Shown here: positions 1 to 64,000 of the stretch, piece by piece | Position numbering within the stretch: the first letter of the stretch is position 1 | How the letters are laid out: every line of letters starts with the position of its first letter | From: Conidiobolus incongruus B7586 | Taxonomy: Eukaryota | DNA: 64,000 nucleotides | NCBI GenBank assembly: GCA_000697335.1 | Contig: JNEM01010781.1 | Span: 1 to 64,000, forward strand | Direction of reading: 5' to 3' | The notes under the pieces: generated by a model | The model's input: only the letters and a program-made list of their open reading frames with translations | Database searches by the model: none | What the model was told of the DNA's origin: nothing | Translations under genes and position numbers: made by a program

Positions 1-744
1 TTTTAATTTTTTCAAGTTTTAATTAAATTATAAGTTAATTATTTTATATTTTTATTAATTAATTTAAGTTTAAACTATAAAAAATATATAAATACTTATG
101 TAATTAATATAAAATTATATTAATAATTTTTAACTTAAGTAAATAAGTATTTTTTTAATATATTTTTCTTTATTAATAGATAAATACAATATTAATAAAA
201 ATTGTTTTTTTAAAGCAACTTGTAAATAATATCCTTTTTGTTTTAAAATAATAAATGGTAATTTTAGATAAAATATTATCTTTATAATTTGTTTGTCAAT
301 TTTAAATAATTTTAAAGAGTTTACAATGATGTTTTAATAAATTAAAATAAAAAACTTTTGATGATTATCATTTAATTTAAATAAAATTAAACTTTAAATT
401 TTTAGTTAAAAATATTTTAATAAATAAATACAAATAAAAATATATTGTTTATAAAATTAATTCTCTTATATGCTTTATATATAATTAATTTTTAAAACTA
501 ACAATAAGTTTGAAAAATCAGAAATTAAAAAATTTACTATTTTTTTCTAAACTAATATTTAGCTAAAAATTCAATATATACATTTAAATTCAGTTTGATG
601 TTTTTCAGATTCATTAATCATCATTGTAAATATTAAATTTATTGAAATATTATTCAAAATTAATTTCAGTTTTTATTCAACTTTGATATGTGTATATGAA
701 ATATAACTTGATAAATACTATTGAATTTTATTTTTAAATGGAAA

Positions 745-3246
745 TTATCTTTTATATTCATGATTTAATAAAGTTTGACCTTCTACTTCAGAATCACTAT
801 ACTCAGATTCCTCCTCTGTTTCTTCATATTCTGAAGATTCTTCTTCTTCGGTTTCGTATTCACTCTCATCTTCATCTTCATCCTCATCCTCATCATCTTC
901 CTCATCATCGCTTTCGTAATCGTCGCGAATATTCGAAGTCCTTAGAGAATTGATATCCATATCCACATCATCGTAAAAAGCGTCTAAATCGTTGATATAA
1001 CGTTTGGGTGGAGATGTTGTGGTTTTGGCAGTGAATGATGTGGTCGAAGTAGGTGATTTAGCACCTCCAAATGCTGGGTTAGTAGTAGCAATGGTCGTCG
1101 TTTTAGAGGTCCATGACGAAGTACCCGCATTACGTTGGGATCCATCCGGCTTTTCGATTGGCCAGTCTGGTAGAGGTTCGTAACCAGTGACGGTGTGGCC
1201 AAGTTGGAGGGATGCTGACCCAATCGTGAAATTTTGTTTGCCTTCTGTGGAGGAGAGATATTTGGGTGCGGATTTTTCTGAGAGGAGAATGGTTTTCAAA
1301 TGGCTGGATAGACTGGTTACATCCAAAGGTTCACCATCTTTGGGTTCGTTCAAATGATGGAATCCTTTGAGAAAACGAGCTCTGTCTCTTAAGTCATAGT
1401 CGACATCGTATCTAGCAAGTTGTATGACGTAGTTGAATAATTTAGAAACCATAGGCTCATTAGGAAGTAAAATAAGTAATTTGGAAGCTAATGTTAGAAT
1501 TTGTAACTTAACAGACACTTCCTCTTCTTTGAATGATTTACAGAATTGTCTCAAAATATCAGGTGCATATTGGGGTACTAAATCAGCATATTGTCCCACT
1601 AGCCAAAGGATACTGGATTTGCCGAGGGGTACAACAACTTGCTCCAAATTATATATAAGAGTGCAAATATGCTGAGTGTTTTCTTCACGCGGTCTAGTTT
1701 GAAGTAATCTTTTGATCACTACAACAGCCTCACCAACTATAGATGGATTCTTTTGTTGAACCAGTGTCATTAAACCCTCTAAACATGTCTCTGCCACTGA
1801 GGGTACTTTGTTAGCTAATCTACCAATCGCTTGAATAGATACAACAGCAAGTGTACTATCAGAGGAACGAACGTACTCGCCCAATTCGCTCAATAAAACT
1901 AGAGCGTTATTCGCATCACAAATACAGGTCAAAATTTCTAATTTGAGGTCGCGAATAATTTTATTATCTCCAGGACGTACAAAAAATTGATTTAGATGAG
2001 GGGAAAAGATTTCCTAATAAAAATTAATGTTAAATGTAAATAATTGATGATAAAATATACTTACAGGTCGATTATTAGCCATAGATAAAATATTAGTCAA
2101 TACTATAAACTGAATTTCTCTGTATGATCTCAGTAATCGAACTAAAGGCTTTCCAATTTCAGTAGCTTGGTGAATGGGAGCTAAATGATATAATAGTGAA
2201 GCAGTCTGAAGGACCACACTTGAATTTTGACTCTTTAACAAAGGTAATACCATACGAAGTAATAGAGAGTGATCGGGATCAAGTCCTTGCATGGATAGCG
2301 AATCCACATCCGAATAAAAATCTTTTTTGGGATTTTGGGTACCTGGTTGATTGGGATTCAAGAAGTGGCACCTTGAATAGCGAGTGAGTAGATTGAGCAT
2401 GGCAATTTGTGACCATTCGTCCACTTCCACTAACATATGGCAGAGCTTGCGATAATGAATATGAATTAAATCGTATCTTGTGGGGCATAATTCATTAAAG
2501 GCTGTAATAGCACCTCCAATACTGATGGCAGATTCATCCTTTAAATATATTTCTATAAGTTCTATTAAGCCTTTCTTTTGATTGGGATCTAGTCTAAAAA
2601 ACTTTAATGAGAAAATAATATAAAATTTTAATAATTACATACTCATAAAGTTTCACCATAGCAAAAGCTGCAGACTTCCTCACATAGGGAGAAAGGTCGG
2701 CAACGCATTTACGAATAGCTAATAAAACAATAGGAGCAATAACTTTGACCCGAATTGATGACATCACCCTTAAAGCCATAGCTCTTATCACGGGATTCGA
2801 ATCACTCAAATCTTTTTGGAAAGTATTAACCGATAGCAAAGCCAAATCGGGCTCTTGTTCAGCATAGCGTATTAAATAAATATAAACCAATTTGCGCACT
2901 TCCAAACTACTCGAAGCGACCAATTTGACAACGGATGCGAAGTGGTCACTCACATCTTTACCCTTACTTATCATCTATAAAGGAATAATTAAATATCAAA
3001 AAAATGCTCAATAAAATTAAATATTACAGCAATTAAAATTTTCAATCCAGTTAATTTTTCCTTATCATATTTACTATCTAATAAATTATTCACTTGTTCT
3101 AACTTTTCTTCACCATTTTCAAATAATTGCAGAGTATTATCAATTCTAAAATCTTTGGCATTTTCAACCAAATTTTCAGACAAGTTTTTACTAAGTTGAG
3201 CTGCACTTTGAGCGAGCTGAGCCGCCCGATTAATATATTCACTCAT
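745..3246 (-). CDS. APL6: AP-3 adaptor complex beta subunit (4 exons: 3246-3028, 2974-2643, 2593-2065, 2013-745)
   Basis: Adaptin-N motifs ([59 protein letters not shown]), acidic C-terminal tract; GT-AG introns join the ORF-track fragments in frame. Confidence 0.93.
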
Positions 3247-3825
3247 TTGATTTCTAGTTGATTATGTTAATTAAATAGTATTTATATTTTAATGATAATG
3301 GAGGGTGATGGAATGTTTAATTGACTATTTTGTTTACCTGAACATTATTCAATATGTTACATTGTAACGATTTATGGGAATTTTTATTATTTTGCATCAG
3401 CAATATTTTGAATTAGTAATTTGACATCTGGAATTTTTCATTTCAAAAATTATTTCAAGCTATATTAAATTATCGATAATTATTACAGTCAATTTGAAAT
3501 CTAAGTATCCAAAACAAAATAATTTGAATTTTAAATATATGGTATTTTAATAGAATAGCCTTTATTGATTATATTTATTATTATTTCAAATCACAAGTTT
3601 GACAATTGAATAAATAACTAAGTTTCATTGGAATATTTTGTTACAATTTTCACTTAAACTTTCAACCCATATTTTTTCCAAAACAAATCGAAATTAAACA
3701 AAAATAAAATTCAATCATTCTAACTGTGATTCATTTATTAACTGAAAAATTTATTATATTTCACAATTAAATTAATAGACAATACAAAGTATAAATAATT
3801 TAATATTATTTTAAAATAAATAATA

Positions 3826-5290
3826 ATGTTAGAAAATCAGAATTCAAAACAAGGTACTCAAAAATATAAAAAGTAACATTAAATTATATGATTAACTCAA
3901 ATAATTAGAAACCAATTTATCTCTCGAAAATTTTCTTCAAAGTGCTTTAATTCCCGTTGAAATTGAAAAAGATTTAAAGATTGCGGTAGTGAGCTCGAAT
4001 TGGACGCCTTGTGCTTCTTTGTGTGAAGAATTGGGCGGTTATAAAGTATTGGAAAGTAAGCTGAAAGAGCGACAAATATATGTGTTTCAAGAACAGTTAA
4101 TTGAATTGGAGGATGAGGAAGAACAAGGAAATAGCGAAGAAAGTGATAATAATTTAACTGACCAAACGGAAGGGTTAGAAATCAAACAAAATATTCCCTC
4201 TGAAGAACCTTTAAAACCTGTGCTAATAGCTGCTTTTACAACTTATGAATATTACAATGAGTTGGAAAGTCCTAATCACAACAATGTGTTTATTTGTATC
4301 GATAAGGTGGATACAACAGGAGCTGTTCAAGATACGAAATCTTCGGTAATACGTCAATTGATTCGTGCTTATTTAGATTATATACATTATACATTTTCAA
4401 AGGATCAAATATTGTGTTACGTGTTTGCTAGAGCTCAACCCCAATATTTGTTTGTGAATTCGTCGGATTACCCAAATAAACATCCTTTGTCAGATTCACA
4501 GTTATGTAAATGGTGGAAGAAGACTTTATCTCAATCAGTGTCTAAAATTCGTGGTGTTTCGAAAGAAAATGACATTAACAATTGGAAAGGCCTGTGGACA
4601 ATTCCTGGATTTCAACCAATTGAGTGCAGAAGTATAGAAGGAAAATTAGTAGAAAGTCAAGTGGAATGGGAGTGGGGTATTCCTTATCCATTGAATGCTT
4701 CATCCGAAAAAGTGATCCCAATCCTTCCTGATGATTGTAAATCTCGAATGATTTATGATCACGAATCTTTAAATGTTAAAACACTCTTCGAAATGATTGC
4801 GATTGGAGAAGAGTGTGGATCTGGAAAAAGAGCTGGTTTATTCTTTTTGAAAAAGGATCCTAAATCTTTAGTCAAAGGTGAAACTCCTGCTGAAGATGGT
4901 AATTGTACGAGTGAAGACTTCACTCAACTGTTAGAACTCTTATTAGAAAAGTTACAATTTGATGATTTGTACAGTATTGTTGATAGCTCTGCCCAAATAT
5001 TTAAATGGTTGAATGATCATCAAATTACAGTGAGTGGCTCTGAAAATCATCCTGATATTGAAAGCTTTATTCCTAATCCAGCAGAAGTTCCAACTGTTGT
5101 TAATACAAATTTGAGCATTAACAGAAAGGGAGATAATCAAGTAAATGAGTTGCCTTCCTCTATGATTAAAAGAAAAACAGAAACTACTGTTAACGAGTTA
5201 CCATCTAATTTGATTAAGAGAAAATCGGACGCAACTGTGAATGAATTACCCTCCAATTTAATCAAAAGAAAACCTAAATCTGAATTATAA
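3826..5290 (+). CDS. RTT109: Histone H3K56 acetyltransferase Rtt109 (exon 3826-3853, intron, exon 3909-5290)
   Basis: Motifs DKVDTTG, VFARAQPQYLF, KHPLSDSQLCKWW, PDDCKSR, EECGSG; upstream ATG exon splices in frame with the 3989-5290 ORF. Confidence 0.88.
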
Positions 5291-6293
5291 TACATTGTAC
5301 AATATACAAATAAATCTAGCTTTATTATACATTTATAAAATATTCTAATTTACAATTCTTCATTTGTTATACTATTATAATTTGAACTTTTTACATTTAA
5401 TATTTATTAAATACACTCAAATAACATCACTTAATATTGCTCACCAATATACAACTTGTTAAATATTTGTACTCTTAAGAATAATTAAATTGACTCTGTT
5501 TCATTAAAAGATAAAATAAATAATAGTATTTTAAATATGAGAAAAAAAATTAAAGATTATATTGATAAATATAACTTTATAAGTCATCATTTAGATATGA
5601 GATTCAATAAATGTATAAAATATATTATTATAATCTTTACATTCATTTAATAATTCATGCCATAACAAAGTTTGATTCATCATAGGCAACATATTTATTA
5701 ATAAGTCTATATTATAATTTACAATAACTCACTGAGCCTATAATTTCAGAGATATAAAGAGTGAAAAGAAAGACCAGATCTTAATAAGAGATTAAGCCAG
5801 CTTAACCATTTAGCATAGTTTGAATAGCAAGATGCTAATATAATAATATTGTCCATTAAGATATATGAGGAGTCCCGAAATTAAAAAACAATTACAAGAA
5901 ACAAATATATCGAAAATATATAATACATATCGATGCATAATCAAAAAGTAATCTCCTCACAGCAATTGTAGTGAATGAAGTTTTTAATAAAATTATTCGA
6001 TTGAAATTAAAAATTGAAAAGTTATTATAAGGTATGGTTTCGTTTTTTGGCTTCATAGATAGGATTAAAATTAACGTAAAGTTAATGGTGTTCATTATAT
6101 ATCCTTTGATCAGAGTGCAATAGAGTATTAAGTGGGTAGGTAGGGTGTGAAGAGGTGTAAGTTGGTTGGAATAGAAGGTACTTGAAATAAAATAAAACTA
6201 TGATGTTTCTAAGAAAATCTGAAGTGGTGCTTGTCAAGATTAAGTCCAGTGCTTAGAATTGACAGCCTCCTCATCAAGCCCAGTCAGGTTTAT

Positions 6294-7470
6294 TTACAAG
6301 AAGTAATCCGGGGTTCTACGAGTGACTTGAGGTTCGCCCTTACGAGGAGCAGGATCATATTGAAGGCTATTAGAAAAATGGTTATTATTAAGATTGAAGT
6401 GGGTTAGTAAAGATATATAACTTACAAAGTATGTTTTAGATTTTCATCGAGTTCCATAATAGCAGCTTGATTACCGCAGCGGTAGCAATAGTTGGGAGCA
6501 CTGAAAATAGTGACAACATTTCCTTCTAGTGACCAATTGAAACCCTAGATGACGTAATATTAGTATTATTCAATCCAAAAAAGTTTTAAGGAATGAAAAG
6601 GGGATAGAATCCTACCTCCATAACCAATTGATGAGCTCTGGCAATAAGAGAGAGACCGTTGGAATGATTGAAAGATTCAGCGATATCTTGACCAAAGGTG
6701 TAACCAGCACCACGAGGAGAAATACCCCATCCAGTACGGTCATCAGGATCAGACCAGAGCAAGTCACACATAGGTCCTTCATGGGGAACTTCTTGAATAC
6801 GGTCTATTGAGCGGATTTGATCCAAAGTATCAATTGAAGGGGATAAACCACCATGGAGACAGAAAATCTACATTGGAGAGAAAAGATTAGAATTTTTGAG
6901 AGTAAAATAGAATAATAATGAGGTTACTTGGTCTTCAATCAAAGCAGTTAAAGGAAGATAGTCGAATAAATCAGTAAAAGTTTTCCAAACGTTAGCGTTG
7001 CCGTATTTACGTAAGCATTCATCGTAAAAACCGTAGACTTGAGTAATTTGACGAGATTCGTGATTACCACGCAAAATAGTAATTCTATCTTTATAACGGC
7101 ACTTATAGGCAACCAATAAAGTAACAGTTTCAACAGAAAAATATCCTCTATCAACGTAATCTCCCATAAACAAGTAATTAGTATCAGGTGCATTACCACC
7201 AATTTTAAAAAGTTCTACAAGATCGTGAAATTGACCATGAATATCTCCACAAACCGTTACAGGACAACGAACGGGCTGAACATTAGATTCTGATATAAGA
7301 ATTTCTCTAGCCTATTGAAAAAGTTTGAATAAAAGAGCAGATGAAGGTTAAATTAAAAATTATACCATATCACATAATTTTTTGATATCAGCTTCGCTCA
7401 ATTGTTTACACTCTGACAACTCTTTAATCCAGTTATCCAGATTAGCATAATTATTAGCAATATCCACCAT
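6294..7470 (-). CDS. Protein phosphatase 2A catalytic subunit (multi-exon)
   Basis: [30 protein letters not shown] motifs and the diagnostic C-terminus [12 protein letters not shown]. Confidence 0.95.
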
Positions 7471-8955
7471 TTTGATTAAAATATATGAAGTATAGATGAA
7501 AGTGTGATTTTAATAGAGAGGGAAAGTTTAAAAAAATGAATAATAATAATAATAATAATCAAAAGAGAAAACGATTTAGTTTAAAATTTCCAATCAAGGT
7601 GCTTTTAAATGACTTTACATTGACTCATGCTAGGAGATTTCTAATTCAATCATTACCAATAAATTCTAGTTCTATTCCAATTGCACTCAACTTCAATTAG
7701 TTTATACACAGAATCTCTATGATTAATATGGCATACACTATCTAATAATTGATAGGATATGCAATTAATGTCTTTGACTAGGAATTCGTTTAGAAAATCT
7801 GAAATCCAATGAGGAGAATTAAAAGGGGTCAATACTGGATAGTTGACCAATCATATCTTCCCCTACTCAATATAATCAATTACCTTTAAGTATTATTCAA
7901 AATTAGATAATTAGATAGATTAATTTTATATCAAATATGATTATTGAATTAGTTCATTATGGCTTTTATCATGCTATATTAATAATTATATTTTGATATC
8001 TTCCTTTATTCTAAATATATAATAGTTTTATTAATACTAACTTTAAACTTTGAGAATTTTTGAATTAAAATAACTTGTAATAGATATGATTTCACAATTT
8101 TGACAAAATATATTTTGAAAATTATGAAATAATAGATATATCACAGATAATTTTATAATTAGATAAATGTGAATACAAAGATACAGAATTGGATTAAATT
8201 AATTGAATTTAATCTCAATTCAATTTAAATGAATTCAAATATTTTTTTAATTAACTTAATCTGAATTACTTTTGGTAAATAAATAAGTTGCTGCATATTA
8301 GTGCTGTATTCATATTTTTTACCGATAGTCTTTTCTATTTTGAACTGTCAAACAAAAAAGAAAAAATTTCTCACATTTTGTAAAATGTTGGATGATCAAC
8401 AAGACTTTATTAAAAATGATTAATAAATTTAGCATTCATCATTTTCATTTAATATTCATTGTAACAGTACAAATACTAGAGATTCTATGGGATTTATTCA
8501 TGAATTGTACTGTGGTTTGATTTAAAGATACTAAATGCAGGAAATTTTATATTTTTCAGGATATTTGCCCATTATTCTATTGTTGTCAGATATTGAAAGA
8601 ATTTAAACATTAAGGATTTATATAAATTATGAATATGTTCAATGAAGATATAAGATAAGATATATTCTATTAATATTACAAAATATTCAATGCATAAATA
8701 GTTTTTATTATGATGAAAATTTGAATCAATTACAAAAATTGACGAAATATTAATATACTTGAAAATTGATAAAGATCGAAAAGAAGTTTGCATTAAATTT
8801 AAATTATGGGTTAATATGTGATTGTACAATTATGCAATTTGAATTATAAATAACGTAATCAAAAAATGCTGAAAAATTAAATCCCATATCAGTCAATTTT
8901 AAAAATACTATATAAACAAGTCACTTTGATTAATAATATGGTTATATCTATTAAA

Positions 8956-9467
8956 ATGAGTGAAATAACAACTACTATTAAAAGCCCAAGAATCGAAATT
9001 CATTTTTGTACAGGTTGCAAATGGCATCTGAGAGCTGGTAAGTTGAATTGATCCCTTTTAAGATATTTAGTAAATAATAATTTTTAAGGCTGGATGAGTC
9101 AAGAGTTATTCAATACATTTGGCCCTGATATCGGCGAGTTGGCCTTGATCCCTGGTCCCAGTGGCACTTTCAAAATAGTCGTCAATGGAGGTAAAATCAT
9201 TTATATATTTGCTTTATACCGTTTCATTAAAATGTAATGTGGTTATAGAACTTGTATTTGATCGTAAAGTCGAAAGTCGATTCCCAGAAATGAAAGAAGT
9301 GGTAAGTTTAAGAAACATTAACTATCCCACGTTTAGCTAAATAACTGGTTTGTTAGAAACAACTCGTAAGGAACAAAATTGCACCTGATCTGAAATTAGG
9401 CCACAGTGATACACCAGTTTTATCAGCTGCTAATAGTCAGGCATGCGTTGAATGTAACAAAGGTTAA
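8956..9467 (+). CDS. Rdx-family (SelW/SelT/SelH-like) thioredoxin-fold protein, Cys form, 4 exons; not in ORF track
   Basis: Spliced translation: MSEITTTIKSPRIEIHFCTGCKWHLRAGWMSQELFNTFGPDIGELALIPGPSGTFKIVVNGELVFDRKVESRFPEMKEVKQLVRNKIAPDLKLGHSD...CVECNKG. It has CxxC, WxxQEL and GTF..DRK..FP..K motifs. Confidence 0.88.
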
Positions 9468-11170
9468 TTATCTGGTATGATATTGGTATTTATTTGAAAT
9501 CGATTATTTAGTATTCAATTACTCAATATTATATATCTTCAATTATATTCAAAATTGAGTTGACAAATTTATTATTGATGTATAAAATATATATTCAAAT
9601 ATAAAAATGCTTTAGAGTTTATAAATATATATAAACTATATATTTTAGATATCAGATTATAATTTTAATATTTTAAATCATTTGATTCATTCATTTCGAT
9701 ATAAATTATCTTTTAGATTTAGTCAGTATGAGTGCTTTACTTATACATATTTTAAATAATTAATACACAAGTGAAAATATGGAACCGCAGAAAGATTAGC
9801 GTATAATTTCTATATGAATTAAAATAACGTATCTTTCCAGAATTTTCTAAAAGATTATATGGTGGGGTGTATACTATTGCGAATAATGTAAATATTAGCA
9901 TATAGTAAAGTTTAAAACAGCACTATATAATGCACTAAAAATCGTGAAATTTTTGGTACTATCATCAAACTTAAAATTGGTATGAACTATTTTTAATAAA
10001 AATCAATATTAAAATAGTTCTACCTCAAAACTGATTATCAATTAAATCGAGGTTCTACTTGTTTTACTCTCAGATCATAAATAAATATTCGACTAAAATA
10101 ATTAAATAAAGTGATATATTATAAAAAATTGAAATACAGAAACTCTTCAAATTTTTTACAATCATATATTCCATCCATTCACTATCAATTATACGAATAT
10201 TTACATCGGTTACAGTATAAAGTAGTTTTAAAAGACATCATGAGATTCAAAATGTAAATTCAAATATCAAGTTACATCTTGGATTTTTCAAATTGAATAA
10301 TTACAATAACACGATTATTATACAGTTTATCTTTTGAAACCAAATCTATTTTATATAATAATGATATTAAAATATTTAAAATCAAATATCCAATGTATAT
10401 TATAAACATTGGATATGATAGAAAAATATTAGAGGAGTGTTACAAATTATTTTTTGTTTCGAATATAATGGTGAAAAAAGTAGATATTTCTAACAGAACA
10501 TTATTGAAATTTGATTGTCAATGTATCTTATCGTATTATAGATCAATGTTCAATTTTGAAAATTTATATAATAAATTAATTTTTGATATTGAGAATATTT
10601 TACATTAAAATTTTCCATTTTTTAATTAGCTTGGAAAATAATCAATTGATCAGTTGAGTTCAAATGTAAAAAATAATTCAAATAATCATTGGTGTTAACT
10701 TTATTCACTAATAATATCTTATTTTAACTATTATATTATTATCTTTAATGTATATATATTAATTAATCATTTTTTAACTCTTGAGATTATTAAAATCTCT
10801 CTAAAATTTTTCCATAATTACCATAATTGGAAATTCTCAAACAAACTCTCAGAAACTTCCCAATTACCAAATTAGAGTATTCATTAATTAACAATTCTAA
10901 ACTTGACATATCAAGTCAATATTATCCCATAAAAGTCTAATATTATCCTATGATCGCCTCATTTAATATAAAACAGATCATTTAATTAATTTTTATTAAA
11001 TTATATAAAAAGATTCAATTGATTTTATAGAATACAATCATTATTAAATTTTATTTTGTATACTATCAAAAACTGTAAACAACAAATCTTTTATTGAAGT
11101 TGTTATATCTCGAAAAATTTTTATTTGTTTTTATTATAATATAAGTGGATTAGTATAAATATAATTCATT

Positions 11171-14100
11171 ATGGGTATTCCTAAATTCTTCAGATGGCTT
11201 AGGTAATTAGGATATAGTTTAAATAAGAGAAGCTATTGTTGATAATTTTTCCTATAGTGAAAGATATCCTTTATGTAGTCAGCAAATAGATTCTAAAGGA
11301 ATCCCTGAATTTGGTAAATTTAGCACAAATTAGTCCAAGTCATCAGATGTGTAACAATATCAATTATAGACAATTTATACCTTGATATGAATGGTATTAT
11401 CCACAACGCCACACATGCCAACGCTGGCACAGATAACTTGCCCTCTGAAAATCAGATGTTTTTGGATATATTTGCATATATCGAAAGAGTATTCAATATT
11501 ATATCACCCAAACAACTGTTCTTCATGGCTGTAGATGGTACCATTCAACACTCAAACTCTAAATAACCTAAATTTTGAACTCATTAACTCTAGGTGTTGC
11601 ACCACGCTCTAAAATGAACCAACAGCGAGCTCGAAGATTCAAGACTGCTGAAGCAAATTCCAAGCTGAGAGAAAAACAAATTCAAGCTGGTGAATCCATC
11701 GACAAACAGAACTTCGACAGTAATTGTATTACGCCTGGGACTGTGTTTATGACGAGATTGTCCCTCCAGTTGAAGTACTTTATTCATAAAAAGATTTCTG
11801 AGGATGTGAAGTGGCGAAATGTTAAAGTGATTCTTTCCGGCCACGAAACTCCCGGTGAGGGTGAACATAAGATTATGGAATATATTCGTTTATCTCGCTC
11901 TCAGCCTGATTATGATCCCAACACCCGTCACTGTATTTATGGGTTGGATGCTGATTTAATTATGCTTGGTTTAGTCACTCACGAGCCTCATACCTCATTA
12001 CTCAGAGAAGTTCAAACGTTTGGTAAAAAACGTAAAACCGAAGTGAATCAAGTGAAATTTCATTTATTGCACTTGAGTCTATTGCGAGAGTACTTTGATT
12101 TAGAGTTCAGTGTCAACAAAGACAAGATGAAGATTAAATACGATCTAGAGAGGTTGATTGATGATATTATTTTGATTTGTATGTTTATTGGGAATGATTT
12201 CATTCCTCATCTTCCAGAGTTTCATATTCATGATGGTGCTCTCGATTACGTTTTAACCGCTTACAAACTATGGCTTATTACAGCTGACGATTATCTTCAC
12301 AAGAATGGAACCATGAATCTCAAGTCAATGGAAGCATTCTTGAGAACGATCGATGCTTATGAATCACATAGAGTTGAAGCTATGCCCGATAATGATACGA
12401 TAAAGGCGGAACTCAAGAAGAAAAAAAAGAATTTAATGTCCAATCAATTCGAAATGACTATTGCACAAAATGCAATGTACCAAAAAGCCAAGTCATTACT
12501 CACTGATCCTACCCTCAAAAGTGTTGTTCTCTCCAATCAAGATTTGCCAGAGGATGATTTGGAATTTATGGAAACTATGGTCCAATCTCTTAGTTTGAAT
12601 GCTCCCTCGAGAACTGAAAATTCCGATGGATCAGTTCAATACAATTTGGAATTAACATCGGACCAAGAAGACTTTTTAAAAGAGAGATTGGAGGGGGATA
12701 CAGATGCTAGTGATTCTGAAGCTGAAATGGCTATCAAACGAGTCTTGAAAAAGTATGACCAAGCCAAGATCATACAACCCAAATCTAAGGATGAGCTCAA
12801 TCAAGCTGAAGTATCTAAGCATCACAACTTCAAGAGGGATTACTATTACGAAAAGATGAGAATTGATATTTCTAAACCTGAAGAGTTAAGACCTTTAGTC
12901 AGTTCTTACATTCGAGGCATTCAATGGGTTTTATACTACTATTATCGTGGTATTCAATCCTGGGGATGGTATTATCCCTATCACTATGCTCCCATGTTAA
13001 CTGATCTTGTTGATATTTCTGATTTTAGCATGGAATTCGAATTGGGTTCCCCATTCCTTCCATTTCAGCAGTTGATGGGAGTCCTTCCCAAGCTTAGTGG
13101 AGATCTTGTCCCTCCCGCTTTCCGTGTCTTGATGGAAAATCCCATGTCCTCCATTGCCGATTTTTACTCCACTAATTTCGAAACTGATCCCAATGGTAAA
13201 ATCAATGAATGGGAATTTGTCATTTTAATTCCTTTCATCGATCAAAGTAGACTTGTCAAAGCATTGAAGGAACAAGAGCATTTATTAACTGATGAAGAGA
13301 AAGAAAGAAATAAATTCAGAGAACCTACAATCTATGAATATGATCCGTTCAACAGAACTACGTTCCCTTCCACCCTTCCAGGTTTCCTTCCTCCGATCAC
13401 CAATTGTACTTGTACAAGTAGAATTTATAAATTACCAGAACTCCCTGCAGGACAAGATTTCAAATTTGGACTATTGCCAGGAGTTAAACTTGGAGAAGAT
13501 TCTCTCGCCGGCTTCCCATCTCTCCATACTCTGAAATTCACTTCAGTTTTAGCCAGACACTCCATTTTGGTGTTCCAGCAGGAGAGTAAGAGAGAATCTA
13601 TTGTGATTACTTTGCAAGATTCCGATTTAGCCAAATTGAATGCTTCCCAATTGGCTAAGAAATACTTGGGTAAATCAGTTTATATTGATTGGCCCAATTT
13701 GAAGGAAGCCAAGGTTGTGAAAATAGTCGATAAATTTGCTATTTATACTCTTGGTAATGGACAAGTCATTGAAGAGCCTCACTCTCCTAAATCACTTCCT
13801 CACTTTGAAAATGCCGCAGAGAGAAAAGAAAATTATTATGACAAGCATTTAGGTGTGATTACTGGTCCAATTGATATTTTAGTATATGTCCAACCCGTTG
13901 TAGGGATGCAATTAAATCCCAATGGTAGTCTTACCAAGCGATTTGGCGCTGATGAAGAGGCTCACCCTGTTCAAGTTATTCTTCCATCTGTCAAATTTGT
14001 GGATCCAAGATATATTGAATTACCTCCTTGTCCAATGTCTAAAGATTTTCCAGTTAAGACTAGAGCTTTTATGTTGGGTGAGCCTTACTACGGAGCTGCC

Positions 14101-15126
14101 GCTCAAGTTATCGCTTCTGGCGACTCTTCTGCAGATTTGAAGCTATTAGTTATCAATGAACCCACATTTGACTCTGCAAAACTCCTTAAATTATCCGATC
14201 AGTATGTTGAATCCTTTAATGTAGCCAAACAATTAAACTTATCTCCCCTTGTACTCAGCAAGATCACATCATCTCTCCATGTTATTTTACCCGATGGTAA
14301 AATTGATATTGGATTGGATCTCAAATTCGAAGCTAAGAAGCAAAAGGTCATTGGCTATACCTTAAAGACGGATAAGGGATGGTGCTACTCCCAAAATGCA
14401 ATCAATTTAATTAAGGAATACATCGTCAAATTCCCGGAAATTGTTCAAACTTTGAACAATCGTACCACTTCTGATATGTTACTTCCCACCGATATTTATC
14501 CTGAAGCTACTGCAATGGCCAAGATTGAAGAAGTTAGAGAGTGGCTCAAACTTGCCAACTGCCACAACTTCACTAAAGCTAGCATTGAAACTGATGTGAT
14601 GCCTGAATCTGTAGTCAGCCAAATTGCTTCGTTTTGGGATAATCAACTCTCTGGCCCTAGTCAACCATACACTGTTGTTCAAGTGTCTAAGGTGCCTCGT
14701 CAAGCTCTCCTCAAACCATCCCTCGCTGAGCATATTATCAAGAGCCAACGATTTGCGTTGGGAGATCGTGTAATTTACATCAAGGATAATGGTGCAGTTC
14801 CCATTGGTTCCAGAGGTACAGTCGTGGGCAAGAACCCCACTGAAGTGGACGTCCTCTTTGACAAGGGATTCATTGGCGGTACCGACCTAGGCGGTCTCTG
14901 CCCTGCATTCCGAGGTCATACACTCCCATTCAACTCACTCCTGAATTTGACAGCACCTCAATTCAATTTCAAATGTCAAAACACCCCACAAGGTCCCATC
15001 TACACACCTGTCAATAGCAACGGCAATGGTCCTCTACCCAGAGTGTCACAATCCTATTCTCCATCTTCTCCTCGTAGTCCTCGAAATGTTTGGACTAGTA
15101 ATGGATCGAAACCACGATATAATTAA
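11171..15126 (+). CDS. XRN1: 5'-3' exoribonuclease Xrn1 (short 5' exons from MGIPKFFRWLSERYP, then long exon)
   Basis: DNLYLDMNGIIH, DGVAPRSKMNQQRARRF, FDSNCITPGT, PGEGEHKIM, HCIYGLDADLIMLGL, SWGWYYPYHYAP; long Xrn1-type C-terminal region. Confidence 0.95.
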
Positions 15127-16066
15127 TCATTATACTTAAATGATTCATTATTGAATAGTTTCATACTTGGACTTTAAGAATTTTGTTTATTCAATAAACA
15201 ACAATCGGTATTCTGTCGACTTTAATTATTATGGTATTATACCAATTTTTTACATTATACATATATTATTGATATCTTTTAATATTTTTATTTTTTCTAA
15301 TTCTTTAATCTAAATAATATTTAGTTTAATATAACTTTAAGTTTTATAACCTCTTTTATATTATATAAGTTGATAAATAAAGATTATGACTTTGCTTTAA
15401 ATCATTGATATTCCTTAATCATGTCAATAATTCTATTCAGAATTTATCCAAACTAAAATGATTTATTCATTTAAATCATATTTAAATAGCAAATGTTAAA
15501 ATGGCTGGAATTTTAAAATGCAAGTTTGAAAATTTATATGAAAAAGATACTATTTTGAGTAAATTGATCAAAAATACATGAAATATGTTTCATCAATCCT
15601 ATTAAAAGTCAATGCATATATTACAATCAATGTTAAGTAGTTAAATTAACCATCAAATTAATATAAAGTATCAAGATATTAAAATATGTCTACTGGATTG
15701 ATATCTTGAAAAAATATTCCTATATCTAATTAAGAACCATAAAACGCTCTCCTGAGCTTCTAAATACGTCGATGATCTCAAGTATCAAAGTGTTATTACT
15801 ACACTTTGATCAGACAGAAACAACAAAATTTATAGAACACTTCTCTATTCTGCGGAATTGACCACAGCAAACCAATTCATCCAAAATGCCCAAATTAGCA
15901 ACCATTTGAATTGACTTTTTAGGTAATATACAATTTTATACAAATTTGGTTAGAATTGAGAATTTTCCAACTCAATATAAATACCATCAATATCCATCAA
16001 TTTTTATATTTAAATTATTATAATTTAATTTTTATGATCTTATAATACAAATTAGAAAATATAATA

Positions 16067-17340
16067 ATGTCGCAAATTATTAGATTAAATACTGTTAGAT
16101 TATTGAATAATCAATTAAAATCTACAAGATATCAACGTTCTCTTTATCAACCACTTAATGCTACATTTCACAAGCAATTTGAACTCTACCGTTATCAATC
16201 AAACCAACCTCCCCTGAAAACTGAAGAGCAGCCCAAGCGTGGAAAATTGGCAGAATTTTACCACAAGGCTAAAGAGTTGGCAACTTTTTACAAAAATGGC
16301 ATGAACCAAATCTTAACCAACCGCAAGGAAGCTAAATTAATTTTGGAGAAACAGTCGAGGGGTGAAGAGTTGACTAGAAGAGAATTTCGTTTGGTATTAT
16401 AACTGAATATTTTAATATGCATAGATCATTAATTTGATTTTTAGATTCAAACGGCTCAAAGTGATTTCAGAAAGTTGATCCCTTTTGCCTTGTTGGTATT
16501 TATCTTACCAGAATCGATTCCTTTCTTTATTATTTTCGCCCCTAGTACTGTACCTAGTACTTGTATCACACAAGAACAACAAGTAATAATATTACAATAT
16601 TTTCTAATTAAATTCAGTATTAATATATCTATTAACTAGTTAAAAAAGATGAAAAAATTAGATGATAAGAGAGATATTATGATTAAATCTTTTAACAAAA
16701 CTGTCAAAGAATTCCATGAGGTAACTATAATAATTATTAATAATTTTACATTTATTAATTGATTTTTAAAAGATCTCCAATAAAGATTTTATGACAATTG
16801 ATAGAACAATCAGTTTGATGAAACGTACTAGTAATCAATTGGACATTGATTTGATTGAAAAACCAGCTTTAGTTAATTTTACAAAGTAATTAACTATATT
16901 ATTAATATAATACTATGATATTTATTGATTTATATAGATTTATGGGAATTGCTACATGGGGTCCCAAATCTTGGGTACAATTGAGATTGTTAAAATATTT
17001 GAATTATATTAAGGAAGACGATAAAGTAATTTAAATGATATAATGTTAATGGAATATTACTAATATGTTAATTTAGTATTTGTCCAAATCCGATTTAAAT
17101 GAACTATCCCACTTCGAATTGCAAGTTGCCAATTGGGAAAGAGGAATGTAAGTTTCAAGTATAAAAAGCCAAAAATATAACTAATTGATTAACTATAGGA
17201 GATCTAATGGCACTACTGAAGAATTGAAAACCTCCCTCAAGAATTGGATTCAATTACATCTACACACCAATCCTACAACTCCCCCTATCTTTATGGTATT
17301 CTCAAGATTATATATGTGGAACATTCATTTTAAAAATTAA
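16067..17340 (+). CDS. Mitochondrial LETM1-domain protein (LETMD1-like), multi-exon
   Basis: Basic N-terminal presequence-like segment; LTRREFRLIQTAQSDFRKLIPFALLVFILPESIPF...PSTCIT; YIKEDDK; ELQVANWERG; last exon ends at TAA 17338-17340. Confidence 0.75.
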
Positions 17341-17542
17341 ATAAATAATTTTTATTAATTTAAAAGCATGGAGACATGTTAGTATTGTAAATTTCTGACT
17401 TTTGATAAGATGATTTTGTCTTCGATTATGTCGAGTTAATATTTTACTATGTGGTAGAGCTGGAGGAAGTTGTCTAGTGTAAATACTATGACCAAGTTGG
17501 ATGCTAAATCTCGCCACTCTTTTACTTTGAGAGTATTAAATG

Positions 17543-17869
17543 TTATAATTGAGATTTGGAATTCGAAGAAAACATAAATTGATTGCCTTGATTTTTGGTT
17601 ACGATGAAAATGTTGATAAAATACACTTTATCAAGTGTATCCATATTTAAACTCAATTCAAGTTCAGGGATCCAATTCAAACTGGTCAAATCAGTTGAAG
17701 CTTGATCATAAGTGGGATAATAAAGTCTTTCTAAAGTAAAATCGGGTGTTTGCTTACCAAACCAGTGTAAATTCCATTGAGTAGTATCTTTTTCTTTGTT
17801 AACGATCCAGAATCCATTTTTCTGAGTTGATATTTTGATGTGGCTTTGGGATGAAAAGTTGAATGGCAT
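17543..17869 (-). other. Unassigned ORF fragment, possibly an exon of an unknown gene or a pseudogene
   Basis: 108-aa ORF with protein-like composition. The frame continues upstream but contains an in-frame TAA, and no family is recognised. Confidence 0.25.
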
Positions 17870-18492
17870 AATTGATATTGGGAGAATACTCCTAAGTTTG
17901 GGATTGCTAGTAGGTGGTGGTAAATAACCTTATCCATAGATCAATTGATGTTCTAAATTTTGAATTGGACAAACAAATACCAAAAATTCCTAATTTAATT
18001 ACATGAATATATTATATAATTTGATAAGATTCATTAAAAATACCCTATAGTACAAATATGATTAACTTTAGTTTTAATTTCTTTAAAAAATGTGGCTTTT
18101 GAGGATTTGGGTTATAAATTTCGCTCCCCCTTCCCAATATGAAAGCATCGATAATAACCAGTCAACCAGAAATATCATCAAAATTTAATATTCAATTACT
18201 AACTCATCAAATCGTTATCATTAGTAAGACTGAAAAAATGCTAATAACTACATGTCATTGAAACAACAACCAGCAGATCAAAAATAAGATTAAAATGGAT
18301 TAAAAATAAAACTGTAAATACTGTCAAAATATAATGGGTATATAAATGATAAATTGGCAGAATTCACTTGTCGGTAGTAGTTATAAGTAATATTGAATTA
18401 ATAATAATATGAATTCATTAGAAACAAGGTATAAAATTAGTATATAGAAAATTTTGATTGGTTTAATATGGTAGTTTAATTCAAGGTTATAA

Positions 18493-18574
18493 GACACTTT
18501 GGCGGAGTGGTTAACGCGGCGCCCTGCTAAGGCGTTTCCCTTTGGGAGCACAGGTTCGAATCCTGTAGGTGTCG
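18493..18574 (+). tRNA. tRNA-Ser(GCT)
   Basis: Cloverleaf: acceptor GACACTT/AGGTGTC, D-arm with TGG, anticodon arm GCGCC-CTGCTAA-GGCGT, long variable arm TTCCC-TTT-GGGAG, T-arm ACAGG-TTCGAAT-CCTGT, discriminator G, followed by a TTTTT Pol III terminator. Confidence 0.97.
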
Positions 18575-19498
18575 TTTTTGTGTTGTAATTTTATTTAATA
18601 CATAATTTTACAATAAATATATTCTTATCGATTCTTTTATTTCATTATTTTTTTAAAATGTTTCTAAATTAATTTATTTCACTTCATAATTTGCTTATAA
18701 TAAATTAATATAATGGTTTATCATTTCAGTTTATAAGAATGTTTTTTAGTTAATAAATAATTTTATTTTTAAAAAGTATTAATTATAATATTTGTTTAAT
18801 AATTATAATAATTTTGTTTCCTTTTAAAATGTATATTTTGGATTTTTATAAATTCACTTGAAGGATTTCTCTGCAATATTGAAGACATATATATTGAACT
18901 ACCTATAAATATATTTATTTAATATTCAATTAAGCTAAAAAAGATTGGTGATAATTTTAATTTACAATTGAATATTTTAATAATAATATTTTTGTTATGA
19001 ACACTGTAAAATGAAAGATATAATGTTTTATCTGATATAAGTAAATAATTTTCGAAATAACTATTACGCTAGTATATATGAAGAAAAATTTATAATAATT
19101 TAAAAAAAATAAAAATATGTTGATAATAATATGAATTGAAATATTAAAATATAAACTTAATAATTCAGATTAGCAAATTATTGTCGATTTGTATATCAAA
19201 TATAATATAAATAATTCAAAATTATACTAAATATTGCAAAAATAATATAGTTAAAAAGTAGGATTTTAGTTATTAGAATGAAAAGCAAAACAACAAATTA
19301 CACCAATACCGATCAGGTCACAATAGGTAGAATATTTTGGTTGAAAAACTGAGATGGCTAGTATTGATACAATAGAATAAGCTCCAAATTTATTGACGAC
19401 GGAACGACAAAAAATGACTTAACACGCTTTCACAAGCTGAAAATACTTTAGCAAACCGTAAATAATGAATTTGGAAATGATTCCCATTTATTAACTAC

Positions 19499-20074
19499 CT
19501 AGTTCTTGATGGTGGTAACGTTCAAACCTAAGGGACTGGATTAATATTAATCGAAACAATATAATGTGTAATTATATATACCAGGAGGAAGGGATTGCTT
19601 AAGCTTTTCAGCCTTAGTGGCGTCGTTGACGACGAGAGTGTAGAGGTAGCTGGAGCAGCGGACCTTGAATTTGACCTGATCTCCGTTCTTCTTGATACGA
19701 GCGGCTAAAAAGAAATATTAATAAACTGAATCATGACCAACGATAATATAATCAAATTACATTTGGCGTCCTTACGACGAGCAATTTCCAAAAACTTCTT
19801 GATATCTTGAACTTGCTTAGGCTAAAATGATCAAAAAAGCATTTAGTCAAAAGTTCTAAATAAATTATGATTGGTAATAGATCCGATTAAGTTGAATGCA
19901 TCATGTTATATGATTTGTTTTAATCTCATGTAATCTTTAAGAGTTTTTCTAATTTGCATTATTTAATATATTCCATTTTATAAAATTTAATTTAAAATAA
20001 CGCTTTGAACATATTTTGAACAGAATAATGTAATGGATGCATCGGATTATAAAGTTTTAGAGGTATATTACCAT
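19499..20074 (-). CDS. RPL38: 60S ribosomal protein L38 (4 exons; first coding exon is ATG only)
   Basis: Spliced translation: [71 protein letters not shown]. Confidence 0.95.
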
Positions 20075-20493
20075 GGCGACAGTAACTAAACGGAGTCAGT
20101 AGTGTTAAGTAAGGGGAATTTACTGGCCGTGTAATTTAGAAAAGGGAAATCTTAATTCACGTTCATTGGTTACAGTTGTTGCCATGAATTTTTGGTTAAT
20201 TTTTTGTTTTTTACAAAATTTAATTGGTACAAATTAGAACCATATATTTAGCCAATCAATGCTGCTTATTTATCAAAAACAATTGTTTTCAAATTTGATC
20301 ATTATATTCAAATCTTACAATAATATTAATCACTTAGAAAATAGTAAAAATATCAATACAATTGATATTATCATATTCACTAAATTAAATTATAAATTAG
20401 TTTAATATGCTCAATGCAATATACTATAAAATCAATTTTATTAAGGTTAAAAGTACAAAAAAACAAATACTAAAAATCCAGAAATATCTTGAA

Positions 20494-21149
20494 TTATTTC
20501 ACTCTAGTTGTATATGATACTGAAGACCTTCCATTAATATTAATCGATTGGTTCTTGGGAGAGCAATAAGTAGGTGATAATTTAGAGCATTCATGAGATT
20601 CTGGGAACCGATGCTTCATACAATAAACCAAATTACATTTATCACAATTTTGAGCAACGATTGTCTTCTGTCTACATGATTTTAAATTGCATCGCTTATT
20701 AACTTTTGTCAATTTAACTTCTTCGCAATTTCTAAGTATATGATTATTCATCTAGAAGAGTTAGTTAGTTTAACAGTTACAACCAATGATTAAGCACTTT
20801 AATAAGCTTTACTGTAATATTAGGATCTTTGCCTCTTTCAAAAGGAACAGGTTTATCACAAATGGGACAATTATTAACTTTTATATCAGCTTCAATGTAT
20901 TTCAAACAATTATGTAAATCTGGTTTAAAATGATTTTCACTATTTAAAACATATTAGTATCAATACTAGCAATATTCATATAATATAATTACCAAAATTT
21001 TTGTTTACAATAATTACACGTAAATGGTAAGTAATCTATAAAATTAAATATAATCAATTTATATCTGATGAATAATGATATAATATATATTTACCTAGCT
21101 GTTTACAAGTTTTAAGACTACAATGAGCTCCAATATGAAATAACTCCAT
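20494..21149 (-). CDS. AN1-type zinc finger protein (ZFAND2/AIRAP/Cuz1-like), multi-exon
   Basis: MELFHIGAHCSLKTCKQLDYLPFTCNYCKQKFC..H; CPICDKPVP..DPN; second AN1 finger CNLKSC..CDKCNLVYCMKHRFPESHEC. Confidence 0.88.
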
Positions 21150-21979
21150 GTTGAATAAAAACAAGATAAATTTTTTCAATCATTTCCAATGATCATTGTA
21201 GTATTTATACTATCGAGTACGCGTCATCTAAGTAGCATTTGTAATTTTGCCATTGAATCAATCACTTTGCAAATTCACTTAATTGATTAAATTATTTATA
21301 TTTGACGTTCTCAACAAATTTAGTAAATTCTAGAATTAAAATAATATTATTAATCAATTTAAATCATTCAAATTTTACAATTAATTAGTATTATATAAGG
21401 ATGATTTTAAAAATAATTAAAAATATAAACATTATATGGAGTTTTTATTGAATTATTTAGATATCATATAAGCCATTATAACATTATATTTAATTGAAAA
21501 TGGAATTTTTTCAGTTTAATTTAAATTAATATTATACATTTTACTTTATTAATATATAAAATAAAATAATTAAATTAACTGTTATTATTATTATTATTGT
21601 AATACAATATAATTGTAATTCTTTAACATTGTTATTAATATTTTTGGGAGATAAGCCTATTAAATTATTTTTATCTATTTATTAATTATATAATTATAGT
21701 ACTAAATTTTAAGAATTAAATGAATAAAGGTTATGGTATCCATATTAACATAAATTAATTCAATATCGATAATCCATTGAAATTGATTTAATGAATATAA
21801 TTTGTTTTTGAAATATATACGCTTTCATTGTGAAATTATATATTAAATTATTTATTAATAATACATTAAAACTCAAAAATTATTTTGGAAATTTTGGCCA
21901 AAATTAAATTGTCTATAATTATATAAATATTTATATTTAAGATTTATTATTAAATTATATGGTATATGATAAATAAAAA

Positions 21980-23234
21980 TTAATTGGAACGACTTTTTTG
22001 AGAAATAATAATATCTCCATTCCTATTCGTAAATACATAATTAGGCGTTGGGGGAGGAGGAAACTATAATATAATTAGTCATTATTGTTTTATATGTTGA
22101 AATGGAAATTACCTCACGATTAGGTTGAGCAAAATTGAGTCCACACCAGGTGGGAAGTGTCCTTTCCAATTGTAGCATCTTTAGCTCAATCACTTGTATC
22201 CTTTCCAAAGGACTAAGTTGTTTATTTGGGTTTGTTTCTAAATAATAGATGAAATAAATAATTTGAATAGTTTGTATGAATTACAAATATTACCAAGTTT
22301 TAAATTTAAATGAGCTTCAAGTGCAGATAGCCTTTCTAAAATACTAGGATCAGATAATAATTGAAATTTATCCTTCTTATTCTTGGGGCTATCTGAGCTC
22401 TTTTCAACAACTGAAGCTTTTCCAATACCCACAGATCTAAGTAGTGAAATTTCTCGTTGATAATTATTGATTACGTCTATTTTCATTTGAATATTTCTAT
22501 TTATTTTATTGGGATTTGTCCTTGAACAAGGTTCAGAATTTTCTAAATTATTAATACAATTAGGTTATATTAAAAGTTTGGTTTATGATAAATTACCTTG
22601 ATTTTCAGCATTATTACTATTTTTTGAAAAATCGATGAATTCTTCCTGATTACTTTGATCAATTTTAGCCCTTTTGACACTTATAAATTTATCTATTCTT
22701 TCATCAATCTAATTCATTAAATATATTAATTAAATATGATAATTATTGGAATAATAACTAAGATTACTTCGTCTTGAGTGGCCAATATTTGAATATCATT
22801 AGATACATTCTCATTTTGAATAGGTGATAATGATTCAATGTTGTTAGCATCTAAATATATCTAATAAATAACCATTCAACTATAAATTAAAATGAATCGA
22901 ATTACTGTTATCATTTGTTGTCTCAACGTCAGTATTGTCTTTGGACTATATTAAAATTAAATTAGTACTAATTAATGAATGAATTAGCGCAATTATTACC
23001 GTGATATCTTTAATAAATTCTTTAATAGAATTTTTAATTAAATCATTATTCTCAGGTAAAACTAAAAATTCTGTTGAAAATACTTGAGCTGTATTTTGTA
23101 AATTTAACTATAAAAATATAAAACAAATTATTAAAAGTATAAATAACTTTATAAAATAAATTTACGTTATTTAAAAGTTTTATAATATGTTTATAACAGT
23201 CGTTTATTTCAATATTATTAATTTCCATTATCAT
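21980..23234 (-). CDS. MAP3K12-binding inhibitory protein (MBIP)-like, multi-exon
   Basis: IQILATQDEIDEKIDKFISVKRAKIDQSNQEEF...CSRT...ERLSALEAHLNL...ERIQVIELKMLQLERTLP resembles the MBIP core; exons are joined by GT-AG introns. The start is approximate. Confidence 0.7.
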
Positions 23235-23485
23235 TAACTGAATTATTTTCTCAAATTTTGGATTTTTGAACCCTGTTAAAATATTTATAAACTCAATTCT
23301 ACATTACAAAATTATGGGACTTGGGAAATTTAATCAAATAATTTTAAACTGAAATTAATTAATTGAATGACAAAAATACTATTTAAATTGTAAATGTTAT
23401 ATAATCTTATAAAAGATGTTGTATTTATTAATAGCATTTTTATTTGATGTCATTTGGTTAACATAGATGGTTAATATAACTATTA

Positions 23486-23610
23486 CCTCCTTTGACGCTT
23501 ACAAGAATTGTCCAGAATTGATCAAATTTATCATTCTCATCCAAGTCCTGCATAGTGTCCGAAGACCGCAAGGGAGTGAGCTCCAATACCAACACTGCAA
23601 GACTGGCTTG
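23486..23610 (-). ncRNA. Putative omega-RNA scaffold of the Fanzor2 element
   Basis: Long stem CCAGTCTTGCAGTGT/ACACTATGCAGGACTTGG (23606-23541) enclosing a GGAG-CTCA-CTCC hairpin and a GTC-TTCG-GAC tetraloop. It overlaps the 3' end of the nuclease gene, where TnpB/Fanzor omega-RNAs lie. Confidence 0.6.
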
Positions 23611-24680
23611 ATTGACTGTTAAATAGTAAAGGAATAGTTTTCTAGCAGTTTTGATCTTTCAGTCTATTTACATGATGTCAAAAATACTTGAAAGCCTTAC
23701 CTAAGTTGTATATTCAGATATTCATAATTACTATACGCTTTGCTTAAATGATGCTTATTACAATAGATTACCTTGCATCAAGGATATTTTCTAGTTTTGC
23801 TGAGCAGATTTTATTTAGTTCTGTAATGAGCTTATCTTAATATTACTTTGATATTTTTACTTTTAATATTTCCATTGGCCGTTGTATCATTTTTCAAGCT
23901 TCAAATTCAAGAAATAAAAAATGTGATATTATTTGATAATTAATTTGTAAATCATTATATACCTCATTTACAACATTTTTAATCTTTTTACTTACTTTTC
24001 TTATCCAATAAGGTTTTATGTTAAATTTATTTTTGAGTTTTTTTAATTTAGTATTTATAATAAGAAAAGCAAAGAACAAAGTCTTAATATATTTTTGTCT
24101 TATTTCACAATCAAATAATAAACAAATATCTTTTTTGAAAGTTTGCATATTAAAATCAAGGGTTAGAGTTCTATTTTCAATTTAAAAACTTTGTAGTTTC
24201 TTTTAATATTAATTGTCATAAAGTACAAAATTGAAATCAATCAAGTCTTGTCTTTTGAAATAAGAATTATAATTGAGTATTTTTAACAATAGTTTAAATA
24301 TTCAAACTATTATGATATTATAATAAATAAGATTAAGAAACACCTGAATTCGTGTTTTATCCAATATAAATAGCAGCTAATTCAAATTTACTTTTCTTAT
24401 TTTATTTATTCTATACCCAAATTAATACTATATATTCATTTAGAAAACTATTTATTTTAACTGAAATATTATAGGAAGTGTGAAATAACCATATATTTTT
24501 AACTTTAATAAAATCTTTATTCAAATACTTGGTTTTTAGATGTTATTATTTTAAGATATACAATTTTTTGCCCTTAATAAAGTACTTAAATTTATCCTTT
24601 TGTCTTAAATTACATCATCAATATTTCCTTTTGTTTGTGAATTAAAAAAGAGTTAATTTTTATGAGTTTTCTTGCAAGTT
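23560..24680 (-). pseudogene. Fanzor2 / IS607-TnpB RNA-guided nuclease pseudogene
   Basis: HKQKEILMM*FKT (cf. QK..L..WFGT), WLFHTSYNI, QKTRLD*FQFC, RuvC-I LTLDFNMQTF (cf. VALDPGVRTF; Asp codon 24155-24157), KIKNVVNEVY, FLEFEA*KMI, LR*AHYRTK*NLLSKTRKYP*CKVIYCNKHHLSKAYSNYEYL (cf. LTWAHYRFKQ.LL.KAREYPWCKV..CDEHYTSKTCGNCGYL), ID*KIKTARKLFLYYLT (cf. DRDINGARNILLRYLT). Several stops and frameshifts. Confidence 0.88.
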
Positions 24681-25242
24681 TAATAATTTTTTTGGGTTAA
24701 ATTTTGTTCTTTTATTTACCAAATATACATAATTATTCTCTGTTACAAAATAACTGTAAACTGTTAAATGATAATTTGTAAGTTTTTTCATTGAATTATT
24801 CTTTTTTAAACACTGAGTTTTAAGATTATCCTTTATTATTTTGAAAATAAATACAATGGGCTTTAAGCTATAACCAAAGAGCCTATTTTTGTATTAAAAT
24901 GAAAAATTACAAAGTTCCTTTTTATAGTTAATTTGAAAAGTTTAGAAAATATGAAGTTTGTAATTAAGTGTTGTTATATTATCAATGAAAGTTTTATCTT
25001 GATATTCAAAATTTTGTTTTTGGTGTTTTGAAGAGAGATTTGCAAAACCACTACTAAAATTAAATATTATTTTCACCTATATTAAAATGTTATTTGATAT
25101 TAAAAAACTGAGTAAAGCTTAAATCCACTTAGGTTAATATAATTTGAACCCTTTAAATTTTATCACAACGTTTAAAATTGCTTGACAAGATTCCAGCTTA
25201 ATCTTATATTTTGGAAGCATAAACATAGTCAGAATTATTTAT
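24660..25242 (-). pseudogene. IS607-family TnpA serine recombinase pseudogene
   Basis: Reads NNSDYVYASKI*D*AGILSSNFKRCD..SGFKLYS (HTH), then FANLSSKHQKQNFEYQ (cf. YARVSS.HQKEDLERQ), IDNITTLNYK (cf. DIASGLNYK), YKNRLFGYSLKPIVFIFK (cf. YKDRLCRYG.EL..IFK), KKLTNYHLTVYSYFVTENN (cf. ELADDLL.V..FVA..NG). The start appears as ATA, and there are stops. Confidence 0.8.
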
Positions 25243-25279
25243 GTTTGATCAAAAACAATAGTCTGTTTAATGCTATATA

Positions 25280-25676
25280 TGTTATACCTGTTCATGTTCC
25301 AACAGTATCCTCATTACTCTTCTAGCCTTTTTGTCATTATTCTATCAAGTGTTAAATTACACTAGAAATAATCAATCACTCTTACCTTGTTCAATATTTG
25401 CTTTAATTTTAACCATATTGCATAATACTTGCATAGCTATTTATACAACGTTGAATACAGCGAGTAAAGATCCACTATCTAGCAAACACATATAAATACC
25501 ATTCTGTGCTATCCCTTATCAACAAGACATATCATTGTTATAACCCAATAAACCCTTATTTTAACCTCTAAGCCTGATTGATCTACCCAGTAGACCTCCA
25601 GAACTTCTTGAAAAATATTAGAATATTTTTGAAACTAAATACTATTGTAAAATAGTAGCAAAGTATTTGTATTACA
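25280..25676 (+). mobile_element. Probable solo LTR (~397 bp) inserted just upstream of tnpA
   Basis: Termini TGTTATAC...GTATTACA (TG..CA, 7/8 inverted match); internal TATAAATA (25491) and AATAAA (25547); flanks TATA/TATG are compatible with a 4-bp TSD carrying one transition. Confidence 0.5.
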
Positions 25677-27351
25677 TATGGTAATTTATCTAGGCCTTGA
25701 ATAAATATTGATAGGAATGCCCAAAACTAGTAAAAGTTCCAGGAGCAGTCCAACATAAAAATGTACAATATAATATATCTTGATATGGCTTTTAAATTTT
25801 TAACTGAGTACTTAATGTTGGTGACTAATTTGTTGTATAATTTTATCCATATTGGTGTGCATTTTAAGCAATTAATAAAATGAAAAATTTGATGTTTGAT
25901 AAGATTTTTAATCAATCAACTGTAAACTTAATATTATTATAAGATAAAAATTAAAAATTACAGTCCCTAGAAAAATCCAAATATTTATTGATATAATTAT
26001 TCTATCAACTGTAAATAATAAGCAACTAGGATTATAATTTGCGTTTAACACCATACACTATTTTTGTTTATCAAGTTTATATTTAATTGAAATTTTAAAT
26101 ACATTTTTGACTATTAAAATTTTCATGATATATCTCTTTTCTTCTACAATAAAAACATGTTATTAAAAATTTTTCAATAGCACTCAATCTATGATATAAT
26201 ATTATAGATTTCGGACAATTGATTTTTTTAATACAAATTATTTTATTGGATTTAAGCTTTAAATTTTTATTAAAATTAAAAGGATATTGTAAAAAAGCTT
26301 CATTTTCATTACTATTATAGTTAACTATGATTAATAAAGATAATGTTATTGCTGAAAATGCTAATGAATTTGGATAAAGTTATATTAAGTACGTGATCAA
26401 AATAATTAAAAGTTACGCTTAGTATTTTTTAATACTCTTTCCTTTGAAAAATCATTTATATTTAAGTGTATAAATTTATAGATTCAATTGCTTTAAAAAT
26501 AATGACTAGAAATTTAGTTATTTATATTGATTCCTTTTATTTTTATAAACACAAAATGGGAATTTTTTGAATTTTATTTAATATTTAATATATTGAATAT
26601 TTTCAAAATATTCGCTTTTTTATTAAAAAAAATATTTTTATTAATTGCAATGTTGCTAAATTTAGATAAAATTAATGGGCTATAAATGCATGATTTTTTT
26701 ATGCACTAATTGGACCAATGATCATCGTTCATTAATATTTAATTAAACTTAATTGAACCAAAAAAATATAAGGTAAATTTTGAAGATTTTGCAAATGTTC
26801 AAAAGGATAAAAGTCAAAGTGAAGGTTATAAAAAATAGACGATTATCAGGTTATAACCTCTCTTTCTTTTCTAATGATTGCTGAAATGATGTATGAGGTG
26901 CACTGTGTGCACAGATGATGCTGAGTAATTGTCTATTTGATGGAAAGAAGGTGAATGGAGTAGTATGTCTGGATTTCATTGAATTTGATAATATTTATAA
27001 TAACATTACAAAATTTCTCAAATTTAATATATTTTAATTCAATAATTCATATAATAAATTTATATCAGAAATTTATATGATAAAAACTAAAATTTATGTT
27101 AATTTATTAATTTTAGTTCCATTCATCATTATTTTGTTTCTTTGAAATATTTAATCCTTTTCAAGAAATTTTATCAATTGGGGATATTGTTTCGTCACTT
27201 CTTCATACAACCCTACAGTTCACCTCCAATATCTTTACCCTATTCATCACTAAACCTCTTATCATTAACCAAATTCCATCACATTATATCTTCATTTTTA
27301 TTTTTATCTTACTGAGTTGGCATTCATTTTTATTTTCATTCATCTTCATAA

Positions 27352-30204
27352 ATGCCATTGATCAATAATCGCTCAATACCTCTTCAGCCTCTTCCTGTTA
27401 TTAGCGTGAAAAAAGGTCCCGGGGTTCCTAAATTCACTCCAGTTTGGGTGATCCAAGAAACAGGAGAGGTTTTTACTAATTATTCGTAAATTTTAAAATG
27501 ATTAAATTTTTATTTTGTATTAACTTTGATTTGAATAGTGATTTCTGTTATAAAGTACTTTTATATCGTAAAAAGATTTGGACCTGTCAATGGACCGACA
27601 AAACTGGCTTAACTTATTACCAAGCTCTTAATTCAGAATTCGAAACAGAAGTTGAGATACTTCAAAGTATTAATAAAACTTTAAGGGACCAGGTACTTGG
27701 TTTAGTTTTTGACGGACCTGATTATATCAAATTATTGGCAGAATTAGTACATCAAGAACTTCATGGCCCTCTCAAAGTTGGAGATAGAGTTACTTGGGTA
27801 GAAAGCAAATCTGGGTAATTAAATTGATTAAATTTTTAGTTTTAGTCAAATTTAACTATCTATAGTGCCCAAGGTAAAATCATCGATATCCAAGTTCCCA
27901 ATAAGGGTAATCCGTCAGAAAGCAAATGCATTATTCAAACAGATTCAAATTTGGTGTTCTCTGTTTTGTTAGATAACTTAAAGTAATATTTTATATTTAA
28001 TTTACTTATTTTTTTTCATTCTAATTTTAGTATTTAGAAAAACTGCACCTTATTTAGCTAAAATGGACATTCAAAATATTTTGCAATTTATCAAAAAGTG
28101 CTCTAAAGAACCAGCCCTTAAAAAATATTTTTCTGATGACAAGAATTTGGATCCTTCGAACAAGAGCATTATACGACCAACTTCTAGAGTGGATTACATT
28201 TCGAGATTAAATATACATTCCTCATCCCCTAGAGAAAGGAAGGGTACTCCAACATTCATAATAGATTCTGCAAATTATTCTGAGAGAGATACAGTAAGTA
28301 CAATTTGTTAACAAATATTAAATTACTAAACAACTTTGATAGAATTGCTCAGGCTCTCCTGATCCATATTATAAAGAAAAAACTCCTGTTGAAGGCAATG
28401 GTTATAGTCACATTGCTTTTCAAAGAATTCTTCCTGCACCATCAGGTATGTCATATCAATTTATTTTCATATACAGATAGCTTATTTTTTTTCTTTTCAG
28501 CAGGATTTACTCCTGGATCAGATGTCAGTTCACCTAAAACATCCAATATCTCAATTGGTAAATTCAAAGGAGTAGAAGATCTCACAATCAGAAGTAATCC
28601 TCAAAAACAATGCAGACCTACTCTCATTCCTGTGCCAATTACATGCCCAAAATTATTATCTTTGACAACAAAGCTATGGGTTTTCACTAATACTTTCCAT
28701 GAATCCTTAGATTTTGACCAACTCCCACTATTCAATATCATTGAGCTTATCGATCAGTCTACCAATTCTCAATCCGAAAACAGATTTGAGATTGAGTATT
28801 TAGTAATGGCATATTTGAACTTAATCATTCCAGATGCACATAATATGGCCAGTCAATGGTTTCCCCTTAATTCCAAATTCCCGAACACTTCAGTCGAATT
28901 CTTGGCCACTCATCTAGGTGATTGGCGCAAAGTTGCTACCCCAATCAAAGCAAACATCTGGGGACGAACTTTATTTGGTTGTCTTAAACAATTAGCAACC
29001 GATATTGCTTTGCCTAATGCCCAATACATCATATCCCATTTAGAAGGAACAGAAGATGCTCCAAGTGCTTTAGAGCTAACTAATGATATAGAGGAATTAG
29101 TCAAAACTAATATCGAAGATGGTCTTCGCGCAGTTAAAAAAGCTAGAGGCAATAAGGGAAAACCCATCAATGATCCTTCTACTCAACTTGAAATAGAGCT
29201 CCAAACTCGTTTTTATAGATTAAGTACGACAGACAAATTAAACATCTTATCATTCCTTGTAGAACAAGCCAGTGGCTCGACTAAAATCAGGTAAATATTA
29301 TTTTCATGTTACTAAATTATCACATATTAACAAGTCGAATACAGAGATGCAATAGAAGCCAGAGTTGAGCAAAGAACATCATTAAAAAGAGATAAATCTG
29401 AGTTACAAAAGATTATAAGAAACAGGTAATATTTCAATCACTATATTAGTAACTTGAAGTCTAAATTGGTAATTATTTAGAGTTGACGAGTTGACCATGA
29501 TTAATCGAAATATTCAAGAGATTGAGGCTACTTTATCACCTTATTTAGATATTCCTACTTCAAGTCCTGTTTCTTCACCTAGTAGTCTAAGCAATGGTAA
29601 AAGACCTAATGATGGAGATACATCTGCTCCTCAACTCTCCAGATTGGAAACAAAAAATTTAAGAAAACAGCTGGAAGAATTAAAGGCCTCCCAACGAGAT
29701 GTCGAGTTAATTAATCAACAAAATGATGAAAGGCTAGACAAGTTAGAAAATCAAATCAATATGCAATTTGATTTGCTTCGTTTTAAGCCTGTTGGCCAAG
29801 ATAGGTTCCTCAATAAATACTACTTTGCTTTTGGCTGTGTTAGTTTACCAGATTCCGAGGATGGCCCAAAGATTTTGGTTGAACATTGCGTTGATTTAGA
29901 TACTCTTTCTCAATTATCTGGAATAAATAAAGATGAATTATCTTCAAGATGGAATTCAGAATTGGGAACAGATCCTGAAGAACATCCTAGACCTTGGGGA
30001 TATTTGGATTCCCTTGATCAGGTAATGATATTTTAAATTGATATTATCAATAATTGATTCTGATTCACATTTTGTAATTAGGTAAAACAGCTGATTGAAT
30101 GGCTAAACCCAAACGGGTTAAGAGAAAAAGTTCTTAAAAGTGGACTCGAAGCAGTATTAGATGCATTTGAAGAGACTGAAACTAAAAACGAGTCAGAAAA
30201 TTAG
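27352..30204 (+). CDS. ISWI chromatin-remodelling accessory subunit Itc1/ACF1-like (WAC, DDT-like, WHIM), multi-exon
   Basis: WAC: VWVIQETGEVFTNY..YRKKIWTCQWTDKTGLTYYQALNSE; WHIM1 FYRLSTTDKLNILSFLVE; WHIM2 GQDRFLNKYY; WHIM3 WGYLDSLDQVKQLIEWLNPNGLREKVL. Confidence 0.85.
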
Positions 30205-30610
30205 CAATTACTATTAGTTGAATCGATTTGACTTCATTATGTTCAATGTATACTACACCAATCATTTTCCTTTAAACTATATTAAATTATATACCCAATT
30301 TCGATTTATTAAATAATGTTAACAAGACCTCAAGATCAAGTTGATTTTTTACATGATAAATCTAGTTACATTTTCCAAATAATTCTCTTTATTTAATAAA
30401 TACAATATTTAAAGAATATGGAATTTGCTAATTTGAGCTTATTCAAAATTCAAAATTCAAAAATATTGGTGTTACCCAAACATTGTGCTTTTATCCAATT
30501 AAAATTAATGAATGGATCCATAATCATCAATATAAATGATTTTAAAATTGTTTTCAATTCTTGTGCTTATTATTATTATTATTATTATTATTATTTTAAT
30601 TATTAATTAA

Positions 30611-32248
<1,638 letters not shown>

Positions 32249-32430
32249 TATATTCATTATAGAGCTAATAAATTCATACTTTTATATATAATTACATATA
32301 ACAAAATTAAATATTTATCAATTTAAAATACAAAACTGAGCATTAACTATTGTTTTGAATTAATGTTTTTATTGTAATATTAAATTTAAATAAATTTGAA
32401 AAAAATATTTTTTAAGAAATATTTATAAAA

Positions 32431-32634
32431 TTATTGTTTGGAATTCTTATTGTCATTCGAGTCATTTAAAGCTTTTTCAGCTTTTTTTTCTGCAATTTTA
32501 GCTTTAATTCCTTGGATAGTTGTTCTAATAGTAGCGCTAGTTTCTAATACAGCATATCCGGTAAATATCAAAATACCAGTGACAGCAACTTTATGAAGTA
32601 AATCAGGTAATTTGCTCCCAGATAAATTTCTCAT
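32431..32634 (-). CDS. Small single-TM protein, possibly Cox14-like cytochrome c oxidase assembly factor
   Basis: 67 aa with a real ATG; D..HK followed by hydrophobic VAVTGILIFTGYAV and a basic tail. Family assignment is tentative. Confidence 0.5.
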   Translation of the reverse strand: MRNLSGSKLPDLLHKVAVTGILIFTGYAVLETSATIRTTIQGIKAKIAEKKAEKALNDSNDNKNSKQ

Positions 32635-33315
32635 TTTAACTTAATTGTTTTTAAACATAGAAAATGTAGATTATTTTATATTTCATAAAGTGTGAGTCAA
32701 AATATATACCATTTGAATATAGTAAAAATTATGGGATTAATGGGAGTTTGTCCTTTTTTATTATTAGTGTAATATTATTTATAAAAATATGTATCCCTCG
32801 TATCTGTCCCATATCAATTAATTTTAAAAATTAATCTTATATTCATCAAACCTCGAACAATGGGTCACCAAAAGGGAATATTAAAATAATATACTCTAGG
32901 ACTGGAATTATTCCTCCTAATTACCAGAGTCAAACTATGAATAATTTAGTTAAACTCCTTGGCTATAGTAGTCCACTAAACATTAAATTCAATTAAATAA
33001 TATATATAAAAAAATAACATTATTTTAATTAAAAAATTTTAAGAAAATTATTATATTAAATATATTATTATTATTTAATTTTTATATAATTATTTAATTT
33101 GATTTAATATTTAAGTATAAAAAAGAATTTAAGATAATGAATTAATTTAACTTTTATTAATTCAATCAAAATTATATGGGAATTATTTATTGATATTTAA
33201 TTAAAACTTAACATACCCATAATTTTTTTAATATAGTTAGGATATAGTATATAAATATATCTTTCATTAATATATTAAAATTAAGTATATTTAATTAATT
33301 CAACTTTATTAAATA

Positions 33316-33924
33316 ATGAATATTTCAAAACAGTATCAATTGAAAAAATACGCAGAAGCTACTTTAGGTGCTGGATATTTAAAAGAAGTTGTCAAATTGC
33401 CAAAAGGTGAAGATCTTAATGAGTGGTTGGCTATGAGTGCAGTTGATTTTTTTAACCAAGCTAATATGTTGTACAGTTTGGTAACTGAATGGTGTACACC
33501 ACTCCACTGTCCTTTAATGTCAGCTGGACCTAAATATTCTTACTACTGGAAGGATGAAAGCAAAAAAGGAAACTCTGAGCCTATCCAAGTCCCAGCTCCT
33601 AAATATGTGGACTTATTAATGGCTTGGATTCAATCTCAAATAGATAATGAACGATTATTCCCCACCAAGCTCGGTATTCCTTTCCCCGCCAATTTCTTAC
33701 CCACAGTTAAAGTGATATTCAAGAGACTGCACCGTGTTTATGCTCATTTATATCATTCACACTTTGATCATCTATTGGGTTTAGGAGAGGAAGTTCATCT
33801 CAACACGTCTTACAAGCATTTGATTTATTTTATTCAAGAGTTTAAATTAGTTGATGAATCTGAATTAGCTCCAATGTCTGATTTAATTGCTACTTTTAAT
33901 GATCCTGAACCTGTTGAAAACTAA
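33316..33924 (+). CDS. MOB1: Mob1-family kinase activator
   Basis: YAEATLG.G.LKEVVKLPKGEDLNEWLA, CPLMSAGPKY, FKRLHRVYAHLYHSHF, HLNTSYKH. Confidence 0.92.
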   Translation: MNISKQYQLKKYAEATLGAGYLKEVVKLPKGEDLNEWLAMSAVDFFNQANMLYSLVTEWCTPLHCPLMSAGPKYSYYWKDESKKGNSEPIQVPAPKYVDLLMAWIQSQIDNERLFPTKLGIPFPANFLPTVKVIFKRLHRVYAHLYHSHFDHLLGLGEEVHLNTSYKHLIYFIQEFKLVDESELAPMSDLIATFNDPEPVEN

Positions 33925-36233
33925 CAATCAATTAATATTAAAGTATATTATCTTTTAATAAAAGTAATACAAAATATATTATGCATTTAATATAAGATGA
34001 AAATAATTTTCTATTTATATTTTTTTATTTACAAAATTCTTAAAATTATTTAAAATTCAATGTTACTCGTTATATTATAAAGACTGTAATTCCCAAATTT
34101 CAATCCTTACTCGATGAACCTATCACCAATTCAAATAAATTTAATGTTTACTATAAAAAACAATAAAGAAAATTCAGTTTTAATATTTAAAACATTGAAA
34201 TACTACAGTAAATATTTCAAATAATTTTACAATTTGAAAATTAAATAATATTTTTACATATTTAATGCTTTAATCAAAGAATAGCATGAAATTTGATAAG
34301 CAAAGGAAGAAATAACTAATACATAATCTTAATATTTCAAACTAGTATTGAAAATATCAAAATGTAGCTAACCCCAGAAATTCCAATATATTAATATTGA
34401 TATATCACTTTGTTTATTTAACTTATATAAAAATAATGGATATTGATATAATATGATATTTAAAATATTTACATATCAAATGAATAAATATTGTATTAAT
34501 AAAAGACTAGACTCTATATCAATAATTGACTAAATATATTAAATATTATTTGAAGATTAATAGTATAGCGGCAGTATTATCCAAGGGCTTTAACTATTTG
34601 CTGAATAGTAATTTTTAAATAATCATTTGATTAAAATTTTCTATTGATTGAATTTTTACCTAATATCCATCTATATAAGTCATCCAACGAATTATTATAA
34701 TAAATAACAATTTCGTATATAAGCATTTATCATTATATTCAAAGTGATTAGTAGCATTAATGGTAATAAAATTTAGCTATAATTTATTAAACGAATACAA
34801 ATCTTAAGTATGATTCATAAATTCAATTAAATTATTATTTTTATTCAATAAAATAATCATAATATCTATCAGCTTAATCATTATAAATCATCCTAGCTGA
34901 TATTGATTTGATCTTATTAAATCATTGGATAAAAAAAGATATTTAGACTAATTTTATATTTCATTAATGAAAGCAGAGATATTATGCTTGGGCTTTCTTT
35001 AGTATTATTGAAGTGGTTTATGTTCTATTAATTATTCCCAATTTTGAATTTGATATTTGAAAATTTTAAATTTTTAATCCACGAGTTCATACTAGTTATA
35101 TTTTCTATAATTATTCATACTGTACTTTCAAGTTCATCCAAAATTATTTAAATTCATTAGTTATTATGCTATTTCCATTATAATATTTGGACAAATTATT
35201 CTCTTGTATCAGTTACTATATTATTTAATATTAAATAATTATAATAAATTTGATAAAGAATTCAAAGCTATTATTGAATAATATTTCATTTATATACTCC
35301 AAATACTAAATGTCATAGTAAATTCTAAATAATAGTTACTTAAACTCGATTAATCTGGACACTTTTTTATAGTAACATTGAAAATACCCTAAAGTTAACA
35401 ATTTTTAACAAATATCATAATAGCTTAACAATTATTGTCTGAAAATCATATTTTTACGTATTGCAAAATATAGCTCAACTTGATTCAACTATTACATTAA
35501 CGTTTATTGATTTAAGATTGATAGATAATGCCCCGTTTTATTACTATATTTCACATTATTAAATATATTCTCCCTTCTATTAATTAAATTTCAATATTTT
35601 ATGTAATGTCTTCATCCAACGCTCAATTAAGTATATATTAATATTTGAATCCAAATACTAAGATATATTAATACTTGAAAAAGTATTATACTCTCGAAGA
35701 TTTTGATTATATTATTTTTAATGACAAATATAATATTTTGGATAATGTATGAATTTTATTGGACTATTTCAATGTTTTTTGAAAAAAAAATATTGATAAT
35801 AATTTAATCTTTTATAGCGATCACTGACGAATCATTTTAGGTATATCTTAAAGTGTTGTATTTTATATTACGGCACTTCATTCGCTTTAGAATATGAATT
35901 AATAATGTGTAGGTTTATCCATTACCAATCATTTTCTTTAATTATCAAAGTTTAATTTAAAGACCTCAACATCACATGATATATACATCCATCCTTTTTT
36001 TTGTTCAACCAATGAATTTTGAGGATGAGATGAATATTGCTATTTTAAGGATGCTAGTAAACTCGAATGACTGTCTTGAGAATATTCAGTAAATCATACC
36101 TCAATTTAATTCTTCCAATCAATATATATACTACGTTTCAAGCCTCTTTCTATCACTTGCTTTCGCTCTCATTAAATATTATCTTTACAAAAACTATTAA
36201 ATTAATAAATATCATATAAATTAAAATAAGAAT

Positions 36234-37532
36234 ATGTCAAAGTTATTGAGAGTTGTTAAACCCAACTTACTAGCTAATATTAATGCAGGCTTACGTCGTC
36301 ATCTTCAAACCTCTACCAGGCTTAGTGTAAATGGTGTCAAAGTAAGATCCAAGTATCCTGGTGCCCTTGACTCCTATTTTAGCCACGAACTCAAGTTTAT
36401 CACCCCAACTGAATCTATTGATACTTATAGAGTTATGGACGAAAACGGTGTTGTTTCTCATTCAGAGAATGAACCTGATGTCTCTCAAGAGTTGGCTACT
36501 AAAATTTATCAAGATATGATTACTTTAAACACCATGGACAATATTTTATACGATGCTCAGCGTCAAGGTCGTATCTCTTTCTATATGACCAGTTATGGTG
36601 AAGAAGGTCAAATTGGATCTGCTGCTGCCTTGACTGCTGAAGATGTGATCTATGGCCAATATAGAGAAGCTGGTGTCATCCTTCACCGTGGATTCACATT
36701 AGATGAAATCATGAATCAATGCTATAGTAATATGTATGATGTTGGTAAGGGAAGACAGATGCCTGTTCACTATGGCTGTAAAAGATTAAATTTTCAAACC
36801 ATTTCCTCTCCTCTTGCAACTCAAATTCCCCAAGCTTCAGGGGCTGCCTACGCTTTGAAAATGGAAGGTAAGAAAGCTATCGTAATGTGCTACTTCGGTG
36901 AAGGTGCTGCTTCAGAAGGTGACTTCCACCCTGCTTTAAATATGGCTGCCACTTTGAACTGTCCCGTCATTTTCTATTGTAGAAATAATGGATTTGCCAT
37001 TTCAACTCCTTCTAGTGAACAATATCGTGGGGATGGTATTGCTGCTCGTGGTATTGGTTATGGTGTTGATACTATTCGTGTCGATGGTAACGATGTTTGG
37101 GCTGTGTATAATGCCACCAAGGCTGCTAGAGCTAGAGCTTTGGAACACAACAAACCCGTTTTAATTGAAGCTATGACCTACCGTGTTGGACATCACTCCA
37201 CGTCTGACGACTCATCAGCCTATCGTTCCAAGCAAGAAGTTGAAGATTGGAAACGTTTGGATAATCCTATTACCCGTACTCGTAAATGGATGGAAGGCAA
37301 AGGCTGGTGGGATCAAACCAAAGAAGACGAATTCCGCAAGAAAATTCGTAAAGATATTTTGACAGCTTTCAGTAAAGCTGAAAAAGTCCCCAAGCCCCCT
37401 ATTGAAGAATTGTTTACTGATGTTTACGATACTCTTCCTCCTCACCTCCAGAAACAGAAGCGTGAGATGGAAGAACATATTAAGAAATATCCCCAATTTT
37501 ATTCCACCAAAGATTATGCTCAAAAGAATTAA
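36234..37532 (+). CDS. Branched-chain 2-oxoacid dehydrogenase E1 alpha subunit, mitochondrial
   Basis: QRQGRISFYMT, GRQMPVHYG, ISSPLATQIPQA, TPP-binding GEGAASEGDF..NN, YRVGHHSTSDDS. Confidence 0.95.
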   Translation: MSKLLRVVKPNLLANINAGLRRHLQTSTRLSVNGVKVRSKYPGALDSYFSHELKFITPTESIDTYRVMDENGVVSHSENEPDVSQELATKIYQDMITLNTMDNILYDAQRQGRISFYMTSYGEEGQIGSAAALTAEDVIYGQYREAGVILHRGFTLDEIMNQCYSNMYDVGKGRQMPVHYGCKRLNFQTISSPLATQIPQASGAAYALKMEGKKAIVMCYFGEGAASEGDFHPALNMAATLNCPVIFYCRNNGFAISTPSSEQYRGDGIAARGIGYGVDTIRVDGNDVWAVYNATKAARARALEHNKPVLIEAMTYRVGHHSTSDDSSAYRSKQEVEDWKRLDNPITRTRKWMEGKGWWDQTKEDEFRKKIRKDILTAFSKAEKVPKPPIEELFTDVYDTLPPHLQKQKREMEEHIKKYPQFYSTKDYAQKN

Positions 37533-39596
37533 TTAAACATCCCAATTCCAACCTAATTCATCAATAAAAATATGAAATCATAATACCAATTTATATATAT
37601 CATATTAATAGCTATTAAATTTTGAAATTTCAATTCATAATTATAAAAGAATATATTATATATCATTGAAGTTCTTACGATCAGTCAGTTAATATTTAAT
37701 TAGCTATTGATATAAATATATAAAAGGATGTCATTATGAAAACCAAAGCGTCACTCTAAGTAATGAGCAACCCAATGACTGTCTGCAATTCATAATGTTT
37801 GAATTAGGTTCTAACTATGATCAGACGCATTTACCTCTTTTTGGCCACTAACTTGAATGATAATCAAATTAGATCAAATCAATTCACAAAGAAATAGCAT
37901 TTGATATAATATATCCTTTTCTTAATAAGGAAATAATTTTAATAGCAATTTTATTTTAATTATTATTTTTTACAAGCAATTATATGATTTATTACAAGAA
38001 CTTTTCAATTTTATTAAATTATTTTTAATGTAATGATTTTTCATTGGTTAAATATTAGTTAAGAAACAAATGGCAAAATTTTTTAATTTGGATTTTTCAA
38101 ATATATTGTTAGTTTTAAAAATGAATTATATATAAAATGTATAAGAGGATTAATATTTTCAAACTATATATGTATTTATTTATAATTGTTTCATTATAAT
38201 ATTTATATTTAAATTAAACAAACAAAATTAAAAGGTTTTTATTTTAATATTATTAAAACTCAACTATAAACCTTATAAAATTATTTAAGCTTTGTAAAAA
38301 ATTTTTAAAGATAATCTTTTATTTAAAACTATTATTTAAAAATAAAACAAAATGTTAAATTTTACTATAATAACCATTTCAATAAATATTAATAAATATA
38401 ATAAATTATAATAGTATATAGTATTTATATTTAATTTTTAAGGGCAAATTGTTTTAATAATAAATTTTATATTTTGCTTAAATAAAACTATCTTTAATTA
38501 ATATATTTATTATAAATTAAAGATATTTCTTAATTTATATTATATTTATAAATTATATATAATGATAAATGATTTTCTATTTAAAGAAAATTATAAAAAA
38601 TTACCATATTTAAAATATTTAGTAAATTATAAGTTATCTAATTATAATTTAGTTAATTAAATATATTTATAAGAAAAAAAATTCTTAGAAATTTAATTAG
38701 TTTATAAAATATTAAGTTTTAGTTTTTAAAAAAAATTTTAAGTGTTAGAAGTTTACTAAAAGTATAACAAAGAATTATCATTAATAAAAAAGAATATTAA
38801 TTTCATATTATATATTTTTATATATTATATATCAAAAACATATTTAATTTTGATTTTAAGATTTTGCATTATTTGATTTCTGTAGTAATATCTAATTAAG
38901 ATAATAACAAAATTGATATTAATGTTTATATTTTGTACTAATTAAAAACAGGTACAGATCCTGATTGGCATCTTTTCATAACTAATATATTACGGTTAAA
39001 TAAAATGAAAAATTTTTATTAATATCAATAGTAATAAAGTTATCTTAGCTTTATATCCTTATTGGTTTCTTAAGCAATTGACCAGTATATTATAATAAAA
39101 AACAATAGATAGAATATTATTTTAATCGGTCCAAATATATAAATAAACCTTGATTTTGCTTTACTTTGATTAAATATGCTTCTGCTGTGGAAAAAAAAGA
39201 TATGTAAATTAAAAATAATAAAATCAAATATACTGCTAAAAAATGAGTATAAAATAAAATATCTTGATTTATTCTGCAATTTGGTATTTATATTAATTCC
39301 ATAAATTTTCATGTAATATAATATAGCGGAAAATTTTGTATATAATTAACTAGTCGGATCTCAATATTTTAATTGTTGATTTAATATTTAATAATGACTG
39401 CACATATATAAGTAATTTTAAATATTACTATATTTTAACAAAAACCTAATACTACATTCACTAAATGTAATATTCATTCTTCTAATTGATCCCACAATAA
39501 TTTCAAATTAGAAACGAAAATAAAATTGAATTCCTTTTGGACTTAGTATCAATATTAATCAGCCAACTAAAAATTCTATTGAATATAAAGATAATA

Positions 39597-42500
39597 ATGG
39601 TTAAATCTAAAAAACCAGACAATTCCACATTAAAAAAGACCAACTTTAAAAACTTGGAAAGGGTATTGGATAATAAGACCTTATTAAAATCTATAGCGGA
39701 GATATTAGACCAAATTCAACGTCCTAACCTACACCACAAAAAGTATTTTTTAAATTTTTTGAAATTACAGGAGAAATATCAAGTTGAGGAATTTACCAAC
39801 GGCTTTATATTTTTATTGAATAAAATATTAACGTGTAAGAAGGATTTGATACCCAATAGAATTTTAAAGTTTTTAGCAAATTATTTGATATTTGCAAAAG
39901 ATGAGAGTAAATTCTATATTATATTAATAATGAGTTTAAACTGAATTTTGTTGATATAGTTGATAATGACGATAATATGAAAACTGATGAAGATGACAAT
40001 ACTACAATGATTACTCAATTTGCTGAAGGAATTTTAAAATTTTATCTTCCTGGACTAGATGCTAAAGAGCGCTTAGTTCGTTTGAGATGCGCTCAATTGG
40101 TTGCTATATCCATTGATTTTATTGGAGCTGTAGAGTAAGTCAAATAGCACTGATTTTTTTTATCTGTGTTTATTCATCGATCAATATAGTGAAGATTTTT
40201 ATGTAAAACTAAGAGACACTTTAATCCAAAGAAGTTGTGATAAAGAATCCTCGTTCAGATACCAAATCGTAATCGCTTTATCTAGGTTGCAGGATGAGAA
40301 TGATGAAACCGATCCTGTTATTGATAAGTTGATCAGTATACTGCGCACTGATCCATCTGCAGATGTTAGAAAATGTGTTATTATGCATATTATACAAAAT
40401 GAAAAAACTATACCATTTTTAATCGAAAGAGCCAGAGATTTGGAGCCAAATATTAGAAAATGGATCTTTTTGAAAACTATGGATGATATTGGCGATTTTC
40501 GATTATTATCAATTAAACAAAGAGAGCATTTGTTAAAGAATGGAATTTCTGATCGTGATGAAAATGTCAAAAACGCTTGTCTCAAGATGCTGTCATCTCA
40601 TTGGATGCCCACAGTAGGAGATGACCTACTTAGTTTACTGGAGAAATTAGATGTGATGAATAGTGACGTTGCCGAAGTAACTCTTTATGCTTTCTTTAAG
40701 CTTCATCCTCAAGTGGTTCAAGATTTTTCTATTCCAGAAAATGCCTTAGATGATTTAACATCTGAATCTTCTTTCCTTATTAAAATCATATTGAAATATT
40801 GTAACGATAACAAAATGGAAGAAAAATTATTTAATTTATTGCCTTCTCCAATGGAATTAGCCGCGACCTTAGAAAAGCATCATTCACTATCCGTTACATG
40901 TGAGGATGACGTCTTGAAAGTTGAATATGATTTCATCGTCTTACAACTTCTCGAAATTGGTGCAATGTTAGATTTTGCTGACGAAGCTGGTAGAAGAAAG
41001 ATTTATGAAATGTTGAGATATTTATATTCAGTTATGGATGAAAATGAAGACATTATTTGTGCTATGGCTGTTGTTATGAAAAAGTTATCAAATAACGAAC
41101 TTGACTTTTCCCGTACTATGGTTGAAGTAGTCTCTGATGTTTGTGAAGAATTTGGATCCAATGGCGATTTCAAAGAATTTATCGGAAATTTAGAGAAAGC
41201 TGAATTTGAAGACGAAGACGAAGAAACATTAAGCGATGAAGATGCTCGCACCTTATCCATTTTGATGAAATGCTTACTTTTAGTGAAGAGTACTTTACAA
41301 CAATGTCAGCTTCCTTTAGTCAAAAACACTGTATTGTATGGATTATTGAATGATTTAGTATCTCCAGCAGTCCAGAGCTCAATTGAGGTTTTAAGACATT
41401 CAGGTTTGGTCTGCTTAGGTTTGTATTGTATGTTAGATCGTGATCTCTCTTACAAAAATTTTTCTGTATTCGCTCACTCTTGTCAAAAAGATGAAGATGA
41501 TAATAGAAATTATTGTTTGAAGGTAGATTATTATATTTATTTTTACTCTATTATTAATATTATCTAGATTATTTTTGATCTTTGCGTGATTTATGGTATT
41601 CATGAAGGCTCTTTCAAGATATCGGTAATCCTAAATTAATCATTTGTTTATTTTTTTTATTAACAAAATATTCAGCAAGAGAGTTTATTTACATTCTTTA
41701 AAAACGCCTTAAAAGATAGAGAATTGGAATTCCAAGCTATAGCATGCCAGGGTCTCGCTAGACTTTATATGGCAGACTTGTTGACGGATGATGACATTTT
41801 AAGTCGTCTTATTTTCCTTTACTTTGTCCCAACAACTCAAAATAGTTTGAAACTTCGTCAATCTCTCCATTATTTCTTTTCTGTTTATCCTCGTGCTGCG
41901 GTTAAAAATTTGAAAATCGTTCAGAAGGTGATATTCACAATTAATACTAATTAATGTATATTAATTTTAAAGTTTAGGCGTTTGTTCCATCCTTACTGAA
42001 ACTCTACCTCACCCATAAAAAGATTAGTAACAAATATGAAATGATCACGCCAATCCAAGTTGCACAACTTTTAGCTGATTGGACTGATCCAAACAATATA
42101 GAGTAATTACCTCGCTTATTAATTTCTAAGTATAATTACTTATATTTTTATAGAAATCCTGATGATGCAGCAAAAAATGTTCATGGTGAAATCGCATTGG
42201 AATTAATTAAAACTTCTATCCAGGAACCATTAGGTAATACATCTTTTTATTTAAATTTAAAATAGTTTTCATAATATTTTATTAGAAAATCGAAAACTTT
42301 TAATTCAATCATTATCTAAGCTTTCAATCAGTTCAATTACATCCCTGAACTTGATAGCCAATTTGGAATATATAATTTCTGTATTTAAAGAGGTAAATTG
42401 GTCAAGATATTTATAAAATCATTGTTAATAGTATATTTAGAAACGATCATTTCCTGATAAATTTACTCATAATACATTTACAAAGTTTTCCGACCTAGTA

Positions 42501-42619
42501 AATAAAACTAAACAATCGCTCGTGCCAGAATCCTCCGATTCATTTATAGAGAGGCATGAAACTCCCAGTGGTACTATTGACCCTCAATTAATTGAGTTTG
42601 CTGATAATATTCGAGCTGG

Positions 42620-42651
<32 letters not shown>

Positions 42652-42779
42652 ATCAAGTACTAACTCTATTTAAAGAAAAAGCTAATAGCGTGTCAAAGAC
42701 AGAGTACCTCTCAAAGCAACTTAAGAGAGAAATCGATGCAATGTTATCAGAGTGTTCAGATGAAGAATCAGATTTTTAG
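39597..42779 (+). CDS. YCG1: Condensin subunit Ycg1/Cnd3/CAP-G, multi-exon
   Basis: AKERLVRLRCAQL, ALSRLQ, DPSADVRK, ERARD, DFADEAGRRK, CLGLYCML, LRQSLHYFFSVY, QLLADWTDP HEAT-repeat motifs. Confidence 0.9.
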
Positions 42780-42993
42780 AATTATATTGCCTACTTAAAC
42801 CTGGCAATTAATGCTAATTCTTATTTATGAACCTTTGCTAATGTATTATTAACATATATAATTTATCTCAACTTTAATCCTTGATTGTCTTTATACTGAT
42901 TATAAGATTCATTCATTAATCAAGTAATAAATTTTTCAATTTTTAATTTTCGTCCTTGTTTTGTGAGTATTTCCGAATTAACTATTTTAATAT

Positions 42994-43030
42994 AATGTTT
43001 TGGATACATTTTCAATGTATCCAAAACATT
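42994..43030. repeat. Perfect 17-bp inverted repeat with 3-nt spacer
   Basis: AATGTTTTGGATACATT-TTC-AATGTATCCAAAACATT. Confidence 0.95.
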
Positions 43031-43334
43031 CTATCACATATTTTAAATTTACAAAACTGACACTAGACAAATATATAATCAGGTTCAATTATAATATATA
43101 TATTGCCAATAATATTTTTATTATAACCCAATATATGACATGAGATTTATCAAAGAAAAATTATATTTATAGGATATTTTGATTGTAATATTTTAAATCA
43201 TTATGTTAAATTTTTTAATTAAAAATGTAATCCCATAAATAATTAAATGTTACATTCTCTTTAAAAGGTTAATGAATAAATTAATTATTTTGTTAACTCT
43301 ATATATATATATACATTCATAATAAAAAAGTAAA

Positions 43335-44408
43335 ATGAGTGATCTTACTGATAATGAAATTAACTTTGGAATTAAATTTAAAGGAGCTTGTGTTCGTAAT
43401 GATATTCAAGAAGCTCTCAATTTATTGAAAGAAGAACCTGGCTTAGTTTGGTTCAGAGACGCCGATGGTAGATCACCTCTCCATTGGGCTAGTGCTTTAG
43501 GAAGCGAGGAGTTGGTTATTGCACTATTGGAAAATAGACACCCATGGAATGTGATTGATAATGACGGCAACTCTGCTGGCGACGAAGCCGATGCTCACAA
43601 ACATCCTGCAGTGTATCAACGATTGGTTGAGGCTGGTGTCAGAGCTGAAATGATTCTTTCTATCATCAACAGTCAATTCGAAGCTGAAGAGGAAGATGAA
43701 GATCAAGAAGAAAAGCAAGGAGACGAAAATGACGCTATTGATTCCAATCAAAATATTCCAAATGCTGACTATTTAAATATGCCATTAAAGTTTGATGATG
43801 ATAAAATTTTAGATTTTGATAATAATGGAGTTATGATGGGCTGGGAAAAGCCTCTGATGGATCGTCATTGCGAGATTATTGCTCCTAAGCCTGGTTTACA
43901 TGTAATTAACGTTGGATTCGGTATGGGATTCATTGACCGTGCTTTACAAGCAACTCAACCCGCTTCTCACACCATCGTAGAGGCTCATCCTGATGTTTAC
44001 AAGAAAATGCAACAGGACGGATGGTTAGACAAGCCTAATGTGCGTGTAATTTTTGGTCGTTGGCAAGATAAGATTGAAGAAATTTGTGACAGGGAGTACG
44101 ATGGCATCTTCTTCGATACTTTTGGAGAATATTATCAAGATCTCAAACAATTCCACGAACTTTTACCCAATATTCTCTCCCCCGAAGGTACCTATTCTTT
44201 CTTCAATGGCCTTGGTGGCGATGTGAAATTGTTCCACGATGTATACTGCCAAGTTGTCGAATATCATTTGAAAGAAATTGGTATTTCAATTGAGTTTGTA
44301 ACCATGGAAATGGATCCTGATTCCTGCAAGATTTGGGATGGTGTTAAGAGAAGATACTGGCAATTAGAGAAGTATCATTTACCCATTTGTAAATTATTAC
44401 CCTGTTAA
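43335..44408 (+). CDS. RMT2: Protein arginine N-methyltransferase Rmt2 (ankyrin + GAMT-like)
   Basis: Ankyrin GRSPLHWA..HPWN; VMMGWEKPLM, VINVGFGMGFID, HTIVEAHPDV, YDGIFFDTF, SFFNGLG. Confidence 0.93.
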   Translation: MSDLTDNEINFGIKFKGACVRNDIQEALNLLKEEPGLVWFRDADGRSPLHWASALGSEELVIALLENRHPWNVIDNDGNSAGDEADAHKHPAVYQRLVEAGVRAEMILSIINSQFEAEEEDEDQEEKQGDENDAIDSNQNIPNADYLNMPLKFDDDKILDFDNNGVMMGWEKPLMDRHCEIIAPKPGLHVINVGFGMGFIDRALQATQPASHTIVEAHPDVYKKMQQDGWLDKPNVRVIFGRWQDKIEEICDREYDGIFFDTFGEYYQDLKQFHELLPNILSPEGTYSFFNGLGGDVKLFHDVYCQVVEYHLKEIGISIEFVTMEMDPDSCKIWDGVKRRYWQLEKYHLPICKLLPC

Positions 44409-44585
44409 ATGGATAGATAATAGAGTTTCATACAATCTAATATGATGATATATTTCTGGCTAATAATATTTTGAATTAATAAATCATAATCACTAAAATA
44501 TTTCATTGAATATTAAAATAAGAATACAGTTATTTTACATAGTGCTTAAAAAACACATTCAAAATCATTTATTATAACAAAGTGT

Positions 44586-45938
44586 CTATTTCTTTTTAGG
44601 AGCAGTAACATTAAATTTGAAATAGATAATATCACCATCTTCAACGATGTAATCTTTACCCTTTTGATTGTATTTACCAGCAGCCTTGACAGCAGATTCA
44701 CTTCCCAATTCCTTAAGATCGTTAAATTTCATGACTTCAGCCATGATGAAACCACGTTCAAAATCGGTGTGAATAACACCAGCAGCTTGAGGAGCCTTGG
44801 AATTCTTACGAACAGTCCAGCAACGAACTTCATCAGGACCAGCAGTGAAGAAATAGATGAGTTGTAAAGCATTATATCCTGATACGATGATCTTAGGGAA
44901 AGCAGAGATAGTTTCTAATTCCTTCAATCTTTCTTGCTTAGCGGCAGGTTCCATTAAACTGAGTTCATATTCCAAAGAGGCAGAAAAAGGAATAAGGAGA
45001 TCTCCAGGACTGTTGGCATCAATCCAGGCCTTGATCTTAGGGAGCCACTTGTTCTTCTTTCTAACATAGTCTTTTTCACTGCAGTTAGCCAAATAAATAA
45101 CAGGCTTGGCAGTGATCAATTGAAGACTATTGATGACTTCAACTTCCTTGTTGTTCCAATCTCCCTTACGAACATCTTTTCCTTCATCAACGACCCACTT
45201 GCGAACCTTTAAAAGAATTTCGTATTCTTCCTTATTTTGCTTATCTTGAACACCACCACCAGCACCAGCTCTTTTAACTTGCTTTTCAAGGGTTTCGATA
45301 TGTTTGTTCAAAAATTCTTCATCCTTTAATCTTAATTCAGAATGAATGATTTCCAAATCTCTAATGGGATCAAGTTCTCCTTCAACGTGAATAACATCTT
45401 CATCAGAGAAAGCACGGCAAACGTGGAAGATGGCGTCGACGGCACGGACATGACTTAAGAAAGCGTTACCTAAACCAGCACCACCAGCAGCGCCTTTAAC
45501 TAAACCGGCAATATCAATGACAGTAAGATAGGCTGGAACTTCAGATTTGGGTTTATAAGTTTGGTTTAACCAATCAAAGCGCTCATCAGGAACAGCAACT
45601 CTAGCTTCAGCGGGATCAATGGTACAGAAAGGGAAATTTTCAGCAGGGGCAGCAGAATTTGTAATAGCATTAAAGAAAGTAGACTTTCCAACGTTAGGTA
45701 AACCTACAATACCAATTTTCAAGTTGTTAGAGGGACGACCCAATAAAAGTTTTTCTTCTTGGACAGCTTTCTTAGGAGGCATTTTCTTTTTTAATAATAT
45801 TGAATTAGAAGTGAATGAACGGTAAAAATTTAAATGTAATTTAACGTTAATAGATGATTTTAATATTGAAGATGACCTCGTAACTAAATTAAAATTAACG
45901 AGTAAATTCATTGATAACGAATTGATCAACCTCATCAT
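44586..45938 (-). CDS. OLA1: Obg-like ATPase Ola1/YchF; canonical start MPPKK at 45782 with a 52-codon in-frame upstream extension
   Basis: [62 protein letters not shown]. Confidence 0.95.
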
Positions 45939-46494
45939 TCTTAATTTATTTTATCTCTATACAATAAATTCAATAAATTTAAATTGTGGGATATTATTTC
46001 ATTTCAAAATAATCATTTCATTTTTCTTAAATTATAAATTATTAATATATTCATTATTTTTAAATATATAATAAATCACAAATGATTAATTTATATTGAA
46101 ATTAAATCATTAGAAATAAAGAGAAATATAATATAATAAATTTTTTTATAATATTTTGATAGTTAAATGGTATTTACTCTATATAGATTGAAAAAGATTT
46201 TTATTATATATATTGTTGTATAAATAGCTGATATATATCTAATAATGATTTTTGTATTAATCAAAATAAAACATTTAAAATAATCCTTAAAAATATTTAT
46301 AACTTTTGAAATATTTAAAATAGCTGAGTTAAAGCTTTAGAAAAGACGATTTATAAAAAGTAGTAGTTGAATAAATAATATTAAAATCAACAAAAATAAT
46401 TATGGTTTTAAAATTTTTTCTTAAATTAAAATTGAAAAAACAACAGTTAGATATGATTTGAAAAAGGGTAGTTTGATATAAATATACAGTGGAA

Positions 46495-48680
46495 TCAGTG
46501 AGGAAGATCATTATCCAGTTCATCCTTAGATGTAAAAACGGAACTCGGTGGTCGAGGAGCCAATTTTCGAGCTACATGTAGCGGAACAGTATTCACAGTG
46601 CAAGATGTAACAACAGGAGCTAAATAATTTCATTAGAAATTAAAGCTATCAAATAATATAGTATAAACTTACCAGATATATCACGATTGATTGCTACTTT
46701 CATCAAAGATTTGATCCAGTCTTGAGCTTCTTCTTTTAATTCCGCTGCAAAATACAATGGCTTGTTTTGGGGGTGAACAAGTTTGAAGCAGTATTTTCCA
46801 GGATTGATTGTTGGATCAGGTATAGGTTTATACCCTCTAAGGTCAATTTCTCCCTTGGGCTTCTTTTCTTTATCAGAATAATAAAGCAGTAATCTATGTC
46901 CTTTCAAAACGCACCAACGATCATTCCAAAGCTTGCAGGTTTTTCCTTGCTTCCTAAGCCATCCAGCAATGAGTATAACATCTGGATTTTGAGGAGGTGT
47001 GGGAGGACGAGCAGAATCAATATCATAGCTGATAGAACTGGGATTCATACCATTTTTGCCATGCGATAAGGCTGGTTTGTAAGGATTGACTAACTCTGGA
47101 TCAGGAGGTGGAGGACGGGACCTATCTGATCTGATTGTGGAAATCTCCTAATGATTTTCAAAGTAAAAATGATTAGTGAGATGTTGTTAATAATAAAATA
47201 AGAAATACCTCATTTTGTACAGAAAATGATACTTGTTTTTTAACTGATGGTCTGGGTGTTTCAGGCTCGGCTGAGTGGTATGAAGGGGGAGGTGCGCTGT
47301 GACTTGGAGGAGGAGGACCAATTGGTGCATCTGGAATATCTTCATCTTCTTGATAATCTGAGAGGTTTTCATCAGAATCTGTAAAACTATTAATTTCTCG
47401 AGAGCCAGAAGAAGGTTCCTAAATGAATTGTTTAAACTCTATATGAAATACATGCCAAAAAGCATTTACTTGTTGTTCTGCTATATCATCTACAGGATGA
47501 TAACCTGGCGATGATTGAAGCCATTTTTCAATGCTAGATTTTTCAGTTACAAAATTGGAAGCTTCATTAAATAGAGGTTCATCAGGATATGAGCTACCGC
47601 CAGCACCTGAATGTTTACCAACCTCTAAAGGAGAGGAAAATTCTCCATCGAATTGTCGATTGATTTCTTGTCCGTTTTTAGCCTTAAGTTTGTTAGAAGA
47701 TGACTGGGAATTGGTATTGTTATTGGAGCTTGATTTATGGTTTTGGTGTGATCCATTAGCAGTACCAGGAACTTGATTGATTGGAGCGGAAGCATTGGAC
47801 TCTGATTCACTAAGAAGACCATATTGACGCTTTAAATGAGTGATGGCAGTATTCACGTTGAATCTTTTTCCAAATTCGGTAATACCTATTTCTTTCAAAG
47901 TATCCAAATTTAAAGCTAATAAGGCTTCTCCATCTATTTCATGGTGCTGAAACCTTGGGATAAGTCTTTCCAAGTTGATACTTGCTAACCACTCGCCAAC
48001 CGTTGCAACATCCCAAAGATAAGGAGGTTGACCATTTCCGGGGAGCTTTGAGTTAGAGCCAGTAAACACTTCGGATTGTCTGTACATGGATCTTCTAGGT
48101 GCGCTTGGCTGTTTGGTAGCATCCTTATGTTTTATAGAATTTTTCAAATTAGATTCAGGTTTTGAAGACGAGTGTTCAGAGTCTAATGCTTGTTTAGGTA
48201 CAGTTTCCTTTGGACTGTTCAAATTTAGAGCGTTATTGAGCTGCTTAGAAAGTTCGGCTTCTCTTGATTCTTCCAAGTTATCTTGGTCAGATGTGGTAGG
48301 AAAATAGGGGTTATGATTGGATGGAGAGCCATGAGAGTTGGAAGGTTCAGAATTCCAAGTTGATTTACTAGTTTGCTGATTCGTGTTAGAATTTTGTTTT
48401 TCGGAATCCATGGGGCTCAAAGGGTCTATAAGTGTAATAAAATTCATTGGAAATAAACCAATTTCTCCTCGAATATTTTGACCCTAGAATATTTAATATT
48501 AATTTATAAAATTATATAAAATACACTTGTATTAAATATTACCTGCCACCAACCATCATTATAAAGGTCATCTTTTTCTATGACTAACACTGGCTCACCA
48601 GCTTTCAAAGAAATTTCATCTTCATTGGTAGCATTGAAGTCATGAATAACATAAGCTGTCTCATGAGTGGTGGGTTCCAT
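46495..48680 (-). CDS. SH3-SAM-PH polarity scaffold, Boi1/Boi2/Pob1-like, multi-exon
   Basis: SH3 (VIHDFNATNEDEISLKAGE..YNDGWWQG), SAM (WDVATVGEWL..HEIDGEALLAL..LKEIGITEFGKR), PH (AGWLRKQG..WNDRWCVLKG..WIKSLMK). Confidence 0.85.
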
Positions 48681-51577
48681 TCGATGTTATTTTATAATTA
48701 TCAGAGTGAAGTGTTAAATAAAGTGAATAAGGATAAATAGCGCAATCTATGTGATAATATAGGATAATGGGAATTGAATGCAGATTGTTGGGAATCGTTG
48801 TCTCAATATCAAAAGAATACTCAATAATTGAATTAAATGGATATTATTTACTTATTGATATTGAGAATAAGTGTCGAGTATTATGAATTGAATTAAACTA
48901 TTATATTTTAAATTAATTTATTTAATTCGTAAAATAGGAATAGGAAAAAGATATAATAATCAAATATAAGTAAATGAAATTAAGTTTAAATCAATCAATT
49001 CATGCTAAATTTTCATTTAATCAAAGCCAAGGTCCGCTTGTAATAGACACCAGTGATTGGCTCATTTGGATTATTAATGAATTGAATCAATTGTGCACTG
49101 ATCACATCATCCTCTTACAAATTAATTTTTTATTTTTCCTTGTCATATTAAATGAGCTATTTTAATTAATTGATAATGTATTGGGAATAATTTTTATTAA
49201 TGTACATAGATTAAACGAATTAAAATTAACTTTAAACAAGTAAAAATTTTAATTTTATTGGGTTAATTAATGTTACCAGCTGACTTGAAAAATATTTGGT
49301 ACAAGTACTCAATGAAAAACTGAACATTATTCAAAATGCATAGCTTAATCTAATATACATGAAAGCATTTATTGGACTCTACAAAGAAATATGTAAATAA
49401 TACTAAAATTTACATAATTGGTAGCCATATAATGCCACCAGTCCGATATTTAGTATTGTAAGTATATATATATTTCTCTATTCAATTAATGCTCTAAACT
49501 TTACCATACTTATTTCCAGAGAATATTGAAATTTCAAATTGAGGTTTATTAAATCTTTTTATGGAAATACGCATATACTAATTGATTAAGCGTTAAATAA
49601 ACTTGTTTCACAAGCTATTCAACAAACAATGAATTGCAAAGTTATTCATTTGAAACCACATTAAAAGCATTCAGTTTAATATAGCTTTTAAGAATTCAAT
49701 GTATTATTATTACGAATTATACTAAATGTTTCTCTGATGTCTGCATTTTTGATTTATTTGAGCATGATACATTATTGGTAATTTAAATATTAAAATTAGA
49801 CAAATCACCCTTCAATTTGAGTTAGGTTAAAAATACTATTATACTGAGCTGAATCGCAAAAATGTGTCTTCTTATTTGTTTGTTTTAACAGTAAAATCTC
49901 TCAAAGCACCATTGAATAAATATACTTAAAATTCGTTCAAAATATGATAACTATAGATGCTGATTTTTGAAATTTGGAGAGTTAATTTGAAAAATAGCGT
50001 GTGATTCAAATGTAGATGATATGTAAAATTATATCATTTAATTATTGTTGATATGACTTTTGAAATTATCATACCAATTATTCCCATATTAAGAGCACAT
50101 TTAACAATATCAAACTTTGAAGTATCATTATTTGTTATGTAGAAATTCAATGATTTAAAAAACCACTTTTCCATTTTAGATTAAAATTTAAAGAAAATAT
50201 ATTTTGGTTTTATAGATAATTTACTAAGCATTTGTCATAATAAAGCACCCTTGTATTTTACAATGTATGTTAAAGAAACTAAAATCGGAAAATATTCATT
50301 ATGTAAATTTTCAAACGTTGGTTGAATGTTTTTTGCAAAAATAGCGTAAGCAAATGAAACATGAACATCTTGTACAGTTACTTGAATTTTTTGTTTCTTT
50401 TTATTTAAACGGAATTGTGAATTGATAAACAACAAGAAATGTTTTATCTCTAGACTATATTAAAAATTGATTATAAACTTGGAAATATAAAGTTTATGTA
50501 TTAGGGCATTTTTATGTCCACCAAAATGGTATGAGATAATCGCTAAAATAACTATTGATTTTACTTTAAAAACATATTACATGACACTTGTAATATTGGT
50601 CTTTTAACCAACTCTTTGTTTAAAAAATATAATAAATCATTGGGCAAAATTAATGATAAATATTATTGTCAGCTTAAAAATTTTTATCTTTAAGATTTGA
50701 ATTTTTATTATATTTATTAAAATTTTTCAAAATTGATTATAACTTTAGTTTAGCAGTTTTTGTTGTATATATAGTGTCAGAATTGATGTTAATCATCTGA
50801 AAATATAGGAATATTTTTGAAATATCATTCTTTATTTGAATTCAGGGTCAATTTAAATAACTTTTGAAACAAATAAATATCAAATAATAATCTAGTCTCA
50901 TTAATAGTATTAGTTATTGGTGATATATAATGGATAGCTATTTTGATAAAATATATATTAAAAATCTTAATAGCTTTATACATACAGTATAACTTATTTA
51001 TTTATTTATTGAATATTAAAGGATAGATATTTTTATTAATTAATACAAGTGAATATATGATATATAATTATATATTAAATTTATTTATATAACTAAAATT
51101 TCAAACTAGTAAATCAATATAGTATGGCAGATAAAAGTATTTTTCAAATCTATATATTGTAAAATTATAGAAATCCTGAATTATTAATTCCATCATATAT
51201 GTTACTTTTACTTTGTTCGTTAAAAATTGATAATAAATTTATTATTTTAGAAATTATAATAAATAATTAATAATATATTAGATTTGTTATTTAGGTCTTT
51301 TATTAGTAATTGAATAATCATTATTAATACTCTATTTAATATAATTTTCCATCTTAGTTTAATTTTATGTTGATTAAAAATATTTTGATAAAATTGTCAC
51401 TTTTATTCTTATAATAAGTATTCTTTATATATATATTTTAATACAAAGGATAAATTAAAAAATGATAATTATAAATTAATATAAATATATTAATAAAAAT
51501 ATTTTTTCTAATTAATTTTAATTATGATAAAAAAATCAAAGTAATATCAATATTTATTAATCTTGCACTATATTTCT

Positions 51578-51974
51578 TGTTAAAAAACTAGTTCTTTAAA
51601 TTCTTATATATACTTTCATATAATCTAATTAACTATAAATTATATGATTAATTTATACTTATATAATTAAATTAATTATATAAATAGTATTAAATTATCT
51701 AATAAACTAGGTTTTTTTTTCTTCTCAATTCTTACTATTTTTTACTTTTACACTATTTTTAAAATTAAAACTATATTCTATTAATATTATAGGATATTAA
51801 CACTACTTAATATAAATTTTAATATATTAGTAATTTATTTTAGTTTAAAGCTTAATTAAATTTTATTTATATTTATACACTATAGTTATATTATATTATT
51901 ATATTTTACACCACACTACTTTTATATTAAATTTTCTTTTATACTATATTAATTTAACTACCACTATACTTATA
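51578..51974 (+). repeat. 5' LTR
   Basis: Aligns end-to-end with 57281-57680. Followed by TAATAACAATAATAAAA, compatible with a fully G-to-A converted TGG-initiated primer-binding site. Confidence 0.93.
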
Positions 51975-53141
51975 TAATAACAATAATAAAACTATTAAAA
52001 ACTTATTAGAAATTAATAACTATTTATATTAAACTTAATTAATACTATTTTAAATTTTATCTATAATTTATTTTATTTAAATTTAATACTATATACTATA
52101 ATATTACTAAAAAAGGAAATACCCTTATATTATTTTAATGATGATAATAACTTAATTACTAAATAAATCTAAAACTTTAGTTTTTAAAAACTTATTACCC
52201 TTTAAAAAACTTATATTAAACAACTTTTAATTAAAAAAATATATCTTAAAGAGTTTAAATTTAACAAACTAGTTACTTCACTATAGTTAATATATTAAAC
52301 TACCTCATTAATATTTTTAAAAACAAATTAACTATTTATGATAGTTTTAAAAACCTTTATAAACTTGAAAACTACCTTAAAAATATAAAGAATTATTTTA
52401 ATTTAATTTTAAAAAAGATTTAAAGAATATTTTTAAATTAACTATTTTTTTTTAGAAAAATTTATTTATATTTGGTAGTTAACTTATTATAAATTTAATC
52501 TTAAAAAATTTTTAGGAGGATAGTTTATTATAAAAATATAAACTTTTAAACAATTAGAAAAAGCTTTTAAAAAGAGATATTACTTAAAAAATCAAGTTTA
52601 ATTAATAAGAGAAAAGTTTTCTTAACTTAAATAAAAAACTTCTACAAAATAATTAATTGAGAAATTTAATGAGATATATTTAAATATATTAAATATCACT
52701 AAAGAAGAATAAATCTACAAATTATTATAATATCTTAATTTTTAAGTGAAGCTTTAATTAATTAATAAAAAATACTTTGATAATATGTTTTTTTTTAACA
52801 TTTGTAATATAGTAATTATAATTGATAATATTTTTTACTTTATAACTAGATTTTTTTACCTTAAAAATTAATTTTTTAAACTTTACTTTAACCCACTTAA
52901 ATTTCAAATAATAAATATTTCTACTTTAAAGCTTTATAAGAAAACCTTTAATAAAAAAGTTAAAACCTACTTGAAAATAAATAAAAGTTGTTATTACTAC
53001 CAAAAAACTTAAGTTAACTATAAAACTAACAAATACCCTTTAAAAAAACAACTTCTATTTAATTTTTAACAATTTTAACTTATCAACCATAAATCAAACT
53101 TGAATAATATTAATATAACTTTAAAATCACCTTTTTTATAA

Positions 53142-53932
53142 TTAGTTAGCAAATTTTAATTTAATCTATAAAAATTCTAATAAACTATTAATTCCACAAA
53201 TTAAATTATTTATACTAAAGAAATCTAATTGATTAAATTATTAAAAACTAAAAATATTCTAGTAATTAATTTACTTTATAATTTTTTACCTTTAACTATC
53301 ACTTTATTATTTATGTTAATTAATTTTTTTATTAATATACTTGTTAGTGTTTTAATTAATTTTAATTATTTTAGTTATATTATCTCTTCTTTTGTTGTTG
53401 TAAAATTATTTTTACCTACTTAAAAAAATAACTTGATAATTAAATATACTAACAACTTAATAAAACAAGCATTTAATACTATATTTAAATATTTATTATT
53501 ACCCCTTAACTATTTTTAACATATTAAATTTTTAGTTAGCAAATTTTAATTTAATCTATAAAAATTCTAATAAACTATTAATTCCACAAATTAAATTATT
53601 TATACTAAAGAAATCTAATTGATTAAATTATTAAAAACTAAAAATATTCTAGTAATTAATTTACTTTATAATTTTTTACCTTTAACTATCACTTTATTAT
53701 TTATGTTAATTAATTTTTTTATTAATATACTTGTTAGTGTTTTAATTAATTTTAATTATTTTAGTTATATTATCTCTTCTTTTGTTGTTGTAAAATTATT
53801 TTTACCTACTTAAAAAAATAACTTGATAATTAAATATACTAACAACTTAATAAAACAAGCATTTAATACTATATTTAAATATTTATTATTACCCCTTAAC
53901 TATTTTTAACATATTAAATTTTTAGTTAGCAA
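53142..53932 (+). repeat. 390-bp tandem duplication inside the retrotransposon
   Basis: 53142-53531 is repeated at 53532-53921 with no difference seen; TTAGTTAGCAA occurs at all three junctions. This explains the two identical 64-aa ORFs. Confidence 0.93.
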
Positions 53933-54439
53933 CATTAATTATAATTTTATACTAGGTTAAAATTAGTTTAAATATCACAGTTTTATATTTATAAATATTA
54001 CTTTAGAAAGTTACAAATTTATTTTTTTTATATTCTAAAAAAAATTAGTAGAATTAATCTTAAAAAACCTATATTACCCTATTATAAAATTATTAAATAT
54101 TTTACCTAACACTAACTTTATAATTATAGTAAATAATTCTATTATTATAAGTAAAAATCAATGTAAAAAGTTAATTAAAAACTTAAATAATTTATAAAAA
54201 TATATATTTGTTTATTATTTATCTATTAATACTTTATTTGTTGAATTTAATAAAGTTATACTTAATAACTACTTCTTATACAATATAATAAGTTAATTTA
54301 CTAATGTTTTTAAACTTGTAAATAAATTACCACTTAAATATAATATTAAGTATAAAATTAAACTACTCTTTAATATATAATTATATTTAAAGTTTACTTA
54401 CTATTTATTTCTTGAATAATATTAAACTTTAAAAGAAGA

Positions 54440-57250
54440 AATCTAAAAACTATTTAAAAATAGATATATTAAACCTTCTTCTTTACTATAAAAATCTCTA
54501 ATCTTTTTTGTATAAAAGGTTAACAGTGGTTAAAGATTATATATTAATAATTATATTTTAAACTCTAAAATTATTAAGGATAAAATTTTATTATTAAACC
54601 TACATGATATTAAAGATAAACTATATAAATCAATTATATTTACTAAATTAAATATTAAGAATAGATATTATAAAATTAAAATTAAAAAAAATTCTATCTT
54701 TTTAATTATTTTCAATATTCTTTTAAGTTACTATAAATTTACTGTTATATACTTTAAATTGTGTAATACCTTTGTAACTTTTACTTAATTTATCAATTCC
54801 CTTTTTAACCTTGTTTTTAATAATTTTATTATTACTTACTTTGATAATATTTTAATCTATTTAAAAACTAAAGAAGAATATATTTAACATATTAATTAAA
54901 TTTTATAAATTATTCAAGAATATAAATTACTTTTAAAATTATTAAAATATATCTTTAATACCTCTTCTGTTTTTTTTTATGGTTATATTGTTTCCTTTTA
55001 AAAAATTAGTATTGATTTAACTAAACTCAATAGTATTAAAGCTTTTACTATATTTATAAACAAAGATTAACTTATGTTTATACTTAGATTATTAAATTAC
55101 TTTAAAGATTTCATTGATTTTTTTGTTGAATTTATTACTTTTCTTACTAATCTTTTAAAGAAAATCTCTCTTTTTAAATAAACCCTACTATATATTTTTT
55201 ACATAAATACTTTAATTTTCTATATTACTAATGTTTTTACTTTATCTATTTTTAATCTAAAACTATTTATTATTATTTTTACTAACTCTAATTCTTTTAT
55301 AATTAGTAAATAATTAACCTAGTTTAAATTTAATTTATATTTTACTTTACAACTATAAAATAAAATAATAAATAAAAGAGAATAAGTTGAGTTTAACTTT
55401 ATAAATATTACTTTAAAATTAATAATATTCTAGTTAAAAAAAAATAAAACTAGCTGAATTAAAATACCTAGTCTATAAATAAAAACTTTTTACTTTAATA
55501 GAAATAATCAAAAATCACTCACACTTCTTATTTTATAATTTTTTCTTAGTACTTACAAATTATAAATTACTTATCTATTTAAATACTCAAAAGTATTTAT
55601 TAAGAAAATAAATTAGATAGATTAAAACTATCTAAGTTTACTTTTTCTTTATTTAATATCTTTTAGGTTAATAAAATTATATTGTAGATACTTTATTAAA
55701 AAATTTTATATACTTATTTTTTTATTCTAATTGTAAAAATCTAGCAAATATTAACTTAATGATTATTAATGAAAGAAATAAAAAATTTATTAAATTACTT
55801 TAAAAAACACTGTTAAATAATGATTTCTTTATTTTAGTTAAAGAAGAACTTTTTAAACCATTAGAAAACTAACTAAAATATGTTAAAAAATTTAAAATTA
55901 TCAATAACTTACTATATTATTATAATTATTTATATATTCTTAACATTCTTAAAATTTAACAAATAATATTTAATGAATGTTATAATTTACTTATTAGAGA
56001 ATATTAAAACTAGTTAAAAACTGTTGAGAAAATTAAAATAAAGTATTACTAACCTTCCCTAGTTAAATTAGTTTAGAAATACACTAATACCTATAATATA
56101 TACTAAAGAACTAAATATAATACTCAACTAAAATATAATAAATTTATTCCCCTACAAGTTTCTAATAAAATTTAATAATAAATCTAACTTAATTTTATAG
56201 AAATTTTTAAATCAACAAATAATTATAATAATTTACTAATTATAATTGATTCATTTTCCAAATATATTTATTTTATTTTTTATTTCAAAACTTCTATAGC
56301 TAAAGATATTATACAATTGTTATTTTTTAATATCTTTACCTATTATAAAATTCTACAAACTATTATATCTGATAAAGATATATATTTTAACTTTTAATTT
56401 TAAAAGTTACTATTTTTTTCCTTTAAGATTAACCTAGTTATATTTACTATTAATTATTATTAAACTAATAAACTTGTTAAAAAAACTATTAAAACCTTAA
56501 AGTAAATAATTAAAGTTTATATTAACACTAATTAATTAAATTAAAACACTTATATCTATTAACTTTAATATTTATTCAACACTTTTATTAATAAATTAAT
56601 AGGTTTTAACTTTTATTTTATTAATTATAACAAACATCCTAATTTAATAATTACTCTAAAACTTTAAATTAACTTACTTTTAAATATTGTTGAATTTTAA
56701 TCTAATATCAAATATATCAATTCCCTTGTTAAATTTAACTTAGAAGAAAATTAAAAGATTATAGAATAACAATACTTAAAGTTATTTAGAAACCCTTTTA
56801 AATATAAAACTAGTATGTTTGTATATTTAGAACAATTTACCTTTAAACCTACCCTACTTAAATTTAGCTTAAATCCCAAATATTTACTATTATATTATAA
56901 TCCCTATAAAATTTAATCTATTGATTTAAATTTTGAAAATATTACTTTAGAATTACCTTCAACTTTAAAAATCAACTTTACCTTTCACATATCTAAAATT
57001 AAACCATACTTTAAAGATTTTAACACTTTTCTTAATTAATTAAAAACTTTAAAATTAGATCTAATTATTAATTAAAATAAAGAAGAAGAATACTATGTTG
57101 ATTATATAATTAAGTTTAAATTTATTAGGAATAAGCTTTATTTTTATATAAAATAGATAGGTTATTTTATTAAAGAAGCTACATAAGAACCTTTAAAAAA
57201 TATTAAGAATACTTTAACCTATTATACCTATTTGCAAAAAATTAAAGAGT
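54440..57250 (+). pseudogene. Degenerate pol (RT, RNase H, integrase, chromodomain)
   Basis: RT: IFFV*KVNSG*RLYIN, FTKLNIKNRYYKIKI, YKFTVIYFKLCNTFVTF, YFDNILIY (54837-54848 = YFDD). RNase H: IFTNSNSF. Integrase: IIDSFSKYIYFI, IISDKD, YNPYKI, LELPSTLKINFTFHISKIKPY. Chromodomain: EEEYYVDYII...YIK*IGY..EAT*EPLKNI. Confidence 0.9.
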
Positions 57251-57280
57251 GTGTCTCTTTTAAAAAACCTACTAAGGGAG

Positions 57281-57680
57281 TATTAAGAAACTAATTCTTT
57301 AAATTCTTATATATACTTTTATATAATCTAATTAACTATAAATTATATAATTAATTTATATTTATATAGTTAAATTAATTGTATAAATAGTATTAAATTA
57401 TCTAATAAATTAGGTTTTTCTTTTTTCCTCTTAATTCTTACTATTTTTTACTTTTACACTATTTCTAAAATTGAAACTACATTCCATTAATATTGTAGGA
57501 TATTGGCACTACCTAATATAAATCTTAATATATCAGTGACTCATCCTAGTTTGAAGCTTAATTAAACTTTGTTTACACTTGCATACTACAGCCACATTAT
57601 ATTACCATGTTCTGTACCACACTACTTTTATATTAAGTCTTCTTCTGTACTATATTAGTTTAACTACCACTACACTTACA
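57281..57680 (+). repeat. 3' LTR
   Basis: Aligns with the 5' LTR; ends ...CACTTACA, immediately followed by the TSD TTTCT. Confidence 0.93.
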
Positions 57681-58343
57681 TTTCTAATTATTATAATATA
57701 AACTTGATTAGTTGTTTTCAGCTAAAATAGCTTTGTAATATAATATAAAAAGTTTTTTGTTTATTAGTCTTATTTTTTTCACTGTTTTATTATATATTAA
57801 ATCTTTTATAAAATATAAATCAGATTTAAATAAAAAATTAACACTAATAAGCAATTGTAAAAAGCTTAAAAATAAGAACTTAATTGAAAAATATTTTTGG
57901 ATTTTTATTTTAAATATAAATACTTATTATGACCCATATGTTCAATATATTTAATGTATTCATAGTTATTTTAATAAAAATATACCTAAATGTTATTTAT
58001 ACCATTACCACCATTTTAATTTTGAACTATAATTATTAATATTATTATTATTATTATTATCATTCGAAAAAATATATTAAATATTAATATAAAAGTAGGT
58101 TACCAATTTAATACTAATTAATAAAATATAATGAATAAATTCATGAAATATAACATTTGTAAATTAAATATAAGTTCTAGGATAAGGAAAAATTATTAGC
58201 AAGTAACTAGATTTGAATTTAAAAATAGCACCATATAATTGCTTAAATTAGCAAAATCAATATAATGAATTATTTATTATCTAAATTATTTAATTAAATT
58301 AATAATAACACTATATAAGTTGTTATAAATGTAAAATTGCCAT

Positions 58344-58424
58344 CAACAACTACAGATTTGAACTGTGTGTGGGTAGTTTCCATCAGATATCAAACTGTTT
58401 CCTTAACCAATCAGAAAAACTGCC
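58344..58424 (-). pseudogene. Decayed Ser/Leu-type (long variable arm) tRNA pseudogene
   Basis: Minus strand reads GGCAGTTTTTCTGATTGGTTAAGGAAACAGTTTGATATCTGATGGAAACTACCCACACACAGTTCAAATCTGTAGTTGTTG: A-box-like TGGTTAAGG, B-box-like GTTCAAATC, but broken stems. Confidence 0.6.
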
Positions 58425-59116
58425 ATCAATAAACTGAAAAATTTGAGATTAAAATTTAATCCAATTGATTTATTAGCAACTCAGTTAAATAAAAATTAAT
58501 AGATGTTGATCATATTTAAAATGTAAATATATGTTAATTTGTTATAAAATAGCTATATAACTATGGTATTCATATATTTTCTTTTGTAACTATTGTAATT
58601 GATACCCTTATAATTATAGAATATATGAAATTTCAACCGATTTACAATGAATAGTAATTTATAAAATCGTCTAAAGATTTAAAATAAGACTATATTCTCA
58701 GCAATTTAATTTAATTCTGCTTTAATAGTAATTTTCTATATTGAAATATTTTCATCAAAAAACTTGTTATAAATATTATTGATATTAGACAATATATGAT
58801 AATATATTGAAATATATAAAATCCTATTATAATATGGAAAGATCATTTTACAAAATACAAATATTTAAAAAAAACAAGTTTAAGCAAAATTCAAATTAAT
58901 GCCATATACAAAATAAGCTCACATTATAATTTAAATAGAAACCTTGTATATACATAAATATCAAAGTTAATCAAATATATTTAAATGACATGTGGTCAGT
59001 ATAATTTTATTAAATGTGAGGGAGATTCAGATAATATTTTAGAATATTGAAATAAACGAAAGCATTGATCATATTCAAATAAATATAATGGAGAGTAAGG
59101 CAAATTTGAACCAATT

Positions 59117-61844
59117 TCAGTGAACAATGGTTGCATCAAGCTTAAGCTGATCGTAGCCAATAGAGCTATCAGTATTTGTCTGAGCCTTGGTTTGAATGTA
59201 GTTTAAGCTTCCTTCAAAGAATTTGAGTAAGGATGCGAGGTAGTCTGAGCTGTTGGTACCATCCAAAGATTGGGGTTGAGATTCACTTAAGCTGGCATAG
59301 TTGCTCTTGATCAAATCAATTAAACCATTAATGTGACTGGGTTCAATTGATGGACATTGGTGTTCAAAGAAATAGAAATAACGATTAAGAATTTCAATCA
59401 TTAGTTCGATGGACTTGACTGGATCAATGACAGAGTGGGCTACCTTGAGTGCACGGTTTAAGGTATCCATCACTCTCTTAGCATCACGATGCTGAACTAC
59501 GGGACGTTGGGTAACAATATCAGTGGCAGGAGGTATAGCAGGTTGGTCAGATTCTGGTTGGTAAAGCTGAGGAACAGATGGAACAGGCCAAAACAAGTGA
59601 GCAGAGTGGTACAAAGCACGACATTGGTCGTGTTTCTTGAGCAACTTACCTGAATGCATGACACATTTGGTTGTGAGGGCATCATAGTTATCAGCATCAA
59701 AGTCACGAGTAGAGTGAAGAGTGCCAATCAATAAATGAATGGCTTGGAGCTGCACATTGGATTCACTAATGCACTCTTCATAAATAGTTAAAGCTTGAAC
59801 GAAAAATTCATATCCAAGAGTTTGGATACCAAGTTCATCACAAGCAAGCCCGGCATTTAAATAAAGCTTATAAGCTAAATCATGGCACTCGGCCTTGCTG
59901 TATAAAATCGAAATGGTCTGATGTAAAAATCTAAACAAATCAGAGCTACGATTGTACCATGCATCATCTTCTGATTCGGGTCTAGGAAGGTAGGATCTGG
60001 CAAGCTTCAAGCAAGAAGAGACGATTGAGGGGAATGTGTATTGCACACGAATACCTCCTTCACTAAGTTCTCTTCTAACGATATTAAGAAGTCTGAACAT
60101 TTGATCATTGTCGTCGGTGTAAATCAAATGAATCAACTTTGCTAGTTGATGCTGCTCGTTGACAAAATCCTCATCGTTATCGCCATTAATTCCTCTCAAC
60201 GATTGACCTCTTCCCGCCAATTTTGAAGAGGTTCGACCAAATGTGTTGGCATGATGGGGGCCACCATCAGGTTGATCTTTAGCCAAGACAGATACAAGAT
60301 GGAAAACCCCTTCACACTCAGAAGGTTCAGAGATACGTTGGTTTTGTTTGAGCAACGCAGCAACGAGAGCGAGGCCAACAGATCTTCTGGTGGAATAAGG
60401 CTGAGAATCAAATAATGATTTATAATGAACAAGTTTCAAAACTGTCAATGCATTAGGATAAATACGAATTGGTGCCAAGAGGAGTTGAAGCAAATTGTCC
60501 TCGGTAGCGGCATTGTCACCTGTATGAGCAGCAGGATCCAAGTTCAAAGCATAATCAAGCACCTGATCAACATATTCCAGATTCTTAGGGTAGCAGTTAA
60601 GTGAAAGATTGATTAAAGAGACTTGAAGAGCGGTAATATCATGGAGAGGGATATCGGGACGAGCTTTGACAAGTTCAACTACTTGAGTCCAAAATACTTC
60701 GAATAATTTGACGTCATCAGGGATTCCACGAGAGACAGAAGATTTATCATCAGATTCTTCCTGAGTTTCAGCTTGAGATTCGGCTTCACGAGATGCATAG
60801 GCAGCCAGACGATCAATGAGTGAGATATAAATGGATTTAGGTGAAACACGAGGATTAAGCTGAGCAACCGCAGAGAGGAAAGGGGTCAAAGTACGGAGAT
60901 GGAAATCATCTTGGAACACTTGGATAACGGCTTCCATCAAATATTCTTGAGCTAAGACATCTTTACAGTTGATAATTTGTTCAAGTATATCAGGAAGAAT
61001 CAATGAAGAATATATATTTAAATCAATTCCCTCAAGTGTAGCTAATCTGACAAGATTGGAACCGACAAGAGTTCTAAGTTCTTTACGCTCCATCTCCCTG
61101 CGTTCTCTATCCCTGGAGTGTCCTTGATGCTGTAATCTAACCCAAAGCTTATTCATTTCAGTGAAATTAATTAAAGTGAACTGGATGGAATCTTTCAAGC
61201 ATCCAGAAGAGCTTTCTTCTTCTGAGGTGGGTAAATGATCTTTAGTCATTCCTGATAAATAATGTCTTAAAAACAATCCTCTGGTAGGATGCTGCACACC
61301 ACGACACATTTCCAACATATCTTTCATAATTTCACGAACAGGAGCATCGGGCATAGACATGTAAACTGAACCAACTGTGATCATTAAATAAAGTCTTGGA
61401 ATGATATTTCCTGCATATTGTACCAACTCATATAAATCAGCCAAGTGATGACGATTGGATTGGTGAGCATCAGCCAAATAAGTTGTCATAAATCTAAGAT
61501 TATCGAAGATTGCCATATAAAGTTCGTAGTAATGTTTTGGAGAAAGAACAGAAGTACGAAGTTCAGCAAGCATTCCTGAACAATGTTTCAAAGCATCCAT
61601 CAAACGATGTTGATCCTAATAAATAGATAATTAGATGTTGAACAATATTTTTAAAGTAATTATAAATTTCAAAGAAGTCACAATAAAAATATGTGCTTAT
61701 TACCAAACAACGTTTCATCCCGAGAGATTGATGTTTAACTACATTAAGAGCATCGTCAAGTAGTTTAATTTGCTCTTCTACTACTAAAGTAGCAGAGCTA
61801 TTGTTAATTGAAGTTCCTTTACTGCCTATTGAAGAAGATGACAT
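59117..61844 (-). CDS. VPS35: Retromer subunit Vps35 (exons 61844-61704 and 61615-59117)
   Basis: LMDALKH..MLAELRTS.LSPKHYYELY, LYELVQYAGNIIPRLYL, RGVQHPTRGLFLR, EMNKLWVRLQHQG, KLLKKHDQCR. Confidence 0.96.
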
Positions 61845-62984
61845 GGAATTAGGTCTAAAGATTGATCTTGAATTAGTAAATCATATCATTATATTGAAAA
61901 TTAGTCAATATTGTTGAATACCTGCTTATTAATTGGGATATAAACTAATTAAACTGTTGATAATAGGTTGAATATTAAAGATAGTAATTGATTTAAGGTT
62001 AGCTATTGATAAAACAGTATTGAAATTATAGCGTAATTTAAGATATTAATTTTTATTTTGATTATTTATTAGTCAAATTAATCAGAACGAATATAAAATT
62101 TCAAGAGTATGGGATAAATGATAATTTTAAATTCCACAGTCCTTTCTGATTCTTATGTTTATCCAATCACTTTCTAGTGCAACGTATTTAAATTAGGTTT
62201 CCATAAATTACCAATTCTCCTAAATTTCAGGCGAATTATAACAAAGATCCTTTTGATTATTGAAAAAAAATTTTCAATCTAATTATATAAAAATAATGTT
62301 ATTTAAAGAACAGTAAGCATTTTAATAGACTTATTATTAATTTATTTTCTACTATAAATAGACTCAACCAATTCCGTATATAATATATATATATATATAT
62401 ATATACTATATTTCAAAAATGTATGTTAGTTATTTATAAAATAAAAAATTTAAGAAATATTTCAAATTTTGCTATTTAATCATCTATTAATAAACACATG
62501 AATATTCATATATAATAAAATTGTAACCAAATATATTTTTATCTCATTTAATAGGGTTTACAATTATCTATTAAAACCAGTTATCCTTGATTTGTATATG
62601 AGTTTTTTGAGAATCATAAATCAAACTGTTAAAAATTTATGATTTTTATTAATTTCATATACATTTAATGAAATTGTATTTAAAATTAAACACCAATACA
62701 TATAATAGTGTGCTTTCTAAATCATAAATTAATGATCTAATAATCCACTATATAATAGAATATCCTAACATTACTAATTTTAAATATAATATATTCAATT
62801 AGATACTACTCTAATATTTGAACCTAATAATATCAATATCAATTTCAAATTACACAATTACGGTTAAACCCATAAAATTGTAAATAACATTTATATTTTG
62901 AAATTTAAAATTGTTTGTGTTTGAAATTAAAATATAAATATATATATCTAGTGTATTAATTTTGTAAACTTAATATATGCAATA

Positions 62985-64000
62985 ATGGAAGATGACCTTG
63001 ATTCAATTATAAAATCAACTGAAGATATTGAACTCTCTTATGACAAAAATCAATTTAAAAGAATTTCCAATGTGAATAACTTATTTGACTCTAGCAATCC
63101 CTCTATAAAACAAGTACTTATCTTTTATAGAATTATTTAAAGCAATATATAACTTATTCTTTTAGGATATTATACGTATGATAAGTCAGTATCTAGTATC
63201 TGAAGGTTATACTCTAACAAATACTATATTAAACGATGAAGCCCAATTAAAACAAATTGAATTTGAAACTTTACAAACTGATTTAAATAGGCTAAAAAGT
63301 TTAATTTTGGAAGGGAATTGGAATGAAATTAATGAAAATTATTGTAATAAGCCTTTTTTAACTCAACATAAATATTTCTGCTATGCTGTTTATCGTCAGC
63401 AATTTTTGGAGCTTATCGAATACAGAGAAATGCAAAAAGTAGTATTTGATTTATTTTTAATTATATATTATATTAAATTATAAAATAGGCTTTTGCATTT
63501 TTAAATAAGCGTTTAAAACCTTTAGAGCACCTTGAGAGGACTTGTGGTGAATTCCAAGATATGTGTTATTTATTAACAGCCAAATCTGTGCATGAAGCAG
63601 CTTCTTTTAAAAATTGGGAAGGAGTTGGCCCTTCTAGAGAAAGGCTTGTTGAGGAATTAATGCATTTAATGGAAATTGAGGGCTTAGACCGACCTTACCA
63701 ATCCAATTCTACACTTCCCCCAAACCATCTCGTTTCTTTACTCAAACAAGCAGTCGCTTACCAGGTTCAAAGCTCAAATCGATATATTCCTAATATCCAA
63801 CCTAAAGTTGAAACCCTTTTACAAAGTTATAGCAGTCCAATGATTCCTAATTATTTAAAGAGAAGCTTTGTTGGTCATAAAGCAAATGTTAAGTGCTGTC
63901 AATTTATGGATTTCCAGGATAATGAATGGATTTTATCTGGTTCTAGGTAAAATTGACTTTAAATTATGTATAAAATTTATCTTAACTTATTTTAGCGATA
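62985..64000 (+). CDS. LisH-CTLH-WD40 protein, multi-exon, runs off window end
   Basis: LisH IIRMISQYLVSEGY, CTLH ILEGNWNE..YRQQFLELIE, LLKQAVAYQ, first WD repeat FVGHKANVKCCQF..ILSGS. Confidence 0.75.

Follow-up and report, generated by a model that had tools for sequence, protein, structure and literature searches.

A decayed stretch of minus-strand DNA, lying among ordinary eukaryotic genes, raises the question of whether a bacterial-type transposon with an RNA-guided nuclease once lived in this genome, and what became of it. The window, by which we mean the whole 64-kb stretch of DNA that was analysed, is AT-rich (27% GC) and carries intron-split housekeeping genes; intron-split eukaryotic genes flank the element. 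Sequencing of the source organism yielded a contig of 3.7 kb that runs through the element from one flank into the other and is identical to the window over 23077-26200. The host's affinity is read from neighbouring genes. Vps35 scores 716 bits against 7blp and 6h7w, which we take to be the fungal protein, and 650 bits against 6vab and 7bln, which we take to be the mammalian one. An Rtt109-like ORF at 3905-5290 likewise points to a fungus.

The fossil is a decayed IS607/Fanzor2 transposon, a new but dead example of an element type that is already known. The probability is about nine in ten that this is a dead IS607-family copy with broken tnpA and Fanzor2 genes, whose ancestor likely moved by TnpA serine recombination and whose nuclease would have cut sites lacking the element, with a right-end RNA as its likely guide. 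The tnpA and nuclease pseudogenes follow each other in this order on one strand, and the 5' end of the nuclease overlaps tnpA (Table 1).

Table 1. Features of the fossil element, with positions in the window.
Feature	Position	Strand	Remarks
Likely left end	25628..25760	-	Outer boundary about 25745-25763; rise in contig depth
Secondary 347-bp insertion, between left end and tnpA	25281..25627	.	Junction found in another copy
tnpA pseudogene	24700..25242	-	HTH (about 25242-25066) and serine-recombinase domain (25046-24708); 1 frameshift, 7 stops
Fanzor2 nuclease pseudogene	23515..24900	-	About 30 stops, about 10 frameshifts; start approximate; placing of frameshifts depends on the model
RuvC-I motif (family LDPGVRTF, here LDFNMQTF)	24137..24160	-	Asp kept (24157)
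Best preserved block: helix, shifted RuvC-II Glu, first zinc-finger pair	23712..23876	-	Both Cys now Tyr
RuvC-III block	23610..23667	-	Arg codon is a stop; catalytic Asp is Lys
Right end and predicted omega-RNA scaffold, overlapping nuclease tail	23498..23655	-	Hairpin 23584-23573; terminal GTAAG 23502-23498
Flank as would-be guide	23478..23497	-	Putative, after the layout in PMC11832414 and 10.1101/2023.08.09.552727; adjoins predicted right end

Identity of the two pseudogenes

The nuclease has recognizable relatives. A phmmer search of 1.84 billion proteins with 23640-23885, stops being read as X, gave 20 matches at E<=0.001, the best from Scutellospora calospora (E 3e-10). Pfam PF07282 was found in 16 of the 20, P0016 belongs to the same family by eye, and three are unrelated repeat proteins. 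The closest named matches are from Scutellospora, Racocetra and Diversispora (Glomeromycota). One match, P0011, also aligns the nuclease tail down to 23536 (E 9e-20) and, as a query, yielded 417 longer relatives. For the recombinase, TnpA of the related locus L025 served as query and yielded 1188 relatives; two that were tested pass NF033518 (IS607 transposase), and one resembles the ISC1926/IS1535 TnpA structures.

Profiles built from such relatives converge on this locus. In six-frame HMMER searches, the best match anywhere in the 64-kb window lies here for both the profile of 102 Fanzor2-like relatives (23870-23727, iE 5e-11) and that of 120 IS607 TnpA relatives (25046-24708, minus strand, iE 1.5e-4; next best iE 4). 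Frameshift alignment with drift-aware scoring gives the nuclease 103.3 bits; the highest control scores are 17.1 among 20 shuffles and 23.0 among 64 tiles of the window. TnpA reaches 38.5 bits (profile positions 1-184 over 25242-24732), while its 100 shuffles stay at or below 17.3 and its 134 tiles at or below 17.5. The drift parameters, which represent AT mutation, were picked after the data had been seen, so that the weight rests on the controls, namely shuffles, tiles, reversed profiles and the opposite strand. A second profile, made from 15 close relatives, covers 24542-23515 at 138 bits (maximum 18.4 in 25 shuffles), and the end-to-end alignment to it contains 30 stops and 10 frameshifts. 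These scores uphold the earlier note, which had proposed an IS607/Fanzor2 identity with tnpA followed by the nuclease.

Sensitivity differs among methods and parts. Under plainer scoring TnpA is marginal (18.5 versus a shuffle maximum of 16.8), and the HTH alone, at 17.0 versus 13.1 and 15.6 in the drift-aware mode, is not significant (9.5 versus a maximum of 13.0). Taken by themselves, the N-terminal half of the nuclease (15.8 versus a tile maximum of 20.0) and RuvC-I (16.0 versus 16.7) fail; their assignment rests on colinearity. The family search that had been proposed succeeded with relatives' profiles and frameshift alignment, and came up empty where Pfam and NCBIfam were scanned with nine fossil pieces. 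PDB searches with two fossil pieces gave no relevant match, and a word-based homologue search with the 88-aa open piece scored none of 43 candidates. When 160 retrieved loci were compared with the region by blastn, two weak AT-rich matches were all that appeared, and scans of viral contigs, with a fossil piece and P0051 as queries, gave no confirmed locus.

The nuclease motifs named in the earlier note, RuvC-I, a Glu position reading AAG and RuvC-III, all occur on the minus strand where it had put them. (i) In RuvC-I, C>T and G>A transitions account for every difference at the Pro and Gly codons of DPG, and DPG is found in all 27 protein-database relatives of the tree. By inference, the ancestral nuclease would have had the DPG of RuvC-I; the present copy reads DFN. 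(ii) The codon that aligns with the shifted RuvC-II Glu of the family, which stands six residues before the zinc finger, is 23756-23754; it is now AAG (Lys), one G>A change from the Glu that relatives have. (iii) The RuvC-III block reads D*KIKTAR at 23664-23641, and its catalytic, second Asp is at 23658. Two of the three catalytic RuvC residues, the RuvC-II Glu and the RuvC-III Asp, have thus become Lys. The C4 zinc finger is destroyed and the RD of RuvC-III is absent from the present copy; the block is homologous but broken, as is expected of a pseudogene. The stretch that had been called a meaningless 84-aa ORF turns out to be coherent: 95 open codons (23894-24181) start at RuvC-I and end at the helix preceding RuvC-II.

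In tnpA, the predicted catalytic Ser codon at 25034 is kept and the adjoining Arg is lost; 19 of 64 conserved columns are kept. Judged by its sequence, the upstream gene is a TnpA serine recombinase with an N-terminal HTH, the mark of IS607.

A quick IQ-TREE analysis of 56 rows places the fossil within a 36-row clade with the shifted Glu (SH-aLRT 100). Inside it, a weaker subclade (83) joins the fossil, on a long branch (2.45), to Racocetra and Diversispora proteins. The tree contains no Fanzor1 rows. Of 74 candidate rows, 19 were dropped where motif extraction failed, and the alignment of the fossil is profile-guided. Its predicted place is with Fanzor2/pro-Fanzor and not with canonical TnpB. 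Three close relatives, P0047, P0050 and P0051, are intact and keep every one of the three catalytic residues. P0050 passes NF040570; its best PDB match is ApmFz2 (9B0L; E 2.4e-23), and the two align at all three catalytic motifs.

Ends, copies and the predicted omega-RNA

The outer limits of the element emerge from its copies. Contigs from two sequencing runs of one sample of the source organism were aligned to the region at 80% likeness. Two further runs, X5 and X7, with another organism code, gave no coverage of the locus, which does not prove that it is absent there. Summed contig depth, which is a rough guide only to copy number, climbs from a base of about 40, reaching 250-310 across 23484-23711 and 200-550 across 25536-25763. 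In the interior it remains at 40-105, and matches there are short and partial. At the left, depth is 552 in the bin 25650-25763 versus 41 in the adjoining bin. The limits first given, 23486..25279, are accordingly too narrow: the element very likely reaches beyond 25279, to about 25760.

The related copies that had been expected elsewhere in the genome exist: 18 contigs of one run carry the left end and differ in letters at 25658, and 18 match within 23506-23655 at the right end, mostly at 80-90% identity (17 of the 18 are less than 90% alike). No contig at 80% likeness or more matches 23660-23760, nor has the interior a long match. No intact copy was seen among contigs matched at 80% likeness; one less than 80% like the present copy would be missed by this alignment. 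Single contigs hold both end segments (joints 23627->25685 and 23643->25629). One such contig measures 2711 nt, and the upstream segment sits close to its distal end, the arrangement expected of a full-length copy. In three contigs that extend into RuvC-III, the Asp codon is preserved in frame, and all three have a stop at the Arg codon in consensus. A 143-nt right-end contig reaches a depth of 157 where single-copy DNA has about 40, a hint of about four near-identical right ends, and two contigs depart from homology at 23655 into sequence unlike the gene. As the other copies have the same ends and mostly different flanks, we infer that the element family spread in this genome by transposition.

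In another copy, 25246 is joined to 25628 through 37 letters that match 25247-25280 of the window, which marks the 347 bp between as an insertion in the present copy. The insertion (31% GC) has single-copy depth over 25308-25535. A resemblance to a Tc1/IS630 DDE transposase piece, noted by eye in one minus frame, found no support in Pfam or in plasmid tblastn and was dropped.

Both flanks, 22800-23426 and 26118 onward, are low-copy repeats. A 2076-nt contig matches 23077-23284, about 23426 and 26118 (joint 23426->26118); it is too short for the intervening 2691 bases and may represent an empty-site paralog. Left ends in the IS607 family carry short, repeated motifs that TnpA binds; this one is decayed and interrupted, and the left ends of seven relatives show no significant similarity to it. 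L005 seemed to have a left-end motif in common with it, but half of the shuffles (150 of 300) scored as well, and the motif was rejected.

The similarity of the right end to that of L001 (score 37 versus 17.4+-2.6) was equalled by none of 300 shuffles, and that to L003 by one of 300; for L002 (241 of 300) and L005 (300 of 300) similarity is not significant. TTGTAAG stands at the predicted end (23498) in both the window and L001. Since the local match to L001 does not stop at GTAAG but goes on for about 11 bases, the true right end could be a few bases farther out. The hairpin near this end is still predicted to form, and its loop, CTCAC, pairs at four of five positions with the terminal GTAAG; the base that would complete the pairing (five of five) is present in five other contigs. 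Read by eye, without a formal covariation count, the loop is complementary to the terminal bases in L001 (CTTAC/GTAAG), L002 (CTTG/CAAG), the L003 family (CTACAA/TTGTAG) and L005 (CTACA/TGTAG), with letters that differ between families. The predicted folding of the right-end region is not better than that of shuffled sequence (z -0.24), and an Rfam scan found no omega-RNA family, its only match being a tRNA. Omega-RNAs of ApmFz2 and ISXfa1 are described as ending in a pseudoknot (PMC11832414; 10.1101/2023.08.09.552727). The pairing here fits that description, and an omega-RNA with a terminal pseudoknot is predicted at the right end. The copies and relatives outline this end and its pseudoknot, a basis for guide design in intact members of the subfamily.

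A sister Fanzor2 family (L003, L004, L006-L008, L011, L012, L016, L018, L022, L024 and L028; 85-94% alike) occupies many sites, several from the same metagenomes, and has a sharp common right end. Six of its loci diverge directly after TGTAG(AG). Several copies are frameshifted, and none of the loci of this family has a TnpA match. The family is a good set for defining the Fanzor2 right end and target preference.

Decay of the element

The fossil has 21% GC, against 42-56% in five related loci, and its CpG observed/expected ratio is 0.24, against 0.59-0.83 in four host genes. The earlier note had seen many simple C>T/G>A lesions. This holds for the nuclease, where they account for 59% of the changes inferred at conserved columns (31.8 of 54), against a null of 28+-4% that was computed for nuclease and TnpA combined. 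It does not extend to TnpA, which shows no excess (15.2 of 56, 27%). For both genes together the share is 43%, above the null maximum of 39% in 500 draws. The C>T changes stand in the contexts CpA (18), CpT (15), CpC (8) and CpG (6). Reconstruction of the active ancestor, which had also been proposed, has little to offer: 33 of 76 conserved nuclease columns survive amid the stops and frameshifts, and intact relatives of the subfamily are already available, so that the fossil itself adds little.

Elsewhere in the window, 51580-57685 holds a decayed LTR retrotransposon whose domain order is Ty3/Gypsy-like. Its two LTRs, each about 400 bp, lie 5.7 kb apart, and weak Pfam matches to gag, RT RNase H and integrase zinc follow one another in that order. 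It has no CpG in 5.3 kb. Of the 52 differences between its LTRs, 50 are C/T or G/A, with 42 toward A/T in the left LTR; contexts are CpA (28), CpT (18) and CpC (4). Its decay appears to be RIP-like hypermutation, a stronger form of the process seen at the Fanzor2 fossil. In a host outside the Dikarya fungi, this would be noteworthy. A tandem duplication within the LTR element (53129-53818; 300 nt at 98%, period 390) is either younger than the hypermutation or an assembly artefact.

Known systems, mechanism and alternative explanations

Elements of this type are known from several hosts. Bao and Jurka (2013; PMC3627910) describe Fanzor2 in four yeasts and, together with serine recombinases, in amoeba and viruses. 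Jiang (2023; PMC10530073) counts 3655 nucleases and reports Fanzor2 to be enriched in giant viruses; its supplement holds no match for six genera. Saito (2023; PMC10432273) finds Fz2 broadly in fungi and tabulates Glomeromycota entries, three of which (Supplementary Table 1) bear a TnpA-like stretch before the nuclease. Fungal IS607/Fanzor2 elements that include TnpA are thus already on record. The table files searched hold no row for Conidiobolus, Entomophthora, Basidiobolus, Smittium, Linderina, Rozella or Neocallimastix.

The present element combines traits of several of these systems. Four Glomeromycota Fanzor2/IS607 entries lend themselves to comparison: CAG8436474.1, CAG8554615.1, RHZ81291.1 and CAB5365895.1, from Scutellospora, Cetraspora, Diversispora and Rhizophagus, respectively. 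These rows of PMC10432273 have the nuclease motifs LDPGVRTF, WSHYRF, E-x-TSKTC and RDxNxARN, which the ancestor of the fossil would have had, whereas the present copy is far more decayed, has no open gene, and has a host that may lie outside Glomeromycota. ApmFz2 of Acanthamoeba polyphaga mimivirus (9B0L; PMC11832414; PMC10530073) shares the IS607 context with TnpA and has, as predicted for the ancestor of the fossil, the DPG of RuvC-I, the Glu shifted beside the zinc finger, and a pseudoknot with the last bases before the guide. It is viral, however, while the fossil is nuclear and inactive, and the relative P0050 is only distantly similar to it, at the E-value given above. The predicted scaffold here is about 115-160 nt, compared with 226 nt in ApmFz2. 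Bacterial IS607, IS1535, ISC1926 and ISXfa1 (PMC6188088; 10.1101/2023.08.09.552727) likewise have an HTH-first serine recombinase overlapping a TnpB-type gene, but the fossil nuclease is of pro-Fanzor/Fanzor2 type rather than canonical TnpB. As in the 'ghost' Fanzor loci (PMC10432273), other contigs retain the ends and omega-RNA region without a matching interior; here those interiors are either deleted or merely diverged, and the RNA product is a prediction.

The mechanism can be outlined from papers on the family. TnpA alone drives IS607 transposition over a two-base identity without target duplication (PMC6188088), the core dinucleotide being GG (PMC6188088; 10.1101/2023.08.09.552727). In the family, the nuclease follows an RNA made from the right end, with the adjoining flank as guide. 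(i) TnpA of the ancestor would have recombined at two bases, likewise without target duplication. (ii) A right-end omega-RNA with a terminal pseudoknot would have taken its guide from the flank. (iii) The nuclease would have cut empty sites, so that the element was retained. (iv) The family would then have spread in this genome by TnpA transposition and later decayed. (v) Following the spread, host C-to-T mutation may have inactivated it.

Whether all copies are dead is a separate matter. An intact copy elsewhere might supply TnpA and Fanzor2, so that short copies consisting of ends plus omega-RNA are still moved. The deep 143-nt contig and the two contigs that leave homology at 23655 fit such a partly living family, as does the possibility that an intact copy is less than 80% alike. 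Yet no contig reaches 23660-23760 at 80% or more, the three copies extending into RuvC-III share a stop in consensus, 17 of 18 aligned contigs are less than 90% alike, and near-identical ends may be segmental duplicates; on balance we regard continued activity as unlikely. It is more doubtful that IS607/Fanzor2 has transposed to some 19 or more sites in the nucleus of a fungus, whose lineage may be one in which Fanzor2 is unrecorded, and still has young non-autonomous omega-RNA copies moved in trans by an intact element. Such a genome would offer a fungal system for watching IS607 transposition and RNA-guided retention in a eukaryote.

Segmental duplication offers another origin for the copies, as does carriage by a different repeat or by an endogenous giant virus, in place of IS607 transposition in the fungus. 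A survey by Gilbert and Cordaux (2013; PMC3673617) reports no evidence of IS607 transposition in eukaryotes, the flanks being common among the copies they describe. The low-copy flanks here and the enrichment of Fanzor2 in giant viruses (PMC10530073) point the same way. Against this, the sharp rise in depth is limited to the two end segments and none of the 18 right-end contigs fits beyond 23506; the neighbouring ORFs resemble, by eye, ordinary eukaryotic housekeeping genes; and one contig matches both flanks while being too short for the element. About 18 further loci with the same ends and different flanks argue for real IS607 transposition in a eukaryotic nucleus, and this origin by duplication or carriage is very unlikely. 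It would be harder still to credit that the locus holds no more than a nuclease remnant, with a TnpA match and an upstream repeat that are chance or unrelated, or that the Fanzor2 gene sat in a TIR transposon (Fanzor2* type). TnpA is indeed the weaker match in iE, in columns kept and in its lack of a C>T/G>A excess, and capture of Fanzor2 by TIR transposons has been described (10.1101/2023.08.09.552727). Nevertheless, three TnpA sub-regions lie in order over 184 profile positions, at the very place that tnpA occupies in L001, L005, L009 and L025; the HTH and C-terminal parts each exceed all controls in drift-aware scoring; and no inverted repeat links both ends among the 25 longest listed. A decayed IS607/Fanzor2 element that spread by its own transposition is the reading we prefer.

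Minor features of the window include an inverted pair of repeats of about 300 bp (252-566 and 38044-38338; 75-82% alike), a tRNA gene at 18493-18574 (Rfam RF00005, 60.8 bits) and a long, MITE-like palindrome at 42962-43062 with a perfect core around 43010-43014.

What the first reader, a model, noticed from the sequence alone, without database searches (positions are those of the whole stretch)
51578..57680. RIP-like transition-only hypermutation in an apparently non-Dikarya fungus
Seen: by hand alignment the two ~400-bp LTRs differ at about 51 positions, all C/T or G/A with no transversion (plus one 3-nt indel in a pyrimidine tract). Roughly 29 are in CpA/TpG context, 18 in CpT/ApG and 4 in CpC/GpG, and no CpG remains in either LTR. 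Pol motifs decay the same way (YFDD>YFDN, Trp codons>TAG/TAA), while neighbouring single-copy genes are untouched. Established: repeat-induced point mutation is characterised mainly in ascomycetes (CpA in Neurospora) with RIP-like patterns in some basidiomycetes; simple 5mCpG decay would not explain CpT/CpA/CpC hits on this scale. Inference: a repeat-targeted cytosine mutagenesis genome-defence system with broad context operates in this lineage.
Basis: partly seen in the sequence, partly recalled or inferred. Interest (0 to 1): 0.85.

Follow-up and report, generated by a model that had tools for sequence, protein, structure and literature searches.

The report
RIP-like transposon mutagenesis in Conidiobolus
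A dead jumping gene in a Conidiobolus fungus, outside the fungal group known for repeat-induced point mutation, has two end repeats that differ only by C-to-T type changes and has lost an estimated 70% of its conserved C:G pairs, likely through a methyltransferase-driven genome defence that probably lacks the usual RID enzyme.

Summary
Window 51578-57680 is a dead Ty3 chromovirus-type retrotransposon with a 5-bp target-site duplication. Its LTRs differ at 51 of 397 aligned sites, all transitions. The host is Conidiobolus (Zoopagomycota): Ola1 is 90% identical to C. coronatus and sister to it at 100/100. At conserved pol codons 88 of 127 required C:G pairs are lost, equally on both strands. Across other family copies 1381 of 1427 variant places are transitions. 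The signal stops at the LTR ends.

Two corrections. CpC is spared: C-runs erode from the 3' C, 13 to 0. CpG is hit hardest: none in 6.1 kb, though only 3 of 15 tested LTR differences lie at ancestral CpG.

Published tables give C. coronatus DNMT1 and a DIM-2-clade protein but no RID. Best reading: a RID-independent, DNMT1/DIM-2-driven C-to-T mutator on silenced repeats (0.5). Homology sensing, sexual timing and the enzymes are untested, so it is not shown to be RIP. RIP outside Dikarya was suggested before from indices only, and a 2025 screen scored C. coronatus 'no RIP'.

The parts
51573..51577 (.). left target-site duplication (5 bp)
   Evidence: same 5 bases flank both ends
51578..51974 (+). 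5' LTR, 397 bp, GC 12.8%; carries the A/T state at 42 of 51 differences; starts TG, ends TA
51981..53141 (+). gag relic, riddled with stops; Retrotrans_gag match at about 52536-52730
   Evidence: Pfam PF03732 E 0.0018, below the gathering score; frames
53142..53932 (+). perfect tandem duplication, 401 bp at period 390 (53142-53542 = 53532-53932), 55 C/G bases, no difference; recent event or assembly artefact
54291..55628 (+). RT-RNase H relic (RVT_1 about 54582-54989; YFDN at 54837); frame changes near 55440
   Evidence: PF00078 E 6.4e-6, below gathering; phmmer, 30,057 hits at E<=0.001
55483..57273 (+). integrase, SH3 and chromodomain relic
   Evidence: PF17921 E 0.021, PF24626 E 0.011, PF00385 E 0.083, all weak and below gathering; alignment to homologs
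57274..57280 (+). purine tract next to the 3' LTR (likely polypurine tract)
   Evidence: sequence; function inferred
57281..57680 (+). 3' LTR, 400 bp, GC 21.3%; outer 250 bp much less mutated; starts TA, ends CA
57681..57685 (.). right target-site duplication (5 bp)

Best explanation
This retrotransposon copy was hit after insertion by many C-to-T changes on both strands, at CpA more than CpT and hardly at CpC, with all CpG gone, and the cause is likely a methyltransferase-driven mutator on silenced repeats that probably needs no RID. Shown: the in-place origin of the LTR differences, the spectrum, strand symmetry, sharp edges and the family-wide transition excess. Inferred: the element is packed into silent chromatin; DNMT1 with UHRF1 marks CpG and a DIM-2-clade enzyme marks CpA/CpT; the marked or enzyme-bound cytosines become thymine far above background over repeated rounds, so C-runs erode from their 3' end; the domain weakens at its edge, sparing the outer 3' LTR. 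Whether this happens in mitosis or around zygospore formation is open.
For: 51 of 51 LTR differences are transitions; per-site change CpA 29/34, CpT 18/48, CpC 4/11 (CpA against the rest p=9e-6). Conserved pol codons (n=152): 54 unchanged, 76 explained by C>T/G>A alone, 0 by the reverse, 22 need a transversion; shuffles give 9, 24, 2, 115, and 2 mixed. Required C lost 35/51, required G lost 53/76 (p=1.0); CpA 16/18, CpC 19/35. Single hits in CC pairs fall on the 3' C 10 to 0 in pol (12 to 1 at a looser cut-off) and 3 to 0 in the LTRs (13 to 0, p=2e-4). Family variant places in run X1: 1381 of 1427 are transitions, with similar counts in X2-X4. C:G loss is about 90 times the density of transversion places. 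The substrate index drops from 1.33 to 0.32 across the left end and returns from 0.69 to 1.06 across the right. Ola1 control against C. coronatus: 7 C>T/G>A, 5 reverse, 33 transversion-type changes. C. coronatus has DNMT1 and UHRF1, with DNMT4/RID and DNMT5 not detected; KXN73869 sits with the Dim-2 clade at 99.9/97 (PMC10538959 supplements). Dim2 drives mitotic CpA>TpA in Zymoseptoria; heterochromatic repeats of Neurospora are RIPed without RID.
Against: No gene of this organism's methylation machinery could be examined (no genome held); the enzyme list comes from a sister species with a fragmented assembly (contig N50 5,199). That table scores Dim2 'ND' for C. coronatus and prints KXN73869 in the Coemansia row, so the DIM-2 call rests on its tree. 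The Zymoseptoria mutator spares CG and CT is barely methylated there, unlike here. A 2025 screen scored C. coronatus 'no_rip', with AT k-mer enrichment in repeats of 0.87-1.03. A second, short two-copy repeat in the window has an ordinary spectrum, 23 transitions of 53. The 401-bp tandem duplication is unmutated. In the LTR stretch tested, most family depth still holds C at CpA sites, 90-98%. The 69% figure is against distant homologs (best-hit identities about 20-32%), leaves out the 22 codons that need a transversion, and may include loss inherited from source copies. One element, one family, one sample.
Confidence: 0.5

Rival explanations
1. True RIP: duplicated DNA is recognised by homology during the sexual (zygospore) stage and mutated in bursts, by a divergent RID-like enzyme or by DIM-2 recruited to paired repeats.
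For: Pure transitions on both strands, CpA preference, CpC spared, edges that match the repeat ends. Zoophthora radicans scored 24.2% RIP by index, and methyltransferases with two DNA_methylase domains occur in Entomophthorales (PMC11105155 passages).
Against: RID/Masc1 not found outside Dikarya in one survey and 'ND' in C. coronatus; the 2024 authors say their candidates cannot be read as RID homologs. A perfect 401-bp tandem repeat is unmutated. The two linked LTRs are hit very unevenly along their shared sequence, 39 to 3 in columns 148-399. CpG is lost more completely than CpA.
Confidence: 0.22
2. Passive decay: the repeats are densely methylated in CG and non-CG contexts, and 5-methylcytosine deaminates spontaneously over a long time, with no special mutator.
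For: CpG is lost first and completely. The order CpG > CpA > CpT > CpC could mirror methylation levels. Repeat 5mC is reported in Linderina and Phycomyces. Unchecked notes on other early-diverging fungi read similar, milder patterns this way.
Against: About 69% loss against at most about 0.75% transversion places, and 0 of 397 between the LTRs, needs a far larger excess than the roughly tenfold usually given for 5mC (recalled, no call). Non-CG methylation in surveyed fungi is 0-5%, and 5mC is called scarce in Zoopagomycota.
Confidence: 0.2
3. A cytosine deaminase, or an oxidation-and-repair pathway, edits the element, for example on cDNA during reverse transcription.
For: Would give pure C>T change without needing methylation.
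Against: cDNA editing gives G>A on the sense strand only (established knowledge); here C and G are lost equally and one LTR holds 26 C>T and 16 G>A. The preference lies 3' of the C; 5' neighbours show little (changed fraction 0.49-0.64).
Confidence: 0.05
4. Artefact or import: the element is a misassembled or contaminating piece of an ascomycete that underwent ordinary RIP, or the two LTRs come from different copies.
For: Only 0.70-0.72 of sampled words of 49500-59400 are held by the best runs. No contig spans the element; flank contigs reach 30 and 28 letters into the LTRs, short of the tool's 31-letter rule for bridging.
Against: Matching target-site duplications. Those flank contigs match with 0 differences, and the same runs hold tens of thousands of contigs of this family with the same spectrum. 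An element with this many stops could not have moved in already mutated.
Confidence: 0.03

Closest known systems
RIP of Neurospora crassa and other Pezizomycotina (RID, with DIM-2 on heterochromatic repeats; PMC11969663, PMC3318451)
   Same: C:G>T:A only, both strands, CpA preferred, confined to the repeat, element destroyed
   Different: Zoopagomycota host; RID not detected in the sister species; CpG lost completely and CpT heavily hit; homology sensing and premeiotic timing untested
Dim2-dependent mitotic mutator of Zymoseptoria tritici (PMC8016269)
   Same: C>T in repeats at non-CpG sites; a DIM-2-clade protein exists in the sister species
   Different: There over 98% of C>T are at CA and CG is spared; here CG is gone and CT is hit; ascomycete with RID present
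CpG/TpCpG hypermutation of basidiomycete transposons (PMC3318451)
   Same: complete CpG loss in repeats; DNMT1 present in the genus
   Different: most changes here are non-CpG: 12 of 15 tested LTR differences, and the other 3 need a second, non-CpG hit
RIP-index signal in Zoophthora radicans and allies (PMC11105155)
   Same: same order of fungi; Ty3 elements
   Different: that evidence was window indices only, Conidiobolus was not in that analysis, and no context spectrum appeared in the passages read
Ty3/gypsy chromoviruses (Tf2-like)
   Same: LTRs, 5-bp duplication, gag-RT-RNase H-integrase-SH3-chromodomain order
   Different: dead relic; best proteins only 21-34% identical over RT

Membership tests
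RIP (Neurospora type) | C:G>T:A transitions in great excess in repeated DNA | tested here: met
   51 of 51; 1381 of 1427; 76 against 0 reverse
RIP (Neurospora type) | both strands of genomic DNA hit | tested here: met
   C lost 35/51, G lost 53/76
RIP (Neurospora type) | CpA preferred target | tested here: met
   among non-CpG sites CpA 29/34 against 22/59, p=9e-6; CpG loss is stronger still
RIP (Neurospora type) | single-copy DNA spared | tested here: met
   by composition only: flanks and genes have negative composite index and normal CpA/CpG; Ola1 control
RIP (Neurospora type) | triggered by duplication as such (homology sensing, about 400 bp and over 80% identity) | tested here: inconclusive
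   perfect 401-bp tandem duplication unmutated but may be recent or an artefact; 330-bp, 75% repeat has an ordinary spectrum but is under the thresholds
RIP (Neurospora type) | premeiotic timing | not testable with these tools
   needs crosses
RIP (Neurospora type) | RID/Masc1 methyltransferase homolog | not testable with these tools
   no genome held; 'ND' in C. coronatus; none reported outside Dikarya
Dim2 mitotic mutator (Zymoseptoria type) | mutations nearly all at CA, CG spared | tested here: not met
   CpT 18/48, CpG 0 left
Dim2 mitotic mutator (Zymoseptoria type) | functional DIM-2 and mitotic action | not testable with these tools
   DIM-2-clade protein in the sister species by a published tree
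CpG decay of methylated transposons | CpG depleted in repeats only | tested here: met
   0 in 6103 bp against o/e 0.70 in AT-rich controls
CpG decay of methylated transposons | most changes at ancestral CpG; TG/CA pairs between copies | tested here: not met
   3 of 15 differences; no TG/CA pair among the 51
Ty3/gypsy chromovirus | LTRs, target-site duplication, RT before integrase, C-terminal chromodomain | tested here: met
   Pfam scores all below gathering, chromodomain weak (E 0.083)

The most novel reading that the evidence does not exclude
Conidiobolus runs an active, RID-free, repeat-directed mutator as strong as ascomycete RIP. The DIM-2 arm of RIP would then predate Dikarya and be the ancestral fungal genome defence, with RID a later addition, and kingdom-wide screens would have missed it in AT-rich, poorly assembled genomes.
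Probability: 0.4. Interest if true: 0.85.

Novelty: new variant of a known kind. Interest (0 to 1): 0.62.

Why it matters
RIP is described as observed only in Dikarya, and a 2025 survey of 1,239 genomes confined its signature to ascomycetes and scored C. coronatus as lacking it. This element gives alignment-level evidence of RIP-strength, non-CpG C-to-T mutagenesis in a Zoopagomycota fungus whose sister species seems to lack RID. It makes two questions testable: whether DIM-2 and DNMT1 alone can act as a repeat mutator, and whether such a defence is older than Dikarya. It also warns that LTR-based dating and k-mer screens mislead in such genomes.

Tried and rejected
No whole genome is held, so there was no genome-wide RIP scan and no search for RID, DIM-2, DNMT1 or deaminases in this organism. 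No RNA holder was listed. Viral contigs gave no relative of P0198. The phmmer search found no close intact family member, best 34%. Summed contig depth was not used as a copy number. A strand bias suggested by residual C:G of 321:168 in pol was rejected at required positions (p=1.0; p=0.06 at the loosest cut-off). Leakage into the flanks was not seen at 300-bp resolution. The next-longest CpG-free gaps (37826-38993, 24351-25169) have normal substrate indices, 1.21 and 1.06. PMC6533610 was not held. The eLife supplements held no PF00145 counts. PMC8105982, PMC13297926 and the PMC11258239 supplements said nothing on Conidiobolus cytosine methylation. Chytrids are reported to lack RIP. Earlier-finding searches were empty. 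No structure, complex or RNA searches were run, as they do not bear on the question.
Full report
What is there. Window 51578-57680 is an LTR retrotransposon of 6103 bp and 14.7% GC between a SAM/PH-domain gene and VPS35. The LTRs are 397 and 400 bp and share a 5-bp target-site duplication. The 5' LTR reads TG...TA and the 3' LTR TA...CA, so each has lost one terminal dinucleotide by the same kind of change. Frames read through their stops match gag, RT, integrase zinc finger, Tf2 SH3 and chromodomain, all below Pfam's gathering scores. The RT finds 30,057 relatives at E<=0.001; the best 150 are 21-34% identical. It is a dead Ty3 chromovirus-type element.

Host. Ola1 (44586-45941) is 396/441 identical to Conidiobolus coronatus; Neoconidiobolus follows at 78%, and no named Dikarya protein is among the 120 rows listed. 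A tree of the window protein and 21 of those 120 hits, without Dikarya rows, joins it to C. coronatus at 100/100. This rests on one gene. The organism is a Conidiobolus (Entomophthorales, Zoopagomycota), not identical to the C. coronatus reference.

The LTR pair. There are 51 differences in 397 aligned columns, all C/T or G/A, plus one 3-nt gap; contexts are CpA 29, CpT 18, CpC 4, CpG 0. LTRs are identical at insertion (established), so these arose here. Per available site, CpA changed in 29 of 34, CpT in 18 of 48 and CpC in 4 of 11. No TG faces a CA, which independent CpG decay would produce at half of its sites. The 5' LTR holds the A/T state at 42 of 51. In columns 148-399 the split is 39 to 3; in columns 2-130 it is 3 to 6, so the inward-facing copy is the more mutated. 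That boundary was chosen after seeing the data.

The coding region. Of 150 unnamed homologs, 136 were kept for RT-RNase H and 48 for integrase. At 152 columns conserved in at least 80%, the window codon is unchanged in 54, reachable by C>T/G>A alone in 76, by the reverse in 0, and needs a transversion in 22; shuffles give 9, 24, 2, 115 and 2 mixed. Leaving those 22 out, bases that the residue demands are lost at 35 of 51 C and 53 of 76 G, with no strand bias. CpA is lost at 16 of 18 and CpC at 19 of 35. The CpC loss is secondary. Where one C of a CC pair is lost it is the 3' one: 10 to 0 in pol (12 to 1 at the 60% cut-off) and 3 to 0 in the LTRs, and all four LTR 'CpC' hits are double hits. 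The target is a C followed by A, T or G. The Ola1 control shows no such bias: 7, 5 and 33.

Confinement. The element has no CpG and CpA o/e 0.58; 15 AT-rich control stretches have 0.70 and 1.13. The substrate index changes within one 300-bp step at both ends. Against generality, a 330-bp inverted two-copy repeat (236-561, 38049-38352; 75% identical, 10-12% GC) shows 23 transitions in 53 differences, and a 401-bp tandem duplication inside the element is perfect.

The family. Four DNA runs, of one sample and one study and possibly the window's source, lay 36,425-45,071 contigs on 50500-58700. Variant places are transitions in 1381 of 1427 (X1), 1442 of 1497, 1334 of 1374 and 1338 of 1380; the tool warns that some differences went uncounted. 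On 57512-57626 all 19 variant places are transitions in both runs laid, 2 of the 4. Adjacent variants there expose ancestral CpG at 57552/3, 57584/5 and 57595/6. Three of the 15 LTR differences in 57542-57596 fall on them, and each is TA against CA or TG, so it needs a non-CpG hit as well. At most 10-24% of depth can hold these CpGs intact, while CpA cytosines are kept in 90-98%. These shares are unphased and favour shared, reference-like sequence. The lopsided CA/TG splits suggest that much CpG loss was inherited from source copies, or that the G alleles are new. CpG thus looks first to go, and many LTR copies look much less mutated than this one.

Rate. A loss of 88 of 127 C:G pairs against 46 transversion places in 6103 bp is a ratio of about 90, or about 157 after correction for multiple hits. 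The two figures have different baselines, so this is an order of magnitude only.

Mechanism. The supplements of PMC10538959 (supplements only: table rows, and part 1 of 3 of the tree file) list DNMT1 and UHRF1 for C. coronatus, with DNMT4/RID and DNMT5 not detected. They place KXN73869 with the Dim-2 clade at 99.9/97, although the table marks Dim2 'ND' and prints that accession in the Coemansia row. PMC5751038 (passages) found RID/Masc1 only in Dikarya. PMC8016269 (passages) shows a Dim2-dependent mitotic CA>TA mutator. PMC11969663 (passages) shows RIP of heterochromatic repeats without RID. DNMT1 for CpG plus DIM-2 for CpA/CpT fits the spectrum, the edge gradient and the missing RID. Every enzyme step is inferred from a sister species. 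I give it 0.5, true homology-sensing RIP 0.22, passive 5mC decay 0.2, a deaminase 0.05 and artefact 0.03.

What is in print. PMC11105155 (passages, supplement search, one supplement whole) reports RIP indices of 24.2% in Zoophthora radicans and 2.4-5.7% in allies, with 'major caveats'; Conidiobolus was not in that panel. PMC12543289 (abstract, sections 8 and 9, part of the supporting list, supplement rows) confines the signature to ascomycetes and scores C. coronatus 'no_rip'. Passages were read of PMC3318451, PMC7862722, PMC11258239 (plus a supplement search), PMC13297926, PMC7882544, PMC6572847 and PMC8105982. Searches found no report of alignment-level RIP-like mutation in Conidiobolus. The library lacks most subscription papers. 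Two such may bear on novelty: Clutterbuck's 2017 survey of CG loss in basidiomycetes and 'lower fungi', and Bewick's 2019 methylome survey. Neither was seen; their content is recalled. The Zenodo data behind both surveys were not seen. Unchecked notes from this scan describe similar patterns, several read as mainly CpG-driven, in Jimgerdemannia, Dimargaris and a Mucoromycota fungus; they are leads only.

Verdict. The feature is real and works like RIP in outcome. It cannot be filed as RIP, because the trigger, the timing and RID are untested. It is a new variant of a known kind, interest 0.62.

Noticed in passing
window 53142-53932: Perfect 401-bp tandem duplication (period 390) inside the decayed element, with 55 C/G bases and no difference; contig depth is lower over part of it, as expected if other copies hold it once. 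Recent event or assembly artefact.
   Followed up: partly
window 236-561 and 38049-38352: Inverted two-copy AT-rich repeat, 75% identical, no CpG in either copy, ordinary spectrum (23 transitions of 53); possibly an old non-autonomous element.
   Followed up: partly
window 57420-57680: The outer 250 bp of the 3' LTR, towards the VPS35 3' end, is much less mutated than the same sequence in the 5' LTR; no matching protection is clear at the left end.
   Followed up: partly
window 57584-57585, 57595-57596: Family allele shares suggest that about a tenth of depth keeps intact CpG, and loose ends show much GC-richer versions of internal stretches; younger, less mutated copies may exist.
   Followed up: no
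window 49500-59400: The best runs hold only 0.70-0.72 of sampled words although flank contigs match without difference; unexplained (index filter, or errors in the assembled element).
   Followed up: no
window 32977-33113 and 8066-8155: Two imperfect palindromes (about 140 and 90 bp, 76%) in AT-rich DNA.
   Followed up: no
PMC10538959 figure 1 source table: The Conidiobolus accession KXN73869 is printed in the Dim2 cell of the Coemansia row, while Conidiobolus is scored as lacking Dim2; likely a misplaced entry.
   Followed up: partly
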